The notes: generated from the letters alone by a model not told the origin. A DNA stretch of 64,000 nt from Campylobacterales bacterium (GCA_016744895.1 JADGDK010000001.1:39463-103462), one strand, 5' to 3'. Positions 1 to 64,000 are shown, counted from the first letter of the stretch. Numbers and translations: made by a program.

Positions 1-843
1 TCTAGGACCTTGTAAAGTGCCTTGTTTCCCACCTTTATGTTTGATTGGTTCAATTTGTTTTGCAGGAGCTTTAAAATTTAGTTTGTATTTTCCACCATCA
101 CCGTATGGCTCAATTGATTCAACTTCTGCATAGTGAGTTATTGCTGAAATTGGAGCAGTTTGATAAGCTGCTATATATTTAATATCATTTAGTTTTCCAC
201 CACTAATTCGAACTGCATACCAAGAATTTTCTCCTAAGAAAACTTTTTTAAATCCTTCTTCTTGCGCTGGAACAACAATAGTGTCTTTTATCTCTTTTTT
301 TGAATGAGTTATTTGATTTGTAACTTTTATTTTTTTTGCTTCTTCAAAAACACGAATTTCTACTAAAGGTAATATACTATAAATTTCATTGAGAAATTCT
401 TGAGTATCTGCTTTTTCGGACTCAGTTAAAACTGGTTCATTTGGAGTTGTATTATTATCAAGGTTACAACGACCAGTATCTTGTGCTTTTTTAATCAATG
501 CCCACTCTAGCCATGTAATATGTGCTCTATTTAAGCCTCCGTTGCTTGAGACAAAAACTAGTACTTTATTCCAAAACTCTTTCTTTTTTTCATGAGATTC
601 TATACGATTTTTTATACCATCTCCTTGACCAATGTACAAAGTTGGTAAGTCATCTTGATCTTCTTGGTAGCCAAATAAAATATATATTCCGGCCTGTTCA
701 AATTCTTTTCTAGTTTTATATTTTGACCAAGCATCTCTTGAAATTTCCAAACCAATGCCTGTCCAATTCATTTTGTCAATAATTTTAATAGTATTTGGAT
801 TTCCATCAGGTACAAATAAACGGATTGTATAAGGTTTTAACAA
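1..843 (-). CDS. GIY-YIG nuclease family protein, partial (C-terminus lies left of the window)
   Basis: Absent from the ORF track because it is edge-truncated. Hand translation of the minus strand is stop-free from 843 to 1: (TTG)LKPYTIRLFVPDGNPNTIKIIDKMNWTGIGLEISR..AGIYILFGY..LPTLYIGQGDGIKNRIESH (GIY and YIG motifs). AAGGA lies ~7 nt upstream of TTG 843-841. In-frame TAA at 882-880. Confidence 0.75.
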   Translation of the reverse strand, partial: MLKPYTIRLFVPDGNPNTIKIIDKMNWTGIGLEISRDAWSKYKTRKEFEQAGIYILFGYQEDQDDLPTLYIGQGDGIKNRIESHEKKKEFWNKVLVFVSSNGGLNRAHITWLEWALIKKAQDTGRCNLDNNTTPNEPVLTESEKADTQEFLNEIYSILPLVEIRVFEEAKKIKVTNQITHSKKEIKDTIVVPAQEEGFKKVFLGENSWYAVRISGGKLNDIKYIAAYQTAPISAITHYAEVESIEPYGDGGKYKLNFKAPAKQIEPIKHKGGKQGTLQGPR

Positions 844-872
844 CTTATTTCCTTTTCTCAGAGTTTTTGGGT

Positions 873-926
873 ACCTTTTTTAAAAAAGGTGTATGAATGC
901 GATGATAAATTTGAATTTATCATCGC
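873..926. repeat. Two adjacent perfect palindromes upstream of the GIY-YIG gene (ACCTTTTTTAAAAAAGGT at 873-890; hairpin with 12-bp stem and 4-nt loop at 899-926)
   Basis: Read directly: 873-890 is its own reverse complement. GCGATGATAAAT-TTGA-ATTTATCATCGC at 899-926. Function unknown (operator or insulating hairpin). Confidence 0.6.
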
Positions 927-1322
927 AGTTCAATATTTTAATAACTTCTATTTTATGTTTGTTATGATGAAGTTTGAATGTTAGTACAACTATTTAATAT
1001 CCTACACTCTATACAAAACAGCTCATAACCTACCAATTATCCATCATATAAAGTGTATAGATAATCATGTAAACAATCAAACTATTTATAAAACACAATT
1101 ATTATAATAAAAAATTAAAATAATTTCAAGATTATGCAGCCTTTTAGCCAGAAATATGCTCAGATACTAACAATATGTTAGATAATTGGCAGAAAATCCA
1201 TTATTTGGGCATTATGATAGATTAATTTCCAAAACTTTTTGAGACTCTTTACAAAGAAACTAAGCATATATCTTTGGATAATGTGGAAACACATAAAGAT
1301 CAAGCAGTTAAAAAGTAGTGTA

Positions 1323-1346
1323 GCAAAAGGAAATAATTCCTTTTGC
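1323..1346 (-). terminator. Hairpin just downstream of pstS (putative terminator)
   Basis: GCAAAAGGAA-ATAA-TTCCTTTTGC, 10-bp perfect stem, 17 nt after the pstS stop. The U-run on the minus strand is only partial and offset. Confidence 0.45.
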
Positions 1347-1363
1347 ATTACAAGGGGTATATT

Positions 1364-2365
1364 CTATTTAATTTTGTTAGTTTTCCAATACGATCTAATC
1401 ATATCTTTTGTCTCTTTTGGAAGTGGCACATAGCCTAAGTCTGTAGCGATTTTATCTCCATTAGTGTAGGCATAGTCAAAAAACTTTGTAACTTGCTTGT
1501 TTGTATCTGTTTTTTCTATAGGAAGTAGTGCAAATGTAGCCGCTACAATTGGGTAAGATGTCTTTCCATCAGGGTATGCGATCACTGCATAAAAGTCATT
1601 GTCAGGTGTCCATTTTGCATATTTTGCCGCATCTTGGAAAGATTCTAATGTTGGGTTTATGTACTGTCCCTCTTTGTTCTCAACTTGTGCAGCACTCAAA
1701 CCTAATTTTTGTTTATAGGAGTACTCGATATAACCAATTGCGTATTTTGTCTGTTGGATATTTGCAGAAACACCAGAGTTACTTTTTCCAGCAACCACAT
1801 TACCTACCCAATTTGGTTTTTTACTGGCTTTAAACGCTTTATCATCCAATTGCGCAAGATAGTAAGTAAAGTTATAAGTCGTTCCTGATTTATCAGCACG
1901 TACTGCAATGGTCATCTTTTCATGGGGAAGTTTAAGATCTGGATTTACACTTGTGATTGCTTGATCATCCCAATGTGTGATTTTTCCAGAAAAGATTCCT
2001 GCAACTGCTTTTTCACTAAGTTTGAGTTCACCATCTTTAATACCTGGGATGTTATATGAAAGTACGATACTTCCTACTACTGTTGGAAACATAAAAAGTT
2101 TGTTTTTCTTAAGTTTTTCACCTTTCATCGGCTTATCACTTCCAGCAAAATCAACCATTCTTTTTTTGATAGATTTGACACCATCACCAGAACCTGTTGG
2201 TGTATAGTTTACTTTTTCTCCTGTTTTTGCATTATAGTCTTGAATCCATGCTTTATACAGTGGACCAGGGAAAGAGGCTCCTCTACCTTGTAATTGACTC
2301 GCTACCAATGTTGTTGTTGCAAGTGAAGCAGCAACTGTTAACGCTATTAATTTTTTTAATCTCAT
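1364..2365 (-). CDS. pstS: Phosphate ABC transporter substrate-binding protein PstS
   Basis: 333 aa with signal peptide. GRGASFPGPLY..YTPTGSGDG..DFAGSDKPM is the PstS family signature. No pstCAB genes adjacent. Confidence 0.9.
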   Translation of the reverse strand: MRLKKLIALTVAASLATTTLVASQLQGRGASFPGPLYKAWIQDYNAKTGEKVNYTPTGSGDGVKSIKKRMVDFAGSDKPMKGEKLKKNKLFMFPTVVGSIVLSYNIPGIKDGELKLSEKAVAGIFSGKITHWDDQAITSVNPDLKLPHEKMTIAVRADKSGTTYNFTYYLAQLDDKAFKASKKPNWVGNVVAGKSNSGVSANIQQTKYAIGYIEYSYKQKLGLSAAQVENKEGQYINPTLESFQDAAKYAKWTPDNDFYAVIAYPDGKTSYPIVAATFALLPIEKTDTNKQVTKFFDYAYTNGDKIATDLGYVPLPKETKDMIRSYWKTNKIK

Positions 2366-2411
2366 GTTATCTCTCCTAATTTTTAATTTCGTTAGAAGTA
2401 TATAAGAGCAC

Positions 2412-2429
2412 GGTTACAAAATGGTTACA
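2412..2429 (-). promoter_or_regulatory. Pho-box-like direct repeat upstream of pstS
   Basis: GGTTACA-AAAT-GGTTACA (11-bp period) ~47-64 nt upstream of the pstS ATG, with a TATATA-like -10 between. Fits the GTTTC-N-AAAA-N-GTTTC pattern I recall for the C. jejuni PhosR box. Confidence 0.45.
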
Positions 2430-2501
2430 GGTGATTAAGTGATTTTTGATGTAAAAATTAACGCTATAAGCAAAAGAGAAAAGCTCTCTTTTGCTGTGAA
2501 A

Positions 2502-3386
2502 TTATGAGAAAATTTTCGGTGCACCTAACTGATCATGGATATTGTTCGCCAATGAATGCTCAATGCCTAAACCTTGTGCAAGTTCTGCTAAATAGTGTGC
2601 TTCTTTATTGGTATCTAAATCTATCGCCATCAAAGAGACCGCATAAACTTGTTGCTCCATGCCTCTTGGAATCGTTCTGATAAAGTCATGTACGTCCAGC
2701 GGTGCATTAAACTCCGCTCTTACAAAATCTGCCTCTGCTTGAGAGATATCACCAAGTTTTGAGATCACTTTCTCTTGCTCTTGTTTATCAATGTTTCCAT
2801 CTGATTTTGCTGCATTGATCATGGCTCTGATGATAAGCGTTGCTTGATCTGTAGCCTCTTTTTGATCTACACCCATTGGTAAGTGGTCACATTTATCAGG
2901 AGTAGGATTTGACACATCTGCATTTTGTGACTGTGCATATTTTGTTAAAGCCCCACCAAGAAGACCACCAAGTCCACCAGCACCGCCTAAACCACTACTG
3001 TTTTGTGAACCACCCCCTAAAAGACTTCCAAGAAGATCACCCATGCCACCACTATTTTGAGGCGCTTGTTGTTGCTGTTGTTGTCCACCTAGTAAAGAAC
3101 CTAATAGATCACCCATACCGCCACCACTTTGTGACTGTTGACCAGCACCACCTAGTAAACCGCCCAGTAGATCAGCCATGCCACCACCAGAAGTTGATTG
3201 TGCATTACCACCGATAAGACCACCTAAGATATCACCAAGTGCTCCACCACCTTGAGTCTGTTGGTTTCCTCCACCACTAAGCGCACTTCCAAGTAAGTTT
3301 CCTAAAACATTTCCTCCGCTTCCTTTTGACAGGGAGCCACTTCCAAGTAAACTTCCTAATATTTTTATAGTATCAATAGCATCCAT
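2502..3386 (-). CDS. DUF533 / TerB-like (YebE-type) protein with Gly/Gln-rich repetitive N-terminal half
   Basis: 294 aa. C-terminal ATLIIRAMINAAKSDGNIDKQEQEKV..QQVYAVSLMAIDLDTNKEAHYLAELAQGLGI resembles DUF533. The N-terminal half carries GGMGDLLGSLLGG-type repeats. Confidence 0.7.
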   Translation of the reverse strand: MDAIDTIKILGSLLGSGSLSKGSGGNVLGNLLGSALSGGGNQQTQGGGALGDILGGLIGGNAQSTSGGGMADLLGGLLGGAGQQSQSGGGMGDLLGSLLGGQQQQQQAPQNSGGMGDLLGSLLGGGSQNSSGLGGAGGLGGLLGGALTKYAQSQNADVSNPTPDKCDHLPMGVDQKEATDQATLIIRAMINAAKSDGNIDKQEQEKVISKLGDISQAEADFVRAEFNAPLDVHDFIRTIPRGMEQQVYAVSLMAIDLDTNKEAHYLAELAQGLGIEHSLANNIHDQLGAPKIFS

Positions 3387-3568
3387 TTTTTTTCCTTCTT
3401 ATTTTACAAAATTGAGTTAAATAAACCAGTCGCAAATCTTATGTTAATTTATGATATCTAATTCAATTTAAAAACATCTGTATCACTTCTAAAAAACTTG
3501 ATATAACTCAATACTTTTTTTAAACCATTGGACTATACTTCTATAAAAAATTATTAGGGCTATACAAC

Positions 3569-4552
3569 ATGAGTGAATTTCTAAACAATCAAACCTCTCC
3601 TTTTGAAGGTGAATATCCAGATGGACATCCCGTCCGAACGTATCTTGAAGAGAACCTTCTTATCAGAAGTATTATCGATGAACTACAAAATGTCAATATC
3701 AATGAAAATTTCCTATTTTTTGAAGCACTGTTTCAAAAGCTTGCAAAAGTAGAGCTTCACTTTGCACGAAAAGAGAACCAACTCTTTCCTTATCTAGAAA
3801 AACATGGTTGGACAAGTCCATCACAAAACATGTGGGCATTTCACGATGCCATTAGAGAAGAGATCAAAGTAACACGAAAAGCACTTGAAGCTAAAGATAT
3901 TGAAGCTAGTATCATAAATTCTCAGCAAGTGTTTCGTTCACTTGAACATATCATGCAAGTAGAAGAAGGTCGACTACTTCCAAATGCCATGAACATGATT
4001 AGTGAAGATGAGTGGAAAGAGTTCAAAGAAGGAGACAGAGAGATAGGATGGATGTTTGATAAAGATCCAACACCCTACCCTGAAGACGAATATATCCATC
4101 CAAGTCAAGATACAAAACGTAGAAATTTACCTTTTGGAATAGAAGATAAGACACACTACGATGAGGGATATCTCACACCAGAACAAGTCAATTCGATCTT
4201 TAGAATTTTACCAGTGGATATCACTTATGTAAATGAAAACGACCAAGTGGTCTTTTACAATCGTGGAGAAGATAGGGTTTTCCCAAGAAGTGCAGGAATT
4301 ATAGGTCGTGAAGTGAAGTTTTGTCATCCTCCAAAAAGTGTAGATCAAGTAATTCAGATATTAGAAGCATTTAAAGCAGGAACCCAAGACCTTGCAGAGT
4401 TTTGGATCAATTTTAAAGGACAATTTATCCATATCCAATACTTTGCGGTACGTGATCCAGATAGAACCTATCGTGGAGTCATTGAAATGAGCCAAGATGT
4501 AAGCCATGTGCGCGCATTAGAGGGCGAGAAGAGACTTCTTGACTGGGAATAA
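3569..4552 (+). CDS. DUF438 domain protein (hemerythrin-like N-terminal part plus PAS-like C-terminal part)
   Basis: 327 aa. LFPYLEKHGWTSPSQNMWAFHDAIRE and VDITYVNENDQVVFYNRGEDRVFPRS..GREVKFCHPPKSV match the DUF438/PAS family pattern. Confidence 0.7.
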   Translation: MSEFLNNQTSPFEGEYPDGHPVRTYLEENLLIRSIIDELQNVNINENFLFFEALFQKLAKVELHFARKENQLFPYLEKHGWTSPSQNMWAFHDAIREEIKVTRKALEAKDIEASIINSQQVFRSLEHIMQVEEGRLLPNAMNMISEDEWKEFKEGDREIGWMFDKDPTPYPEDEYIHPSQDTKRRNLPFGIEDKTHYDEGYLTPEQVNSIFRILPVDITYVNENDQVVFYNRGEDRVFPRSAGIIGREVKFCHPPKSVDQVIQILEAFKAGTQDLAEFWINFKGQFIHIQYFAVRDPDRTYRGVIEMSQDVSHVRALEGEKRLLDWE

Positions 4553-4652
4553 AGGCATATTTGGCTAAAATCGCGCAAATTTTTCATAAACTTGAATTAT
4601 GCAATAGACTATTTTAACTAGCATAATTTGGGTTAAATAATAGGACACAATA

Positions 4653-7280
4653 ATGAGTGAAAAGAGTACAACATACAACCCCAGTGAGATAGAAGATAAA
4701 TTTTATAAAATCTGGGAAGAGCGCGGCTACTTTGAAGTAGAAGGCAATAAAAACATTCAAAAAGCGGATAAAAACTTCGCAATCATGATGCCCCCTCCAA
4801 ATGTTACCGGTTCTTTACACATTGGACATGCACTTACCTTTACGCTTCAAGATATCATGACACGATATAAGAGAATGGATGGTTATAAAACACTATGGCA
4901 ACCAGGTCTTGATCACGCTGGAATCGCTACTCAAAATGTTGTGGAAAAACAACTTTTAGCGCAAGGAACTACCAAAGAAGAGATTGGTCGTGAAGCATTT
5001 TTAGAAAAAGTTTGGGAGTGGAAAGAGCTTAGTGGTGGAAATATATTTCATCAGATGAGAAAACTTGGAGCGAGTCCTGCTTGGAGTCGTGAGCGATTCA
5101 CCATGGATGAGGGTCTTAAAAATGCCGTTCGTAAAATCTTTGTCAAACTTTATGATGAGGGTTTGATCGTCAGAGACAACTACATGGTAAACTGGTGTAC
5201 ACACGATGGAGCATTGAGTGACATCGAAGTTGAACATGAAGATGTATCTGGTAAATTTTACCATATGAAATATCCATTTAGTGATGGAAGCGGTTCTATC
5301 ATAGTTGCAACTACAAGACCAGAAACTTATTTTGGTGATACCGCTGTTATGGTACATCCTGATGATGAGAGATACAAAAACCTTATTGGAAAAAGAGTCA
5401 AACTTCCACTCATCGATAGAGAGATTAAAATCATTGCAGATGCTCATGTTGATATGGAAGTAGGAACAGGACTGGTAAAAGTAACACCTGCACATGACCC
5501 AAATGATTATGAAGTAGGCAAACGTCACAATTTAGAATTTATCACATGTTTTGATGAAAAAGGTTTTTTAAATGACCAATGTGGAGACTTTGAGGGCTTA
5601 GAGCGAATAGAAGCAAGAGCTCAAATTGTCAAAGAACTTGAAAAACAAGGCTTTGTTGAAAAGATAGAAGAGCATATGCACCAAGTGGGACACTGTTATA
5701 GATGTCACAATGTAGTCGAGCCTTATATCTCAAAACAGTGGTTTGTAAAAAAAGCAATTGCTGATGATGCTATCAGTAGAGTAGATACTGGCGAAACTAA
5801 GTTTTATCCACCACACTGGATCAACTCATTTAATGCATGGATGAGTGAACTGAGAGATTGGTGTATCTCTAGACAACTTTGGTGGGGACATCAAATTCCA
5901 GTCTTTTATTGTCAAGATTGTGGTGAAGAATTTGCAACTGAAGAAGAACATCCACAAAACTGTACAAAATGTCAAAGTACAAACATCATTCAAGATCCTG
6001 ATGTATTAGATACATGGTTTAGTTCAGGGCTCTGGCCATTTTCTACACTTGGCTGGGGAAATGGAGAATTTGGAAAAGACACACTATGGAATGAAGATGA
6101 TTTAAAAAACTTTTATCCAAACTCTATGCTCATTACTGGATTTGATATCCTCTTTTTCTGGGTTGCTAGAATGATGTTTAGTGGTGTTCATGAGATGAAA
6201 GAGGTTCCATTTTCTGATGTTTATCTTCATGCACTTGTACGTGATGAACACGGTGCAAAGATGAGTAAATCAAAAGGAAATGTGATCGATCCTCTTGATA
6301 TGATCGAAGAGTTCTCAGCAGATACCCTTCGTTTTACACTTGCTGCACTTGCTGCGCAAGGAAGAGATATCCGTCTAAGTGCTGATCGTTTGGGACAGTA
6401 TCGAAACTTTACAAATAAGCTTTTTAACGCTTCACGATTTTTATTAATGAATGAAGAAAAATTTGCTGATTTAGCAGATATTGAAGTCAAAACAGATCTT
6501 GGACGTTATATCCTTAGCCGTTATGCCGTGGCGACTCAAAGCGTACGTGCAAACATTGATGCGTACCGTTTTAATGATGCAGCAATGGATATTTATAGGT
6601 TTTTCTGGGGCGAATTTTGTGACTGGGGAATTGAGCTAAGTAAAGCGGATAAAGAGAGTGTCAAAGAGTTAGGAAGTATTTATAAAGATTCTCTAAAATT
6701 GATTCATCCATTTATGCCATTTATCTCCGAGTATCTCCACCATGAACTCAGTGGTACAAACTTAGAAGATGGTGACTCTATCATGGTGATGGAATTTCCA
6801 AATCATACACAACAAGATAGTGAAATTGAAAACATCTTCTCACTTGTAATGGAAGCAATCGTAGGTATCAGACGTGCAAAAGCTACACTTGACTTACCAA
6901 GCTCAGCGGTAGATAGCGTACATATAAAACTAAATTCAGATATCGATTTAAGCTCTGGTGCAAAATATATCTCTAAACTTACCAAGGTGGAAAACATTAA
7001 CTTTGTAAGTGAAAAAGTCGAAAACTCTGTAGCCGATGTTGGTAATAATTTAGAAGTATATATTTCACTTGAAGGTATTGACCTAGCTCCAATTATCAAA
7101 AGATTACAAGCGCAAAAAGCAAAGCTTGAAAAAGAGGTTGGAAAGTTAAATGGCATGCTTGGCAATGAAAGATTTGTAGCTAATGCCCCTGAAGATGTAC
7201 TCACTAAAAACAGAGAACTTTTGGCAAATGCACAAAGTAAATTAGAAAAAGTAGAAAATGAATTGGGGTCTTTGAGCTAA
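4653..7280 (+). CDS. valS: Valine--tRNA ligase
   Basis: 875 aa. PPPNVTGSLHIGH (HIGH motif), KMSKSKGN (KMSKS motif), C-terminal coiled coil. Confidence 0.97.
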   Translation: MSEKSTTYNPSEIEDKFYKIWEERGYFEVEGNKNIQKADKNFAIMMPPPNVTGSLHIGHALTFTLQDIMTRYKRMDGYKTLWQPGLDHAGIATQNVVEKQLLAQGTTKEEIGREAFLEKVWEWKELSGGNIFHQMRKLGASPAWSRERFTMDEGLKNAVRKIFVKLYDEGLIVRDNYMVNWCTHDGALSDIEVEHEDVSGKFYHMKYPFSDGSGSIIVATTRPETYFGDTAVMVHPDDERYKNLIGKRVKLPLIDREIKIIADAHVDMEVGTGLVKVTPAHDPNDYEVGKRHNLEFITCFDEKGFLNDQCGDFEGLERIEARAQIVKELEKQGFVEKIEEHMHQVGHCYRCHNVVEPYISKQWFVKKAIADDAISRVDTGETKFYPPHWINSFNAWMSELRDWCISRQLWWGHQIPVFYCQDCGEEFATEEEHPQNCTKCQSTNIIQDPDVLDTWFSSGLWPFSTLGWGNGEFGKDTLWNEDDLKNFYPNSMLITGFDILFFWVARMMFSGVHEMKEVPFSDVYLHALVRDEHGAKMSKSKGNVIDPLDMIEEFSADTLRFTLAALAAQGRDIRLSADRLGQYRNFTNKLFNASRFLLMNEEKFADLADIEVKTDLGRYILSRYAVATQSVRANIDAYRFNDAAMDIYRFFWGEFCDWGIELSKADKESVKELGSIYKDSLKLIHPFMPFISEYLHHELSGTNLEDGDSIMVMEFPNHTQQDSEIENIFSLVMEAIVGIRRAKATLDLPSSAVDSVHIKLNSDIDLSSGAKYISKLTKVENINFVSEKVENSVADVGNNLEVYISLEGIDLAPIIKRLQAQKAKLEKEVGKLNGMLGNERFVANAPEDVLTKNRELLANAQSKLEKVENELGSLS

Positions 7281-7282
7281 AC

Positions 7283-8161
7283 TCAAAACCCCCGAAATGC
7301 TTTAGGTATAAAAGCACTCACACCAATATCCAAAGCAGCTTGTACCTCTTGCACTAATCTATGTTTATCTCGTGGTAAATTCCCTGCTAAATGTAAAGCA
7401 TTAGAAGCATGGTTTGAACGAAATATTATTCTATTTTTGGGATTTAAAAGCTCTAAAAATCGCTTCTGTTCTTCAAGCAGTTGAGAATCATCTAACATAC
7501 TGAAATCACTAAAATGTTTATAAAATTTCTCTTTACTCTCTTCTTCTAATCCCAACTGCAAAGTTGAGAGATAAGTCACTGTCGTTTCATTGATGATTTT
7601 TGCACTATCTCGTATATGTTCTTGTGAATATTTCCTACCACCTATTCCTAAAATCACTGTTGCAGATATTTTCATACCCACTTCAGATGCCTTGTTAAGA
7701 GACTCTATAATTTGACTTTGATTAACACCTTTTGTAATCTTTTTAAGTACTTCATTATTGCCACTCTCTATACCATAATAGAGAAGATTTAAGCCATTTA
7801 AAAAAAGTTTTTCTAACTCTAGAGTAGATTTATTTAAAATATTTTGAGCCGAGGCATACAGCGAAACTCTATTGAGTTTTGGAAATGATTTTTTTAAATA
7901 GTGAAGTAAAGATAAAAGGTGCTCAGTCTCTAAAGAGAGCGCATCTCCATCAGCTAAAAATATTTTCCTACTCTCAGGATATGAACAAGATAAAGCATCT
8001 ATCTCTTTGTAAACCTCTTCAAGCTCACGTACTTGGTAACTCTTACTTTTATACATAGAACAAAAAGTACAGTTGTTATAACTACAACCATAGGTCACTT
8101 GGATAATGATATTATTGGCTTCTGCAGGTGGTCGATAAAGAGGAAATAAATAATCTATCAA
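7283..8161 (-). CDS. Radical SAM protein (function unknown)
   Basis: 292 aa. N-terminal Cys cluster GCSYNNCTFCSMY followed by a TIM-barrel-like region. TTG start. Convergent with valS with a 2-bp gap. Confidence 0.7.
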   Translation of the reverse strand: MIDYLFPLYRPPAEANNIIIQVTYGCSYNNCTFCSMYKSKSYQVRELEEVYKEIDALSCSYPESRKIFLADGDALSLETEHLLSLLHYLKKSFPKLNRVSLYASAQNILNKSTLELEKLFLNGLNLLYYGIESGNNEVLKKITKGVNQSQIIESLNKASEVGMKISATVILGIGGRKYSQEHIRDSAKIINETTVTYLSTLQLGLEEESKEKFYKHFSDFSMLDDSQLLEEQKRFLELLNPKNRIIFRSNHASNALHLAGNLPRDKHRLVQEVQAALDIGVSAFIPKAFRGF

Positions 8162-8198
8162 AATATTAACTTAAAGAAAAAATATATGTACGATACAA

Positions 8199-8298
8199 GT
8201 GCGGTTCACTGCACGTGAGCATTCCGCTGAGGATCTTGATGCCCCTTAAGGGTGAAACTTAGCGTTAGCGTAGCCCAAGGAATTCACTTCCTTGGGCG
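8199..8298. other. GC-rich multi-hairpin intergenic element (candidate structured RNA or terminator module, unclassified)
   Basis: ~100 nt far richer in G+C than its flanks. Hairpins at 8199-8214 and 8273-8297 (10-bp stem GCCCAAGGAA/TTCCTTGGGC), CCCTTAAGGG palindrome, tandem TAGCGT-TAGCGT. Lies between kbp and the radical SAM gene. Confidence 0.35.
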
Positions 8299-8324
8299 TT
8301 ATTAAATGTTATGGTTCCCTAACT

Positions 8325-8771
8325 TTACGCAGTAAAGTTAGGAATCCGAATCATTTGACCAGGATAAATTTTATCTGCATCTTTGATCACTTCTAAGTTT
8401 GCTTCCACAATCTCAGGGTATCTTGATCCATCCTTATAGTAGATATCAGCAACTCTCCAAAGCGTATCACCTTTTTGAATCTCATAATTAATATCATGTA
8501 ACTCTATTGAATCATCTTCAACTGTGACATCTTCAAAATTTACTTTAGTGACACCTTCAATATTCCCAGCGATTAAAGCTGCTTTTGCTCTATCTTCTGC
8601 ATTTTTAGCATGACCTTTAATTGTCACTGTTTCACCATCAACTACTACGTCTAGGTTTTCAATTGGCATTGTCTTACTATTTTCAGCGATATAACTTTTG
8701 ATATTATCATTATCATCACCCCGACCTAATAACTTTTTTCCAGCATCTTTAACGAAATCAAAAAATCCCAT
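8325..8771 (-). CDS. kbp: BON plus LysM domain protein, potassium-binding protein Kbp/YgaU-like
   Basis: 148 aa. MGFFDFVKDAGKKLLG start, a central BON-like region, and a C-terminal LysM (YEIQKGDTLWRVA..IYPGQMIRIP) parallel E. coli Kbp. Confidence 0.85.
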   Translation of the reverse strand: MGFFDFVKDAGKKLLGRGDDNDNIKSYIAENSKTMPIENLDVVVDGETVTIKGHAKNAEDRAKAALIAGNIEGVTKVNFEDVTVEDDSIELHDINYEIQKGDTLWRVADIYYKDGSRYPEIVEANLEVIKDADKIYPGQMIRIPNFTA

Positions 8772-8830
8772 TTTTTCTCCTTATTAATTTTAAATACAAA
8801 CTATTATATATTGTTACGCTAAAACTAATA

Positions 8831-9358
8831 TTATTTTTTTGGTCTAAATACTTTTATAATCTCTTCATTACATTCGATATAATTTCCACCAATAAGATCC
8901 ACACAATAAGGCACTGCAGGGAAAACTGCATCTAAACACTCTCTGATAGACTTTGGTTTTCCTGGAAGATTGATGATCAGACTTTTCCCTCTTATCCCTG
9001 CACTTTGACGAGACAGTATGGCAGTTGGAACATACTGAAGACTTACTTGACGCATCAACTCTCCAAATCCGGGAAGCATCTTTTCACAAACATTTTCAGT
9101 TGCTTCTGGTGTCACATCTCTTGGTGCTGGTCCAGTACCGCCTGTAGTGACAATCAAATCACATCCTAACTCTTGAAGCTCTATAATTGTTTTTTCAATG
9201 ACATCTTGTTCATCAGGTATACAGCGGTAAAACTGTTCAAACTCATTTTTAAGATAGTCTTTCATGGTATCTATAATTGCCACACCTGAAATATCATCGT
9301 AAATTCCTTTGCTTGCACGATCTGAAGCGGTTATAATCCCTACTTTTATTATGTCCAT
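8831..9358 (-). CDS. mogA: Molybdopterin adenylyltransferase MogA
   Basis: 175 aa. ASDRASKGIYDD..TTGGTGPAPRDVTPEAT..LPGKPKSIRE aligns closely with E. coli MogA. Confidence 0.9.
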   Translation of the reverse strand: MDIIKVGIITASDRASKGIYDDISGVAIIDTMKDYLKNEFEQFYRCIPDEQDVIEKTIIELQELGCDLIVTTGGTGPAPRDVTPEATENVCEKMLPGFGELMRQVSLQYVPTAILSRQSAGIRGKSLIINLPGKPKSIRECLDAVFPAVPYCVDLIGGNYIECNEEIIKVFRPKK

Positions 9359-9861
9359 AATATATGTCCTCCCTTTTTTATAAAATATACAGTGGCATAA
9401 TTTTTGAAAAATTCATATGCCTTCTTACTATCAATAATCTTATCTTCTCCACCAAGATACACTTCAATCTCAACACCTCGCTCTTTCAATGCCTTAAGTT
9501 TTGAAGGCTCCCAAATAAATTCTAAAAGTTTTTGAAGTGCTTCTACGTCGTCTTGTTTATAATAACCTTGCATTTTTGTTGTTGAAGGATAAGCAATATT
9601 TTCTAAAAACTGTTTTTCATATGCTTTTTGATTTTTTTGATAACTTATGGTTTGAAGTCTCTTAAATTTTTCGCTTTTATCTTGAAAAAATGCGGGTGAA
9701 AAAAGTTGTAATTTATCCACTCTTTTATCAGTATTGTGAACATATTCAAATGCTCTAACAGCACCTAAGCTAAATCCACTTATCGTATAGTCACTTTTTT
9801 TCAAATACTCTTGAAAAAGTGCCTCTTCTCCATCAAGAGAAAAACCACTAAAGAAATTCAC
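9349..9861 (-). CDS. Small alpha/beta hydrolase (BioV/BioG-like pimeloyl-ACP methyl ester esterase candidate)
   Basis: 170 aa. GFSLGA nucleophile-elbow motif and a C-terminal His (GGHILW). Its position next to the FtsH paralogue mirrors H. pylori HP0286-HP0287 (from memory). Function not proven. Confidence 0.45.
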   Translation of the reverse strand: MNFFSGFSLDGEEALFQEYLKKSDYTISGFSLGAVRAFEYVHNTDKRVDKLQLFSPAFFQDKSEKFKRLQTISYQKNQKAYEKQFLENIAYPSTTKMQGYYKQDDVEALQKLLEFIWEPSKLKALKERGVEIEVYLGGEDKIIDSKKAYEFFKNYATVYFIKKGGHILWT

Positions 9862-11515
9862 CTACCACCTTTTGAAGCTCTTGACGACTTACACTCTCAT
9901 TTTCAAGCAAAAGTGATTCTAGTTTTAAAACAGCATCTTTGGTGCGTGCTAAAAATTGCTCAACATCCTCTATCGCCTCATCAATAAGATTTGCACTATC
10001 AACGGCTGAGGGTAAAATTCCATCTCCCATGCCATAGTGTTGTACCATCTCATCAGCAATCATCTTTGCTTTTTTAAGATCTACTGCGGCATTGGAATAA
10101 GTCTCATGATAAAAAAGTTCACTTGCTACAAAACCCGAAAGGTAGACTTTTAGTTTAGAGAGCATTTGTGTTTTAGATTCAATTTCTTTTTCCACATCTT
10201 TGATAAAACCATTGATCATTGTCACCTTATCAAAATCTACTTCATACCAATATGCACTTAAAGCTTTAGCCGCTTGATAAGTAGCTTGAATACGCTTCTC
10301 ATCTTCTGAATAACTTAAGATTTTTCGTTTCCCTAAAAGCACTTTATCTTTTACGTCATTAAAATCTTGCATCTCAACTATTTTACTATCTCTCTTTAAA
10401 GCATTTAAAGCAGCTTCGTTTACCAATGTTGAAAGCGCAGCACCAGAAAATCCAACACTCATTTTAGCAATCTCTTTGCTATCAACTTCATGTGTTTTAC
10501 CTAAAAGATAAACATCAATAATCTCTTGACGCTCTTTGATATCTGGTAAAGAGACAAAAACACGTCTGTCAAATCTTCCAGCACGAAGTAGCGCTTCATC
10601 TAACATCTCCATTTTATTGGTAGCAGCTATGACAATGACATTGGAGCTATCTTCAAATCCATCCATTTCAGTGAGCAGTTGATTAAGTGTTGACTCTCTC
10701 TCATCATTGCGTCCACCTCCTCTTGCCTTTCCTACAGCATCTATTTCATCAATAAATATTATCGCAGGAGCATAGCGTTTAGCATTTTCAAAAAGTTCTC
10801 TTACTCTTTTAGCACCCATACCAACATAAATTTGAACAAATGAAGCACCACTATGGTAAAAAAATGGTACATCTGCTTCACCTGCAACTGCTTTTGCAAT
10901 CATCGTTTTTCCTACTCCAGGAGGGCCTATAAGCAAAACACCACGAGGAAGTGAAATCCCAAAATCCATATACTTTTTAGGATTTTTTAAAAAATCAACA
11001 ATCTCCATCAATTCCTCTTTGACATCATCAATTCCAGCTACATTGTCAAACGTTACGTCAGATTTAGAAGGTTCTATTTTTCGAGAAAATTGAAGATGTT
11101 CTAACTCAGCAGAGGGTTCTTGTTTTTGTTGCATCTGTTCTTTTTCTTTTGCTCTAAGTCGCGTTCGTTTTCCAAAAATCAATGCAATCATAATTGTAAA
11201 TGCAAAGAGTAAAAAAGCAAAAATAATACTTGTATAATTACTATTTTGTTTGACTTCAACAGGAACTTTGGTTAAAAGCTCTTCGATATTGATACCATCT
11301 TTGATAATGGAATAACTATCTTCATTCGTATAGAGTATCACTTCAAAATCTTTAATTTGTGCCCTTGTAAAAAGATCATTTTTAAGAAAATTTTGATAAG
11401 TATTAAGATCAATAATTTTTGGTGGCGTATTTATATATGCTATAAAAGAGAGTGCAAGAAGTATCAAAAATGCAATAATTGGAATTAATAATTTTTTATT
11501 AAGTGAAATTTGCAT
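9848..11515 (-). CDS. FtsH-like AAA+ ATPase with degenerate (HEXXH-less) M41 domain
   Basis: Two TM segments, Walker A GPPGVGKT, Walker B IIFIDEID. YQAAK replaces the HEAGH zinc site. The ATG at 11515 has GAGG 6 nt upstream (the track start at 11527 is an alternative). Confidence 0.8.
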   Translation of the reverse strand: MQISLNKKLLIPIIAFLILLALSFIAYINTPPKIIDLNTYQNFLKNDLFTRAQIKDFEVILYTNEDSYSIIKDGINIEELLTKVPVEVKQNSNYTSIIFAFLLFAFTIMIALIFGKRTRLRAKEKEQMQQKQEPSAELEHLQFSRKIEPSKSDVTFDNVAGIDDVKEELMEIVDFLKNPKKYMDFGISLPRGVLLIGPPGVGKTMIAKAVAGEADVPFFYHSGASFVQIYVGMGAKRVRELFENAKRYAPAIIFIDEIDAVGKARGGGRNDERESTLNQLLTEMDGFEDSSNVIVIAATNKMEMLDEALLRAGRFDRRVFVSLPDIKERQEIIDVYLLGKTHEVDSKEIAKMSVGFSGAALSTLVNEAALNALKRDSKIVEMQDFNDVKDKVLLGKRKILSYSEDEKRIQATYQAAKALSAYWYEVDFDKVTMINGFIKDVEKEIESKTQMLSKLKVYLSGFVASELFYHETYSNAAVDLKKAKMIADEMVQHYGMGDGILPSAVDSANLIDEAIEDVEQFLARTKDAVLKLESLLLENESVSRQELQKVVGEFL

Positions 11516-12743
11516 AATTAGCCTCATTTTTTACTTCATACTCTGGTATATTGATCCACTCTTTTTGCAGTGATTTTTCACTTTTTATCAATATCTTATT
11601 AAAAAATTGATCATATCCTACTTGGTACTCCCCTTTTTGCTCTTCTACAAGCACTAATAAGTTATTTTGATATTTTTTACGAAATGAAAAATTATTTTCA
11701 GAGACTAAAGCTTCAAGTACTTTAAGTCTCTTTTTTGCAACATCTCCTGCAACTCTATCTTTAAGAGTACTTGCATGCGTACCGACTCTATCACTGTAAC
11801 TAAATCCATGAAGATGAGTAATAGGAAATTTTTTAAAATTTTCCAAAGCATCTTTCCATATTAATTCGCTTTCACCAGGGTGTCCTACGATAAAATCAGT
11901 TCCCAAAGCAAATCCTTTATCACTAATAAACTCAAAAAGCTCTAAATCACTCTTTAAAGCGTTTCTTCGTCGCATAATACGAAGCATCTCCTCATTACTA
12001 TGTTGTAGTGCAATATGTAAATGTTTCTCAAGCCAATACTCATCTAAAAGTTCTAAAAACTCTTCATCAATTTGTACAGGTTCTAAGGAACCAAGACGCA
12101 CTCTTTTGACACCTTTTATCAGTGAAATTCTCTTTAAAAGTTTAGCGATAGAACTACTTTTATCTTTTCCATAACTTCCAATATTTGTACCCGTTAAAAC
12201 AAATTCACCAAAACCATTATCTGCCAATGTACCAATTTGTTCGATGATTTTATCTTCATCTTGACTTCGGGCATTTCCTCTTACAGATGGGATAATACAA
12301 TAAGAACAACGAAAATCACAGCCCTCTTGAATTTTTATAAATGCTTTTGTTTTTGCTGAGAAATCTTCAACAATAGTCTCATCAATACTCTCTAAATCTC
12401 CCAATTGAAAAAAGGGTTCACTACTTTTTAAAAGCGTATTTATCTTCGCCTTTTCAGAATGACCAAACACCCCATGAACTTTTTGATCTGAAAAAAGTTC
12501 ATCTCCTTTACTAAAGGCTCCACATCCTGCAAGTATCACTTTTTTGTCTTTTCTATTAAGTGCATTTATATAACTTCTCGCACTTCCATCAGCTGAATTT
12601 GTCACTGTACATGAATTAACAACAACGATATCAGCATCATCTTCATTTGCTACTGTCATAAAATCTTTGAGATTTTGTACCATGATTTGAGTATCATAGA
12701 TATTGGTACGGCAACCAAATGTTTTAAAGAACACCTTCTTCAT
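11499..12743 (-). CDS. mtaB: MtaB-like radical SAM methylthiotransferase (MiaB/RimO family)
   Basis: Start trimmed to [19 protein letters not shown] (ATG 12743-12741). Radical SAM CDFRCSYC motif. The 38-codon upstream extension in the track overlaps the MscS gene. Confidence 0.7.
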   Translation of the reverse strand: MKKVFFKTFGCRTNIYDTQIMVQNLKDFMTVANEDDADIVVVNSCTVTNSADGSARSYINALNRKDKKVILAGCGAFSKGDELFSDQKVHGVFGHSEKAKINTLLKSSEPFFQLGDLESIDETIVEDFSAKTKAFIKIQEGCDFRCSYCIIPSVRGNARSQDEDKIIEQIGTLADNGFGEFVLTGTNIGSYGKDKSSSIAKLLKRISLIKGVKRVRLGSLEPVQIDEEFLELLDEYWLEKHLHIALQHSNEEMLRIMRRRNALKSDLELFEFISDKGFALGTDFIVGHPGESELIWKDALENFKKFPITHLHGFSYSDRVGTHASTLKDRVAGDVAKKRLKVLEALVSENNFSFRKKYQNNLLVLVEEQKGEYQVGYDQFFNKILIKSEKSLQKEWINIPEYEVKNEANYANFT

Positions 12744-14388
12744 TGATGTCCTCTCCTTTATCTGGTAAATGTTGATCCCTTTTAATATTAACAATTTGAG
12801 TAGGGTATGCAATTTTAATATCATCTTCTGCATTGATTGCATCAATAATATTTGCAAATATATTACTTCTAAGCGTTAAGGTCGCATAAGAATTCGTCAT
12901 ATACCAACAACTTATTTTAATACCATGCTCTTCCATAAAGGTATAAGCTCTTGGCTCAACATTGATATTTTTAAGACTATATTGACTTCGTAGCATATTA
13001 AGCTGTTTTCTAGAGATATCGGTATAACCCTTTGAGTATTTTTTAACAATCTCTTTAGAAAGGTGTAATGCTTTTTTATAGTTTGAGTCATAAGTAATCA
13101 TAAAGTCAACGCCGTCCCAAACTGTTTTTAGTTTTCCATGTGTATAGTTTGCTAAAAGATCTGTAAAAATATAGTTATTTGGAATAAAGATAATTCTCCC
13201 TGCTCTTCTATTATGGTTTAAAGTGGTAAGCGTAACATCTTCGAGAATAGTCATTCTTAAAAGTGATATATCTACAATATCACCTACATACTCCAAGCCA
13301 TTTTTCATAACTCTTACCCGATCACCTACATGAAAACTTCCACCAAAAACAACAACAATCCATCCAAGAACACTCATAAATAGATCTTTCATAGCAAATG
13401 CCACACCCGCTGATGCAAAACCTAAAACAGTAACAATATGAGAAACATTTTCCAAAAAAGAGAAAAGAAGCACCAACAAAATAAGTATAAAGTTAGTAAA
13501 ATTGATCCCTTTATTTGCCATATAGTATCGTTCATTATCTGAAATTGTTTTTTTAGCCAGATATTTAAAAAGAAATGAAAGTAAAAGTATCACTAAAATA
13601 ATAATAGCGATATTGAATAATCTCTTCATTTGTGCTTTGATATCTGTTGTAGCTTTTAAGGCATTATCATCAACTTTTTTAGCATAAAGCTTAAAAGTTT
13701 TCCCTGCAATATCATGTGTGGAGATAATTTCATCCAATTCATACTCTAATTTTTCAATACGATTTAAATTATAATCTCCACCATAAATTTGATTTAATCT
13801 TTTCGAGTGGTGCTCTTTTTCAGTTAGTTTGGAGATAAGTGCTTTAAGTGATAAAAGATCTCTATTAAAACTCTCTTTCTTTTTCTTCATCGTTTTAAGG
13901 TAAGTAAATCCATTAAAAATATTAAACGGATTTTCAATTGGCGGAGCTGATTCTAACTCCTTTGGCTTTGTCAAACTTTCAAATGGAGGTGCTTTAAAAT
14001 CACTTAAAAGTTCAAGTTGATTTTGTAATGCTTTATCTTGACGTGTAAGCTCCAGTAGTTTATCAGCCTCTTTTTTGGGATCGATTTTTTTAATCTGATC
14101 TTCAATTTCATTGAGTTCATTCTCTATATCAATGTAAATTTGATGGTTATTATATTTGGTATACCAAATATCTTTTTTAAGATCTTGATCAATTTGTTGC
14201 AGTTTTTCGTTAATTTCAGTGGCTTCTTCTTTAAGCTTTTGTGCACGTTTTTGCTCATGATCTGTAAGTTTTCGCTCAATTGTAGTATTTGCTTTTACTT
14301 GGTCGAAATTTTCAACCGTCTCATTTATATCTGCATATAATGAGGTACTAAATAAAAATATGAGTAGGTATAGAAGATTTTTTTTCAA
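12724..14388 (-). CDS. Mechanosensitive ion channel family protein (MscS family) with long coiled-coil periplasmic N-terminus
   Basis: 554 aa. Signal peptide, TM helices, and the conserved [24 protein letters not shown] beta-domain motif. Confidence 0.85.
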
Positions 14389-15431
14389 ACGCTATACTCT
14401 TTCAAAACAGAAAGTACAATCTCTTTATCAATATCATCCCTCATCTGATGATCACCTAATCCTTTGGCTAAGATAAATTTTATTTTTGTATCATCTGCTT
14501 TTTTATCAAGAAAGAAGTGATTATAAAAAGCATTCACATCTTTAATTTCATAAGTAGTAGGTAAATCATATGAAGCTAAAATATTCTTAATCCTCTGGCT
14601 CTGGGAACTTGATAAAAGATCAAGTTTCACTGCCAAATCATTTGCCATACAGATACCGATAGAAACTGCCTCTCCATGAAGATATTTTTTATAATCTGTT
14701 AAATTCTCAACAACATGCGCAAATGTATGACCATAGTTAAGTACAGCCCGTAGGCCTTTCTCTTTCTCATCTTGCGCAACTACCCAAGCCTTAGTCTCTA
14801 CACTTTTTTTAATTGAGAGTTGTAAATCAGAAATTTTTCTCAAATCTGCTTCTTCCAACCACTCAAAAAACTCTAAATCAAAAGTAACAGCCATTTTTAC
14901 AATTTCTGCAACTCCAGCTCCAAATTCACGTGAAGGAAGTGATTTTAAAAAGTCTGTTTGAATATAAACAGCTTGAGGTTGATGAAAAGCTCCAATAAGA
15001 TTTTTACCAAATTTATTATTGATACCTGTTTTTCCACCCACGCTTGCATCAACTTGAGAAAGCAGTGTAGTAGGAACTTGTATAAAATCAATACCTCTTT
15101 GATAAATAGAAGCAACAAATCCAGTCATGTCACCTATAACACCTCCACCAAATGCAATAAGTGTAGATCCACGATTAAATTTATGATTAAAAAGATTCTC
15201 TAAAATAAGATCAATACTCTCTTGATTTTTATAAGATTCTCCATCAGCTATGGTAATGATATAAAGCTCATCTGCAGTAATTTTTTCAAGTAAAGATTTT
15301 AAATGAAGCCCAGAGACTTTAGGATTAGTAATGATCGCAACTTTTCCAGAAAGATTTAGACTCGTTAAAGCATCAATATAAACAGAATAATTTGAACTAT
15401 TTTTTGCCTCAAAGTTGATATCGACCTTCAT
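14385..15431 (-). CDS. aroB: 3-dehydroquinate synthase
   Basis: [43 protein letters not shown] motifs. The MKVDINF start at 15431 has GGGGA upstream. Confidence 0.92.
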
Positions 15432-15530
15432 ACACATCCCCAAACTTAAATTATTAAACTATTATATCAAAAAATATTTAGAATCCCTTATTGAAAAGAA
15501 ATGGAGGATTTCCATTAGAAAAAGCAAAGC

Positions 15531-16934
15531 TTATTCTGATGGGATAAACAGCTGATAATTACTTTTAAATCTAAAATAATGTTTCTCAATATCTGTAGAA
15601 AAATAAGAAGCAATTTTTGAGGATAACATGCTCTCTTCAAAAATTACAAACTGAAGGAAATCATCTCTTTTTCCAAGTTCTATAATAGGATTTTTTTCAG
15701 TTTTTAATACTTTTATTTTCTCATCAAATAATTTTCCAAGGTTTTGAAAATGGCTAATAATTTTATCTTGTTCCTCACTATTTTCTAAATGCACATCAAA
15801 AAGTGTAATTTCACTTTTAAGCTGTGATGAAATATCAAAAATAATTGAAGAGATTTTTTCAGCTTTTTCACTATTAGAACTAAGAAAAACAGACTCTTTA
15901 ATTGTAAAAAACCCACTCTCTGCGACTTTAAAAATAGGAAGTTTTAAATGATAAAGAAATTGAAGATTATCATGCAAAAATTTTTGATTCGTCATAATAA
16001 GTCCAATATAATACTCTTCCACATCTTTAGAAATAATGTTATGTGCATTATCATTGCGAAAATCAAACTCTACAAACATGTTTGAATTTGCATAACTTTT
16101 TATCTTGTCTAAAATATGTGAATACCTAGAGTTAACAATCTTAAAAATCAATTTATTACTATTTAACTTAGAATGCAAAATCATAGCATCATTGGTAAGT
16201 ATTTCTACATCTTGATCACACATAAGTTTCATATCAATATAACAATAAATATTTTCACCAAAAGGAATTGGGAATTGTCCAAACTCTCTTTTAATACTTT
16301 TATAAACACCTTTTAACACATTTGGGTTTCCAACAGAGAGTACGGAGTCATTAGGTAAAAGCATCATTGAAGGGGATGGCAAAAGAAGTTTATGTTCTCT
16401 AAATATTGCTGAAATACGCCATCGTTTTTGATCAATATTTCTTATGTGTCTATAAACATATGGACTTCCAAATGGAATTTTAAACTCCATAATTTCACCA
16501 GTACCTATTCCTAAGTTTTGCGCAAATAGAGGAAGATCCGGTAGATAATTACTGAAAATATTTGAAATCGTATCATGAGCATCAATAACAGTAAGGTTTG
16601 GATCATTGAATTCTAAATCCCATTTATCTACAATGGAAATTTGAATTTTTTGATCTATTTTTCTAATATTGTGATAACTCTCCTCCATATCAGTTTTAGT
16701 TGCAGTAATAAGCATACATTGATAAAAATCTTCATTCTCCACTAAAACAGATATTTTACTAAAACTTGTGGGATCAAATTTGTAATATGAAAACTTTTCA
16801 ACTTTCGTATCAGGCAGTGTTGTTTCATTATAGTAAACAACAAAATACTTATTGTTAGTAGCATCAGAGCTTATCACTCTTTGTAAAAAGCGTTTTGCTG
16901 TTTTACCATCAGCTATAATAAGAATTTTCTTCAT
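15531..16934 (-). CDS. Conserved hypothetical protein (Rossmann/TrkA-N-like N-terminus, COG3400-like)
   Basis: 467 aa, single long ORF. MKKILIIADGKTAKRFLQRV start. I recognise no catalytic motif. Its position next to aroB matches epsilonproteobacterial synteny as I recall it. Confidence 0.5.
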   Translation of the reverse strand: MKKILIIADGKTAKRFLQRVISSDATNNKYFVVYYNETTLPDTKVEKFSYYKFDPTSFSKISVLVENEDFYQCMLITATKTDMEESYHNIRKIDQKIQISIVDKWDLEFNDPNLTVIDAHDTISNIFSNYLPDLPLFAQNLGIGTGEIMEFKIPFGSPYVYRHIRNIDQKRWRISAIFREHKLLLPSPSMMLLPNDSVLSVGNPNVLKGVYKSIKREFGQFPIPFGENIYCYIDMKLMCDQDVEILTNDAMILHSKLNSNKLIFKIVNSRYSHILDKIKSYANSNMFVEFDFRNDNAHNIISKDVEEYYIGLIMTNQKFLHDNLQFLYHLKLPIFKVAESGFFTIKESVFLSSNSEKAEKISSIIFDISSQLKSEITLFDVHLENSEEQDKIISHFQNLGKLFDEKIKVLKTEKNPIIELGKRDDFLQFVIFEESMLSSKIASYFSTDIEKHYFRFKSNYQLFIPSE

Positions 16935-18269
16935 TTAGTATATACCATGTAGTGCTCTAAAACCTTGTGAAATAGGCTCTTGCTTTCTCTCTACGGCTAC
17001 TCTACTTCTAATATATTTTTCTTTACAATTACCATTTTTAATATAATAGAGTGTATCTGAAAGAGAACTCTCATTTATATCACCTATCGCAAAGTTCATA
17101 TTGTTCGCACTCCTACATGTAGGTACTAAACCAGTCTCATAGTCTCCAAAGCCATCTGCATTTACACCCTTAATTTGTACAGGAAAAATATAACTACTAC
17201 AATATTTACCACCAAGCATACCATATGGCTTACCTTTGGTAGGAGTTCCAATCTGAATAACTTCGACACTATTATCTACAGCTTTAAGTCCATTTATCAC
17301 TACTTCACTAGCAGATGCACTACTATTATCAGCAATGATAAAAACTCTTTTTAAATCTAGTGCTTGTTCAGGTCTCTGTTCAAAATATGTTACATTATCA
17401 AATGCTCTATATTTAGCATTAAATATAGTACGTTCTAAAACTTTTCCAGAAACATACTTACCACCTATAAGCGTAGCAAGATGATTAGCTACATAAACAT
17501 ATCCTCCACCATTATAACGAAGGTCTAAAATAAGTTCATCAATGCCTTGCGCCTTAAAATAAGCAAAAGTACTGTCTAAAGCGTCATTAGAAGTTGCTAC
17601 AAAAGTTTTAAAATGCAGGTAACCAACTTTTTTCTCGTCTACATCTATAATATCGTAATGAGATACCGTCTTAATTTCAAAACTCTCTCTAGAGACTGTA
17701 ATATTTCTATCCCCTAAATCAAAGGTAGCCGTTAAATCTACACTACCGTCACCAAAATATCTATCAATAAGCATATTACTTTGACGGATGGTTAAAATAT
17801 CAAAACCATCAACCCCAACGATATGATCACCACGCTTCATGCCAGCCGCGTGCATAGGGGAGTTTGGATAGACATAACTAACACCTAAGTAATCAAATTT
17901 ATTATTCTCATCATATCCATCAATATACAAAAAACCAAAAGATTTTGTTTCACCTTTTTCAAAATAATCTTCTTGACTTGTAGCATCCATGATAAAACTA
18001 AAACGATCTTTATCATGCCGAAGGGCATTTAAAAGTCTCACTTCATTGCCATACGCATAGATCTTAGACTGATTTAAATCAGGCATCTCATCTGCCCAAA
18101 AATAACTATCATGCATTAAATCGTATACAAATTGCATCTTATTTTCAGCACTACACTCTAAAGGATCAGGAGGTGTAACGCTAAAAAGTCCTGTCATCTT
18201 CTGAGTGCTACTATTATTACAAGATACAAAGAAAAACAATGCATATAGTATTATAAATACTTTTTTCAT
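16935..18269 (-). CDS. S41 family C-terminal processing peptidase, lipoprotein
   Basis: Start trimmed to MKKVFIILYALFFFVSC (lipobox). PDZ-like AAGMKRGDHIVGVDG. S41 core ADNSSASASEVVINGLK. 4-bp overlap with the hisD stop. Confidence 0.8.
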   Translation of the reverse strand: MKKVFIILYALFFFVSCNNSSTQKMTGLFSVTPPDPLECSAENKMQFVYDLMHDSYFWADEMPDLNQSKIYAYGNEVRLLNALRHDKDRFSFIMDATSQEDYFEKGETKSFGFLYIDGYDENNKFDYLGVSYVYPNSPMHAAGMKRGDHIVGVDGFDILTIRQSNMLIDRYFGDGSVDLTATFDLGDRNITVSRESFEIKTVSHYDIIDVDEKKVGYLHFKTFVATSNDALDSTFAYFKAQGIDELILDLRYNGGGYVYVANHLATLIGGKYVSGKVLERTIFNAKYRAFDNVTYFEQRPEQALDLKRVFIIADNSSASASEVVINGLKAVDNSVEVIQIGTPTKGKPYGMLGGKYCSSYIFPVQIKGVNADGFGDYETGLVPTCRSANNMNFAIGDINESSLSDTLYYIKNGNCKEKYIRSRVAVERKQEPISQGFRALHGIY

Positions 18270-19555
18270 TTTAACCTTATCTCTACAGATTTTTGGTGGG
18301 CATCTAAACCTTCCGTTTGTGCTAATAATGCGCACGCTTCCCCTATTTCATCCATTCCTTGGCGACTCATACTGATAATCGAAGTTTTTTTCATAAAATT
18401 TTCAACACCAAGTGGAGAATAAAATTTTGCAGTGCCTCCAGTTGGAAGTGTATGATTTGGACCAGCAATATAATCTCCTATAGGTTCAGGTGTATAAGCA
18501 CCCATAAATATTGCCCCTGCGTGTTTGATCTTTGGTAACAGATCAAATGGATTTTCAACCATCAACTCTAAATGTTCTGGTGCAATTTCATTCATCAATT
18601 TACATGCTTCTTCTATATCTTTGGTTACTATAATTGCCCCTCTATTTTCAATGGAAGCAGTTGCAATCTCTTTTCGATCTAATTTTTCTAGTGCTTTATA
18701 AACCTCTTCTTTTGCACTTCGTGCAATTTTTGAAGATGGTGTTATTAAAATTGAACTTGCCATTTCATCATGTTCAGCTTGGCTCAAAAGATCTAAAGCT
18801 AAAAATGCAGGGTTTGCCTCTGCATCTGCTATAATTCCAATCTCACTAGGTCCTGCAATCATGTCAATATTTACCTCTCCAAATACCATCTTTTTTGCAG
18901 TTGCTACAAAGATATTTCCCGGACCTGTGATCACATCTACTTTTGGTATACTTTGAGTTCCATATGCTAAAGCTCCAATGGCACTTGCACCACCAACTTT
19001 ATAGGCAAACTCTATTTTACATAAATGCATAGCCGCAAGCAATAGTTCGTTGATTTCCCCTTCAGGAGCAGGTGTACAGACTACAATATTTTTTACTCCT
19101 GCTACAATAGCTGGAATTGCATTCATCAAAAGTGAACTAGGATACGCTGCTTTTCCGCCAGGGATGTAAAGACCAGCGCTATCAACTGCACTCACTTTTT
19201 GACCAAGTACAATTCCATTATCTTCAAAGTCCATCCACGATTTTGGAAGTTGCTTTTGGTGAAATGCATAAATGCGATCATAAGCAAGGTGCAAAGCATC
19301 TTTAAGCGTACTATCGATGGAGTTATAAGCTTTTTTCATTAATTCAGTATCAATTTGGAGATCAATATCCTCTTTTACATCCCATTTGTCAAACTTATGT
19401 ATATGTTCTTTGAGTGCTCCATTTCCATCTGTTTTAATCTCATTTAAAAGAGATCCCACAATAGCTTCTACACTTTGCATATCCATCTTTCCACGACCTA
19501 AAAGTTCATTAAACTCATCTTCAAATGTTGCACTTTGACTCTCAATAATCTTCAC
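18266..19555 (-). CDS. hisD: Histidinol dehydrogenase
   Basis: 429 aa. GPGNIFVATAKK..AGPSEI..QAEHDE..APEHLEL motifs. Confidence 0.95.
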   Translation of the reverse strand: MKIIESQSATFEDEFNELLGRGKMDMQSVEAIVGSLLNEIKTDGNGALKEHIHKFDKWDVKEDIDLQIDTELMKKAYNSIDSTLKDALHLAYDRIYAFHQKQLPKSWMDFEDNGIVLGQKVSAVDSAGLYIPGGKAAYPSSLLMNAIPAIVAGVKNIVVCTPAPEGEINELLLAAMHLCKIEFAYKVGGASAIGALAYGTQSIPKVDVITGPGNIFVATAKKMVFGEVNIDMIAGPSEIGIIADAEANPAFLALDLLSQAEHDEMASSILITPSSKIARSAKEEVYKALEKLDRKEIATASIENRGAIIVTKDIEEACKLMNEIAPEHLELMVENPFDLLPKIKHAGAIFMGAYTPEPIGDYIAGPNHTLPTGGTAKFYSPLGVENFMKKTSIISMSRQGMDEIGEACALLAQTEGLDAHQKSVEIRLK

Positions 19556-20384
19556 TAAATCTCCTCTTATATCTTAAAAGCATACTCTCATTTCCAATCA
19601 AACCACCTTGATGTATATAGAGTATCTCTTTTTTAAACTGTGCTTGAAATCTTAACAATGTTAACCACCCTAAAGGATCATACAACAGGTCAAATTCAAT
19701 TCCAGTATCTTTCTTTAATTCTATCCAAATTTCAAAAAATTCTCTATAAAGCTTGCCAAAATGATACTTTTTATCAAGCGTCAAAATTTTAGGATGTACA
19801 CTTTCATCCTCTTCAAGTTCATAAAACTGTTTTTTAAGATAAGATTCACCACCCACACATGCACATGTATAAACATTTTGTTTCAAATGTTTTTGAAGGT
19901 AGAGCGCTGTTGTACCTGTACCAGAAGGTAAAAAGATATCAACATCCAACTCTTTTAACTCATCAGCTAAAACTTCTATTCCAAATTCAGCCTCAACAAA
20001 ATGTCCACCTTCTGGTATAAAAAGTTCTTCATCCTTTAGTTTTGTAGGAAAAGATGACTCCATAATTTTCATACCATTTTTCAAAGCATATTTATAATTA
20101 CCATGAGGATTTTGCTTTAAGTATGCTGCAACATGATCTACATAATATTCAAATCCTACACCTTTGAGTTTTGCAAGATGTGATAAGGAATACATAGCAT
20201 TTGATTGTGCCGAACCATGTGAGATAATCTTTGTGAAGTTATTAAAATCGTAGTTTAAAAAGTAGTGGAGTTTTCGCGCTTTGTTTCCAGAGAAACGATC
20301 ATCAAGTAAATCGTCTCTCTTAATTAAAAAGTTTTTATCTCTAAATGTTATCTTATCTACTGGGCTTTTTTTAATTTCTATCAA
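19542..20384 (-). CDS. PLP-dependent enzyme, ACC deaminase / D-cysteine desulfhydrase family
   Basis: 280 aa. KRDDLLDDRFSGNKARKL carries the family PLP-lysine motif. 14-bp overlaps with both neighbours. Confidence 0.7.
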   Translation of the reverse strand: MIEIKKSPVDKITFRDKNFLIKRDDLLDDRFSGNKARKLHYFLNYDFNNFTKIISHGSAQSNAMYSLSHLAKLKGVGFEYYVDHVAAYLKQNPHGNYKYALKNGMKIMESSFPTKLKDEELFIPEGGHFVEAEFGIEVLADELKELDVDIFLPSGTGTTALYLQKHLKQNVYTCACVGGESYLKKQFYELEEDESVHPKILTLDKKYHFGKLYREFFEIWIELKKDTGIEFDLLYDPLGWLTLLRFQAQFKKEILYIHQGGLIGNESMLLRYKRRFSEDY

Positions 20385-21453
20385 TACAGTTCAAGTCACT
20401 ATAGGCTTGTTTTAATCTCGCAACTAATGATTTTTCACCCTCTCTAAGCCATTTTCTCGGATCATAGTATCCCTTATTTGGTTTATCTTCACCATCAGGA
20501 TTTCCTATTTGAGATTGAAGGTATTCTTTGTTTTTGGCTTCATATCCTCGTACACCATCCCAAAATGCCCATTGCGTATCTGTGTCAATATTCATCTTGA
20601 TTACACCATAATCAATTGCTTCTCTAATCTCTTCTAGTGTAGAACCACTACCCCCGTGAAATACAAAATCTACAGGTTTCTCAGAAGTAGAAAATTTCTC
20701 TTGAATATATTTTTGTGAATTATCCAAAATTTTTGGTTGTAGTGAAACATTTCCTGGTTTATAAACGCCATGAACATTTCCAAAAGAAGCAGCAATTGTA
20801 AACTTATCACTAATAGCACTTAATCGCTCATAAGCTTCACTTACCTCTTCTGGCTGTGTATATAAAAGTGCACTATCAACACCTGAGTTATCTACACCAT
20901 CTTCTTCACCACCAGTGATTCCAAGCTCAATTTCAAGTGTCATACCAATTTTGCTCATACGTCTAAGATACTCTTCACAAATTGAGAGATTTTCTTCTAG
21001 TGGCTCTTCTGAAAAATCTAACATGTGAGAACTATATAAAGGCGTTCCGTGTACTTTAAAGTATGCTTCACTAGCTTCTAAAAGACCATCAATCCAAGGA
21101 AGAAGTTTTTTAGCAGCATGATCTGTATGTAAGATAACAGGTACACCATAAGCTTCAGCCATAGTATGTACATGTTGTGCGCCACTGATACCACCAAGTA
21201 TCCCTGCTTTTTCATTTTCATTTGAAAGTGATTTACCTGCGAAAAAAGAGGCACCTCCATTTGAAAACTGGATGATAATTGGAGAATTTACTTCAGCAGC
21301 AGCTTCCAAGACTGGATTGATTGAACTTGTTCCTACAACATTTACAGCAGGAATTGCAAAGCCTTCTTTTTTGGCTATTGCAAATACCTTTTGCATATCA
21401 TCACCTGTTATAACTCCCGCACTTACTGCATCTAAGATTTTTTCACTCATCAC
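20371..21453 (-). CDS. fba: Class II fructose-bisphosphate aldolase
   Basis: 360 aa. FAIPAVNVVGTSS..ILHTDHAAKK..ASFGNVHGVYKPGN..VFHGGSGS resembles FbaA type. Confidence 0.93.
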   Translation of the reverse strand: MMSEKILDAVSAGVITGDDMQKVFAIAKKEGFAIPAVNVVGTSSINPVLEAAAEVNSPIIIQFSNGGASFFAGKSLSNENEKAGILGGISGAQHVHTMAEAYGVPVILHTDHAAKKLLPWIDGLLEASEAYFKVHGTPLYSSHMLDFSEEPLEENLSICEEYLRRMSKIGMTLEIELGITGGEEDGVDNSGVDSALLYTQPEEVSEAYERLSAISDKFTIAASFGNVHGVYKPGNVSLQPKILDNSQKYIQEKFSTSEKPVDFVFHGGSGSTLEEIREAIDYGVIKMNIDTDTQWAFWDGVRGYEAKNKEYLQSQIGNPDGEDKPNKGYYDPRKWLREGEKSLVARLKQAYSDLNCIDRN

Positions 21454-21471
21454 ATTACCTTTATATTTTGC

Positions 21472-22269
21472 TTATTTAATAGATATATCGGCACTACTTC
21501 TTAACTTTTTAGTTATTTTTTTCATCTCTTCTTGGAATTTTTTTACTTTTAAACTCTGCTCAATACTTGGCTTTGCTTCATCAAGAGTAACATTTCCTGC
21601 TGGTTTTTTATCTTCTAATAAAATAACATGATAACCAAATTGTGTTTTAACTGGTTTTTTAGTGTAAGTTCCTTTTTTAAGAGCAAATGCTGCATCACTG
21701 AACTCTTTAACCATTCTTTTTTTATCAAACCAACCAAGATCTCCACCACTTGGACCACTAGGACCAGTTGATTTAGTTTTAGCCAATCCTGCAAAATCTG
21801 CACCACCTTTAAGCTCTTTGATAACTGCTTTTGCATCAGCTTCTGTTTTTAATAAAATATGTTTAGCTTTTGCTGTTTCTGGCTTTTGAAACATAGATTT
21901 GTTACTTTTATAAAAATCTTTAAGTTCAGAATCTTTAAGTTTTATAGCTTCAAACTGTTTTTTCATCCATAACTCAAGTGCTAAGTCACGTTTTACACTT
22001 TTAAGTGCTGTTTGAAATTCTGGCTCTTTTTCCATACCAGCTTTTAATGCTTTTTCACCTAAAAGTTTCTTTTCAATTGCTTGATCAATAACCTTATTTT
22101 GTTGCTCTTTTGTCATTTGCGAATAATTTGCACCTGGAATAACTTGTAAAATTGCACCAATTTCACGCTCTGTAATATCACTACCATTAACTGTTGCAAA
22201 TGTTTTTGCCTGAATTGAAGATACTAACAGTGAAACTGCAACCATTGAACCTATTAAATATTTTTTCAT
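21472..22269 (-). CDS. Periplasmic peptidyl-prolyl cis-trans isomerase (parvulin; Peb4/SurA-like)
   Basis: 265 aa. Signal peptide plus parvulin core KAKHILLKTEADA..GGDLGWF..FGYHVILLEDKK. Confidence 0.85.
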   Translation of the reverse strand: MKKYLIGSMVAVSLLVSSIQAKTFATVNGSDITEREIGAILQVIPGANYSQMTKEQQNKVIDQAIEKKLLGEKALKAGMEKEPEFQTALKSVKRDLALELWMKKQFEAIKLKDSELKDFYKSNKSMFQKPETAKAKHILLKTEADAKAVIKELKGGADFAGLAKTKSTGPSGPSGGDLGWFDKKRMVKEFSDAAFALKKGTYTKKPVKTQFGYHVILLEDKKPAGNVTLDEAKPSIEQSLKVKKFQEEMKKITKKLRSSADISIK

Positions 22270-22360
22270 ATGTTTCCTTTAATTTTAAGTTGTAACTATA
22301 TCTTTTGTTTGCTAACAAAAAGCAAATATTAACAAAGACAAGTGAAATAATTATGTAGAT

Positions 22361-24343
22361 CTAATCGAGCATTATTGTAAATTTTGCCCCTTGATTTACA
22401 TTCTCAACTCTTAATTTTCCCTTACAACTATCTTCAATAATAAACTTTGACATATAAAGTCCTAATCCTGTCGAATCATCTCTATCTTTTGTAGTAAAAT
22501 AAGATTCAAAAATTTTATCTATGATCTCTACATCAATGCCACCTGCATTATCAATAATCTCTATATATTTTTTTTGCTCTTTTTCAAAACAATTGATTTC
22601 TATTTTTGGTTCTTTTATTTGACGTTTGATAAGAATATTTTCAGCATTTTTAAGCAAATTTATCAATACTTGTATCACTTCATTCGTATAGGTATGTAAA
22701 GTTATTTTACTATTGTGATGTGTTGTAACTTCAATACTATTTTTTGCAAATGAAGAAGAGAGAATAAAAAGTGCTTTATCTACAAGTTTTTCTAAAGTAG
22801 TATCTTCTTTTTTCTTAGAAGGCTTAAAGAAACCAGCAAAGTCATCAATCGTATTTGAAAGATGATAAACATACTCTTCTATTTTTTCCAAAGAATTGAG
22901 AAAAAGCTTTTCATCATACTTATCAAGTTCTATTTTTACTTGTAAACCCGTAGAAGCAGCACTTATAGCACTTAATGGCTGTCTCCATTGATGTGTTATC
23001 ATATTCATCATTTCACCCATTTGTGCTAATTTACTATTATGAATTAAAATAGAATCTTTCTCACGGCTTTTTTGAACCTCTTCTTTGACACGAAGTTCAA
23101 GTTTTTGGTTCAAATCTTGAAGCTCTTGTGAAGAAACTTTTGCAATATTAGTTAAAGCCTTAGTAATCTCTAAATTCATATCTAGCTTTTTATAGTGAGT
23201 TTTAAAATAAATTTCTTTAGGTATTATTTTAGATGACTCACTCAATACCAATGTAGTCATACTTTGATTTAAAAAGAGTGACTTCTTCTCATTTGCAAAG
23301 AATTCTCCATAACCATAATATCCAGCATTGGTTCCAAGCATCTTATAGGGTTCAATCTCGGCATGGGCAATACTTTGCAAAAACCGTCTTCTCCCTCCAG
23401 AAGCATAAATATATACTGTCTCTGCAGGCTCATTTTTTGCAATATCTTTAATTAAGTTTTGTGTATTTTGAAGCATCTTTTCAGCATTTCCAAATGCAAT
23501 ATGAACACTTTGATTTTCATTCATTTTAGTTGCAAAGGTTAAAGATCCATCTCCAGGATTTGAACGTACTGATCTTGCAATAAATGTACCACTATCTAAA
23601 TCTTTAAAGACAAAAGGAAATTGCAAACCACTAAGCGGTAATTTTGTAGCAATTTCAGAACCTAAATATTTTTCATAAAGATCATATACAGTCATCTTAT
23701 CAACTGTAAAAACTCTATTATTTTTTGATTTTGTAATCTTAAATGATCGTCCTACTGGTTCCCACTCAGAGGTATATCTATTTGAGGCTTTAAGATTTTC
23801 TCCATTTAAACTTACAGCTACGATACCATTATGAGATATTTGACTACAATTAAATACACAACCACCATCAAATTTTCCACCATCACCACAAAGTCCACCT
23901 GATATGACAATGTCTTGTTTAACAGATTTAAGTCCATCTAAGATTTTTGAAGCATCAATATCCTCTGCAGAAACAAAAAGAATTAAAGCTTTTGTATCTT
24001 CTTGTACAATCTCTTTTGCTAAATCAACACCAATTACAAAACTATCTTCTTTAGGTTTTAAAAAAGTAGATTTTAAAGAAGAGTGCTCAAATATAGAAAT
24101 AGAGATGACTATATTCCCAGTAAGAATCCGACCCTCTATCACTTCACCATCAGTAGTTGTTCCAACAAGACAGGCACTAGGAAGAAGTTCATTTAATAAT
24201 GTTGTAATTTTTTGAATTTCATCAGGCTTTTTTTGACTTGAGAAAACTTGAATTAAAATATCACTAGAATCAATAATCTGATGTTCATAGATATAATCTC
24301 TAAGTTTTTCATCACTTCTAAATCGAATATTGAAAGTTTTCAT
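22361..24343 (-). CDS. Sensor histidine kinase with N-terminal FIST_N/FIST_C sensor module
   Basis: 660 aa. FIST-like N-terminal half (VGTTTDGEV..ISGGLCGDG), H-box ITHQWRQPLSAIS, HATPase N and G boxes (LLKNAEN..DNAGGI..STGLGLYMS). Confidence 0.8.
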   Translation of the reverse strand: MKTFNIRFRSDEKLRDYIYEHQIIDSSDILIQVFSSQKKPDEIQKITTLLNELLPSACLVGTTTDGEVIEGRILTGNIVISISIFEHSSLKSTFLKPKEDSFVIGVDLAKEIVQEDTKALILFVSAEDIDASKILDGLKSVKQDIVISGGLCGDGGKFDGGCVFNCSQISHNGIVAVSLNGENLKASNRYTSEWEPVGRSFKITKSKNNRVFTVDKMTVYDLYEKYLGSEIATKLPLSGLQFPFVFKDLDSGTFIARSVRSNPGDGSLTFATKMNENQSVHIAFGNAEKMLQNTQNLIKDIAKNEPAETVYIYASGGRRRFLQSIAHAEIEPYKMLGTNAGYYGYGEFFANEKKSLFLNQSMTTLVLSESSKIIPKEIYFKTHYKKLDMNLEITKALTNIAKVSSQELQDLNQKLELRVKEEVQKSREKDSILIHNSKLAQMGEMMNMITHQWRQPLSAISAASTGLQVKIELDKYDEKLFLNSLEKIEEYVYHLSNTIDDFAGFFKPSKKKEDTTLEKLVDKALFILSSSFAKNSIEVTTHHNSKITLHTYTNEVIQVLINLLKNAENILIKRQIKEPKIEINCFEKEQKKYIEIIDNAGGIDVEIIDKIFESYFTTKDRDDSTGLGLYMSKFIIEDSCKGKLRVENVNQGAKFTIMLD

Positions 24344-24450
24344 GGAATTACAACAGCCTTAAAAGTTAAAAATCTTAAACTAAAAAGGAATTATATTAAA
24401 TTTTTTATAATAAAAAGCATAAAATGTAAAAAATAGTAAAATTATCTACC

Positions 24451-24472
24451 AAAATGGGGTGATCCCCACTTT
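24451..24472 (-). terminator. Intrinsic terminator after the receiver-domain gene
   Basis: Minus strand: TGGGG-AUCA-CCCCA followed directly by UUUUGG, 3 nt after the stop codon. Confidence 0.55.
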
Positions 24473-24474
24473 GA

Positions 24475-26004
24475 CTATGAAAGAGGTATTGTTAATAAAA
24501 ATATATTTTGTCCACTATTAAAATATGTTTTTATATCAGCATTCATCATAATGAGTGAACTTTGTACATGTTTGGGCGCAACTTGTTGTGATGGTTCTAA
24601 GCCCATGTCTTCCTCATCCTCTTTTTTAAAAATTCTATTAATCAATGCTTTACTACTATGTTGTTGATCTTCACTTGTAGTAATGATTTCAATTTTTAAA
24701 TTATTTTGTAGTTGATAATATTTTATATCAACTTTTATATTGTTTTCATCATGATAAATATCTAAAATACCTCTAATAGTGTCATTTAAAGCATTAGAAG
24801 AAATTTTTGCATATAAGATGTCATGATCTAATTTAAACTCTTCGTCTACGTGTATAGAATTGAGGCTTGCCTCAATATTATCCATTCTATCTTTTAAAAC
24901 AGTTGCTATGACAAAATGTACATTAATTTCATTACTTCTCTCTTTTGAACGTCTTTCAAAATGAGATGAAGAAATTTTTAAAGTATCTAGAAGTGCTTTG
25001 ATATCTCCCTCAATTTCAACCTTTTTCTCAATTTCATCGAGGGTATTTAAACTCTCTTGTAAAGAAGAGAGACAAAAGTTTAACTCTTGTTCTTGAAATT
25101 TAATCTGTTTAGAACTTGGAACATCTAAAATATGATTTGATAATTTTACAATATACATATCCTTATTAAACAATTTCATTTTGTTTACTAGAACATTAAA
25201 GCTAAATTCTTTTGATCTATTTTTAACAGTTACAAGGAAATTAAAGTCTTGTGCAGCAGTAATAAGATCTAACCATGTCGCTTGATGATGACTATTAAGA
25301 TAATTAGGATCTGAAACATGAGGTACAAATCTTTCTAGAAGTCTTGGATTTGAAATTACTCTATTAAAAAGTCTATTTTCACCAAAGAACTTTGTAAAAT
25401 TTTTATTGGATTCTACAACTTGATTTCCTTTTTTATCATATACAAAAAGTAAATTTTGATCAATATCTAAAAAACTTTTATAAATTTTTAAAAACTCTTT
25501 TGCCTCATTAATTTTACGATCAATCATATTTTCAAAAAGCGAACCACCCATAAATTTATCTTGCTGTGTTTTTAAAATAGAGTGTATACGAGTTTTAAAA
25601 ATCATACTATCTATAGGTTTTTTAATAAAATCTAAATTATCGTAATTGGTATTTGCGTAGAGACTCTCTTGATAATCTTCAGTTAAAAGCATTACCTTTG
25701 GAACATCTCTTAGCAGTTGATCTTTATTAAGTCTGGCAATAACATCTCCCCCACTAATAGTAGGAAATTTATCGTCAACTATAATCAAATCAAGGCTCAT
25801 ATAGCTTACTACTTTTAAAGCTGCTTTTATATTTCCAGCTTCATATACTTTAAAATTACCAAGATCTTTTAACAATTTATTTACTAAGAATACATCTAAA
25901 GAATTTTGGCTGATTAGTAGTATTTTATAATTTTTGTTTACATGTTCACTATTGATTGTAACGTGATCATCAAAGTGAACTTTTTCATATGTGTCTATAG
26001 ACAT
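24475..26004 (-). CDS. Receiver (REC) domain protein with atypical acidic pocket and large uncharacterised C-terminal region
   Basis: 509 aa. The REC domain keeps LIIVDD (phospho-Asp), LLTED (Thr) and KKP (Lys), but has ISQN where the DD/ED pair is expected. I recognise no output-domain motifs in the C-terminal ~370 aa. Confidence 0.65.
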   Translation of the reverse strand: MSIDTYEKVHFDDHVTINSEHVNKNYKILLISQNSLDVFLVNKLLKDLGNFKVYEAGNIKAALKVVSYMSLDLIIVDDKFPTISGGDVIARLNKDQLLRDVPKVMLLTEDYQESLYANTNYDNLDFIKKPIDSMIFKTRIHSILKTQQDKFMGGSLFENMIDRKINEAKEFLKIYKSFLDIDQNLLFVYDKKGNQVVESNKNFTKFFGENRLFNRVISNPRLLERFVPHVSDPNYLNSHHQATWLDLITAAQDFNFLVTVKNRSKEFSFNVLVNKMKLFNKDMYIVKLSNHILDVPSSKQIKFQEQELNFCLSSLQESLNTLDEIEKKVEIEGDIKALLDTLKISSSHFERRSKERSNEINVHFVIATVLKDRMDNIEASLNSIHVDEEFKLDHDILYAKISSNALNDTIRGILDIYHDENNIKVDIKYYQLQNNLKIEIITTSEDQQHSSKALINRIFKKEDEEDMGLEPSQQVAPKHVQSSLIMMNADIKTYFNSGQNIFLLTIPLS

Positions 26005-26057
26005 TATTTATCCTTACTAGATTTTACTCTATATCGACATTATGAAAAAAAGTTTTA

Positions 26058-27065
26058 CTAATTTGCCTTTTTGTTATTAAATATTTTATTTATTATATTT
26101 TTTGTTAGATTTTTTAAAAATCCTTCATCTTTATCTTTATAAATTACAGGTCTTACTGACTTTATTGTACCCAGTCCCACACGCGCTGTTAAAACACCAT
26201 TTGCAACACCTTGTGCTCCGTGTAGTGAAAGTTTTGAAAGCATACTTCCTCCAACTACATCTCCAGAATGATGTGTCATTAGTTCAGTAACACTTGCAAA
26301 AGCAAGATTGATAATCACACTTTTTACTAAAACCATTTCACCAATAAAGTTTGGTTTATAACCATAAAGTTTTGAGATATCTGTTATCATCGCATGGCTT
26401 CTTGAGATGATTAAAATAGCATCTATAAAAGCAACTGGACTGATAGCTGTAGAGACCGCCGTTTGAGAAGCATAATTTAAAATGATATTTTTTGCTTTTT
26501 CATCTAACTGTTTTAATACTAATTCATCAATACGTTCAATCACTTCACTAGACATCATTGAATGCAACTCTGATTTTGCTTTTTGAGCACTTGCTCGTAC
26601 CTCCGCATCTTCATGATTTTCGTATGTTTCTATCACTTTCAATGCATAACTTTTCACATCTACAGTAGGATTTTTAATATGTATCAATCCCTCTTTTTGT
26701 AAGCTATCAATACGTTTTAATTTCTTATATCCCATATACTGTTTGAACGCTGAATAGCCAAGGATGCCAACCAAAGAGAGTAAAAGAAGTAGATATACAG
26801 CACCAAGAATAGGCATGTTTTGAAGCATAGACGAGGCAGTAAATGCAGCATCATAAATAGTTCCTATCACAATTAAAGAGGCTAAAAGTCCACCAACAAT
26901 CAAACTTTTTTTCGCAAATCCACCTATCGCTTTAAGACTTGTAAGTCTCTTTTTTTCCTCTTTTTCTTGTAAAATACTGTCTTCTTCAAGACGCTGTGGT
27001 TGCAGTGTTGTAGTTTCAACGACTTGATTCTCATCTTCAATACGTGTTGGTTTTAACTTATTCAT
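26058..27065 (-). CDS. ycjF: YcjF family (UPF0283/DUF697) membrane protein
   Basis: 335 aa. Two central TM helices and the conserved ISPVAFIDAILI..R tail. 4-bp overlap with ycjX, the canonical pairing. Confidence 0.8.
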   Translation of the reverse strand: MNKLKPTRIEDENQVVETTTLQPQRLEEDSILQEKEEKKRLTSLKAIGGFAKKSLIVGGLLASLIVIGTIYDAAFTASSMLQNMPILGAVYLLLLLSLVGILGYSAFKQYMGYKKLKRIDSLQKEGLIHIKNPTVDVKSYALKVIETYENHEDAEVRASAQKAKSELHSMMSSEVIERIDELVLKQLDEKAKNIILNYASQTAVSTAISPVAFIDAILIISRSHAMITDISKLYGYKPNFIGEMVLVKSVIINLAFASVTELMTHHSGDVVGGSMLSKLSLHGAQGVANGVLTARVGLGTIKSVRPVIYKDKDEGFLKNLTKNIINKIFNNKKAN

Positions 27066-28423
27066 ACTCTATCCTTAAGCAAACTGTAAATTAATCTATC
27101 CATACGGATATGTTCTACCGCATGAGAATCACGCGGTGGGAATGAAATCGGCTTAAATGTTTGAAAATTAAAATCAGCATTCTTCCAAAAATCACGATCT
27201 TTATAGTGTGCCGGAAGAGATCCAGGAAAATGTGTTGATGGTTCATCTTCATCCTCAACAATACCCCGTACACAATCTACCTCTTCACCTTCTAACTTAG
27301 CTTTTACAAATTGCGTACTTTTAACCGCTGAAAAAATTGTCACTTCAGTCTCAATATGTTTGACATCTAACTCTTTTTTAATATCCCAGATCATTTCACC
27401 TAAAAGATTCATATAACTTTCATGAGCAGAAGCAGGTATATGGTCAGCCTTTGTTGCAGCAAAAAGTACATGATCAATTTTTAAATCAAAAAACTTAGAG
27501 AAAACATTGTTAGAGCCATAGGTAAAAGTTTTGAGAATACTTTTAAGTGCTAAATGCATATCTTCAAAAACTGCTTCACCCTCATTGAGTGTTTTTATAA
27601 GATCTACTAAAATGATTTGAGAGTCAAAAGTTTGAAAGTGTTCAAGATAAAGTCTTTTAACAACCTCCGATACATAACTCTCATAGCGTTTTTGAAACTG
27701 CTCATAGATAGAACCCTCTTCTACTTCAGACAAAGGTGTAGGAAGTGGACAAAACAGAAGTAATGGATCATCTTTCATATCACCTGGTTCTATAAAACGT
27801 CCTGGTTGCATAAATGAAAACTCGTGATAGTAAAGGCTTTTAAGATATTCACTATACAGATCAAAGAGTTGTTCTTGGATTTCAAAATAATCTCCATCTT
27901 TATAAAGTTCATGTGTTTTGATATCTGTAAGCCATTCGCTAGAGAATTTAGATCTTGCATCCTCTGAAGCCAACCCAATCATAAATTCTGACCACTGCTC
28001 ATAACTCATATCAAGCATTGCCAAATCCAAAAGCCATTCACCAGGATAGTCAATCAATTCTAAATTGATAATTTGATTTTCTAAAAAACCATATTCACTT
28101 TTAAACTCAAATTGAACAGTCGTTTTACTCACTGCCTTAGTTGACTTTGGCCATCTTGGTTTTGCATTTCGCAAAGCTTTTAATTTATTATAATAATCAA
28201 AACGCATATAAACACTATCTGGGGGGAGAAGACGTGCAACAAAAGTACGACCTAGCTTATCATTGAGATAAGGCAATTTATCATTAGCAATGAGTTGGTT
28301 GATTATAGATGTCAAAAAAACTGTCTTTCCACTACGACTCATTCCAGTAATCGCTACTTTTATCGTCTTATCAGGAGTGGGAATTTTAAAACCTAAATCA
28401 ATATCTTTAATAAAATCTAACAT
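27062..28423 (-). CDS. ycjX: YcjX-like P-loop NTPase (DUF463)
   Basis: 453 aa. VAITGMSRSGKTVFLTS Walker A, LIDYPGEWLLD, ATKADH motifs of the YcjX family. Confidence 0.85.
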   Translation of the reverse strand: MLDFIKDIDLGFKIPTPDKTIKVAITGMSRSGKTVFLTSIINQLIANDKLPYLNDKLGRTFVARLLPPDSVYMRFDYYNKLKALRNAKPRWPKSTKAVSKTTVQFEFKSEYGFLENQIINLELIDYPGEWLLDLAMLDMSYEQWSEFMIGLASEDARSKFSSEWLTDIKTHELYKDGDYFEIQEQLFDLYSEYLKSLYYHEFSFMQPGRFIEPGDMKDDPLLLFCPLPTPLSEVEEGSIYEQFQKRYESYVSEVVKRLYLEHFQTFDSQIILVDLIKTLNEGEAVFEDMHLALKSILKTFTYGSNNVFSKFFDLKIDHVLFAATKADHIPASAHESYMNLLGEMIWDIKKELDVKHIETEVTIFSAVKSTQFVKAKLEGEEVDCVRGIVEDEDEPSTHFPGSLPAHYKDRDFWKNADFNFQTFKPISFPPRDSHAVEHIRMDRLIYSLLKDRV

Positions 28424-28479
28424 ATTATAATTATATCAAAGATTTGTGAAATTTTAGTTTTTGTTGATAAAATGTAAAC

Positions 28480-28986
28480 ATGAAAAAGATAACTGAAGAA
28501 GAGATTGCAGAACTTTTGACAATCATACCAAGAAATTACCCATCACATGATATATTTCACCTCACAAACTGTTGTAATACACTCTGTGAATCATTACAAA
28601 CATTATGTCAAGATCAAGGCTATTTATATGAACTAGCAATTATCGATGATATATGCTTCGAAGAGATGAATCAAAACAGTCTATATAAACCACATAAATT
28701 TGATTTCAATAAAAATAGATATAATCGACACTCTCGCATGTATGAATTTGTCTTTGTTACAATTGACTTAAAAGAGATAGCAGAAGTAAAAAACTTTTAT
28801 AAAAAGCTTTATGCCATCAGTAAAAATGCAGGTACCCTTATATTTATTGTTGATAATGCTGAAGATTTAAGAACACTTGAAGAGACACTTATAGAACATA
28901 ACTACGTAGCGGTAAATCCAATCATCAATACATTTAAAAACTATCAGATACTTAGTGCACATAAAATGCATGGATGGGGAAATTAG
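28480..28986 (+). CDS. Hypothetical protein
   Basis: 168-aa ORF on the opposite strand to its neighbours, followed by a strong hairpin. No motif I recognise. Confidence 0.45.
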   Translation: MKKITEEEIAELLTIIPRNYPSHDIFHLTNCCNTLCESLQTLCQDQGYLYELAIIDDICFEEMNQNSLYKPHKFDFNKNRYNRHSRMYEFVFVTIDLKEIAEVKNFYKKLYAISKNAGTLIFIVDNAEDLRTLEETLIEHNYVAVNPIINTFKNYQILSAHKMHGWGN

Positions 28987-29008
28987 AGCTTGGAAAACCC
29001 CAAGCTCT
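28985..29008. terminator. Bidirectional hairpin terminator between convergent genes
   Basis: AGAGCTTGG-AAAACC-CCAAGCTCT, 9-bp perfect stem, T-rich tail on the plus strand. Lies between the 28480 ORF (+) and oorC (-). Confidence 0.6.
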
Positions 29009-29015
29009 AATTATT

Positions 29016-29570
29016 TTAAGCCATAGCTTCGTTAGCGTATTTTTCACCAAGCTCATATGCGACTTTATTTACATCGTGAACTTTTGGTGGTACTTTTGAA
29101 AGCATTGTAGCAATCAATGTCTCTTTATCAATAGCATTCATCATTGTATTTGCAATAGCAAGTGCAACAACTGATTGTGTAATTACATTTCCTACCTCTT
29201 CTTTAGCGATAGAAATAATAGGTATCTCATGAATAGTCCATTTTTTTCTATCTTCATCTGCTGGTGTAATCAATCTAGGGTCAACAACAATTGTTCCACC
29301 CTCCATAACACCATTTTTGAACAGATCATAACTTACCTGTGCAACTGAAAGCATAAAGTTAATTTCACCATCATTTGCATATGGGTAATAAATCTCATCA
29401 TCATCCAGTGTAATATCAACAACAGTCGGTCCACCACGTACTTGTGATGTATATGTTGCAGTTTTCAGTCCATGTCCACCAGTTTTAATTTTTGCAGCAG
29501 CAAAAATTTCACCTGCAAGAAGAACACCTTGCCCACCAACACCTGTAAACCTCATTAATGTTCTAGCCAT
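29016..29570 (-). CDS. oorC: 2-oxoglutarate:acceptor oxidoreductase, gamma subunit
   Basis: 184 aa. FTGVGGQGVLLAGEIF motif. Last gene of an oorDABC-ordered set downstream of sucCD, as in Campylobacter. Confidence 0.88.
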   Translation of the reverse strand: MARTLMRFTGVGGQGVLLAGEIFAAAKIKTGGHGLKTATYTSQVRGGPTVVDITLDDDEIYYPYANDGEINFMLSVAQVSYDLFKNGVMEGGTIVVDPRLITPADEDRKKWTIHEIPIISIAKEEVGNVITQSVVALAIANTMMNAIDKETLIATMLSKVPPKVHDVNKVAYELGEKYANEAMA

Positions 29571-29581
29571 TGTGCTCTCCT

Positions 29582-30439
29582 TTATATTTTTTTAGCAAAG
29601 TCATCTTGAGTAATTTTACCTCTTTGACCTTGGTGTACTGCTTGAATCTGTGCATTCATATCACAATACTCATCTGCTTCAGTATCTTGATGTAAAATAC
29701 CAGTAGGCAAGATATTGAGTTGATCCTCTGGACTTAATGCATCATATTTCTTTTTAGGCATTGTGATATCATCAATCCATTGTAGATTATCCATAGCACT
29801 TACCATTTTATTTTTACGTCCTAAGTTAATATGACAATTAGATAGTACGTCAAGTAGTGCAAACCCTTTATGTTTAAATGCAGAAAGAAATAATTTCTCT
29901 AGCTTTTTAGGGTCATTCATGCTTTCACGCCCAACAAACGATGCTCCAGCAGCAATACCTAGTTTACAAGTATCAAAAGTAGGATCAATATTACCTGCTT
30001 TTTGAGAAACAGTCCACATACCTTTTGGAGTAGTAGGAGATGTTTGAGAGTTAGTAAGACCATAAATAAAGTTATTAATAACAATAAATGTTATATCAAT
30101 ATTTCTTCTACAGCCATGAATTGTATGATTACCACCAATTGCAAGTGCATCACCATCACCACCAACACATATAACATGTTTATCTGGATTAGCTAATTTA
30201 ATACCTGTAGCATATGCTACTGTTCGACCGTGTGTAGTGTGAACTGTATTAAAATCAACATATGATGAAAATCTTCCAGAACAACCAATTCCAGAAACTA
30301 CACATACATCATCTTGATTCCAGCCCATCTTTTCAATAGCTCTAACAAATGTCTTTAAAATAACACCGTCACCACAACCCCAACACCAAAGCGTTGGCAT
30401 CTTTTGAAGTCTTAAATATTTTTCGTAATTAAATGCCAT
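29582..30439 (-). CDS. oorB: 2-oxoglutarate:acceptor oxidoreductase, beta (TPP-binding) subunit
   Basis: 285 aa. WCWGCGDG..GIGCSGR..GGDGDALAIGGNH are the TPP and FeS motifs of the 2-oxoacid:ferredoxin oxidoreductase beta subunit. Confidence 0.9.
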   Translation of the reverse strand: MAFNYEKYLRLQKMPTLWCWGCGDGVILKTFVRAIEKMGWNQDDVCVVSGIGCSGRFSSYVDFNTVHTTHGRTVAYATGIKLANPDKHVICVGGDGDALAIGGNHTIHGCRRNIDITFIVINNFIYGLTNSQTSPTTPKGMWTVSQKAGNIDPTFDTCKLGIAAGASFVGRESMNDPKKLEKLFLSAFKHKGFALLDVLSNCHINLGRKNKMVSAMDNLQWIDDITMPKKKYDALSPEDQLNILPTGILHQDTEADEYCDMNAQIQAVHQGQRGKITQDDFAKKI

Positions 30440-30440
30440 C

Positions 30441-31574
30441 TTATAACTCCTTAACTTTACTTACAATCTCATGTGGAGAGATTGGTCTTCCATTTACTTT
30501 AAATAGACCTTCAATATCTAGTCTTGCAGTTGCTCTTTGAACTTCACCATGAAATTGACCAATATTTAGCTCAACTACTAATACTTTTTCGATTTTATCA
30601 GCATACTCTTTCATCTTTTCAGCTGGACTTGGCCAAATAGTAATAGGTCTAAATAAACCTGCTTTAATCCCAGCATCTCTTAAATGTCTAATAGACTCTT
30701 TTGCTGCAAGAGAAACAGATCCATAAGCAACGATCATAACCTCAGCATCATCCATCATAAACTCTTCATAAGATTCAATTTCATCTTTATGTACTTCTAC
30801 TTTATCTTCAAGTCTCTGAATAAGCTTTCTACATGTCTCAATCTCTTCAGTTGGAAAACCATTTTTATCATGGTGTAGTCCTGTAAAGTGATATCTATAA
30901 CCTGTAAACATTGGATTTAAAACTGCAGGTTCTGTTGGACCACATTCATATGGAAAATACTCCTCCGCAGGACCATCAAAAGTCTTTCGAGGAACTATGC
31001 CCTCTTTTACCTCTTCTGGTGTTGGAAGCATTGCTTTACCATGCATATGACCTATAGTCTCATCTAGTAAAACAATAACCGGTTGCATAAAACGATCTGC
31101 AATATTAAATGCACGTACTACCTCAGTATAACACTCCGCTAAATTACCAGCACACAATGTAATTGATTTATAATCACCATGTGAAGGATTTTTAGATTGA
31201 AGGATATCACCTTGAGATACACGAGTTGGAAGACCAGTTGAAGGACCACCTCTCATAACATTTACACAAACCAAAGGAACCTCTGCCATCTGTGCTAAAC
31301 CTAAGTTTTCAGCTTTTAAACTCATTCCTGGACCTGACGTTGCAGTAAGTGTTCTTACACCTGACATACCCGCACCAATAACTGCACAAATACCTGCTAT
31401 TTCATCTTCCATTTGAATCGCAGTACCGCCAACCTTTGGTAAAAGATCTGAGATAACATGCATAACCTCACTTGATGGTGTCAATGGGTAACCACCAAAA
31501 AACTTACATCCAGCATCAACAGCTGCAATTGCAGCTAATTCATTACCAGTTGATATTACTTCTCTTGTTGCCAT
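30441..31574 (-). CDS. oorA: 2-oxoglutarate:acceptor oxidoreductase, alpha subunit
   Basis: 377 aa. GNELAAIAAVDAGCKFFGGYPLTPSSE is the typical alpha-subunit N-terminus. Confidence 0.9.
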   Translation of the reverse strand: MATREVISTGNELAAIAAVDAGCKFFGGYPLTPSSEVMHVISDLLPKVGGTAIQMEDEIAGICAVIGAGMSGVRTLTATSGPGMSLKAENLGLAQMAEVPLVCVNVMRGGPSTGLPTRVSQGDILQSKNPSHGDYKSITLCAGNLAECYTEVVRAFNIADRFMQPVIVLLDETIGHMHGKAMLPTPEEVKEGIVPRKTFDGPAEEYFPYECGPTEPAVLNPMFTGYRYHFTGLHHDKNGFPTEEIETCRKLIQRLEDKVEVHKDEIESYEEFMMDDAEVMIVAYGSVSLAAKESIRHLRDAGIKAGLFRPITIWPSPAEKMKEYADKIEKVLVVELNIGQFHGEVQRATARLDIEGLFKVNGRPISPHEIVSKVKEL

Positions 31575-31576
31575 TA

Positions 31577-31921
31577 TTAAGCTCCTTGATTTAGTGACAT
31601 ATAATTATTTGCGATAATCGCTTCTTGTCTCGTTTTTGATTCGTCAGTTAGTTTTGCAAAACTATGACCCGCTTCTTTAAACTCTTTTTTATCTGCTACA
31701 AAAATAGCAAAATCTGGACAATTTAACTCACAATCATTACACCCGATACATGATTCTGGATGATCTATTGAAATCATTGCACCAAGAGTAGATGAATCTG
31801 CATAAACCATACCTAAAACTCCAGCAGGACATACAGCTACACAGATATCACATGCCTTACAGTTGTTCGTATTGATCCAGACGGGTTGATCACCTGGATT
31901 TACTGTTTCGAAATTTCCCAT
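31577..31921 (-). CDS. oorD: 2-oxoglutarate:acceptor oxidoreductase, delta (2x[4Fe-4S] ferredoxin) subunit
   Basis: 114 aa. CKACDICVAVCP and CIGCNDCELNCP cluster motifs. Confidence 0.88.
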   Translation of the reverse strand: MGNFETVNPGDQPVWINTNNCKACDICVAVCPAGVLGMVYADSSTLGAMISIDHPESCIGCNDCELNCPDFAIFVADKKEFKEAGHSFAKLTDESKTRQEAIIANNYMSLNQGA

Positions 31922-31956
31922 TTATTCTCCTTTAAAATTTAAATTATATCTAAAAC

Positions 31957-32829
31957 CTATTTAGCTAAAACTTCTGATATAGCCTTTCCAATTTCTGCAG
32001 GAGAAACTACCACTTTAACACCAGCAGCTTCTAAAGCATCCATTTTCTCTTTTGCCGTTCCAGCACTTCCACTAATAATAGCCCCAGCATGACCCATTCT
32101 TTTACCAGCAGGTGCAGTTTGACCAGCGATAAAAGCAACCACAGGTTTAGTAATATTCTCTTTGATATAAGCCGCAGCTTGAATTTCAAGATCACCACCA
32201 ATTTCACCAATCATTACAATTGCTTCTGTTTCAGGATCTGCTTCAAAAAGTGGTAAAAGTTGCTTATAACTCAGACCAATGATAGGATCACCACCAATAC
32301 CAACAGCCGTTGTAATACCAAAACCTTCATTACATACTTGATTTGCACCTTCATATGTTAATGTACCAGATTTAGAAATCAGACCAACATTACCTTTTTT
32401 GAAAATCATACCAGGCATAATTCCAATTTTACACTCTTCAGCCGTGATAATACCAGGACAGTTTGGCCCAATAGTTTGCATACTATGTTTCACAGCGTAT
32501 GCTTTAGCCGCTTGCATATCACGTACTGGTGCACCTTCAGTGATAATAACACCTAACTCTATCCCAGCATCAGCGGCTTCCATCACTGCATCAGCCACAA
32601 ATGCAGGTGGTACAAAAATCATACTTACAGTCGCACCAGTTGCATTAACAGCTTCTTTTACTGTATTAAAAACGGGTTTACCTAAATGTTCTTGGCCACC
32701 TTTATTTGGAGTAACTCCACCGACAATATTTGTACCATATGCAAGACATTGTTCTGCATGGAAAGATCCCTCTTTTCCTGTAAAACCTTGTACTATGACT
32801 TTTGTATCTTTATTGACTAAAATACTCAT
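31957..32829 (-). CDS. sucD: Succinate--CoA ligase subunit alpha
   Basis: 290 aa. [31 protein letters not shown] (catalytic His loop). Confidence 0.96.
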
Positions 32830-34004
32830 GATAACTCTCCTTTAGCTGCTTTTACTGCTTTTGCTGCACCATCTCCTAAATCATCTCCAACGATGATATT
32901 AGAGATATTTGCATTTTTTAAAATCTCTGCAGCTTCTGGTGCATTTGTACCATCAAGTCTTACAATAACTGGTACATTTACATCTGTTATTTTAGTCGCT
33001 TCTAAAATCCCGTTTGCAATTCTGTCACATCTTACAATTCCACCAAAAATATTTACAAAAATTGCTTTTACTTTTGGATTTTTCAAAATAATTTCAAAAC
33101 CTTTTGCAACGGTTTCAGCATTTGCACTTCCTCCAACATCAAGAAAGTTTGCAGGCGTTCCACCCATATAGTTAATTGTATCCATCGTACCCATAGCAAG
33201 TCCAGCTCCATTTACCATACAACCAATCTCACCATCAAGTGCAATATAAGAAAGACCATATTGACTTGCTTCTCTCTCATCTGGATCTTCTTCAGAAATA
33301 TCTCTCATATCTTCAATATCAGGATGACGTCCAAGGGCAGAATCATCAAAACCCATTTTACCATCAAGTGCAATGAATTCACCCGTACCTGTTTTAATAA
33401 GTGGATTTATTTCAATCATCTCTGCATCATTTTCCATATATACGGTATACAATGATTTAGCAAACTTGATTAATTTTCCCTGCTCTTTTTTATCAGTGAT
33501 TCCAAGACCAAATACTAACTCACGTCCATGAAAACCTTGAAATCCAACTGCTGGATCAACAGGAACTTTAATAATCTTTTCAGGTGTATTTTCAGCAACT
33601 GTTTCAATATCCATACCACCTTCAGTAGAAGCCATAATTACTGGCATCTCTTTAGCACGATCAAGTACAACACCAAGATAAAGCTCATCTTTAATATCTG
33701 CACCCTCTTCAATATATACTTTTTGAACAAGTTTACCCTCAGGACCAGTTTGGTGTGTAACAAGTGTCATTCCTAAAATTTCACTTGCTAATTCTCTTAC
33801 TTCATCAATTGACTTAGCAAGTTTTACACCACCACCAAGACCACGTCCACCTGCATGGATTTGAGCTTTTACAACCCAAATATTCCCACCAAGTTCTTGT
33901 GCATTTGTAACCGCTTGAAGTGGAGTATTTGCGATAATCCCTCTAGGCGTTGGAACACCATATTTAGCAAAAATTTGTTTTGCTTGATACTCATGTATAT
34001 TCAT
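32826..34004 (-). CDS. sucC: ADP-forming succinate--CoA ligase subunit beta
   Basis: 392 aa. [39 protein letters not shown]. Confidence 0.96.
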
Positions 34005-34032
34005 ATATTCTCCTTTACTTATTTTGTTTTAA

Positions 34033-35424
34033 TTATGCTTTTGGCGCTATCATATCTTCTGGTACAACATATTTATCAAACTCTTCCGCAGTTAAAAAAC
34101 CAAGCTCAACCGTTGTCTCTTTTAATGTTGCATTATTAGCATGTGCAGTTTTTGCAATTTTTGCAGCATTGTCATATCCAACATAAGGATTTAGTGCTGT
34201 AACTAACATCAATGAATTATGTAAGAAATGATCAATTTTATCTGCTACAGGCTCAAGCCCAACAGCACAATGATCATTAAATGATACAATTGAATCTGCA
34301 AGCAGACGACATGATTGAAGATAGTTATAAGCAATAACAGGCTTATAAACATTCAATTCAAAGTTACCTTGACTTGCACCCATAGAAATTGCAACATCAT
34401 TACCAAATACTTGGCAAGTTACCATAGTTACCGCTTCAGCTTGTGTAGGATTTACTTTACCTGGCATAATAGAAGAACCTGGCTCATTTGCAGGAATTTC
34501 AATTTCACCAATTCCACATCTAGGTCCAGAAGCAAGCCATCTCACATCATTAGCAATTTTCATCATATCAGCAGCAAGTGCTTTGAGTGCTCCATGAGAA
34601 TAAACAAGTGCATCATGAGAAGTAAGTGCATGAAATTTATTTGGTGCAGTCACAAAATCATGTCCTGTAAGCTCTGAAAGTTTTACAGCCACACGCTCGC
34701 CAAGTTCTGGATGAGCATTTAGCCCTGTTCCAACAGCAGTACCACCAAGTGCTAACTCACGAACTGCTTCAAGAGAATCTTGAGCCATTTTTTCACATTT
34801 TGCAAGCATCTCTACCCAACCACTGATCTCTTGACCTAAAGTAAGTGGTGTCGCATCTTGTAAATGGGTACGACCAATTTTTACAACCGATTCAAACTTT
34901 GCAGATTTGTCTGCTAATGTTGCTTTTAGTTTTGCAATAGCTGGTAAAACTTGTGTCTCTACAGCAATAACAGCAGCTACGTGAAGTGCCGTTGGATAAG
35001 TATCATTTGAACTTTGCGATTTATTGACATCATCATTTGGATGTACTAATTTTTCAGTTTTAAAATCGCCACCCAATATTTCAGTTGCACGGTTGGCTAA
35101 AACTTCATTATTGTTCATATTAGATTGTGTACCTGAACCTGTTTGCCAAACAACAAGTGGATAATTTCCATCTAATTTACCTGAAAGCATATCATCTGCT
35201 GCTTGTGCAATAGCATCTGCTTTTTCACCATCAAGTTTGCCTAAATCTTTATTAACAAGGGCTACTGCTTTTTTAAGATAAGAAAATGCTCTTGTAATCT
35301 CATAAGGCATAGTCTCTTCACCAATTGCGAAGTTTTGAATACTTCGTTGTGTTTGTGCAGCCCAATAAGCATTTTCCGGAACTTGCATATCACCCATGGT
35401 GTCTTTTTCAATTCTAAAACCCAT
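34033..35424 (-). CDS. fumC: Class II fumarate hydratase
   Basis: 463 aa. [13 protein letters not shown] signature and the typical FumC N-terminus [13 protein letters not shown]. Confidence 0.96.
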
Positions 35425-36386
35425 TATTTATTCTCCTCAAAAAATTTATTTTCATATAACACATCTACCAAAGCTTGAACAGATGATACAGAGTGCTTAA
35501 ATTGCTCTTTTTGTGTAGCAGTTAAATTAATCTCATCAATGATGCGTTCTACACCTTGTGAGCCAATCATTGCAGGAACACCACTGACAATATTTTTATA
35601 TCCAAATTCACCATCTAACATTACAGCACATGAATGAATCTGTTTGGTATCTTTTAAAATGGCTTCAACCATCAACGCTGCAGATTTAGCAGGGGCATAA
35701 TAAGCTGAACCCGTTTTTAAAAGTCCAACAATCTCTGCACCACCATTTTTAGTTTTTTCTACCACTTCATCAATCTCTTCATCTGATAAAAGATCTTGTA
35801 TTGGAACTCCAGCTACTGTTGTAAATTTTGGAAGTGGAACCATAGTATCACCGTGGCCTCCCATGACTGAAGCTCTAATCTGTCCTGAACCAAATTCTAA
35901 TTTTTCGTAGATAAAGTGTGCCATTCTCGCACTATCAAGAATACCTGCCATTCCCATGACACGTTCACGTGGAAAACCACTCTCTTTAAGTGCAACATAA
36001 GTCATAACATCAAGAGGATTAGCAACTGTTATAATAATCGCATTGGGAGCATATTTTACGATGTCTTTAACAATCTTTCTAGAGATTGCTGCGTTGTTTA
36101 CAAGTAAATCATCACGACTCATACCTGGAGTTCTTGGAGCTCCTGCTGTGATAACGACCACATCACTATCAGCAATATCTTCAGGTTTTTCAGCTGCTCT
36201 TACAACTGTATGTTGTCTTGCTGCATTAGCAGCTTGAGACATATCAAGTGCTTTTCCTTTGGCAATATCAACATCACGACCACGTAGTACTACCTCATGA
36301 CATAAACCATTCATAGCCAAAATAAAGGCAACGGTTGAACCAACATTTCCTGTACCCGCAACAGTAACTTTTTTACTTTTTCCCAT
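35424..36386 (-). CDS. mdh: Malate dehydrogenase (LDH-like family)
   Basis: 320 aa. [10 protein letters not shown] Rossmann motif, [25 protein letters not shown]. Confidence 0.92.
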
Positions 36387-36434
36387 GAAACCTCCAGGGT
36401 AATCAATTATTTGTGTTGTACTTCATAATATGCT

Positions 36435-36465
36435 GTTTATATGGTGAATAAATCACCATATAAAC
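36435..36465 (-). terminator. 13-bp perfect hairpin between icd and mdh (terminator or attenuator candidate)
   Basis: GTTTATATGGTGA-ATAAA-TCACCATATAAAC, 12 nt after the icd stop and ~50 nt before the mdh start. No clear U-tract. Confidence 0.45.
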
Positions 36466-36476
36466 TTGTTTTCTTA

Positions 36477-38651
36477 CTAAATTGCGTCTATAATTGCATT
36501 TAAAGTTGCAGATGGACGCATAGCAGCTGAAGCTTTTGCATCATTTGGATGGAAGTAACCACCAACATCTTGAGCTTGTCCTTCTACCGCTAATAACTCA
36601 GCCATAATAGTCTCTTCATTTTCAATAAGTGCTTTTGCCACAGGAGCAAATTTAGCAGCTAACTCAGCATTGTCACCTTCAGCAAGTGCTTTTGCCCAGT
36701 ATTGCGCTACGAAGAAGTGAGAAGCTTTATTATCTGGCTGACCACATTTTCTACCTGGTTCTTTGTTGTTATCTAGGTAACCATCATTGGCAATATCTAA
36801 AGCAGCTGTTAAAGCTGAAAGTTTTGCATCTGAGTGTTTGTTACCTAAGAAACGTAAAGACTCAGCTAGTGCTAAAATTTCACCTAAAGAATCCCAACGA
36901 AGGTGACCTTCAGCTAAGAATTGATCAACGTGTTTAGGAGCAGATCCACCAGCACCAGTCTCATAAAGACCACCACCAGCTAATAAAGGAACAATTGAAA
37001 GCATCTTAGCAGATGTTCCAAGCTCTAAAATCGGGTACATATCAGTAAGGTGATCACGTAAAACGTTACCTGTTACAGCGATAGTCATTTTACCTTCACG
37101 TACACGTGCATTTGTAAAACGAGTAGCGTTAGTTACATTCATAAATTGAATATCTAAACCAGTAGTATCAAACTCTTTAAGGTATGCATCTACTTTTTTC
37201 TTCACTTGAACATCATGAGCACGATTTTCATCTAACCAAAAAATTGCAGGTACTTTTTCAAGTCCAGTTCTTTCAACAGTTAAACGAACCCAGTCTTTGA
37301 TTGGAATATCTTTAGTACGAGACATTCTCCAAATATCACCAGCTTCACATTCAAAAGACATCATTTCACCGTCAATTGAACCAGTTACAGTTACAGTACC
37401 AGCTTCAGCAAGTTCGAATGTAGTTGGGTGTGAACCATACTCTTCAGCTTTTTGAGCCATAAGACCGATATTTTGCATAGTACCCATTGTTGCAACATCA
37501 TACTGACCATTTTTAACACAATCAGCAACCATCTCAGCATGAAACATTCCATAAGTAGAATCAGGAACAACAGCAACACACTCTACTGCAGCTCCAGTTC
37601 TATCCCATTGCTTACCACCTTCACGAACAACAACTGGCATAGAAGCATCGATAATTACATCGTTAGATGCATTAAAGTTAGTTGTACCTTTGTCAGAATC
37701 AACCATAGCAATTTTTGGAGAATCAGCTTCAACAGCACCTAAGAAAGCTGCTTTAATTTCAGCTTCTTGAGCGTGACCAGCGATTTTTTTCTCTAAGTCA
37801 GACATACCTTGATTAGGGTTAACATTTAATTCTGCAAATGTATCTGCATATTTAGCGAATACTTCTGGAAAGAATGCCTTAAAACCATGACCAAACATAA
37901 TTGGATCAGAGATTTTCATCATTGTAGCTTTAAGATGTAATGACCATAAAACATCATTTGATTTTGCATCTTCTATCGTTTTCTTATAGAAAGTGTTAAG
38001 AGCAGCGATAGACATAAATGTACCATCAAGGATTTCACCATCAAGAGCGTCAACAGAAGTTAACTCTTTACCGTTAAGAGCGATTGTAACTTTTTGAGCT
38101 TTTTCTACAGTAACTGATTTCTCATTACCAAAAAAGTCTCCATTACCTTCCATGTGAGCTACATATGATTTAGGAACATCTGGGAACGCTCTAAGTTTAT
38201 GTGGGTTGTTTTGAGCAAACTTCTTAACAGCTGCTGCTGCACGACGATCAGAGTTACCTTCACGAAGCACTGGATTAACTGCTGAACCTAAACATACGCC
38301 ATATTTAGCTTGAATAGCTTCTTCATCAGCATTTGCTGGATTTTCAGGATAGTTAGGAATATCGTAACCTTGACCTTGAAGCTCGGCGATACAATCTTTA
38401 AGTTGACCAACTGAAGCAGAAATATTTGGAAGCTTAATGATGTTTCCATCTTCTTGGAGAACAACTTCACCTAGTTTCGAAAGCTCATCTTCTGCAAGAC
38501 CCATAGCAGCTAAAACTCTACCTGCTAGTGAAATATCACTTGTAACTACTTCAACGCCGGCAGCGTTAGTGAAAGCATTAACGATAGGTAGTAATGAGTA
38601 AGTTGCTAAAGCTGGTGCTTCATCGATTTTTGACCAAATGATTTTTGACAT
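36477..38651 (-). CDS. icd: NADP-dependent isocitrate dehydrogenase, monomeric type
   Basis: 724 aa, the length and sequence pattern (SKIIWSKIDEAPALATYSLLPIV..) of monomeric IDH. Confidence 0.93.
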   Translation of the reverse strand: MSKIIWSKIDEAPALATYSLLPIVNAFTNAAGVEVVTSDISLAGRVLAAMGLAEDELSKLGEVVLQEDGNIIKLPNISASVGQLKDCIAELQGQGYDIPNYPENPANADEEAIQAKYGVCLGSAVNPVLREGNSDRRAAAAVKKFAQNNPHKLRAFPDVPKSYVAHMEGNGDFFGNEKSVTVEKAQKVTIALNGKELTSVDALDGEILDGTFMSIAALNTFYKKTIEDAKSNDVLWSLHLKATMMKISDPIMFGHGFKAFFPEVFAKYADTFAELNVNPNQGMSDLEKKIAGHAQEAEIKAAFLGAVEADSPKIAMVDSDKGTTNFNASNDVIIDASMPVVVREGGKQWDRTGAAVECVAVVPDSTYGMFHAEMVADCVKNGQYDVATMGTMQNIGLMAQKAEEYGSHPTTFELAEAGTVTVTGSIDGEMMSFECEAGDIWRMSRTKDIPIKDWVRLTVERTGLEKVPAIFWLDENRAHDVQVKKKVDAYLKEFDTTGLDIQFMNVTNATRFTNARVREGKMTIAVTGNVLRDHLTDMYPILELGTSAKMLSIVPLLAGGGLYETGAGGSAPKHVDQFLAEGHLRWDSLGEILALAESLRFLGNKHSDAKLSALTAALDIANDGYLDNNKEPGRKCGQPDNKASHFFVAQYWAKALAEGDNAELAAKFAPVAKALIENEETIMAELLAVEGQAQDVGGYFHPNDAKASAAMRPSATLNAIIDAI

Positions 38652-38728
38652 ATATGTTCCTTAATAATTAAATTTTTATAAATGATATTTTATCGATAAA
38701 AAAATATAAAGATTATTAAAAAAAGTAA

Positions 38729-38817
38729 TGTTGCTACAAAAGGTAACACTCTAAAAATACAAATGTTACTTTTTTACACAGTTGTATTTAATAGAACTCT
38801 ATAAAGTGTTACTTTTT
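38729..38817 (-). promoter_or_regulatory. Cluster of GTTAC-type motifs upstream of icd (candidate operator sites)
   Basis: TGTTGCTACAAAAGGTAACA (38729-38748), GTTACTTTTTT (38764-38775) and GTTACTTTTT (38808-38817) within the 157-bp icd leader and mltG 3' end. The same word occurs upstream of acnB. Confidence 0.3.
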
Positions 38818-39771
38818 AGAAGATTTCTTAATATTTTGAAGATGTATTTTATAAGAGTGAGTAAAAGCGTGCTCCCCTTTTTTTGACCTTACAAAGTATA
38901 GGTAGTTCACGTTTGCAGGCTTTAAAGCAGCTTCTATAGCCTTATTTGTTACAGAACATATTGGATGTGGTGGCAAACCAGCATGTTTATAAGTATTAAA
39001 TTTTGAAGTGTCTTCTTTAATCATCTTAGGTGTTACTTTTTGATGCGATTGAAATTTATAGTTTAGCGTACCATCCATCTGTAAGAGCATCCCTTTTTTA
39101 AGCCTATTGTAAATCACTGCAGAAACTAAAGGCATTTCATCTATATTTCCAGCCTCTTTTGTAATGATTGAAGCCATGGTGATATATTTTTCAAACCACT
39201 CTTTTTCATCATAACGCTTTAAATGCTTTTGAGACATTTTCTTATGCTCTTGTAGTGAGTGTTGTACAAGATACTTCATTAAATCAACTTCACTCATACC
39301 AGCAGGAATGCTGTATGTTTCGGCGATAACAACACCATCTGGATAAGGTGCCACTTCATTGTATGCATCTGCTAATTTTGTACTATTTAAATCAAGTTGT
39401 TTTGACAATTGTTCAAAAAAGAGCTCTTTAGTTTCACCAGGGATCAGTGTGATACTTTTAACTGCTGCTTTGGATTTGGTAATACGGAGAAAGAATTGAC
39501 CTCTAGTCATAGAAGTTTCACCCAAATCAATCCAACCAGCTTGGGGATAACCAACCAACTTCACAAGATGATAATCCAAATCTGAAAGATCAATACCACC
39601 TTTTTTCAAAGCCAACATGGCTGATTTGGTGGAGCCTTTTGGTATAAAAATAGTTTTAGGCGTTATGATGGTCTCTTGAAGATAGCTTTTTACATAGGTA
39701 AAACCAACAAGTGCAAGTACAACAGAAATGAGGATGAAGACAAGTAAGTATTTTAAAAATTTTTTTAACAT
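38809..39771 (-). CDS. mltG: Endolytic transglycosylase MltG (YceG family)
   Basis: 320 aa. N-terminal TM helix, ASIITKEAGN..VIYNRLKKGMLLQMDGT..NTYKHAGLPPHPICS family motifs. Confidence 0.88.
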   Translation of the reverse strand: MLKKFLKYLLVFILISVVLALVGFTYVKSYLQETIITPKTIFIPKGSTKSAMLALKKGGIDLSDLDYHLVKLVGYPQAGWIDLGETSMTRGQFFLRITKSKAAVKSITLIPGETKELFFEQLSKQLDLNSTKLADAYNEVAPYPDGVVIAETYSIPAGMSEVDLMKYLVQHSLQEHKKMSQKHLKRYDEKEWFEKYITMASIITKEAGNIDEMPLVSAVIYNRLKKGMLLQMDGTLNYKFQSHQKVTPKMIKEDTSKFNTYKHAGLPPHPICSVTNKAIEAALKPANVNYLYFVRSKKGEHAFTHSYKIHLQNIKKSSKK

Positions 39772-39783
39772 AAAGTAAGTATA

Positions 39784-39805
39784 CCAATACCCAGCTGGGT
39801 ATTGG
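39784..39805. terminator. Palindromic hairpin after acnB
   Basis: CCAATACCCAGCTGGGTATTGG (perfect palindrome) 8 nt after the acnB stop, flanked by an A-run and a T-run. Confidence 0.55.
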
Positions 39806-39812
39806 CAATTTT

Positions 39813-42377
39813 TTACTTAATCATTGCAGTAAGTTCGTCTTTGCTTACTCTATGAAAATTAAGATATTTGTAAACTTCATCAGTCATTTCTGGCTTAATT
39901 TTGTTTGGAACAATTTCCATATATTCAGCAGCTGTTGGTAATTTACCTTTTAGTGCCACTACAGCAGCAAGCTCAGCAGAACCTAAATATACTTGACTTC
40001 CTTTACCAAGTCTATTGTCAAAGTTTCTTGTTGAAGTACTAAATACCCAAGCATTTTGAGCAACTGCAGCTTGATTACCCATACATAGTGAACAACCAGG
40101 AATTTCAGTTCTTGCTCCAGCCATACCAAATACTGAATAATACCCCTCTTCTTGAAGTGTTTTCTCATCCATCTTCGTTGGAGGACAAATCCACAGTTTT
40201 GTTGGAACTGCACCTTCACCTCTTAAAACTTCACCACAAGCACGGAACAGTCCGATATTTGTCATACATGAACCAACAAATACTTCATCAATTTCAGTTC
40301 TCATACCTTGTTCGTGAATCTCAGTCAATGTTTTAACATCATCTGGATCATTTGGACATGCTAAAATTGGCTCTGTGATTTGATCCATATCGATTTCAAT
40401 AACAGCGGCATATTCTGCATCGCTATCAGCCTCTAATAAAGTAGGTGTATCAATCCAATCTTGCATCTTATCTCTTCTTCTTTTCAATGTCGCAGCATCT
40501 TCATAACCTTGAGCAATCAATTCATCGATTAATACAATATTTGACTCTAAATATTCAGCAACCGGCTCTTTGTTTAGTTTTACAGTACACGCCGCAGCTG
40601 ATCTTTCAGCCGATGCATCAGAAAGCTCAAATGCTTGCTCACACTTAAGATCTTCAAGTCCTTCAATTTCTAAAACACGACCAGCAAAAATGTTTTTCTT
40701 ACCTTTTTTCTCAACAGTTAAAAGACCATCTTTAATCGCTTGATGAGGAATCGCATTTACCATATCTCTAAGTGTGATACCTGGTTGCATCTCACCTTTA
40801 AATTTAACCAGTACAGACTCAGGCATCGTTAAAGGCATCATACCCGTAACACCTGCAAATGCAACAAGACCAGAACCTGCTGGAAATGAGATACCAATTG
40901 GGAATCTTGTATGAGAATCTCCACCTGTTCCTACAGTATCTGGAAGACAAAGTCTATTTAACCATGAATGGATCACACCATCACCTGGTCTTAAAATAAA
41001 ACCTTTTCTACTTGTCCAAAACTCTGGAAGTGTATGCTGTAAAGAGATATCAGCAGGCTTAGGATAAGCAGCAGTATGACAAAATGACTGCATTGTCATA
41101 TCCGCACCAAAATTCAGTGCTGCAAGCTCTTTAATCTCATCTCTTGTCATTGGACCCGTTGTATCTTGACTTCCAACCGTAGTTGCTACTGGCTCACAGT
41201 AAACACCAGGTTTGACACCTTCCATACCACAAGCACGACCCACCATTTTCTGTGCTAATGTAAATCCTTTGCCATTATCATCAGGTTGTGCTGGAGCCAT
41301 AAATAAATCGCCTGCATCAAGTCCTAGTGCTTCTCTAGCACGTGCCGTCAAACCTTTACCGATAATCAGTGGAATTCTTCCCCCTGCTCTCATTTCATCT
41401 GGAAGTGTATTTGGCTCAATTTTAAACTCACTAACAACTGAGCCATCTTTTTCTATAACACCCTCAAATGGCTTCACAGTAATCACATCACCAGTCTCTA
41501 GTTTATCAGTTGGTGCTTGAATAGGGATACAACCACTATCTTCAGCTGTATTAAAAAAGATTGGAGCAATAATATCACCGATCACGATACCACCTGTTCT
41601 TTTTCCTGGAATATTTGGTATATCTTTACCCATATGCCATTGAACAGAATTTATACCTGATTTTCTACTACTTCCAGTACCTACAACTTCACCAACATAA
41701 ACTAAAGGATTCCCTTTTGCTTTTAGCTCTTTCATAGTATCTAATGGATTTTCCATACGATTTATTAAAAATGAGTTTGCGTGTAGAGGTACATCTGCTC
41801 TAGTAAATGCTTCACTTGCAGGAGAAAGATCATCTGTATTAGTCTCACCAGGAATTTTATAAACCGTTACTGTAATCTCTTTGTCCATCTCTGGCTTATT
41901 TGTAAACCATTCACCATTTGCCCAAGACTCAACAACTTCTTTTGCTTTCGCGTTTCCATCATCCATAAGCGATTTTACGTCATTAAATGAATCATACACT
42001 AAAAGTGTGTTTTTAAGTTGCTCTGCTGCTACTTCAGCTACAGCATCGATTTTCAATGCTTCTACAAGTGGTTTTACATTAAATCCACCAAGCATAGTTC
42101 CTAAAATTTCACAGGCTTTAACCGCATCAATTGCTTCACATGGTGTATTACCTTGTACAATATCATTTAAAAATGCTGCTTTTACATACGCTGCATCATC
42201 AACACCCGCTGGAATCTTCTCAGTAAAAAGTTCCATAGCATAATCTACGTCTGCAATTGGAGTTACTTTTAGTAACTCTACTAAATCCGCTGCCTGCTCA
42301 GCTGTTAAAGCTAATGGAGGTACACCAAGTGTCGCTCGTTCTTCTGTATGTGTTTTATAATCATTGAGTAAGCTCAT
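39813..42377 (-). CDS. acnB: Bifunctional aconitate hydratase 2 / 2-methylisocitrate dehydratase
   Basis: 854 aa. N-terminal [24 protein letters not shown] (AcnB HEAT-like domain) and FeS-ligand regions ([13 protein letters not shown]). Confidence 0.95.
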
Positions 42378-42435
42378 TAATTCCCTTTAAAAAAATTTAT
42401 ATAATTATACAAAAATAAAATTATAAATAAAACTA

Positions 42436-42484
42436 AGTGTTACAAATTGTTACACTATTTTTAGCACTTAGTTACTTTTTGTAA
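42436..42484 (-). promoter_or_regulatory. GTTAC-type direct and inverted repeats upstream of acnB (candidate operator sites)
   Basis: GTGTTACAAATTGTTACAC (42436-42454, direct repeat TGTTACA with 10-bp period) and GTTAC-TTTTT-GTAAC (42470-42484, dyad fitting T-N11-A), 60-110 nt upstream of the acnB ATG. Confidence 0.3.
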
Positions 42485-42497
42485 CAGTATAGTTTTA

Positions 42498-43118
42498 TCA
42501 TTGAGCACTGCATGGATCTTGAACATCCAATTTATAATTATAGATATAAATAACGATACTTCTATCTATAAAACTATCATCTACAACTATCTCATCAAAA
42601 AGTACTTTTTCCTCTGGACACCCTTTTGCCAAGATCTCATTTTTAATATTCTCTGTATAAAAAAGTTCTGCAGCGCTAATGGCTCTATTGTGTGAAAGGT
42701 ATTGATTATGATTCATACTAATACTATCATTTGCATGCCCTACAATCTGTACAATAGCATTTTCATCTGCTAAAATATGTGGCGCAATACATTTCAACTT
42801 CTCTTTGGCCTCTTTTGTAAGTCTAAAGGAATGAGACTTAAAATCTTTTTTAGTTCTAAAGTCTATTTTAAGATATACACCATGATCTTTAACTAAAATG
42901 GAGCTATTGTTCTCATATACATCTGATTGAGACGTTGTAATATTACAATGATCTTTTAAAGCACTTAGTAATACATGAAATTTACTATAATTGACATCTA
43001 CAGGAATAATAGTAGGCAGTTTGGAAGGTTTTACAATCTCTGTCTGTATTTTCGCACTACAAACACAACTGTATATTATCACTATTGAAGCAAATAAGAA
43101 GACTCTTTTAAAAAACAT
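42498..43118 (-). CDS. OmpA-like domain protein (secreted or lipoprotein)
   Basis: 206 aa. Signal sequence ending YSC. C-terminal IVGHANDS..NQYLSHNRAISAAELF resembles the OmpA_C peptidoglycan-binding motif. Confidence 0.6.
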   Translation of the reverse strand: MFFKRVFLFASIVIIYSCVCSAKIQTEIVKPSKLPTIIPVDVNYSKFHVLLSALKDHCNITTSQSDVYENNSSILVKDHGVYLKIDFRTKKDFKSHSFRLTKEAKEKLKCIAPHILADENAIVQIVGHANDSISMNHNQYLSHNRAISAAELFYTENIKNEILAKGCPEEKVLFDEIVVDDSFIDRSIVIYIYNYKLDVQDPCSAQ

Positions 43119-43201
43119 AAATGTATTTTTATATATTTAACCTTTTTAGCCAATAATTAAAATTACTTAATTATTTATGTTTATATCTCTCTTATGAGTT
43201 C

Positions 43202-45328
43202 TTATTCTAAAATCTCTCTCTGACCTTTTGTATTTGGCGCTGAGATGACACCCATCATCTCTAACTGTTCTATAATTCTAGCTGAACGGTTATATCCAAT
43301 TTGAAGTCTTCTTTGAAGATAAGAGATCGAAGTCTTTTTATCTCCAAGTACAACCGCTTTTGCCTCTTCATAAAGTTCATCAAAATCACCATCACCTCCA
43401 GAAGATGCACTATCTCCTTTACTCACAGTAACACCACTTGTTGCATCACCAGAAGGTTCACTTAAAAATGAAGGGTCATAAATAACCTCTCTTTGGACTT
43501 TTAAAAACTCTACAATTGTTTCTATTTCGCGTTCAGTTACAAATGGAGCATGCAAACGTATAAGTCCTGAGCTTCCTGGAGGCGTAAAGAGCATATCACC
43601 ACGCCCTAAGAGGCTATCAGCCCCTGTAGAATCTAAAATAACCTTGGAGTCAATTTTTTGCCCTACTCTAAAAGAGATACGACTTGGAAGATTTGCTTTG
43701 ATTAATCCTGTGACAACATCTACAGATGGTCTTTGTGTCGCTACAATAAGATGAATACCACTTGCTCTTGCCATCTGAGCAAGTCTTGCGATATAAAATT
43801 CAACATCTTTTCCACTGGTCATCATAAGATCTGCTAACTCATCAATAATAACTATAATGTAAGGGAATGGATCATAACCATCTTTTTTGGCTTTTTCATT
43901 ATAATTTTCTATATTTTTAGTTTTGGTTTTACTCATCATTTTATAGCGACGTTCCATCTCAACTACCATGTTTGCAAGTGCCATAATTGCCTGTTTTGGT
44001 TGTGTAATGACTGGTGTAAGCAGATGCGGTATATCATTATAGATTGAAAATTCAAGCATTTTAGGATCAATCATCAAAAGTTTTAAATCATCTGGAGAAT
44101 TTCGATATAACAATGAAACTAACATAGCATTGATACCCACACTTTTACCACTTCCTGTAGTTCCTGCAATAAGAAGGTGTGGCAGTTTTGTCAAGTCTGT
44201 GACAAATGGATTACCGACAATATCTTTACCTACAACCATGGTAAGTGGTGATGAAGCTTTTTGAAAGATATCAGACTGAAGAATCTCTTTGAGATAAATC
44301 GTCTCAATCGTTTTATTTGGGATTTCAATACCGACAACATCTTTACCTGGAATTGGCGCTTGTATACGAATTGTTTGTGCTTTTAACGCCATCGCCAAAT
44401 CATCTTGAAGTGTTAAAATCTTTGATACCTTGATATGCGCATCTGGACGAAATTCAAACGTTGTAACTACTGGACCTGAATAAGTTCGTACCACATCTCC
44501 TGTAATCTTAAACTGTTTTAATTTTTCAATGAGATCTTCGATCTTTTTATCAATCTCACTACCATCGACACGTGATCTCTTTTTAGGTGTAGCTTTTAGA
44601 AAATCAAAATATGGCAATTTAAAGTTTTTCGGTTTTTTAACTTTTCCCTGTTTTATTTGACTTAAGAGCTGTTTGTTCTCTTCAACCTCTTTTAAAACTT
44701 TAGCATGTGTTTTTGGTTTTGGAGGAGTTTTTACTTCATCAGGATGTAACAACTCTTCAGACTCTTCTTGAATCACTTTTATTTTATCAATATCTGTAGG
44801 TTTGTGCACTTTTTTAACTTTACTCGCGTCTTCAATTACACTCTCAATTGTGTCAAAATACTCTAAAGTTTCTGATTCACGTGGCTCCTCTTTTTCAGGA
44901 ACATATGTAGCGACTCTCTTTTTTGGTGTCGGAGTTGGTTCAGGAATAAAGTCATCTTCATAGGAGTTTGGAATTTGTAGATCGTCACTACTATCTTTAT
45001 ATAAAAAGTAGTCTGCCTTCTCTCTTATCCCAGCAAAGTAACTGTAAAAATTGAAATTTTCAGGAAAACTAAAATAAAGTGCTTCTTTAAGCAATATAAA
45101 CCCTAGTGTAAAAATAGAGAGAATAAAGATCCAAATTCCTGCACCACCGATATAACTCTTTAAAAAATGAACAATAAATCCACCCAATCCACCATAATAT
45201 AAACCATCCACAACATGTGCTTGAAAGATTAAAACCGAAAGTAAAATTAAAAATGCTGGAAAAAGAACTTTAAAACGTCCTAATTCAAGATCACTATTGC
45301 GATAAAGATAAAGTGATAATAAAATCAA
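43202..45328 (-). CDS. ftsK: DNA translocase FtsK/SpoIIIE (true start probably upstream, near 45490)
   Basis: Walker A GTTGSGKS, IIDELADLM, and a C-terminal gamma winged-helix (ISYLQRRLQIGYNRSARIIEQLE). The frame stays open to 45523 and encodes FtsK-like TM segments (see findings). Confidence 0.9.
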   Translation of the reverse strand: MILLSLYLYRNSDLELGRFKVLFPAFLILLSVLIFQAHVVDGLYYGGLGGFIVHFLKSYIGGAGIWIFILSIFTLGFILLKEALYFSFPENFNFYSYFAGIREKADYFLYKDSSDDLQIPNSYEDDFIPEPTPTPKKRVATYVPEKEEPRESETLEYFDTIESVIEDASKVKKVHKPTDIDKIKVIQEESEELLHPDEVKTPPKPKTHAKVLKEVEENKQLLSQIKQGKVKKPKNFKLPYFDFLKATPKKRSRVDGSEIDKKIEDLIEKLKQFKITGDVVRTYSGPVVTTFEFRPDAHIKVSKILTLQDDLAMALKAQTIRIQAPIPGKDVVGIEIPNKTIETIYLKEILQSDIFQKASSPLTMVVGKDIVGNPFVTDLTKLPHLLIAGTTGSGKSVGINAMLVSLLYRNSPDDLKLLMIDPKMLEFSIYNDIPHLLTPVITQPKQAIMALANMVVEMERRYKMMSKTKTKNIENYNEKAKKDGYDPFPYIIVIIDELADLMMTSGKDVEFYIARLAQMARASGIHLIVATQRPSVDVVTGLIKANLPSRISFRVGQKIDSKVILDSTGADSLLGRGDMLFTPPGSSGLIRLHAPFVTEREIETIVEFLKVQREVIYDPSFLSEPSGDATSGVTVSKGDSASSGGDGDFDELYEEAKAVVLGDKKTSISYLQRRLQIGYNRSARIIEQLEMMGVISAPNTKGQREILE

Positions 45329-45548
45329 GAAAAATGGATATACAAATGAGAGATACCCAAAATAAACTTTATTGTAAGTCCCTATGGTTGAACCTATCTT
45401 TCCAACTATAGGAGCATCAGTCGCTATAGTAGAGACGGCGAGAAAAAGAAGTAAAGCAATTGCAAGTATATATTTAAAAAGTCTTAAAATAGTTTTTCCT
45501 AATAGTATAATAGTATGAAAATTTTAACTATTATACAAAAAAACTATT

Positions 45549-47456
45549 TTATTTCATATAATTTAATAGACTTAATGAATTAACTTTTGTGATCGTTTGA
45601 AGCATTGCTTGATAGCTAAGTGTTACTTGATTCAGTTTCATAATTGTTTCCGCCATATCTACTTCCGTTGTATCAGATTTAAGCTGCATGACATTAAGCT
45701 CCAAAGCAGATGCTTTTTCTTCTGCAATTTGTAAAGACTTAGATCTTATACCAATTTGAGATTGTGCATTATTAAAGTGATTATTTATCTGTTCTAATTT
45801 ATCAATAGAGTTTTGAAGACCGATACTTCTAGGATCTCCTGAATTACTATCTAAGTCTGTCACCCCATTTCGAACTGCATCGATAATTGAATCCAACTCA
45901 TCAAAAAAGTTTAAGTTTGATTGTGCCGTTGTAACTGCATTATTTGACATAAAAGAGAGTGAAGGCGTTGTGGTATTTGAAAAATCATTGGCATCATTAT
46001 CGTACATAGCAAACTGAATATTACTAAGATTTTCAGACTTATCATTAATCTCTAGATGACCACTTTGGTTGATATCAACATTAATAAGCTCTTTTGCATT
46101 ACTCACAGCTGTATTAAAACCTGTGCTATTATTTGATGCTGGAAGCGTATCAGACATTGTCATAGAAATGATATTATTTAACTGCCCCATTGTAAAATCA
46201 TTACCATTAGTAACTGTCTCGTCTGCATTATAAATATTATAAGATGTACCATCTACAATAAAAGTTGAAGCAGCAGAGAGATTAAGCTCTATATCTTTTT
46301 CAACTCCATTGATGTCTGTAACTTTCATATCAAACGTCTTATCTGGCAATGAAGTACTATTCATCATATCACTTAATTTTGTAGTAGCATCTGCATGTAC
46401 ACCATTTGCAATTAGGGCGACATTCCCTTCTAGTGTACCTCCACTCTTTTCAAAATATTGTTGATCTATTTTCAAAGATTCATTACCACCACCTATAGTA
46501 GTATAATCACTTTTTGAAAATGAGATAATCTTATCTCCGGTAACATCATCCAAATTGGTATCTGCACTTGCACCTTGAACCCCTACCATTTTAAAATCAA
46601 GTTGACTATAACCACTTTTAAGATCCATAATCTCAATATTTCCATTATCACTAAGCGCTACTTTAACATTTCCACCTAGACTATCTTTAATCTCTCCTAA
46701 AAGATCTTCAATTTTTGCAGTTACCTGAGTGTCCACAATACTTTTAAAAGCAGTTCCATCTCCCTGCGTTCCAGATATAAAAAAGCGGACATCCGATGTA
46801 AATTCATCTCCTACTATTTCAGCAATACTACTTTGTGCTGTCAAAGGTTCATCTTCTGAAATTTGGTTTGTAAGCTTTACATTAGTTTGAACCGTTTTAT
46901 TGATATGCTGATCATCTCCCAAAAATAGAGATTGACCATCAACATTACTCTGTATCTTTATGCCATCACCCACAAGTGTCATAAGTGCATTATCATTTCC
47001 ATGATATCTTCCTTCATTATCAATAGGTTTTGTATTGGTTGCACTTCCAGAAAAAAGATATTGTCCATTCATTTGCGTATTCGCTAGAGAAATCATATGT
47101 TTTTTCTGTTCTTCAAGTTCTGTAGCAATTGCCTCATAATTATCACTATTCATTGTAGCATTACTCGCAGCAATAAGTTTTGTCTGAAAATCTCTTAAAG
47201 TCTGTGTAAATTCACTCAGTGCTGAGTCACTAGCATCCGTTAATGATTTCGCTTGAGTTGAACGCTCTTTTATTCCAGCAAGTTCATTTTCTTGAGAATT
47301 AAACCTTAGTATATCAGCGTATACAGCGCTATCTTCATAACTATTTTGGATCTTTTGACCAGATGAAACTTGTGCAGTTAATTTATTTAGTTTGCTCAAT
47401 ACTTTGCCATGATCACTTTGAAAGTTATCAAATAAAAATTGGTTTGTCACCCTCAT
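45549..47456 (-). CDS. flgL: Flagellar hook-associated protein 3 (FlgL)
   Basis: 635 aa. Flagellin-like N-terminus MRVTNQF..LTAQVSSGQKIQNSYEDS and C-terminus ..VTLSYQAMLQTITKVNSLSLLNYM, with a long variable middle. Confidence 0.85.
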   Translation of the reverse strand: MRVTNQFLFDNFQSDHGKVLSKLNKLTAQVSSGQKIQNSYEDSAVYADILRFNSQENELAGIKERSTQAKSLTDASDSALSEFTQTLRDFQTKLIAASNATMNSDNYEAIATELEEQKKHMISLANTQMNGQYLFSGSATNTKPIDNEGRYHGNDNALMTLVGDGIKIQSNVDGQSLFLGDDQHINKTVQTNVKLTNQISEDEPLTAQSSIAEIVGDEFTSDVRFFISGTQGDGTAFKSIVDTQVTAKIEDLLGEIKDSLGGNVKVALSDNGNIEIMDLKSGYSQLDFKMVGVQGASADTNLDDVTGDKIISFSKSDYTTIGGGNESLKIDQQYFEKSGGTLEGNVALIANGVHADATTKLSDMMNSTSLPDKTFDMKVTDINGVEKDIELNLSAASTFIVDGTSYNIYNADETVTNGNDFTMGQLNNIISMTMSDTLPASNNSTGFNTAVSNAKELINVDINQSGHLEINDKSENLSNIQFAMYDNDANDFSNTTTPSLSFMSNNAVTTAQSNLNFFDELDSIIDAVRNGVTDLDSNSGDPRSIGLQNSIDKLEQINNHFNNAQSQIGIRSKSLQIAEEKASALELNVMQLKSDTTEVDMAETIMKLNQVTLSYQAMLQTITKVNSLSLLNYMK

Positions 47457-47487
47457 AATCGGACTCCTAAAAACTTTTCTAATAGAA

Positions 47488-47514
47488 TTATCGGCAATTT
47501 TATGAGAAAATGTA
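47488..47514 (-). promoter_or_regulatory. Sigma28 (FliA)-type promoter of flgL
   Basis: Minus strand TACATTTT-N11-GCCGATAA. The -10 is a perfect match to GCCGATAA and the -35 matches 6/8 of TAAAGTTT. The -10 ends 31 nt upstream of the flgL ATG. Confidence 0.65.
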
Positions 47515-47594
47515 CTTTTTTATTAAAAAGTTTTGTTATTTTAATAAAAAGATTGTAGTATGTTTCGTTATTTCAAAAAAGGAAGGTAAAATTT

Positions 47595-47873
47595 ATGAAG
47601 AAAGCTGAATTAATTCAAGCAATTTCAGACAAAACAGGTTTATCAAAAAAAGATACAACTGCAACTATAGATGCTGCATTAGAAACTATTCAAGAAGCAT
47701 TAGTAGCGCGAAAAACAGTTAGTTTTATCGGATTCGGTACATTCTCTACATCTCCTAGAGCTGCTAGAACTGCAAGAGTTCCTGGTACGAATAAAGTTGT
47801 AGACGTTCCTGCAACAACAGCTGTAAAATTTAAAGTTGGTAAAAGACTTAAAGATTCAGTAGCCAATGGTTAA
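47595..47873 (+). CDS. hup: HU family DNA-binding protein
   Basis: 92 aa. MKKAELIQAISDKTGLSKKD..FGTFSTSPRAARTARVPGT.. canonical HU. Confidence 0.95.
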   Translation: MKKAELIQAISDKTGLSKKDTTATIDAALETIQEALVARKTVSFIGFGTFSTSPRAARTARVPGTNKVVDVPATTAVKFKVGKRLKDSVANG

Positions 47874-47919
47874 TTCCTAAACCTTAGAGGTTTGTAATTT
47901 TTTTACAAACCTTTAATAT

Positions 47920-48003
47920 GCCGGGGTGGTGAAACTGGTAGACACGCCAGATTCAAAATCTGGTGGGCATTCGCCCGTACCGGTTCGATTCCGGTCCTCG
48001 GTA
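47920..48003 (+). tRNA. tRNA-Leu (anticodon CAA)
   Basis: Hand-folded cloverleaf: acceptor GCCGGGG/CCUCGGU, D-arm GUG..CAC, anticodon stem CCAGA/UCUGG with loop UUCAAAA, long variable arm GGGC-AUUC-GCCC, T-arm ACCGG-UUCGAUU-CCGGU, discriminator A. CCA is not encoded. Confidence 0.9.
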
Positions 48004-48005
48004 CT
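47978..48005 (+). repeat. attL-like core: 3' end of tRNA-Leu, repeated at 57322-57348
   Basis: TACCGGTTCGATTCCGGTCCTCGGTACT. The right-hand copy is identical except for one missing C. Confidence 0.8.
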
Positions 48006-48012
48006 CACAATC

Positions 48013-48039
48013 AAAAAAGCCTAAGTTTTAGGCTTTTTT
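48013..48039 (+). terminator. Intrinsic terminator downstream of tRNA-Leu
   Basis: AAAAAAGCCTAA-GTT-TTAGGCTTTTTT: GC-cored stem flanked by A6 and T6. Confidence 0.7.
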
Positions 48040-48057
48040 GTAACTCTTAAAACTCAT

Positions 48058-48172
48058 CTATTCTATATCTACCAAAGCCTTGTTTATCTGCATCTCTTTA
48101 AGTGTATCTAAGACAGTATCTACAAGTATCGATACATCAATTGGTTTGTAAAGATAAGTATAAATACCAATA
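48058..48172 (-). pseudogene. 3'-terminal fragment of a CheY-like response regulator gene (diverged duplicate of 57403-57517)
   Basis: Encodes ..DIGIYTYLYKPIDVSILVDTVLDTLKEMQINKALVDIE, versus ..DIGIYTYLYKPIDVSILVDTVFDTLKEMPRNKALVDIE in the intact gene. Homology stops where the IS200-like tnpA relic begins. Confidence 0.8.
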
Positions 48173-48561
48173 TCAATATATTTTTGAGTATGTTCGCTCT
48201 TTCCCTTGAGTTTGAATATAACTTGCATATTGTCCAACTGTATTAGCATAATAACCACTTGTCCAAAGGCTACTATGCCACAATATCTTTTTTATGCTTT
48301 TGCTGTAATACTTTTTATTGTTTTAACAAGATTTGATACAGTCATTGTTAATACAATTTGTACCAAAAAATGTATATGGTCTAAATCATTCCCTATCCTA
48401 CAAAATATATCTCTTACCGTTCAGATACACCTATACATAGCTCTTTCAAAGGTCTCCTCTACTTCTTTTGTGAATATTTTTTTTCTGTATTTTGATGGAA
48501 ATACTAAATGATATACCAATAGTATTTGATTATGACTTTTGTATATGTGATCATCTTCCAT
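48173..48561 (-). pseudogene. tnpA: IS200/IS605-family Y1 transposase (tnpA) pseudogene
   Basis: Hand translation: MEDDHIYKSHNQILLVYHLVFPSKYRKKIF.., then an in-frame TGA at 48423-48421. HUH motif (DHIHFLVQ) and the C-terminus (LWTSGYYANTVGQYASYIQTQGKE) sit in shifted frames. 389 nt is not a multiple of 3. GACCC-AGA-GGGTC hairpin at 48580-48592. Confidence 0.75.
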
Positions 48562-49029
48562 GCTATCATTATATCACATGACCCAGAGGGTCGGGGAATT
48601 AAACCATCCTCTGATTAATATAAGAAATCAATGAGGCTAAAAGTAGCAAAAAGAGAAGAACAATAATAAAACAAGTATTAAAAAGTGACAGCAATGCTTC
48701 CTTATTAGAATATCGAATGGATAAAGTAGGTAATTTTCTTAGAGTGATAGACACAATTAGATTTGATTCAAATGGGGACTTTAAATACACAAAGCAAGAA
48801 GATTATTTATATAGTTTTTCAAAATTCAACTATACCTATGAAAAAAGTTTGTTTTTAAAATACACTACTACTTATCATGATGATAATAGGTCCTCTTCTT
48901 TAGAAGAAGAATGGTGCTAAAAGATTAGTGAGAAGATATAGGACATCGGTTGACTAAAACTTCTATCCAAAAAAATTTTATAAATCGAGTGTAAGTAGCA
49001 ATAATAATTCAATATATTTAATTTTATAG

Positions 49030-49324
49030 TAGTTAATAACTGACCTTATGCACAAATAGTAATTATGTAGTGATATCACTCTTGATAGCAATAGTATAGC
49101 AACAATCTATGAAAAACGATGGAAAGTTGAAGAGTTTTATAAATCACTAAAGTCAAATGTGGCTTTAGCTAAATCACAAACCAAGAGAGTAAGAACACAG
49201 AGCAATCACATATTTTTGGCTCTGCTATCTTTTTTTAAACTGGAGTGTTTAAAGATGAAACATCAGTTAAATCGCTTTTATGGAGTTGCAGAAATTGAAG
49301 AGTGCGTAAGGTCAGTTAATAACT
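49030..49324 (+). mobile_element. IS4-family element remnant (295 bp, internally deleted, inverted repeats retained)
   Basis: 24-nt terminal inverted repeats TAGTTAATAACTGACCTTATGCAC (49030-49053) and the reverse complement of 49301-49324 (22/24). The interior encodes only the transposase C-terminus ..IATIYEKRWKVEEFYKSLK.. (the Y-2-R-3-E-6-K signature). Confidence 0.7.
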
Positions 49325-49391
49325 ATTTAATAAAATCTTAAGACAGTGAGGGATAAAATAACACATAACTTACATCAAAAGGATAATTACC

Positions 49392-51668
49392 ATGAAAAAT
49401 ATATTATTAAGTTTCAGTTTAATAGCTTTACTGTTTTCAGGTTGTGGTGGTGGAGATACTGCTACTATTCCTAATCCTTCAGCCCAAGATATAGCTATAA
49501 AGAAGATAGCAAACTATGCAAAAAATAGTACAAATGCAAAACCAACTCTACAAGACTATATCGATGCAGGAGTAGGTGGAGTTGATGCAAGTAAGCTGGA
49601 TAAAGTTAATGAAACTGTAAAGGGTCTTACTTATGATAAAGTAGATACAAAACAAGAGATACAAGAGTTGATAGAGACTGTTGGTGTAACCTTGCCAAAC
49701 AAAGCCCCAGTAGCTACAGCACAAACTATCACTATGCTAGAAGATACTTCAAAAGCTATAGCACTATCAGCAACTGATTTAAATGGTGATGCTTTAACTT
49801 ATACCGTTATAACCCCACCAACACATGGAACTTTTACAAATGGAGTTTATACACCAACAGCTAACTACCACGGAAGTGACAGTTTTAGCTTCACGGCAAA
49901 CGATGGTACACTAACTTCAACACCTGCAACTGTATCTATCACGATAACAGATGTAGCAGATGTAAATACAGCTCCAGTAGCTACAGCACAAAGTGTAACA
50001 CTAGTCAAAGATACAACAAAAACCATTACACTAGCAGGAACAGATGCAGAGAGTGATACTCTAACTTTTACAGTAGTAACTCCTCCTGCACATGGAACAT
50101 TTGTAGGAACAACATACACACCAACACCAAACTACAACGGAAGTGATAGCTTTAGCTTCACAGCAAACGATGGTTCACTAACATCAGCTCCAGCAACTAT
50201 AACGATAACTATCACAGATGTAAATACAGCTCCAGTAGCTACAGCACAGAGTGTAACACTAGATGAAGATACAACAAAAACAATCACACTTTTGGGAACT
50301 GATGCAGATGGAGATACTCTAACTTATACACTCACAACAAACCCAACTCACGGAACATTTACAAATGGAGTTTACACACCAACACCAAACTACCACGGAA
50401 GTGACAGTTTTAGCTTCACAGCAAACGATGGTTCACTAACATCAGCTCCAGCAACGGTATCTATAACGATAAAAGATGTAGCAGAAAATCAAGCACCTAC
50501 AGTTTCACTAGAGATTAGTGAAACACTAAGAGTAGGTAGCCCTGTCACTATCACTGCAAATGCAACTGATAGTGATGGGCAAATTGCTTCATATGAGTTT
50601 AGTGGCGACATGATAGGGAATAGTAAATCAATCACAAAAACTTTTACAACAGCTGGTCAAAAAAGTGTCACTGTAACAATTACAGATAACGATGGAGCGA
50701 CTGCAACAGATACCTCCACTATAATAATAAGCGAGGCTACACTATCAAAAGTTAAAAGAACAGGACAACTATATAGTTATGACGAAGATGGCAATATAGT
50801 TACTGATGGAAGCATAAAAGATGATGGATATTATCAAGAAGGACTAGATAGAAGTTATATCAGAGATGATATAAAAGAGGTAGTTATAGACACTACAACA
50901 GGTTTGACATGGCAAGACAATGAAGATGCAAAAACAGTCAAAAAACCTTGGATTACTCAAGCTAACTATGATGCAGGAAATAGAGATGACACATCAGGTG
51001 ATACAGCTACTACCTATTGTAGCGACCTTGTTTTAGGAGGATATGGTAACTGGAAAGTGCCAACTATGAAAGAACTTTTAACTATTATAAATTATCAACC
51101 TAATGATGGATTGTCAATTAATGAAAGTTTTAAAAATGTATCGAATTCTTACTACCTCAGTTCAAATGATGCAGGAGGAAGTAATATTTGGATGATTAAC
51201 AGCAATGGTGGTAGTAGTGGAGATAGTTATAAAGATAACTATAGAAGTATTCGCTGTGTTAGATCAGATAACAATATAACTATATCTTCAAATTTCTCAA
51301 AAAATGGAAATATAGTTAAGGATAGTTCAACAGGACTTCAATGGCAAGATAACACTGATGCTGGAATCAATGGAAGTCAAAAAAATTGGCTTGAAGCTAT
51401 AGAGTATTGTGAGGCATTGTCTTTAGATGGAAAAAATGGTTGGAGGCTACCAAATATAAATGAACTTTTAACACTTGTGGATTATACTAAAAGAGAACCA
51501 TTTATGGATACCGATACTTTTGAAAATGTTGCTAGTCATCCATATTGGAGTTCCACTAGTTATGGTTATGAGCAGTTAGCTTTTTATGTCCAGATGAAAT
51601 TTGGTTTTCATGGATCTGGTGGTAAAGGCATGTACCATTTTGTTCGGTGTGTTAGAACTGGAGAGTAA
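49392..51668 (+). CDS. Surface lipoprotein: 3 tandem Ig/cadherin-like repeats, a PKD-like domain, 2 DUF1566 (Lcl C-terminal-like) domains
   Basis: 758 aa. Lipobox LLFSGC. Three ~83-92-aa repeats (APVATAQ..TYT..PTHGTF..YTPT.NY.GSDSFSFTANDG). PKD-like VTITANATDSDG..VTVTITDNDGA. Two TGLxWQDN..W(K/R)(V/L)P..EL modules. Confidence 0.8.
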   Translation: MKNILLSFSLIALLFSGCGGGDTATIPNPSAQDIAIKKIANYAKNSTNAKPTLQDYIDAGVGGVDASKLDKVNETVKGLTYDKVDTKQEIQELIETVGVTLPNKAPVATAQTITMLEDTSKAIALSATDLNGDALTYTVITPPTHGTFTNGVYTPTANYHGSDSFSFTANDGTLTSTPATVSITITDVADVNTAPVATAQSVTLVKDTTKTITLAGTDAESDTLTFTVVTPPAHGTFVGTTYTPTPNYNGSDSFSFTANDGSLTSAPATITITITDVNTAPVATAQSVTLDEDTTKTITLLGTDADGDTLTYTLTTNPTHGTFTNGVYTPTPNYHGSDSFSFTANDGSLTSAPATVSITIKDVAENQAPTVSLEISETLRVGSPVTITANATDSDGQIASYEFSGDMIGNSKSITKTFTTAGQKSVTVTITDNDGATATDTSTIIISEATLSKVKRTGQLYSYDEDGNIVTDGSIKDDGYYQEGLDRSYIRDDIKEVVIDTTTGLTWQDNEDAKTVKKPWITQANYDAGNRDDTSGDTATTYCSDLVLGGYGNWKVPTMKELLTIINYQPNDGLSINESFKNVSNSYYLSSNDAGGSNIWMINSNGGSSGDSYKDNYRSIRCVRSDNNITISSNFSKNGNIVKDSSTGLQWQDNTDAGINGSQKNWLEAIEYCEALSLDGKNGWRLPNINELLTLVDYTKREPFMDTDTFENVASHPYWSSTSYGYEQLAFYVQMKFGFHGSGGKGMYHFVRCVRTGE
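49698..50475 (+). repeat. Three near-identical in-frame tandem repeats (276, 249 and ~250 bp) inside the lipoprotein gene
   Basis: Long stretches recur almost verbatim in units 2 and 3, e.g. ...GGAAGTGA(C/T)AG(T/C)TTTAGCTTCACAGCAAACGATGGTTCACTAACATCAGCTCCAGCAAC... near 50140 and 50395. Unit 1 (near 49870) is a more diverged copy. Confidence 0.85.
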
Positions 51669-51708
51669 AAATGATATGAGCTACAAACCAATAACCAAGT
51701 ACTTTTTT

Positions 51709-51737
51709 TTGATAAATTTTGTTATATCTGATATAAT
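51709..51737 (+). promoter_or_regulatory. Consensus sigma70-type promoter with embedded palindrome, upstream of the TA pair
   Basis: TTGATA-N17-TATAAT (51709-51714 / 51732-51737). The spacer and -10 contain the dyad TTATATC-T-GATATAA. Confidence 0.65.
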
Positions 51738-51772
51738 AAACAGATGGGAAGAGCTTGACTGAAGGAGTTAAC

Positions 51773-51982
51773 ATGATGATAAATCTCAATATTAAAGATG
51801 AATACTTGGATAGCTTTTATAGGTATGTAGATAGTATGCCCAAAGGTGCTATTGTAATCCCCTCAGCACTTGATGATGAAATAGTTAAAAGAGTAGAGCA
51901 ATACAAAAAAGATAAATCTAAATCTGTACCATTTTCAAATGGGCTAAAAGAGCTAAGAAAAAAAGTTATAGTTAAAATATGA
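51773..51982 (+). CDS. Putative antitoxin of the ParE-like toxin (family not recognised)
   Basis: 69 aa from the ATG at 51773, with GGAG 6 nt upstream. 4-bp ATGA overlap with the toxin gene. No RHH or Phd motif that I can see. Confidence 0.55.
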   Translation: MMINLNIKDEYLDSFYRYVDSMPKGAIVIPSALDDEIVKRVEQYKKDKSKSVPFSNGLKELRKKVIVKI

Positions 51983-52269
51983 CTTTAGACAAGTTACCAA
52001 GATTTGATGATGAACTTGAAGAAATTATTCAGTTTATAGCAGAAGATAGTGTCAATAGAGCTTTGAGTTTTTATGATGAGTTGATTTTAAAAATAGAAAA
52101 TATACCTACTAACCCTTTGATATACAGAAAACGACAAAATACTGAAGATGAAAATATAAGAGAGCTGATATTTAAGGGGTATGTTATACCTTTTTATATT
52201 GATAAAGATAGTGATAAAATTGTAATTTTAGGTATCTTTAATCAAAATCTTTGGGATATGCCGTCTTAA
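51979..52269 (+). CDS. Type II toxin-antitoxin system RelE/ParE family toxin
   Basis: 96 aa. ..LEEIIQFIAEDSVNRALSFYDELILKIENIPTNPLIY..IRELIFKGYVIPFYIDKDSDKIVILGIFNQN follows the ParE pattern. Confidence 0.7.
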   Translation: MTLDKLPRFDDELEEIIQFIAEDSVNRALSFYDELILKIENIPTNPLIYRKRQNTEDENIRELIFKGYVIPFYIDKDSDKIVILGIFNQNLWDMPS

Positions 52270-52479
52270 TAAGCATACCAATTTCATAAATATGATACTG
52301 TTATAGTTATAGGTCGCTGCCTGATTCCGTTGTTTACTTCTTCTGTATTTATCATCAATTTTTAGAATAAATTCAATATATTTAAGTTTTATAATTTAAT
52401 CCAATATTTTATTAAATATTAAGTTTTAGATAAGTTCAAAATGATACCATAAATTATATTACAAAATATTTCTATAAAA

Positions 52480-52518
52480 CGCCAATTCAAAAAATAAGTG
52501 CAATTTTTTGAATTGGCG
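52480..52518 (+). promoter_or_regulatory. Perfect 16-bp inverted repeat in the leader of the large surface-protein gene
   Basis: CGCCAATTCAAAAAAT-AAGTGCA-ATTTTTTGAATTGGCG, ending 21 nt before the ATG at 52540 and just upstream of the AGGTGG RBS. Confidence 0.6.
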
Positions 52519-52539
52519 AAACATGATAGGTGGTATTGT

Positions 52540-55500
52540 ATGAAAAAGATAATTATTTTAACATTTTATTTTTCAGTTTTATTTTCAACTAGTGCTTATG
52601 CAAAAATTAAATTGATTAATCCAGTTACAGATGTTCCAAAGTATACTCATCTTCAAAAACAAATGTATCAGTCCTATATATATGGAGTTGCACCATTATT
52701 CTTAGCACAAAATGCAGTTATGTCTGATAGGCTGAGAAAGGCGGATTCAGATTTTAGAGGTGCAAATGAGCGATTAACAGAACTAAGAGAACAAATTAAT
52801 GATACCTTAGATTATATTGGTGCTGCTAATAGTGGGGTGGAAAATGGAATTGCTATAGGACTATTAAATGTCGGAGAAATGCAACTTATAAATTCCATAA
52901 AAGACAAAGAAAATATAAATCCAGAAGCTATAGAATTAATCACGATGTCATTTGATTCATTAAAATCTGTGGATAGTTGTAGAAATTTTGATATCATTGA
53001 TTGTGTTCTTGGAGGTGGAAAAACTGTTTCTGGTGCAGGTATAAATGTTGCTAAATTAGGAAGATTATTTTATTTCATGTGGAATTCAAATAATTATATT
53101 GATAAACTAAATTCATATAGAATTGCTGAAGCTTATATTCATCTTGGAATTCAGATTTCAAGACAAGGACAAACTAATTTTTTATCTATTAGTGATTATA
53201 CAATTAAAAGTATAGCAAAAGATTTAGAAATTGAAAAATATGATAATAATGAGGCTAAAGAGAATATGATTCTTTATAGGGATATTATACTTAGCACTTA
53301 TAAAGATAAAGATGGAAAAATTTTTGATAATACTCAAATTTCAACAAATTATAATCCAAATAAACCTTCATTAACAATTGTTGATGGTGTTAATGATACA
53401 TCTTTAACGCCATCATTTAGAGCATTCAATTTCAATGATCCTGATGAAGGAGACACCCATGCAAAAACTTGGTGGGGTATTATTGAGATTGGGAAAGGTT
53501 ATATAAATAATTTTGAGCAGGTATGGAGTAGTAAAAATAAAAACTCAATTCAAGTTCCTGAGGGTATATTGAAAAAAGGAAAAGAATATAAGGCTGTTGT
53601 AGCTTTTAAAGATAATCATGACAACTATTCTAATGGTCGATTTGTTTGGTTTAAAACAAAAGATGACTCTAATAATCCTCCTGAAAGACCAAAACTTGAA
53701 GTTATAGATGGTACAAGTAATGTATCTTTATTGCCAACATTTAAAGCTTCAGGCTATAGTGATGAAGAAAATGATGAACATTATATGACTTGGTGGGGTA
53801 TCAGAAAATATGGTACTACTCATTGGATTTTTATGCCTGGCTGGAGTGAAAATAATAAATATAATATTAAGCTAACAGAGGAAGATAAGTTAGATGCAGG
53901 TGTTAAATATGAAGTTGCCGTAGCCTTTAAAGATAAAAAAGGTCATTCTCCATCTATGAAGGTTGCATTTACTACTATACAGAATGCCAATAAAAAACCA
54001 AATCTAGATATGTATGACTACAGATATGATCAAGACTCTACAAGTAAAAGTGATGGTGATGGAAAAGTTGAAAATGGTGAGAGTGTTACTTTTGATATAA
54101 AACTAAAAAATAAAGGTGATGCCGAAGCAAATGATGTTAAAGTTGTAATGGATACGGAGTCTGAATGTGTAAGTAGAGTTCATATGTCAAAAGATTATGG
54201 AAATATTTCAGCTAATAAAATAACTGACTATAGTGGAATGGAATTTTCTTTTGATGATTGTGCAAAAAATGAAAAAATTACCTTTGATATAAAAATAACT
54301 GCAAATGGTGGATATGAATGGCATGATAGCCTTGCAGTAAGAGTTGTTGATGATAGAGAGCCATCAAATATAGAATTTGTTTCATTTAAAATCAATGATG
54401 ATAATGAGCGAAGTAGTGCAGGAAATAGTGATGGAAAGGCAAATTTAGGGGAAACTTTAGAGATATATCCAACTATTAGAAATCTTGGAGATATAAAAGC
54501 AGAAAATATAAAAGCATATTTAACAAGCAATGATGAATGTGTTGAAATTCTTACTAGAGATTATATAAGATGGAATGATTTAGATTCTAAAGAGATTAAA
54601 GAAGGTGGTGAATACAATAAAGATTCTAGCAGAAGGTTTATTGTTAGAATAAAGCCTCATTGTGCCATAGGACATAGGATTAATTTTGATGTAAAAATAA
54701 CATCTGATGGTGAGAATGAATGGTACGATACTTTTAACATTAAAGTATATGAAATGCCTACAGATTTTGAACTTTCAATAATTGATTATAATGTGACTGA
54801 TGATAGATGTCTAGATAGTTTGGGATTTTGGCATGAAGTAGAAGGTGCTGTTAATCCTTGTGATGAAATAGATATTGATATAAAGCTTAAAAATACATCA
54901 AATAAAAAATATGGAAAAATTGAAGGAACAGTAGAAACATATGATGATAGTTGTGTGAATATGACAGATGAAACACGATGGTATGATGTAAATGCTAGTA
55001 GTGATATATGGTCAGATTCAAAAAAAGATATAGACTTTACTGTCACAAAAGAATGTCAGATTGGTCATATGATTGAATTTTATGTTACTTTTGAAACAGA
55101 TTTAGGAGTTTGGACTGATAGCTTTAAAATTCCTGTTGAAAAATATAATATTACTCCAGATTTAACAATCAAATATATAAAACCATATGAGTTAAAGTTT
55201 GATGAAGGTAAAAGTATTGAGTTTGAGGTAAATGTAAAAAATGATGGTGATAGAGTAGTAAATAATTCTGTTCAAGTAGAACTAGGAATATCTAATGAAC
55301 CAAGCTGTACTGCTAGTTTATCTTTGATTGAAAATATAACTGTTCCTGCATTAGGTGATAATAATAGTGAAGAAAAAACTTTTTCTTTGCAAGCAAAAAA
55401 AGAGTGGGATGGAAAATATATTATCGCAAAAGTAGTAGCTATAGCTGGGGAAGTTAATCTTGAAAATAATTGTTATATAGGTAATAAAATAACTGTAATA

Positions 55501-56205
55501 GGCTTAGCTGTAGATACAGATATTAATACGGATCCTGATGATATAGATGTAGATAGTGACAATGACGGCATCAGTGACACAGATGAGATAAACTATGGTT
55601 TTGATCCACTAGATCCAAATGATGCAACACAAGACAAAGATAAAGATGGCATCAGCAATAAGGATGAGATTCTTGCAGGAACAGATCCAAATACATCCAA
55701 TGAATTACCAAAAGAGACGGCAAAGATACCTTTGCTGAAAGGATTTAACTTTGTGTCATTACCTATGAATGGACAAGTTTTTACAAATACCTTTAATGAC
55801 AGTATTGTAAGAGTAGTTACATTTGATACAGATAAAAATTTGATACAGTGGAAAAAATCTGCTTTGGTAAATAACTTAACAGTACTTGTGCCATATAAAG
55901 GTTATTTTGTAGAAACAACTAAAGATACATCTATAACATATGAAGCTGTACCTTTTGGTAATGATGAAAATGAAGAGTCTAATCTTGTAGTAGGTAAGTG
56001 GAATATATCTGGTTCAGAAAATATAACAATTGAAGATGTTAAATATGTGCTTGAACATAGTAATGATGTTAATATAGTTTATGTCTATAGAAATGGTGGT
56101 TATAAAGCTATAGCCAAAGACCCAAAAATCAATGAAGAGCTAAAAAAAGCTGGTATATTGCTAACTGACGATATAAAAGCTACAGAAGCTGTATTAGCAA
56201 GGTAA
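52540..56205 (+). CDS. Large secreted multi-repeat surface protein (unknown N-domain, 2 novel ~105-aa repeats, CARDB-like repeats, thrombospondin type-3 Ca-binding repeats)
   Basis: 1221 aa from the ATG at 52540 (AGGTGG RBS). Signal peptide ..STSAYA. Repeats share TWWGI and AV(V)AFKD motifs. CARDB-like NGESVTFDIKLKNKGDAEAN and SIEFEVNVKNDGDRVVN. DxDxDGxxDxxE runs at DSDNDGISDTDE and DKDKDGISNKDE. Confidence 0.8.
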   Translation: MKKIIILTFYFSVLFSTSAYAKIKLINPVTDVPKYTHLQKQMYQSYIYGVAPLFLAQNAVMSDRLRKADSDFRGANERLTELREQINDTLDYIGAANSGVENGIAIGLLNVGEMQLINSIKDKENINPEAIELITMSFDSLKSVDSCRNFDIIDCVLGGGKTVSGAGINVAKLGRLFYFMWNSNNYIDKLNSYRIAEAYIHLGIQISRQGQTNFLSISDYTIKSIAKDLEIEKYDNNEAKENMILYRDIILSTYKDKDGKIFDNTQISTNYNPNKPSLTIVDGVNDTSLTPSFRAFNFNDPDEGDTHAKTWWGIIEIGKGYINNFEQVWSSKNKNSIQVPEGILKKGKEYKAVVAFKDNHDNYSNGRFVWFKTKDDSNNPPERPKLEVIDGTSNVSLLPTFKASGYSDEENDEHYMTWWGIRKYGTTHWIFMPGWSENNKYNIKLTEEDKLDAGVKYEVAVAFKDKKGHSPSMKVAFTTIQNANKKPNLDMYDYRYDQDSTSKSDGDGKVENGESVTFDIKLKNKGDAEANDVKVVMDTESECVSRVHMSKDYGNISANKITDYSGMEFSFDDCAKNEKITFDIKITANGGYEWHDSLAVRVVDDREPSNIEFVSFKINDDNERSSAGNSDGKANLGETLEIYPTIRNLGDIKAENIKAYLTSNDECVEILTRDYIRWNDLDSKEIKEGGEYNKDSSRRFIVRIKPHCAIGHRINFDVKITSDGENEWYDTFNIKVYEMPTDFELSIIDYNVTDDRCLDSLGFWHEVEGAVNPCDEIDIDIKLKNTSNKKYGKIEGTVETYDDSCVNMTDETRWYDVNASSDIWSDSKKDIDFTVTKECQIGHMIEFYVTFETDLGVWTDSFKIPVEKYNITPDLTIKYIKPYELKFDEGKSIEFEVNVKNDGDRVVNNSVQVELGISNEPSCTASLSLIENITVPALGDNNSEEKTFSLQAKKEWDGKYIIAKVVAIAGEVNLENNCYIGNKITVIGLAVDTDINTDPDDIDVDSDNDGISDTDEINYGFDPLDPNDATQDKDKDGISNKDEILAGTDPNTSNELPKETAKIPLLKGFNFVSLPMNGQVFTNTFNDSIVRVVTFDTDKNLIQWKKSALVNNLTVLVPYKGYFVETTKDTSITYEAVPFGNDENEESNLVVGKWNISGSENITIEDVKYVLEHSNDVNIVYVYRNGGYKAIAKDPKINEELKKAGILLTDDIKATEAVLAR

Positions 56206-56215
56206 GGAGAAAGAG

Positions 56216-56749
56216 ATGAATAAAATATTGAGAAGTTTACTTGTGCTGTTTATGATGCTATCACTTACTGCTTGTGGTGGTGGAGGAAGTAGTGAAGAGC
56301 CTAAAAATAATAACTATAACCCACAAGAAAAAGAAGACCCTATTGAAACTAAAGATAGTGATAAAGATAAAGAAGAACCAACAAAATCTGCAACTAATGA
56401 TAATAAGTTCTACAAAGTATCAACTTTATCAAAAACTATCAGAGTAAATGGAAAAGAGTACAATGTTATACCATATGTAAACAATGAAAACATACCAAAT
56501 ACAGAACAAAACACTATAATCGACTTTGCTCTTATGGGTAAATCTTTCTCTATAAAAGTACCAGATGGTTTAAAAGGCAAGAAAATTTATTTTATAATCA
56601 AAGATACTAAGGGTGTGATAATGGGGCAAACAAAAGAAATTGAAATTGCTAATAATCTAAAAATAGCAAACATGCCCATTGAAGAGGTTGATGATTTACG
56701 ACCATCTTTTTTAGAGGAACATGGGTTGCCTACTCCACCTGTGTTTTAG
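56216..56749 (+). CDS. Lipoprotein, function unknown
   Basis: 177 aa. Lipobox LSLTAC followed by GGGGS and an acidic low-complexity linker. GGAG RBS 10 bp after the upstream stop. Confidence 0.7.
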   Translation: MNKILRSLLVLFMMLSLTACGGGGSSEEPKNNNYNPQEKEDPIETKDSDKDKEEPTKSATNDNKFYKVSTLSKTIRVNGKEYNVIPYVNNENIPNTEQNTIIDFALMGKSFSIKVPDGLKGKKIYFIIKDTKGVIMGQTKEIEIANNLKIANMPIEEVDDLRPSFLEEHGLPTPPVF

Positions 56750-56798
56750 TAATGAACTACCTCGACCCAAAAACTATAATAGCAATATCATACCGGTT

Positions 56799-57321
56799 GG
56801 GAGTGTACTAAAATCTGTGTCAACACCATTTCCTCCACTCTTCAAGCATTGGTATTAACTTATCAGTAACAGCTGTTATAGTACTTTTAGAGAAGCTTAC
56901 ACTATAGATATTCTCTATATGATCTGAAATTTGTGAGTAGCTATTTCCAAGTGAAAAGAGAGATAACATTTTGCCCTCTATCTCATCTGACATGTGTGTC
57001 TGATTCTTTTTGACTAATTCAGGCTCGAATGAACCACTTCTATCTCTTGGAGTTTCTAATTCAAAAGTACCACTACTGCTTTTCATAGTTTTAGTAGTCG
57101 TACCATTTTTCCTATTTCGATTTAAGTCTTGGGATAAGTGGCTCTCAAGCTCCACTTGAAGAGCTAACTCTATGAGTTGTTTTATAAGACTCCATCTTTT
57201 CCTGATATGCCTTTACCATCTTTAAGTGCTTTGGCAAACTCCTCTACATCTATCTCGTACTTTATCGTATTCTCCTGTATCAATTATCTTATCTAATTGA
57301 CACAGAATTTTGAACACTCCC
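56799..57321 (-). mobile_element. IS256-family deletion derivative (523 bp) with 25-nt inverted repeats and 8-bp target-site duplication
   Basis: IRs GGGAGTGTACTAAAATCTGTGTCAA (56799-56823) versus the reverse complement of 57297-57321 (22/25). TSD TACCGGTT at 56791-56798 and 57322-57329. Encodes only the transposase N-terminus (..LIKQLIELALQVELESHL..ELETPRDRSGSFEPELVKK..SFSKSTIT..) with a frameshift near 57180. Confidence 0.8.
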
Positions 57322-57348
57322 TACCGGTTGATTCCGGTCCTCGGTACT
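57322..57348 (+). repeat. attR-like copy of the tRNA-Leu 3' end
   Basis: TACCGGTTGATTCCGGTCCTCGGTACT, equal to 47978-48005 minus one C. Its first 8 nt also form the IS256 target duplication. Confidence 0.8.
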
Positions 57349-57402
57349 GACACTTTGAGAAGCTCTTAAGATTAAGCTTCTCAGAGAATTTAAAAAACTC
57401 AT

Positions 57403-57837
57403 CTACTCTATATCTACCAAAGCCTTATTCCTCGGCATCTCTTTAAGTGTATCAAAGACAGTATCTACAAGTATTGAGACATCGATAGGCTTGTAAAGAT
57501 ATGTATAAATACCTATATCTTCACTCTTTTTCATAAATCCTATCTCATTATGTGCAGAAATGATAATAATTTCTATATTTGGATCTATTTTTTTCATTTT
57601 AGATGCCATGGTAATCCCATCCATCTTTGGCATATTAATATCAGTAATCACTAGACCAATATCATTTTCTTCAAATAATTTTAACCCAGCTTCACCATCA
57701 ACTCCAACATGGAAGTTTTTAAAAAATTTCTTTAAAATAGCACTCGTTGCATCTCTAACATTTTCATTATCTTCTACGTATAAGACTTCAATTTTTATAT
57801 CTAATGATACTAACTCTAAAATTTTATTTTTATCCAT
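57403..57837 (-). CDS. Single-domain CheY-like response regulator
   Basis: 144 aa from the ATG at 57837 (AGGA RBS). LYVEDNE..LVITDINMPKMDG..IIISAH..YLYKPID are canonical receiver residues. The track ORF adds 29 unlikely codons. Confidence 0.85.
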   Translation of the reverse strand: MDKNKILELVSLDIKIEVLYVEDNENVRDATSAILKKFFKNFHVGVDGEAGLKLFEENDIGLVITDINMPKMDGITMASKMKKIDPNIEIIIISAHNEIGFMKKSEDIGIYTYLYKPIDVSILVDTVFDTLKEMPRNKALVDIE

Positions 57838-57975
57838 CGTATTTCCTAATTCTCTTTTCACTTTGGTCGTAAAATAAAGCCCAAAAATATTATGCATGCA
57901 TATCGACATATATAACAATATCATTATTTTGCAAGATGTGATATAATAAAAGTAAAATATTTTTTAAGGACTTTT

Positions 57976-59238
57976 ATGGATTATTTAGAGATCGAAGGTG
58001 ACAACACACTAAGTGGAGCAATTAAAATAGATGGCGCAAAAAACGCAGCACTTCCTCTACTTGCATCAACAATTCTTTTTAAAAATGAAGTCACTATAGA
58101 TAATCTTCCTCGTGTAAATGATGTCTTTACGATGTTAAAATTACTTGAGAACTTAGGTGCGACTACAAGCTTTGAAGAAAACTCTGCAAAAATCAATGCT
58201 TCCTCTATTACAAATACTACAGCGATTTATGACATCGTTCGAAAGATGAGAGCTTCCATCTTAGTGCTTGGGCCTCTTCTGGCACGCTTTGGAGAATGTA
58301 AAGTTTCACTTCCAGGCGGTTGTGCTATCGGTCAGCGACCTATCGATCTACATTTAAAAGCACTGGAGATGATGGGTGCTGACATTGTTATTGAGCAAGG
58401 ATATGTCAGAGCAAGTGCACCACAAGGTCTTCAAGGAGCCACTATCGTTTTTGATAAAATTACGGTAACTGGAACTGAAAATATTGTTATGGCTGCAGCT
58501 TTAGCACATGGAGAAACAAAAATCATTAATGCAGCAAAAGAACCAGAAGTAGTACAGCTTTGTGAAGTTCTAAATGAAAACGGCATTAAAATAGAAGGAA
58601 TTGGAAGTGATGAATTAATCATCCAAGGAACAGCAGGTGCACTTATCGATGTGAAACAGATTCGTGTCATTCCTGATCGTATTGAGGCAGGCACTTATCT
58701 TTGTGCAGGTGCGATTACAAATAGTAAAATTACACTAGAAAATGTAAACCACACACACCTTTTTGCTATCATCTTAAAACTTCAAGAGATGGGATTTGAT
58801 TTTGATCTTAAAGAGAACTCTATCACTATAAAACCCGCATCAAAAATAAAAGGTGCTAAAATCACAACCAGTGAGTATCCAGGTTTTCCCACAGATATGC
58901 AAGCACAATTTATGGCGTTAGCACTTGTAGCAGATGGAGCAAGTAGTATCGATGAAAAACTATTTGAAAATCGTTTTATGCATGTAAGTGAACTTATAAG
59001 AATGGGAGCAAATATCATATTGAGTAATCATACGGCAATGGTTGAAGGGAAGAACCAACTCAATGGTGCAGATGTCATGGCAACAGATCTAAGAGCAAGT
59101 AGTGCATTAGTTTTAGCAGCACTTGTAGCAAATGGCACTACAAAAGTGCATCGTATTTATCATCTTGACCGTGGATATGTAGAATTAGAGAAAAAATTAC
59201 AACAACTCGGAGCAAAAATTAAACGTCTTAAAGAGTAA
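57976..59238 (+). CDS. murA: UDP-N-acetylglucosamine 1-carboxyvinyltransferase
   Basis: 420 aa. [27 protein letters not shown] (catalytic Cys)..FPTDMQAQ. Confidence 0.96.
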
Positions 59239-59241
59239 ACC

Positions 59242-59808
59242 TTAAAGCTTTATAATCTTATCACTAGCCCATGTTGCTAAATCATCATCATGGGTTATAA
59301 GAAGAATACCCATATGATCCAAAAACTGCATCAATAATTTCATCACATCTAACTGAACCACATTATCAAGTGCAGAAGTGGGTTCATCTGCCAAAATTAA
59401 ATCAGCTTTCATCAAAAGTGCTCTCAAAATAGAACAACGCTGCAACTGGCCACCACTAAGCTCATGTGACTTTTTCTCTAAAAGGCTTGCATCTAAATCA
59501 AGCTTATCTAAATAAATTTCAATTCCTTCGATATCCGCTACCTCTTTGATTTGTGAGATGATGGAGTACGTAGGATGAAAAGAGCTATAAGGATCTTGGT
59601 AAATTTGAGCAATTTTGCTTTTTTCTATAGTTCCTTTTAGAGGGTTTAATACGCCAGTTATGAGTTCAAAAAGTGTACTTTTACCACTTCCACTTGCACC
59701 AACAATCGCAACCACTTCACCCTTTTTTAAAGAGAGGGAGAAATCCTTATATAAAAGTGGTCCCTCGTTGTATCCAAAGGTAAGGTTTTGTATCTCTAAA
59801 ATGTTCAA
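59242..59808 (-). CDS. Compact ABC transporter ATP-binding protein (Dpp/Opp/Nik-like)
   Basis: 188 aa. Walker A GASGSGKST, YQDPYSSFHP, signature LSGGQLQR, Walker B LILADEPTSALD. No permease gene adjacent. Confidence 0.7.
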   Translation of the reverse strand: MNILEIQNLTFGYNEGPLLYKDFSLSLKKGEVVAIVGASGSGKSTLFELITGVLNPLKGTIEKSKIAQIYQDPYSSFHPTYSIISQIKEVADIEGIEIYLDKLDLDASLLEKKSHELSGGQLQRCSILRALLMKADLILADEPTSALDNVVQLDVMKLLMQFLDHMGILLITHDDDLATWASDKIIKL

Positions 59809-61040
59809 GCGCGTGTCTGTCCATTTCCATACACTTTGTATTTGTATGTTGTAAGATCATTGATCCCCATAGGGCCTCTTGAGTGAAGCTTGTTGGTACT
59901 AATTCCAACCTCTGCACCAAATCCAAATTCACCACCATCTGTAAATTGTGTACTGGCATTGAGATACACACAAGCTGAATCAACACCATTTAAAAACTGC
60001 TCTGCAATGGTATAATTTTCAGTAATAATCGCATCTGAATGCCCTGACCCATACTTAGAGACATGTCCAATAGCCTCAGCAACATCATCAACTATTTTAA
60101 GAGATAAAATATTCTCCAGATACTCTGTATCAAAATCTTTTTCATCCGCTAAATGAACATCAATAATATCCCTACTCTTTTCACAACCTCTAAGTTCTGT
60201 ACCATGTGCATCAAACTCTGTTTTTAAAATAGGCAATATACTATCCGCAATATTTTTATGTACTAGTAGTGTCTCCATAGCACCACAAATTCCAACACGT
60301 CTACATTTTGCATTGATACTTACTTTTAGTGCTTTGTCAAAATCAGCATCTTCATCTATATAAGTATGACAGAGTCCTTTGTCATGTTTTACCACAGAAA
60401 CTGTTGCATTTTCACTCACATGACGAATAAGTCCCTCACCCCCTCTAGGAATAATTAAATCAACATATTTATCCTGCTTGATAAGATTGTTTACCCCTTC
60501 TCGTGAAGCGTCTGGAAGAAGCGATATCATCTCTTTTGGCAAATCATTGGCAATCAAAACATCTTGTAAAATAGAAGCAATAATTTCATTAGAGTTTTGT
60601 GCCTCTTTACCCCCTTTTAACACACACACATTTGAGCTTTTAAAACATAAAGCTGCTGTATCACTAGTCACATTTGGACGACTTTCATAGATAATACCAA
60701 TCACTCCAATTGGAACTGTGACTTTTTGAATATTTAATCCACTATCTACTTTCCAGCCCTCTAAAATACGGTTTACTGGCTCTTTAAGTCCTGCTATTTG
60801 TACAATTGAGTCTGCCATAGCAAAAATTCTTTTTTCATCTAAAAGTAGTCTATCTTGAAGTGCAGAAGATAAGTTATTTTCTTTGGCATAATTCATATCT
60901 TTTTGATTCTCTTTTTCAATACGTTCAAAGTTATTTCTTAATGCTTCAGCCATCTGAAGTAAAAGGGAATTTTTCACATTTGGATCTAATGCAGCACAAA
61001 TTGAACTTGCCTCTTTTGCTTTTTCTAGAAATATTTCCAT
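59805..61040 (-). CDS. proA: Glutamate-5-semialdehyde dehydrogenase
   Basis: GVIGIIYESRPNVT..PRGGEGLI..CGAMETLLV motifs. The ATG at 61040 has GGGAG upstream (the alternative ATG at 61052 adds 4 codons). Confidence 0.93.
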   Translation of the reverse strand: MEIFLEKAKEASSICAALDPNVKNSLLLQMAEALRNNFERIEKENQKDMNYAKENNLSSALQDRLLLDEKRIFAMADSIVQIAGLKEPVNRILEGWKVDSGLNIQKVTVPIGVIGIIYESRPNVTSDTAALCFKSSNVCVLKGGKEAQNSNEIIASILQDVLIANDLPKEMISLLPDASREGVNNLIKQDKYVDLIIPRGGEGLIRHVSENATVSVVKHDKGLCHTYIDEDADFDKALKVSINAKCRRVGICGAMETLLVHKNIADSILPILKTEFDAHGTELRGCEKSRDIIDVHLADEKDFDTEYLENILSLKIVDDVAEAIGHVSKYGSGHSDAIITENYTIAEQFLNGVDSACVYLNASTQFTDGGEFGFGAEVGISTNKLHSRGPMGINDLTTYKYKVYGNGQTRA

Positions 61041-61070
61041 ATAAACTCCCATACATTATTATTTTTAAAA

Positions 61071-61148
61071 AACTTCTTGCAAAACTACGACTAGAGGTTC
61101 AGACCAACTAAAAGATTTTTCCTCCTAGGAGTAGTTTAGTAAGAAGTT
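61071..61148. other. Long imperfect hairpin (17 of 18 bp outer stem) in the proA-rpmA divergent spacer
   Basis: AACTTCTTGCAAAACTAC (61071-61088) pairs with GTAGTTTAGTAAGAAGTT (61131-61148). An inner CTAGAGG/CCTCCTAG helix is possible. Lies upstream of the rpmA -35. Confidence 0.5.
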
Positions 61149-61170
61149 TAAATAAATTATATCAAAACTA

Positions 61171-61199
61171 TTGAAAACTTAAGTCAAATCTGATATAAT
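61171..61199 (+). promoter_or_regulatory. Sigma70-type promoter of rpmA
   Basis: TTGAAA-N17-TATAAT, ~38 nt upstream of the rpmA ATG. Confidence 0.65.
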
Positions 61200-61236
61200 C
61201 TCGCATTAAATTTTAGAAGCATACAAGGATTTCATA

Positions 61237-61497
61237 ATGGCACATAAGAAAGGTCAAGGTAGTACCCAGAATAATAGAGACTCACAAGGTCAACGGTTAG
61301 GTGTTAAAAAGTTTGGTGGAGAGTTCGTAAGAGCTGGTAACATCATCATTAGACAAAGAGGTACAAAAGTACATGTAGGTAGCAATGTTGGTATCGGTAA
61401 AGATCACACAATCTTTGCATTGGTAGACGGACATGTTGAGTTCAAAAAAATTGCTAAACAAAAAAACAAAGTTTCTGTAGTTCCAGTTTCTGCGTAA
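61237..61497 (+). CDS. rpmA: 50S ribosomal protein L27
   Basis: 86 aa. [37 protein letters not shown] canonical L27. Confidence 0.97.
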
Positions 61498-61513
61498 GTT
61501 TTACAATTAAAAA

Positions 61514-61548
61514 GGGGTTGGCTTCATTTGAGGCTAACCCCTTTTTTT
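61514..61548. terminator. Bidirectional intrinsic terminator (rpmA and the convergent kinase-like gene)
   Basis: GGGGTTGGCTT-CATTTG-AGGCTAACCCC followed by T7, with A5 on the other side. Confidence 0.75.
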
Positions 61549-62236
61549 ATGTCAAAAATTCTAACTTTCCCTGTTCTAAATCATCAAACCATTTCTTGTA
61601 TAAGACCTCATATATCTCTTTATAAAGTTCAAGCTTTTTAAAGTTAATTTTTTTCCCATAAGCTCTTAAAAAGTATTTTTCTTCTTGAACATTCAATCCA
61701 AACTCTTTACTCACTGTTGCCAAATCAAAATATTTATCACTCACTCCTGCATATTCCCAATCTATAAACTTCACGCGTACGCCAAAGAGTATATTTTTGA
61801 CATTGAGATCTCCATGAGATAACACCAACTCTTGTTTAAACATCTTTGCTTTACGCCTTACCTCTTTAGAAAATTGAATTGGTTTTTTTCTAAAATGTAT
61901 ACTATGGAGTTTTTTAACCGCTATAGCTAATGTTCTCATCTCTTTTTTAGAGAGCTTTTTTTTATGCACACCCTCAATAAATTCACCAACCATCATCTCT
62001 TCGTCAAGATAGAGTGCTCTAGCAGCAATCTTTTTTCTAGCTGCCAAATTTTGAATCTTATACTCTAATACCCTATCTCGATCTGCAAGTTTAAATTTTC
62101 GGACATGGTACTTCTTATTTTCATGCTTTAAAAGATAATTTAAATTACAATATCCTTGATTTGGGAGGAGTTGTAACTCCTTTTCACTAAAGTTGAGATA
62201 GTTGATTATTTTCCACCCTATATACCTTATCTGCAA
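61547..62236 (-). CDS. Phosphotransferase, choline/thiamine kinase-like (APH fold)
   Basis: 229 aa. LSHGDLNVKNILF and IDWEYAGVSDKYFDLA (Brenner and APH motifs). TTG start overlapping thiQ by 50 nt. Next to thiPQ. Confidence 0.65.
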   Translation of the reverse strand: MQIRYIGWKIINYLNFSEKELQLLPNQGYCNLNYLLKHENKKYHVRKFKLADRDRVLEYKIQNLAARKKIAARALYLDEEMMVGEFIEGVHKKKLSKKEMRTLAIAVKKLHSIHFRKKPIQFSKEVRRKAKMFKQELVLSHGDLNVKNILFGVRVKFIDWEYAGVSDKYFDLATVSKEFGLNVQEEKYFLRAYGKKINFKKLELYKEIYEVLYKKWFDDLEQGKLEFLT

Positions 62237-62828
62237 TTAAATCACAATCATTCTTATCATGGGTTACCATGATGGTATGCAAATACTTCTCTTTGGAGAT
62301 CTTTTTTACTAACGCTAACATCTGCATATGTGTCTCATAATCCAACCCCGTAAAAGGCTCATCAAGCAATAAAATAGGAGACTTTCGTATCAAAGCCCTA
62401 GCCAATGCCACACGCTGTTGTTGACCACCAGAGAGTGAAGAGGCTAATTTTTTTTCAAACTTTTCAAGTCCTACCTCTTTTAAAATATCTTTGACTTTAA
62501 CTTTCTCCTCATCTGTACTTTTTAAACGCTTACTCATGCCTAAAAGAATATTCTTCTCTACAGTTAAATGTTCAAATAAATTATGATTTTGAAAAAGTAT
62601 CGTTAAAGGTCGCTGCTCAACAGACAAATGGGTTAAAGAAATACCATCAAAGCCAATAGTACCACTTTGTGCACTGATAAATCCTGCGATCAAATCAAGT
62701 AACGTTGATTTGCCACTACCACTTTTTCCAAGAATGGCTACAATCTCTCCAGCATCAACGCTCATAGAAAAGTCATACAGTTCTTCACCATTGTGATACT
62801 CATAATGTAAATTATCAATCTCTAACAT
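62187..62828 (-). CDS. thiQ: Thiamine ABC transporter ATP-binding protein
   Basis: MLEIDNLHYEY..GKSGSGKSTLLDLIAGF..LSGGQQQRVALARAL..LLLDEPF, colinear with E. coli ThiQ and lacking a C-terminal regulatory domain. ATG at 62828 with GGGAG upstream. Confidence 0.8.
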   Translation of the reverse strand: MLEIDNLHYEYHNGEELYDFSMSVDAGEIVAILGKSGSGKSTLLDLIAGFISAQSGTIGFDGISLTHLSVEQRPLTILFQNHNLFEHLTVEKNILLGMSKRLKSTDEEKVKVKDILKEVGLEKFEKKLASSLSGGQQQRVALARALIRKSPILLLDEPFTGLDYETHMQMLALVKKISKEKYLHTIMVTHDKNDCDLIADKVYRVENNQLSQL

Positions 62829-64000
62829 CATCTCTCCCAAAAAGTCTAGGCAATAGTAAAAATGCTGCCAAAGTAATTACCAATAAAATTAGTGCAACCC
62901 CTGAAGCATCATTTGTTCTATAAGATCCCATTAACTGATATAAATACCATGGAAGTGTAGAGAAATCATCACTTCCAAATAGTGCAATAATACCTAAATC
63001 TCCCAACGAAAAGCAGAAAGAGAGTGCAAATACATACCCTAGTGTTACTCTTAAATAAGGAAATTCGCAATAAAACCATCTCTGTATTTTACTCAGCCCC
63101 AAAGAGAAAACCAACTTGTCATAACGCTTGGCAGTCTTTTGCATCGCAGGTGATAAAACTGAAAGTGCAAAAGGTAAAGACATCAAAATATTTGCAGTGA
63201 TTAAAGCTAATGTTGACCAAAATACAACGGGAGCTTCATAACGCTGAGAAAGAAGGAAAAAACCCAATCCCATAATAAGAGAAGGAATTGCAAGATAGAG
63301 GTTTCCAGAAAATGCAATAATAAGATTTAAAAACTTTGAAATTTTCTTTTCTCCTAAACGAAGACTTGAGGTAAAGTTTCGCCGTGTATCACTTAAAAGT
63401 AATGCGATAATTAGAGTCAAAATACTAGAAACTGTTGCTAATATTAGACTTGTCAAAAAAGATTTTATAAAGAGTGAATCAGAAAATATCTTTTTAAAAT
63501 CCGCACCTATACCATCAATAATTATTGCAATGAGAGGTGTCATAAAAAAGAGTGTAAATAATACAATTAAAACAATTTGAAAATATCTTACAGATTTAGT
63601 CTCATCCCATGGAATCAATCTTGAAGAAGTTTTTAAATTGTTTAAATTTGTACGTATGGTAGAGGACAAAAATACAAAAAGTGTAGAGACACTTAACTGA
63701 ATCAGTGCTAACTTCAAAGCCATAGAAATATCAAAATCTAATTTTACCGCTTCATAAATCGCAACTTCTAAAGTATTAAAAGCGGGACTTCCTCCCAAAA
63801 CTAACACAATAGCAAAGGAAGTAAAACATAAAAGAAAAATAGTAGAAGCAACACTTAGAAGTGTTCCCTTTATGGCTGGAAATTCTACATATTTAAAACG
63901 TTCAAATGTACTAAACTTTAAACTCTTTGCTAACTTATACTTCTCTCTTGGAATAGATTCAAAAGCATGTAGTAGTGCCCTTGAAGCAAAAGAGGCGTTG
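62815..64000 (-). CDS. thiP: Thiamine/iron-type ABC transporter permease, partial (N-terminus beyond window end)
   Basis: Hand translation shows the frame is open from 63807 to 64000 (..FERFKYVEFPAIKGTLLSVASTIFLLCFTSFAIVLVLGGSPAF..), so the track's GTG start is internal. Two-module ThiP-like permease. Confidence 0.75.
   Translation of the reverse strand, partial: NASFASRALLHAFESIPREKYKLAKSLKFSTFERFKYVEFPAIKGTLLSVASTIFLLCFTSFAIVLVLGGSPAFNTLEVAIYEAVKLDFDISMALKLALIQLSVSTLFVFLSSTIRTNLNNLKTSSRLIPWDETKSVRYFQIVLIVLFTLFFMTPLIAIIIDGIGADFKKIFSDSLFIKSFLTSLILATVSSILTLIIALLLSDTRRNFTSSLRLGEKKISKFLNLIIAFSGNLYLAIPSLIMGLGFFLLSQRYEAPVVFWSTLALITANILMSLPFALSVLSPAMQKTAKRYDKLVFSLGLSKIQRWFYCEFPYLRVTLGYVFALSFCFSLGDLGIIALFGSDDFSTLPWYLYQLMGSYRTNDASGVALILLVITLAAFLLLPRLFGRDDVRD

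What the first reader, a model, noticed from the sequence alone, without database searches (positions are those of the whole stretch)
47978..57348. Decayed genomic island without an integrase, at tRNA-Leu(CAA), bounded by a 27/28-nt direct repeat of the tRNA 3' end
The T-arm and acceptor sequence TACCGGTTCGATTCCGGTCCTCGGTACT of the intact tRNA (47978-48005) recurs at 57322-57348 with one C missing. This is the classic att-site signature of tRNA-targeted integration. The ~9.3 kb between the copies is the only non-housekeeping DNA in the window: three IS relics, a TA pair and three secreted-protein genes. No tyrosine or serine recombinase ORF appears in any frame of the track, and the tRNA-proximal 1.4 kb, where an integrase would normally sit, is pseudogene debris. 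The island therefore looks immobilised.
Basis: partly seen in the sequence, partly recalled or inferred. Interest (0 to 1): 0.7.

Follow-up and report, generated by a model that had tools for sequence, protein, structure and literature searches.

The report
Decayed island beside tRNA-Leu, homology-docked
A roughly 9 kb block of surface-protein genes and dead insertion sequences really is an insertion next to a leucine tRNA gene in an uncultured Campylobacterales bacterium, but the repeat around it is a ~200 bp diverged second copy of the whole local tRNA-terminator-gene end, so it looks like ordinary DNA import from a sister lineage rather than a clean integrase event.

Summary
The repeat is real: 47978-48005 recurs at 57322-57348 with one base missing. 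The interval is accessory. Sister lineages have HU-tRNA-Leu(CAA)-murA with only 139 or 441 nt between tRNA and murA; others carry a two-component cluster there; the window has 9.97 kb. No recombinase signal exists.

The "27-nt att core" is only the most conserved part of a ~200 bp imperfect duplication: tRNA 3' end, terminator, and the last 38 codons of the response-regulator gene.

The right-hand tRNA remnant is 39 nt, split by an internally deleted IS256-family relic with an 8-bp target duplication. Its variable arm is the ancestral type, identical in all sister lineages. The intact left tRNA and its upstream spacer are anomalously divergent (79% against 100% among sisters).

The duplicated gene fragment is closest to the resident gene (88%), differs mostly at synonymous sites, and shares its derived C-terminal fusion. 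It therefore came from a sister lineage's chromosome.

Best reading: DNA carrying a diverged copy of the target locus was captured by recombination through that homology, then decayed. A classic integrase event with later integrase loss is not excluded. This is an ordinary kind of object with low-to-moderate interest.

The parts
47595..47873 (+). HU-family DNA-binding protein gene, the conserved left flank
   Evidence: Pfam context. It is 96-97% identical at the amino-acid level to sister lineages. Nucleotide divergence from the sisters is ordinary up to its stop codon.
47874..47919 (+). HU-tRNA spacer (HU terminator hairpin), anomalously divergent
   Evidence: 62-69% identical to L175/L181/L183, which are 83-89% identical to one another. 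The step in the sliding profile starts here.
47920..48004 (+). Intact tRNA-Leu(CAA), divergent 'W-type' with a GC-rich variable arm (GGGCATTCGCCC), compensatory changes in the anticodon stem, and no encoded CCA
   Evidence: ARAGORN; Rfam 54.4 bits; 67-68/85 identical to sister tRNAs that are 84/84 identical to one another; no exact match to its variable arm or T-arm/trailer in two collections.
47978..48005 (+). Left copy of the 27/28-nt conserved block (T-arm, acceptor 3' strand, and CT trailer)
48006..48048 (.). Spacer A with the terminator hairpin AAAAAAGCCTAAGTTTTAGGCTTTTTT (48013-48039), a diverged homologue of the right-hand spacer
   Evidence: 26 matches to spacer B and 30 to L181, whereas spacer B has 38 matches to L181.
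48058..48174 (-). Response-regulator 3' fragment (last 38 codons plus stop), a diverged second copy of 57403-57519
   Evidence: D2 repeat at 90%; codon comparison gives 9 synonymous and 3 non-synonymous codons; 88% nt identity to the resident gene against 81% or less to other lineages, and the outgroup residue is kept at 2 of 3 differing sites.
48175..48625 (-). IS200/IS605-family relic with a frameshifted Y1 transposase, directly abutting the response-regulator fragment
   Evidence: Pfam Y1_Tnp at 2e-13 (profile 4-80), then a second frame covering profile 83-110; the N-terminal ORF is at 48421-48561.
48626..49029 (.). Unassigned 404 nt with a 67-aa ORF at 48717-48920 that has no family match
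49030..49325 (+). Internally deleted IS4-type element: 24-nt inverted repeats around a C-terminal fragment of a DDE transposase
   Evidence: I2 inverted repeat at 92%; DDE_Tnp_1 / DDE_Tnp_2 C-terminal matches.
49392..51668 (+). 758-aa lipoprotein with three Big_9/cadherin-like repeats, a PKD domain and two Lcl_C (DUF1566) domains; adhesin-like cargo
   Evidence: Pfam; NCBIfam tandem-95 repeat; lipobox LFSGC visible in the translation.
51773..51982 (+). Small ORF overlapping the ParE start, the presumed antitoxin; no family match
   Evidence: Gene call in L161; no Pfam or NCBIfam hit.
51979..52269 (+). ParE-family toxin
   Evidence: Pfam ParE_toxin at 3.7e-12.
52540..56205 (+). 1221-aa secreted protein with CARDB, DUF11 and bacterial TSP3 repeats
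   Evidence: Pfam; only two remote homologues (43% and 38% identity) among 5.8 billion proteins.
56216..56749 (+). 177-aa lipoprotein with no family match
   Evidence: Lipobox LTAC in the translation.
56779..56798 (+). First half of the displaced tRNA remnant: ancestral-type variable arm ATAGCAATATC plus the T-stem TACCGGTT (left copy of the IS256 target duplication)
   Evidence: 11/11 match to the sister lineages' variable arm; sequence further left is not tRNA-like (P about 0.3).
56799..57321 (-). Internally deleted IS256-family element: 25-nt inverted repeats (GGGAGTGT...) and a 111-aa N-terminal fragment of a Mutator-family transposase
   Evidence: I1 inverted repeat; Transposase_mut at 5.6e-22, profile 52-153 of 379; exact ends and the 8-bp duplication TACCGGTT. 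Contigs of another assembly break inside it.
57322..57348 (+).
57349..57402 (.). Spacer B with the terminator hairpin GAGAAGCTCTTAAGATTAAGCTTCTC (57357-57382); the resident-type spacer
   Evidence: 38 of ~45 positions match the spacer after the intact ancestral-type tRNA in L181.
57403..57837 (-). Intact single-domain response regulator, orphaned (no kinase partners), with a derived C-terminal tail ...KAL|VDIE*
   Evidence: Pfam Response_reg; orthologues at 73-79% sit between PAS and FIST kinases in relatives; the tail is encoded by conserved spacer sequence.
57976..59238 (+). murA, the conserved right flank
   Evidence: 90.7-93.1% amino-acid identity to sister lineages; synteny.

Best explanation
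The interval between tRNA-Leu(CAA) and murA is a hypervariable slot in this group of uncultured Campylobacterales. In the window lineage it holds about 9 kb of accessory DNA: an adhesin-like lipoprotein, a ParE toxin with a presumed antitoxin, a large secreted repeat protein, a small lipoprotein and three dead insertion sequences. This DNA arrived on a molecule that also carried a diverged copy, from a sister lineage, of the resident tRNA-3'-end / terminator / response-regulator-3'-end module. Recombination through that shared module inserted the DNA and left the module duplicated at both ends. Two routes fit. One is a reciprocal (Campbell-type) crossover centred on the 27-nt T-arm/acceptor block, the only stretch still near-identical in both copies. 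The other is a homologous anchor on the HU side with an illegitimate join at the resident tRNA's variable arm (homology-facilitated illegitimate recombination). On this explanation no island-encoded integrase was needed for insertion into this genome, and none is present. An IS256-family element later inserted into the displaced tRNA remnant, and all three insertion sequences decayed. What is shown: the duplication architecture, the empty sites in relatives, the absence of a recombinase, the sister-lineage origin of the duplicated gene fragment, and the IS256 target duplication. What is inferred: which enzyme made the joint, which of the two tRNA copies was resident, and the order of events.
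For: Empty or alternative occupancy of the slot in sister lineages: 139 nt (L173/L174), 441 nt (L171), and a FIST-kinase / response-regulator / PAS-kinase cluster (L175, L182, L183, L162-L168). The duplication spans about 200 bp, not 27 nt. The duplicated response-regulator fragment is nearest to the resident gene (88% against 81% or less), differs at 9 synonymous and 3 non-synonymous codons, keeps the outgroup residue at 2 of 3 differing sites, and shares the derived ...KAL|VDIE* fusion. It is therefore a piece of a functional gene from a sister lineage's chromosome. The two terminators are homologous but only about 59% identical, while the right one is about 83% identical to L181. The pattern across the two copies is reciprocal: W arm, conserved block and spacer A with fragment A on the left; ancestral arm, conserved block and spacer B with the intact gene on the right. 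The six-frame scan of 48000-49400 finds no recombinase at E<=1, and every other stretch is occupied by intact non-recombinase ORFs or the IS256 relic. Composition is only mildly atypical (GC 31.5% against 34%, tetranucleotide z up to 2.4), as expected for a related donor. The definition of homology-facilitated illegitimate recombination is taken from PMC3240628.
Against: A tRNA gene plus a same-orientation 3' fragment is the textbook mark of tyrosine-integrase islands (PMC4383910), and an integrase could have been deleted without trace. The intact tRNA and its upstream spacer are far more divergent than a sister-lineage donor or resident predicts (79% against 100%), so at least one further unexplained replacement event is needed. 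Both T-loops carry the same two substitutions relative to the sisters, which needs crossover-associated conversion or parallel change. No donor locus, no island-free allele of this exact lineage and no second copy of the cargo was found. Natural competence of this organism is assumed, not shown.
Confidence: 0.5

Rival explanations
1. This is a classic tDNA-targeted genomic island. A tyrosine integrase encoded by the element recombined attP with the 3' part of tRNA-Leu, and the integrase gene and attL-proximal DNA were later destroyed by IS activity and deletion. In the variant compatible with the data, the element had previously excised imprecisely from a sister lineage and so carried that host's tRNA 3' end, terminator and response-regulator end next to its att site. 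That is analogous to lambda bio transducing phages, which gain right-flank DNA and lose int.
For: There is an intact tRNA and a same-orientation 3' fragment at the two ends of an accessory segment, with empty sites in relatives. The reciprocal pattern around a conserved 27-nt block is what site-specific recombination also produces. The T-stem is one of the two common crossover sublocations (PMC4383910).
Against: No integrase or recombinase remnant appears at E<=1 anywhere in the non-ORF DNA or among the ORFs. The repeat extends about 170 nt beyond the tRNA. The remnant starts at the variable arm, which is neither the T-stem nor the anticodon-centred position. The 5' half of the intact tRNA and its upstream spacer are also non-ancestral, which a crossover inside the tRNA cannot produce.
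Confidence: 0.25
2. The tRNA-terminator-response-regulator-end module was duplicated in situ within this genome. The two copies then diverged, and the cargo and insertion sequences accumulated between them by separate insertions.
For: Both copies share the lineage-specific ...KAL|VDIE* fusion and are each other's closest relatives. Three independent IS relics show repeated insertion activity here.
Against: The truncated copy should decay neutrally, yet the differences are mostly synonymous and the fragment keeps ancestral residues. This test is weak, because half the changes would fall in the selected copy. The variable arms differ completely (GGGCATTCGCCC against ATAGCAATATC), with fully compensatory stem changes, which drift from one gene does not produce. 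Spacer B is much closer to another lineage (L181, about 83%) than to spacer A (about 59%).
Confidence: 0.1
3. The arrangement is an assembly artefact: a chimeric join of two co-occurring strains, or a mis-join across a repeated IS256 copy.
For: The window appears to be a metagenome-derived contig. Another assembly of sample SAMN14087007 breaks inside the IS256 relic, with a 55-nt overlap between contig ends.
Against: The left junction lies inside L161 and the right junction inside L170. The sequences flanking the IS256 relic are the two halves of one tRNA remnant sharing an 8-bp target duplication, which links the two contigs independently of any assembler. The two repeat copies are only about 60-90% identical outside 27 nt, too different to confuse an assembler.
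Confidence: 0.02

Closest known systems
tDNA-integrated genomic islands as defined by Islander (tyrosine-integrase islands flanked by a regenerated tRNA gene and its displaced 3' fragment; PMC4383910)
   Same: An intact tRNA gene lies at one end and a same-orientation 3' fragment at the other. The segment between is accessory, with empty sites in relatives, and carries surface-protein and toxin-antitoxin cargo plus IS elements.
   Different: There is no integrase gene or relic. The repeat extends about 170 nt past the tRNA into the neighbouring gene. The fragment begins at the variable arm. The tRNA-proximal DNA is host-like sequence from a sister lineage rather than element DNA.
Homology-facilitated illegitimate recombination, and Campbell-type insertion through a homologous segment, during natural transformation (definition in PMC3240628; the Campbell model is from my own knowledge)
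   Same: Foreign DNA is flanked by a duplicated, diverged copy of the target locus. The donor is a related lineage. The near-identical block lies exactly between stretches that differ on both sides, as expected for a homologous crossover point.
   Different: Neither the donor nor the pre-insertion allele has been observed. Competence of this organism is not shown. The anomalous tRNA 5' half and upstream spacer need an additional event.
Specialised-transducing derivatives formed by aberrant excision, such as lambda bio, which gain flanking host DNA, lose int, and can re-insert by homology (from my own knowledge)
   Same: The inserted DNA carries right-flank host sequence next to a tRNA 3' end and lacks an integrase.
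   Different: No phage genes of any kind are present. The resemblance is in logic only and was not tested.
IS256-family insertion sequences (Mutator-type DDE transposase, terminal inverted repeats, 8-9 bp target duplications; from my own knowledge)
   Same: It has 25-nt terminal inverted repeats, an 8-bp direct duplication (TACCGGTT), and a Transposase_mut N-terminal fragment.
   Different: It is only 523 bp long. The transposase is internally deleted (profile positions 52-153 of 379), so it is a non-autonomous relic.

Membership tests
tDNA-integrated (tyrosine-integrase) genomic island, Islander criteria | An intact tRNA gene plus a cognate tRNA fragment in the same orientation bounding the segment | tested here: met
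   tRNA-Leu(CAA) at 47920-48004 and a 39-nt 3' remnant at 56779-56798 plus 57330-57348, both on the + strand.
tDNA-integrated (tyrosine-integrase) genomic island, Islander criteria | An integrase gene (tyrosine recombinase) inside the island | tested here: not met
   No Phage_integrase, resolvase or recombinase hit among the ORFs or in the six-frame translation of 48000-49400 at E<=1. The remaining DNA is covered by intact non-recombinase ORFs or the IS256 relic.
tDNA-integrated (tyrosine-integrase) genomic island, Islander criteria | attL/attR identity confined to the tRNA, with the crossover at the T-stem or centred on the anticodon | tested here: inconclusive
   The near-identical block (27 nt) starts at the T-stem. 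However, homology continues about 170 nt downstream, and the remnant itself starts at the variable arm.
tDNA-integrated (tyrosine-integrase) genomic island, Islander criteria | Unoccupied site in related genomes | tested here: met
   L173/L174 have 139 nt and L171 has 441 nt between tRNA-Leu and murA.
tDNA-integrated (tyrosine-integrase) genomic island, Islander criteria | Excision as a circle that regenerates attB | not testable with these tools
   This needs reads from the source sample or an experiment.
Homology-driven insertion (Campbell-type or homology-facilitated illegitimate recombination) | The insert is flanked by, or anchored on, a segment homologous to the target, with the donor copy distinguishable from the resident copy | tested here: met
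   A ~200 bp module is duplicated at 59-100% identity depending on the sub-segment. Fragment A is a sister-lineage allele.
Homology-driven insertion (Campbell-type or homology-facilitated illegitimate recombination) | Donor and recipient parental alleles identifiable, so that the crossover or illegitimate joint can be mapped | tested here: not met
   No locus with spacer A or with the W-type tRNA was found elsewhere. Exact-protein look-ups were exhausted.
Homology-driven insertion (Campbell-type or homology-facilitated illegitimate recombination) | The organism takes up and recombines DNA (competence or transduction) | not tested
   Competence genes were not searched for; only a 64-kb window was available.
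IS256 family | Mutator-type transposase, terminal inverted repeats and an 8-9 bp target duplication | tested here: met
   Transposase_mut at 5.6e-22; 25-nt inverted repeats and the TACCGGTT duplication. The transposase is truncated, so the element is a relic.
IS200/IS605 family | Y1 (HUH) transposase | tested here: met
   Y1_Tnp at 2e-13 with a frameshift. The element ends and hairpins were not analysed.
ParDE type II toxin-antitoxin | ParE-fold toxin with an overlapping upstream antitoxin gene | tested here: inconclusive
   ParE_toxin at 3.7e-12. The upstream 69-75 aa ORF overlaps the toxin start by 4 nt but matches no family.

The most novel reading that the evidence does not exclude
The intact tRNA-Leu(CAA) and its promoter-proximal spacer are a xenologous replacement from an unsampled lineage. 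The native tRNA gene survives only as the IS-split 39-nt remnant. On this reading the island brought its own complete, divergent tRNA gene and displaced the resident one, entering by homology docking through captured host flank with no integrase at any stage. That would be tRNA gene replacement coupled to island capture in naturally recombining Campylobacterales.
Probability: 0.25. Interest if true: 0.45.

Novelty: new member of a known kind. Interest (0 to 1): 0.3.

Why it matters
It shows that a tRNA gene plus a tRNA fragment is not enough to call an integrase-made island. Here the fragment is part of a larger duplicated copy of the target locus from a sister lineage, which points to capture of imported DNA through homology. 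For annotation, the case gives a worked example of a hypervariable tRNA-murA slot with four occupancy states among sister lineages. It also shows a functional tRNA gene that is more divergent than the pseudogene beside it. The cargo (adhesin-like and repeat-rich exported proteins) is typical strain-variable surface equipment. None of this changes current understanding of genomic islands.

Tried and rejected
- **Species-representative genomes (response regulator):** the search returned only paralogues at 48% identity or less.
- **Species-representative genomes (MurA):** the best hit was 71% identical and had no tRNA-Leu nearby. That collection holds no close relative.
- **Exact-pattern searches for the window-type tRNA:** searches for the T-arm with CT trailer and for the W-type variable arm found nothing in the genome or JGI metagenome collections.
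- **Six-frame translation by DNA reference:** I redid it with stops masked as X, for 48000-49400 only.
- **A full-length decayed tRNA at the right end:** rejected, because the 45 nt left of the variable arm align no better than random genomic windows (P about 0.3).
- **An IS256-like end in the L181 tail that might explain the kinase deletion:** rejected; only 7-8-mer matches were found.
- **Remnants of the FIST or PAS kinases inside the island:** none were found. The only hit is a paralogue at window 22364-24343.
- **Other copies of the IS relics or cargo:** there are none in the window or in the fetched loci.
- **Cargo homologues:** the largest cargo protein has only two remote homologues, and the one whose context I examined (P0139) lies in an unrelated cluster of large surface proteins with no integrase or tRNA nearby.
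- **Composition:** it did not discriminate strongly.

Full report
**Observation.** The window has one tRNA gene, tRNA-Leu(CAA), at 47920-48004. Its last 28 nt (47978-48005) recur at 57322-57348 with one C missing. Shuffles give no expected matches. The 9.3 kb between the copies contains:
- an IS200 Y1-transposase relic, an IS4-type DDE relic and an IS256/Mutator relic;
- a ParE toxin with a small overlapping upstream ORF;
- a 758-aa lipoprotein with Big_9/cadherin, PKD and Lcl_C domains;
- a 1221-aa secreted protein with CARDB, DUF11 and TSP3 repeats;
- a 177-aa lipoprotein.

**The repeat is larger than reported.** Past the tRNA end, both copies continue with a terminator hairpin, homologous but only about 59% identical. 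Then come 126 nt at 90% identity (48049-48174 against 57394-57519), covering the last 38 codons and the stop of the response-regulator gene on the minus strand. The left end of the "island" is therefore a second, truncated copy of the right flank.

**The right-hand remnant is split by an insertion sequence.** A 523-bp IS256-family relic (56799-57321) has 25-nt inverted repeats and an 8-bp target duplication, TACCGGTT. With the relic removed, the remnant reads ATAGCAATATCATACCGGTT-GATTCCGGTCCTCGGTACT, 39 nt running from the variable arm to the 3' end. Sequence further left is not tRNA-like (P about 0.3).

**Assembly.** Two contigs from another assembly (ENA ERZ28566751) cover window 42150-57252 at 99.97% and 57198-64000 at 100%. 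They break inside the IS256 relic. The two halves of the tRNA remnant and the shared target duplication link them without relying on any assembler. An artefact is very unlikely.

**Relatives and empty sites.** The species-representative genome set holds nothing close; the best MurA hit is 71% identical. Exact-protein look-ups of close HU and response-regulator orthologues gave sister lineages from metagenomes. Flanking proteins place the window beside the L175/L163 lineage (FlgL 83%, FtsK 87%, MurA 93%), with L171 and L173 as a second clade. The tRNA-Leu-to-murA slot has four states:

| Lineage | Content between tRNA-Leu and murA |
|---|---|
| L173/L174 | 139 nt |
| L171 | 441 nt, including 75-nt tandem repeats |
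| L175, L182, L183, L162-L168 | FIST kinase, response regulator, PAS kinase (partly decayed in L162/L163) |
| Window | 9,971 nt |

. The segment is therefore accessory, and the slot is hypervariable.

**No recombinase.** The six-frame translation of 48000-49400 gives only the IS200 and IS4-type transposase fragments at E<=1. The rest of the interval is intact non-recombinase ORFs or the IS256 relic. The IS200 relic abuts the response-regulator fragment directly. This leaves no room for a decayed integrase beside the tRNA.

**Origin of the duplicated module.**
- In relatives the response regulator ends ...KALEYEGS and overlaps the FIST kinase start. In the window both copies end ...KAL|VDIE*, and the tail is encoded by spacer sequence that L181 also has downstream of its terminator. 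Both copies therefore share a derived kinase-deletion junction.
- The two copies are each other's closest relatives: 88% over 99 nt, against 81% or less to any other lineage.
- They differ at 9 synonymous and 3 non-synonymous codons.
- At 2 of the 3 amino-acid differences the truncated copy keeps the outgroup residue.

The fragment thus looks like a piece of a working gene from a sister lineage, not an in-situ duplicate that drifted. I note that the synonymous/non-synonymous test alone is weak.

**The tRNA anomaly.** The tRNA-Leu(CAA) genes of L175, L181, L182 and L183 are identical (84/84), and they match L171, from the other clade, at 83/85. This type is therefore ancestral. The window's intact tRNA matches these at only 67-68/85. 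It has a different, GC-rich variable arm and compensatory changes in the anticodon stem. The broken remnant carries the ancestral variable arm, 11/11. A sliding comparison shows ordinary divergence through FtsK, FlgL and HU. A step follows just after the HU stop: in the last 131 nt the window is 75% identical to L175, while L175 and L183 are 97% identical. Spacer B, beside the remnant, is closest to the spacer after the ancestral-type tRNA in L181 (about 83%). Spacer A is the outlier.

**Mechanism.** The two copies form a reciprocal pattern around a 27-nt near-identical block:
- **Left copy:** divergent arm, conserved block, spacer A, gene fragment A.
- **Right copy:** ancestral arm, conserved block, spacer B, intact gene B.

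Two homology-based routes fit this.
- **(a) Campbell-type crossover.** A molecule carried a contiguous sister-lineage chunk (ancestral-type tRNA 3' part, spacer A, gene fragment A) and recombined with the resident locus inside the conserved block. Crossover-associated conversion would explain the identical T-loops. On this route the resident tRNA was already the divergent type.
- **(b) Homology-facilitated illegitimate recombination.** Linear DNA (divergent spacer and tRNA, spacer A, gene fragment A, IS elements, cargo) entered with a homologous anchor in HU or FlgL and an illegitimate join at the resident tRNA's variable arm (definition in PMC3240628). On this route the resident tRNA was the ancestral type and was destroyed.

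Each route needs one extra unexplained event to account for the divergent tRNA and spacer, so I cannot choose between them.

An integrase could also have made the crossover. Even then, the incoming molecule carried chromosomal flank from a sister lineage, so it was not a precisely excised element.

My confidences are homology-driven capture 0.5, classic integrase event with later loss 0.25, in-situ duplication 0.1 and artefact 0.02. The remaining ~0.13 is left for histories I have not considered.

**Comparison with known systems.** The locus meets two Islander criteria (tRNA plus same-orientation fragment; empty site in relatives). It fails the integrase criterion, and the att-extent criterion is equivocal (PMC4383910). 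It should not be filed as a typical tyrosine-integrase island. It behaves like one in outcome: strain-variable surface genes parked beside a tRNA gene. It is now immobile.

**Verdict.** This is a real, ordinary, decayed accessory segment in a tRNA-adjacent hotspot. The novelty rating is a new member of a known kind, and the interest score is about 0.3. The one puzzling element is the highly divergent functional tRNA-Leu(CAA) sitting next to an ancestral-type pseudogene remnant.

Noticed in passing
window 47874-48004: The functional tRNA-Leu(CAA) and the 46-nt spacer upstream of it are far more divergent from sister lineages (79% and 62-69%) than the flanking protein genes predict. Sister lineages have identical tRNAs. 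The variable-arm stem is completely swapped from AT-rich to GC-rich with full compensation. No exact match to this arm was found in two large collections.
   Followed up: partly
window 57403-57837 (-): The response regulator is an orphan. In relatives it sits between a PAS histidine kinase and a FIST-domain histidine kinase, both absent here. Its last four codons (VDIE*) are encoded by former intergenic spacer, so a deletion fused the gene to the tRNA terminator region.
   Followed up: partly
window 22364-24343 (-): A FIST-domain histidine kinase paralogue, 34-36% identical to the kinases that flank the response regulator in relatives, lies elsewhere in the window.
   Followed up: no
L171 10436-10634 (and on to about 10730): In a sister-clade MAG the same tRNA-Leu-to-murA slot holds 2.6 tandem copies of a 75-nt unit at 93% identity. 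By eye, a further diverged copy follows. The units contain a GC-rich hairpin-like core (CTCAGCGGAGGGCTCACGGG).
   Followed up: partly
L162 8818-10886; L163 8087-10400: In the sister lineage the two kinases flanking the response regulator are called as short fragments (147-175 aa PAS/HisKA pieces, a 38-aa piece and a 123-aa FIST piece). The two-component cluster appears to be decaying there as well.
   Followed up: no
window 48005 and 57348; L181 about 625: The window's tRNA-Leu copies and L181 end ...GGTACT, with no encoded CCA. All other relatives examined encode GGTACCA.
   Followed up: no
window 49697-50485: Three tandem 264-nt coding repeats at 73-80% identity inside the 758-aa lipoprotein gene correspond to its three Big_9/cadherin-like domains.
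   Followed up: no
window 57198-57252 (L161 end / L170 start): Contigs of another assembly of the same sample end inside the IS256 relic with a 55-nt overlap. This suggests a graph branch there, either from further copies of this element in the community or from polymorphism for the insertion.
   Followed up: no
L188 2078-15583: The best remote homologue of the 1221-aa cargo protein (43% identity over 43% of the query) lies beside a 1997-aa Lcl_C/RHS-repeat protein and a beta-helix protein, in a cluster of giant surface proteins in an unrelated metagenome contig.
   Followed up: no
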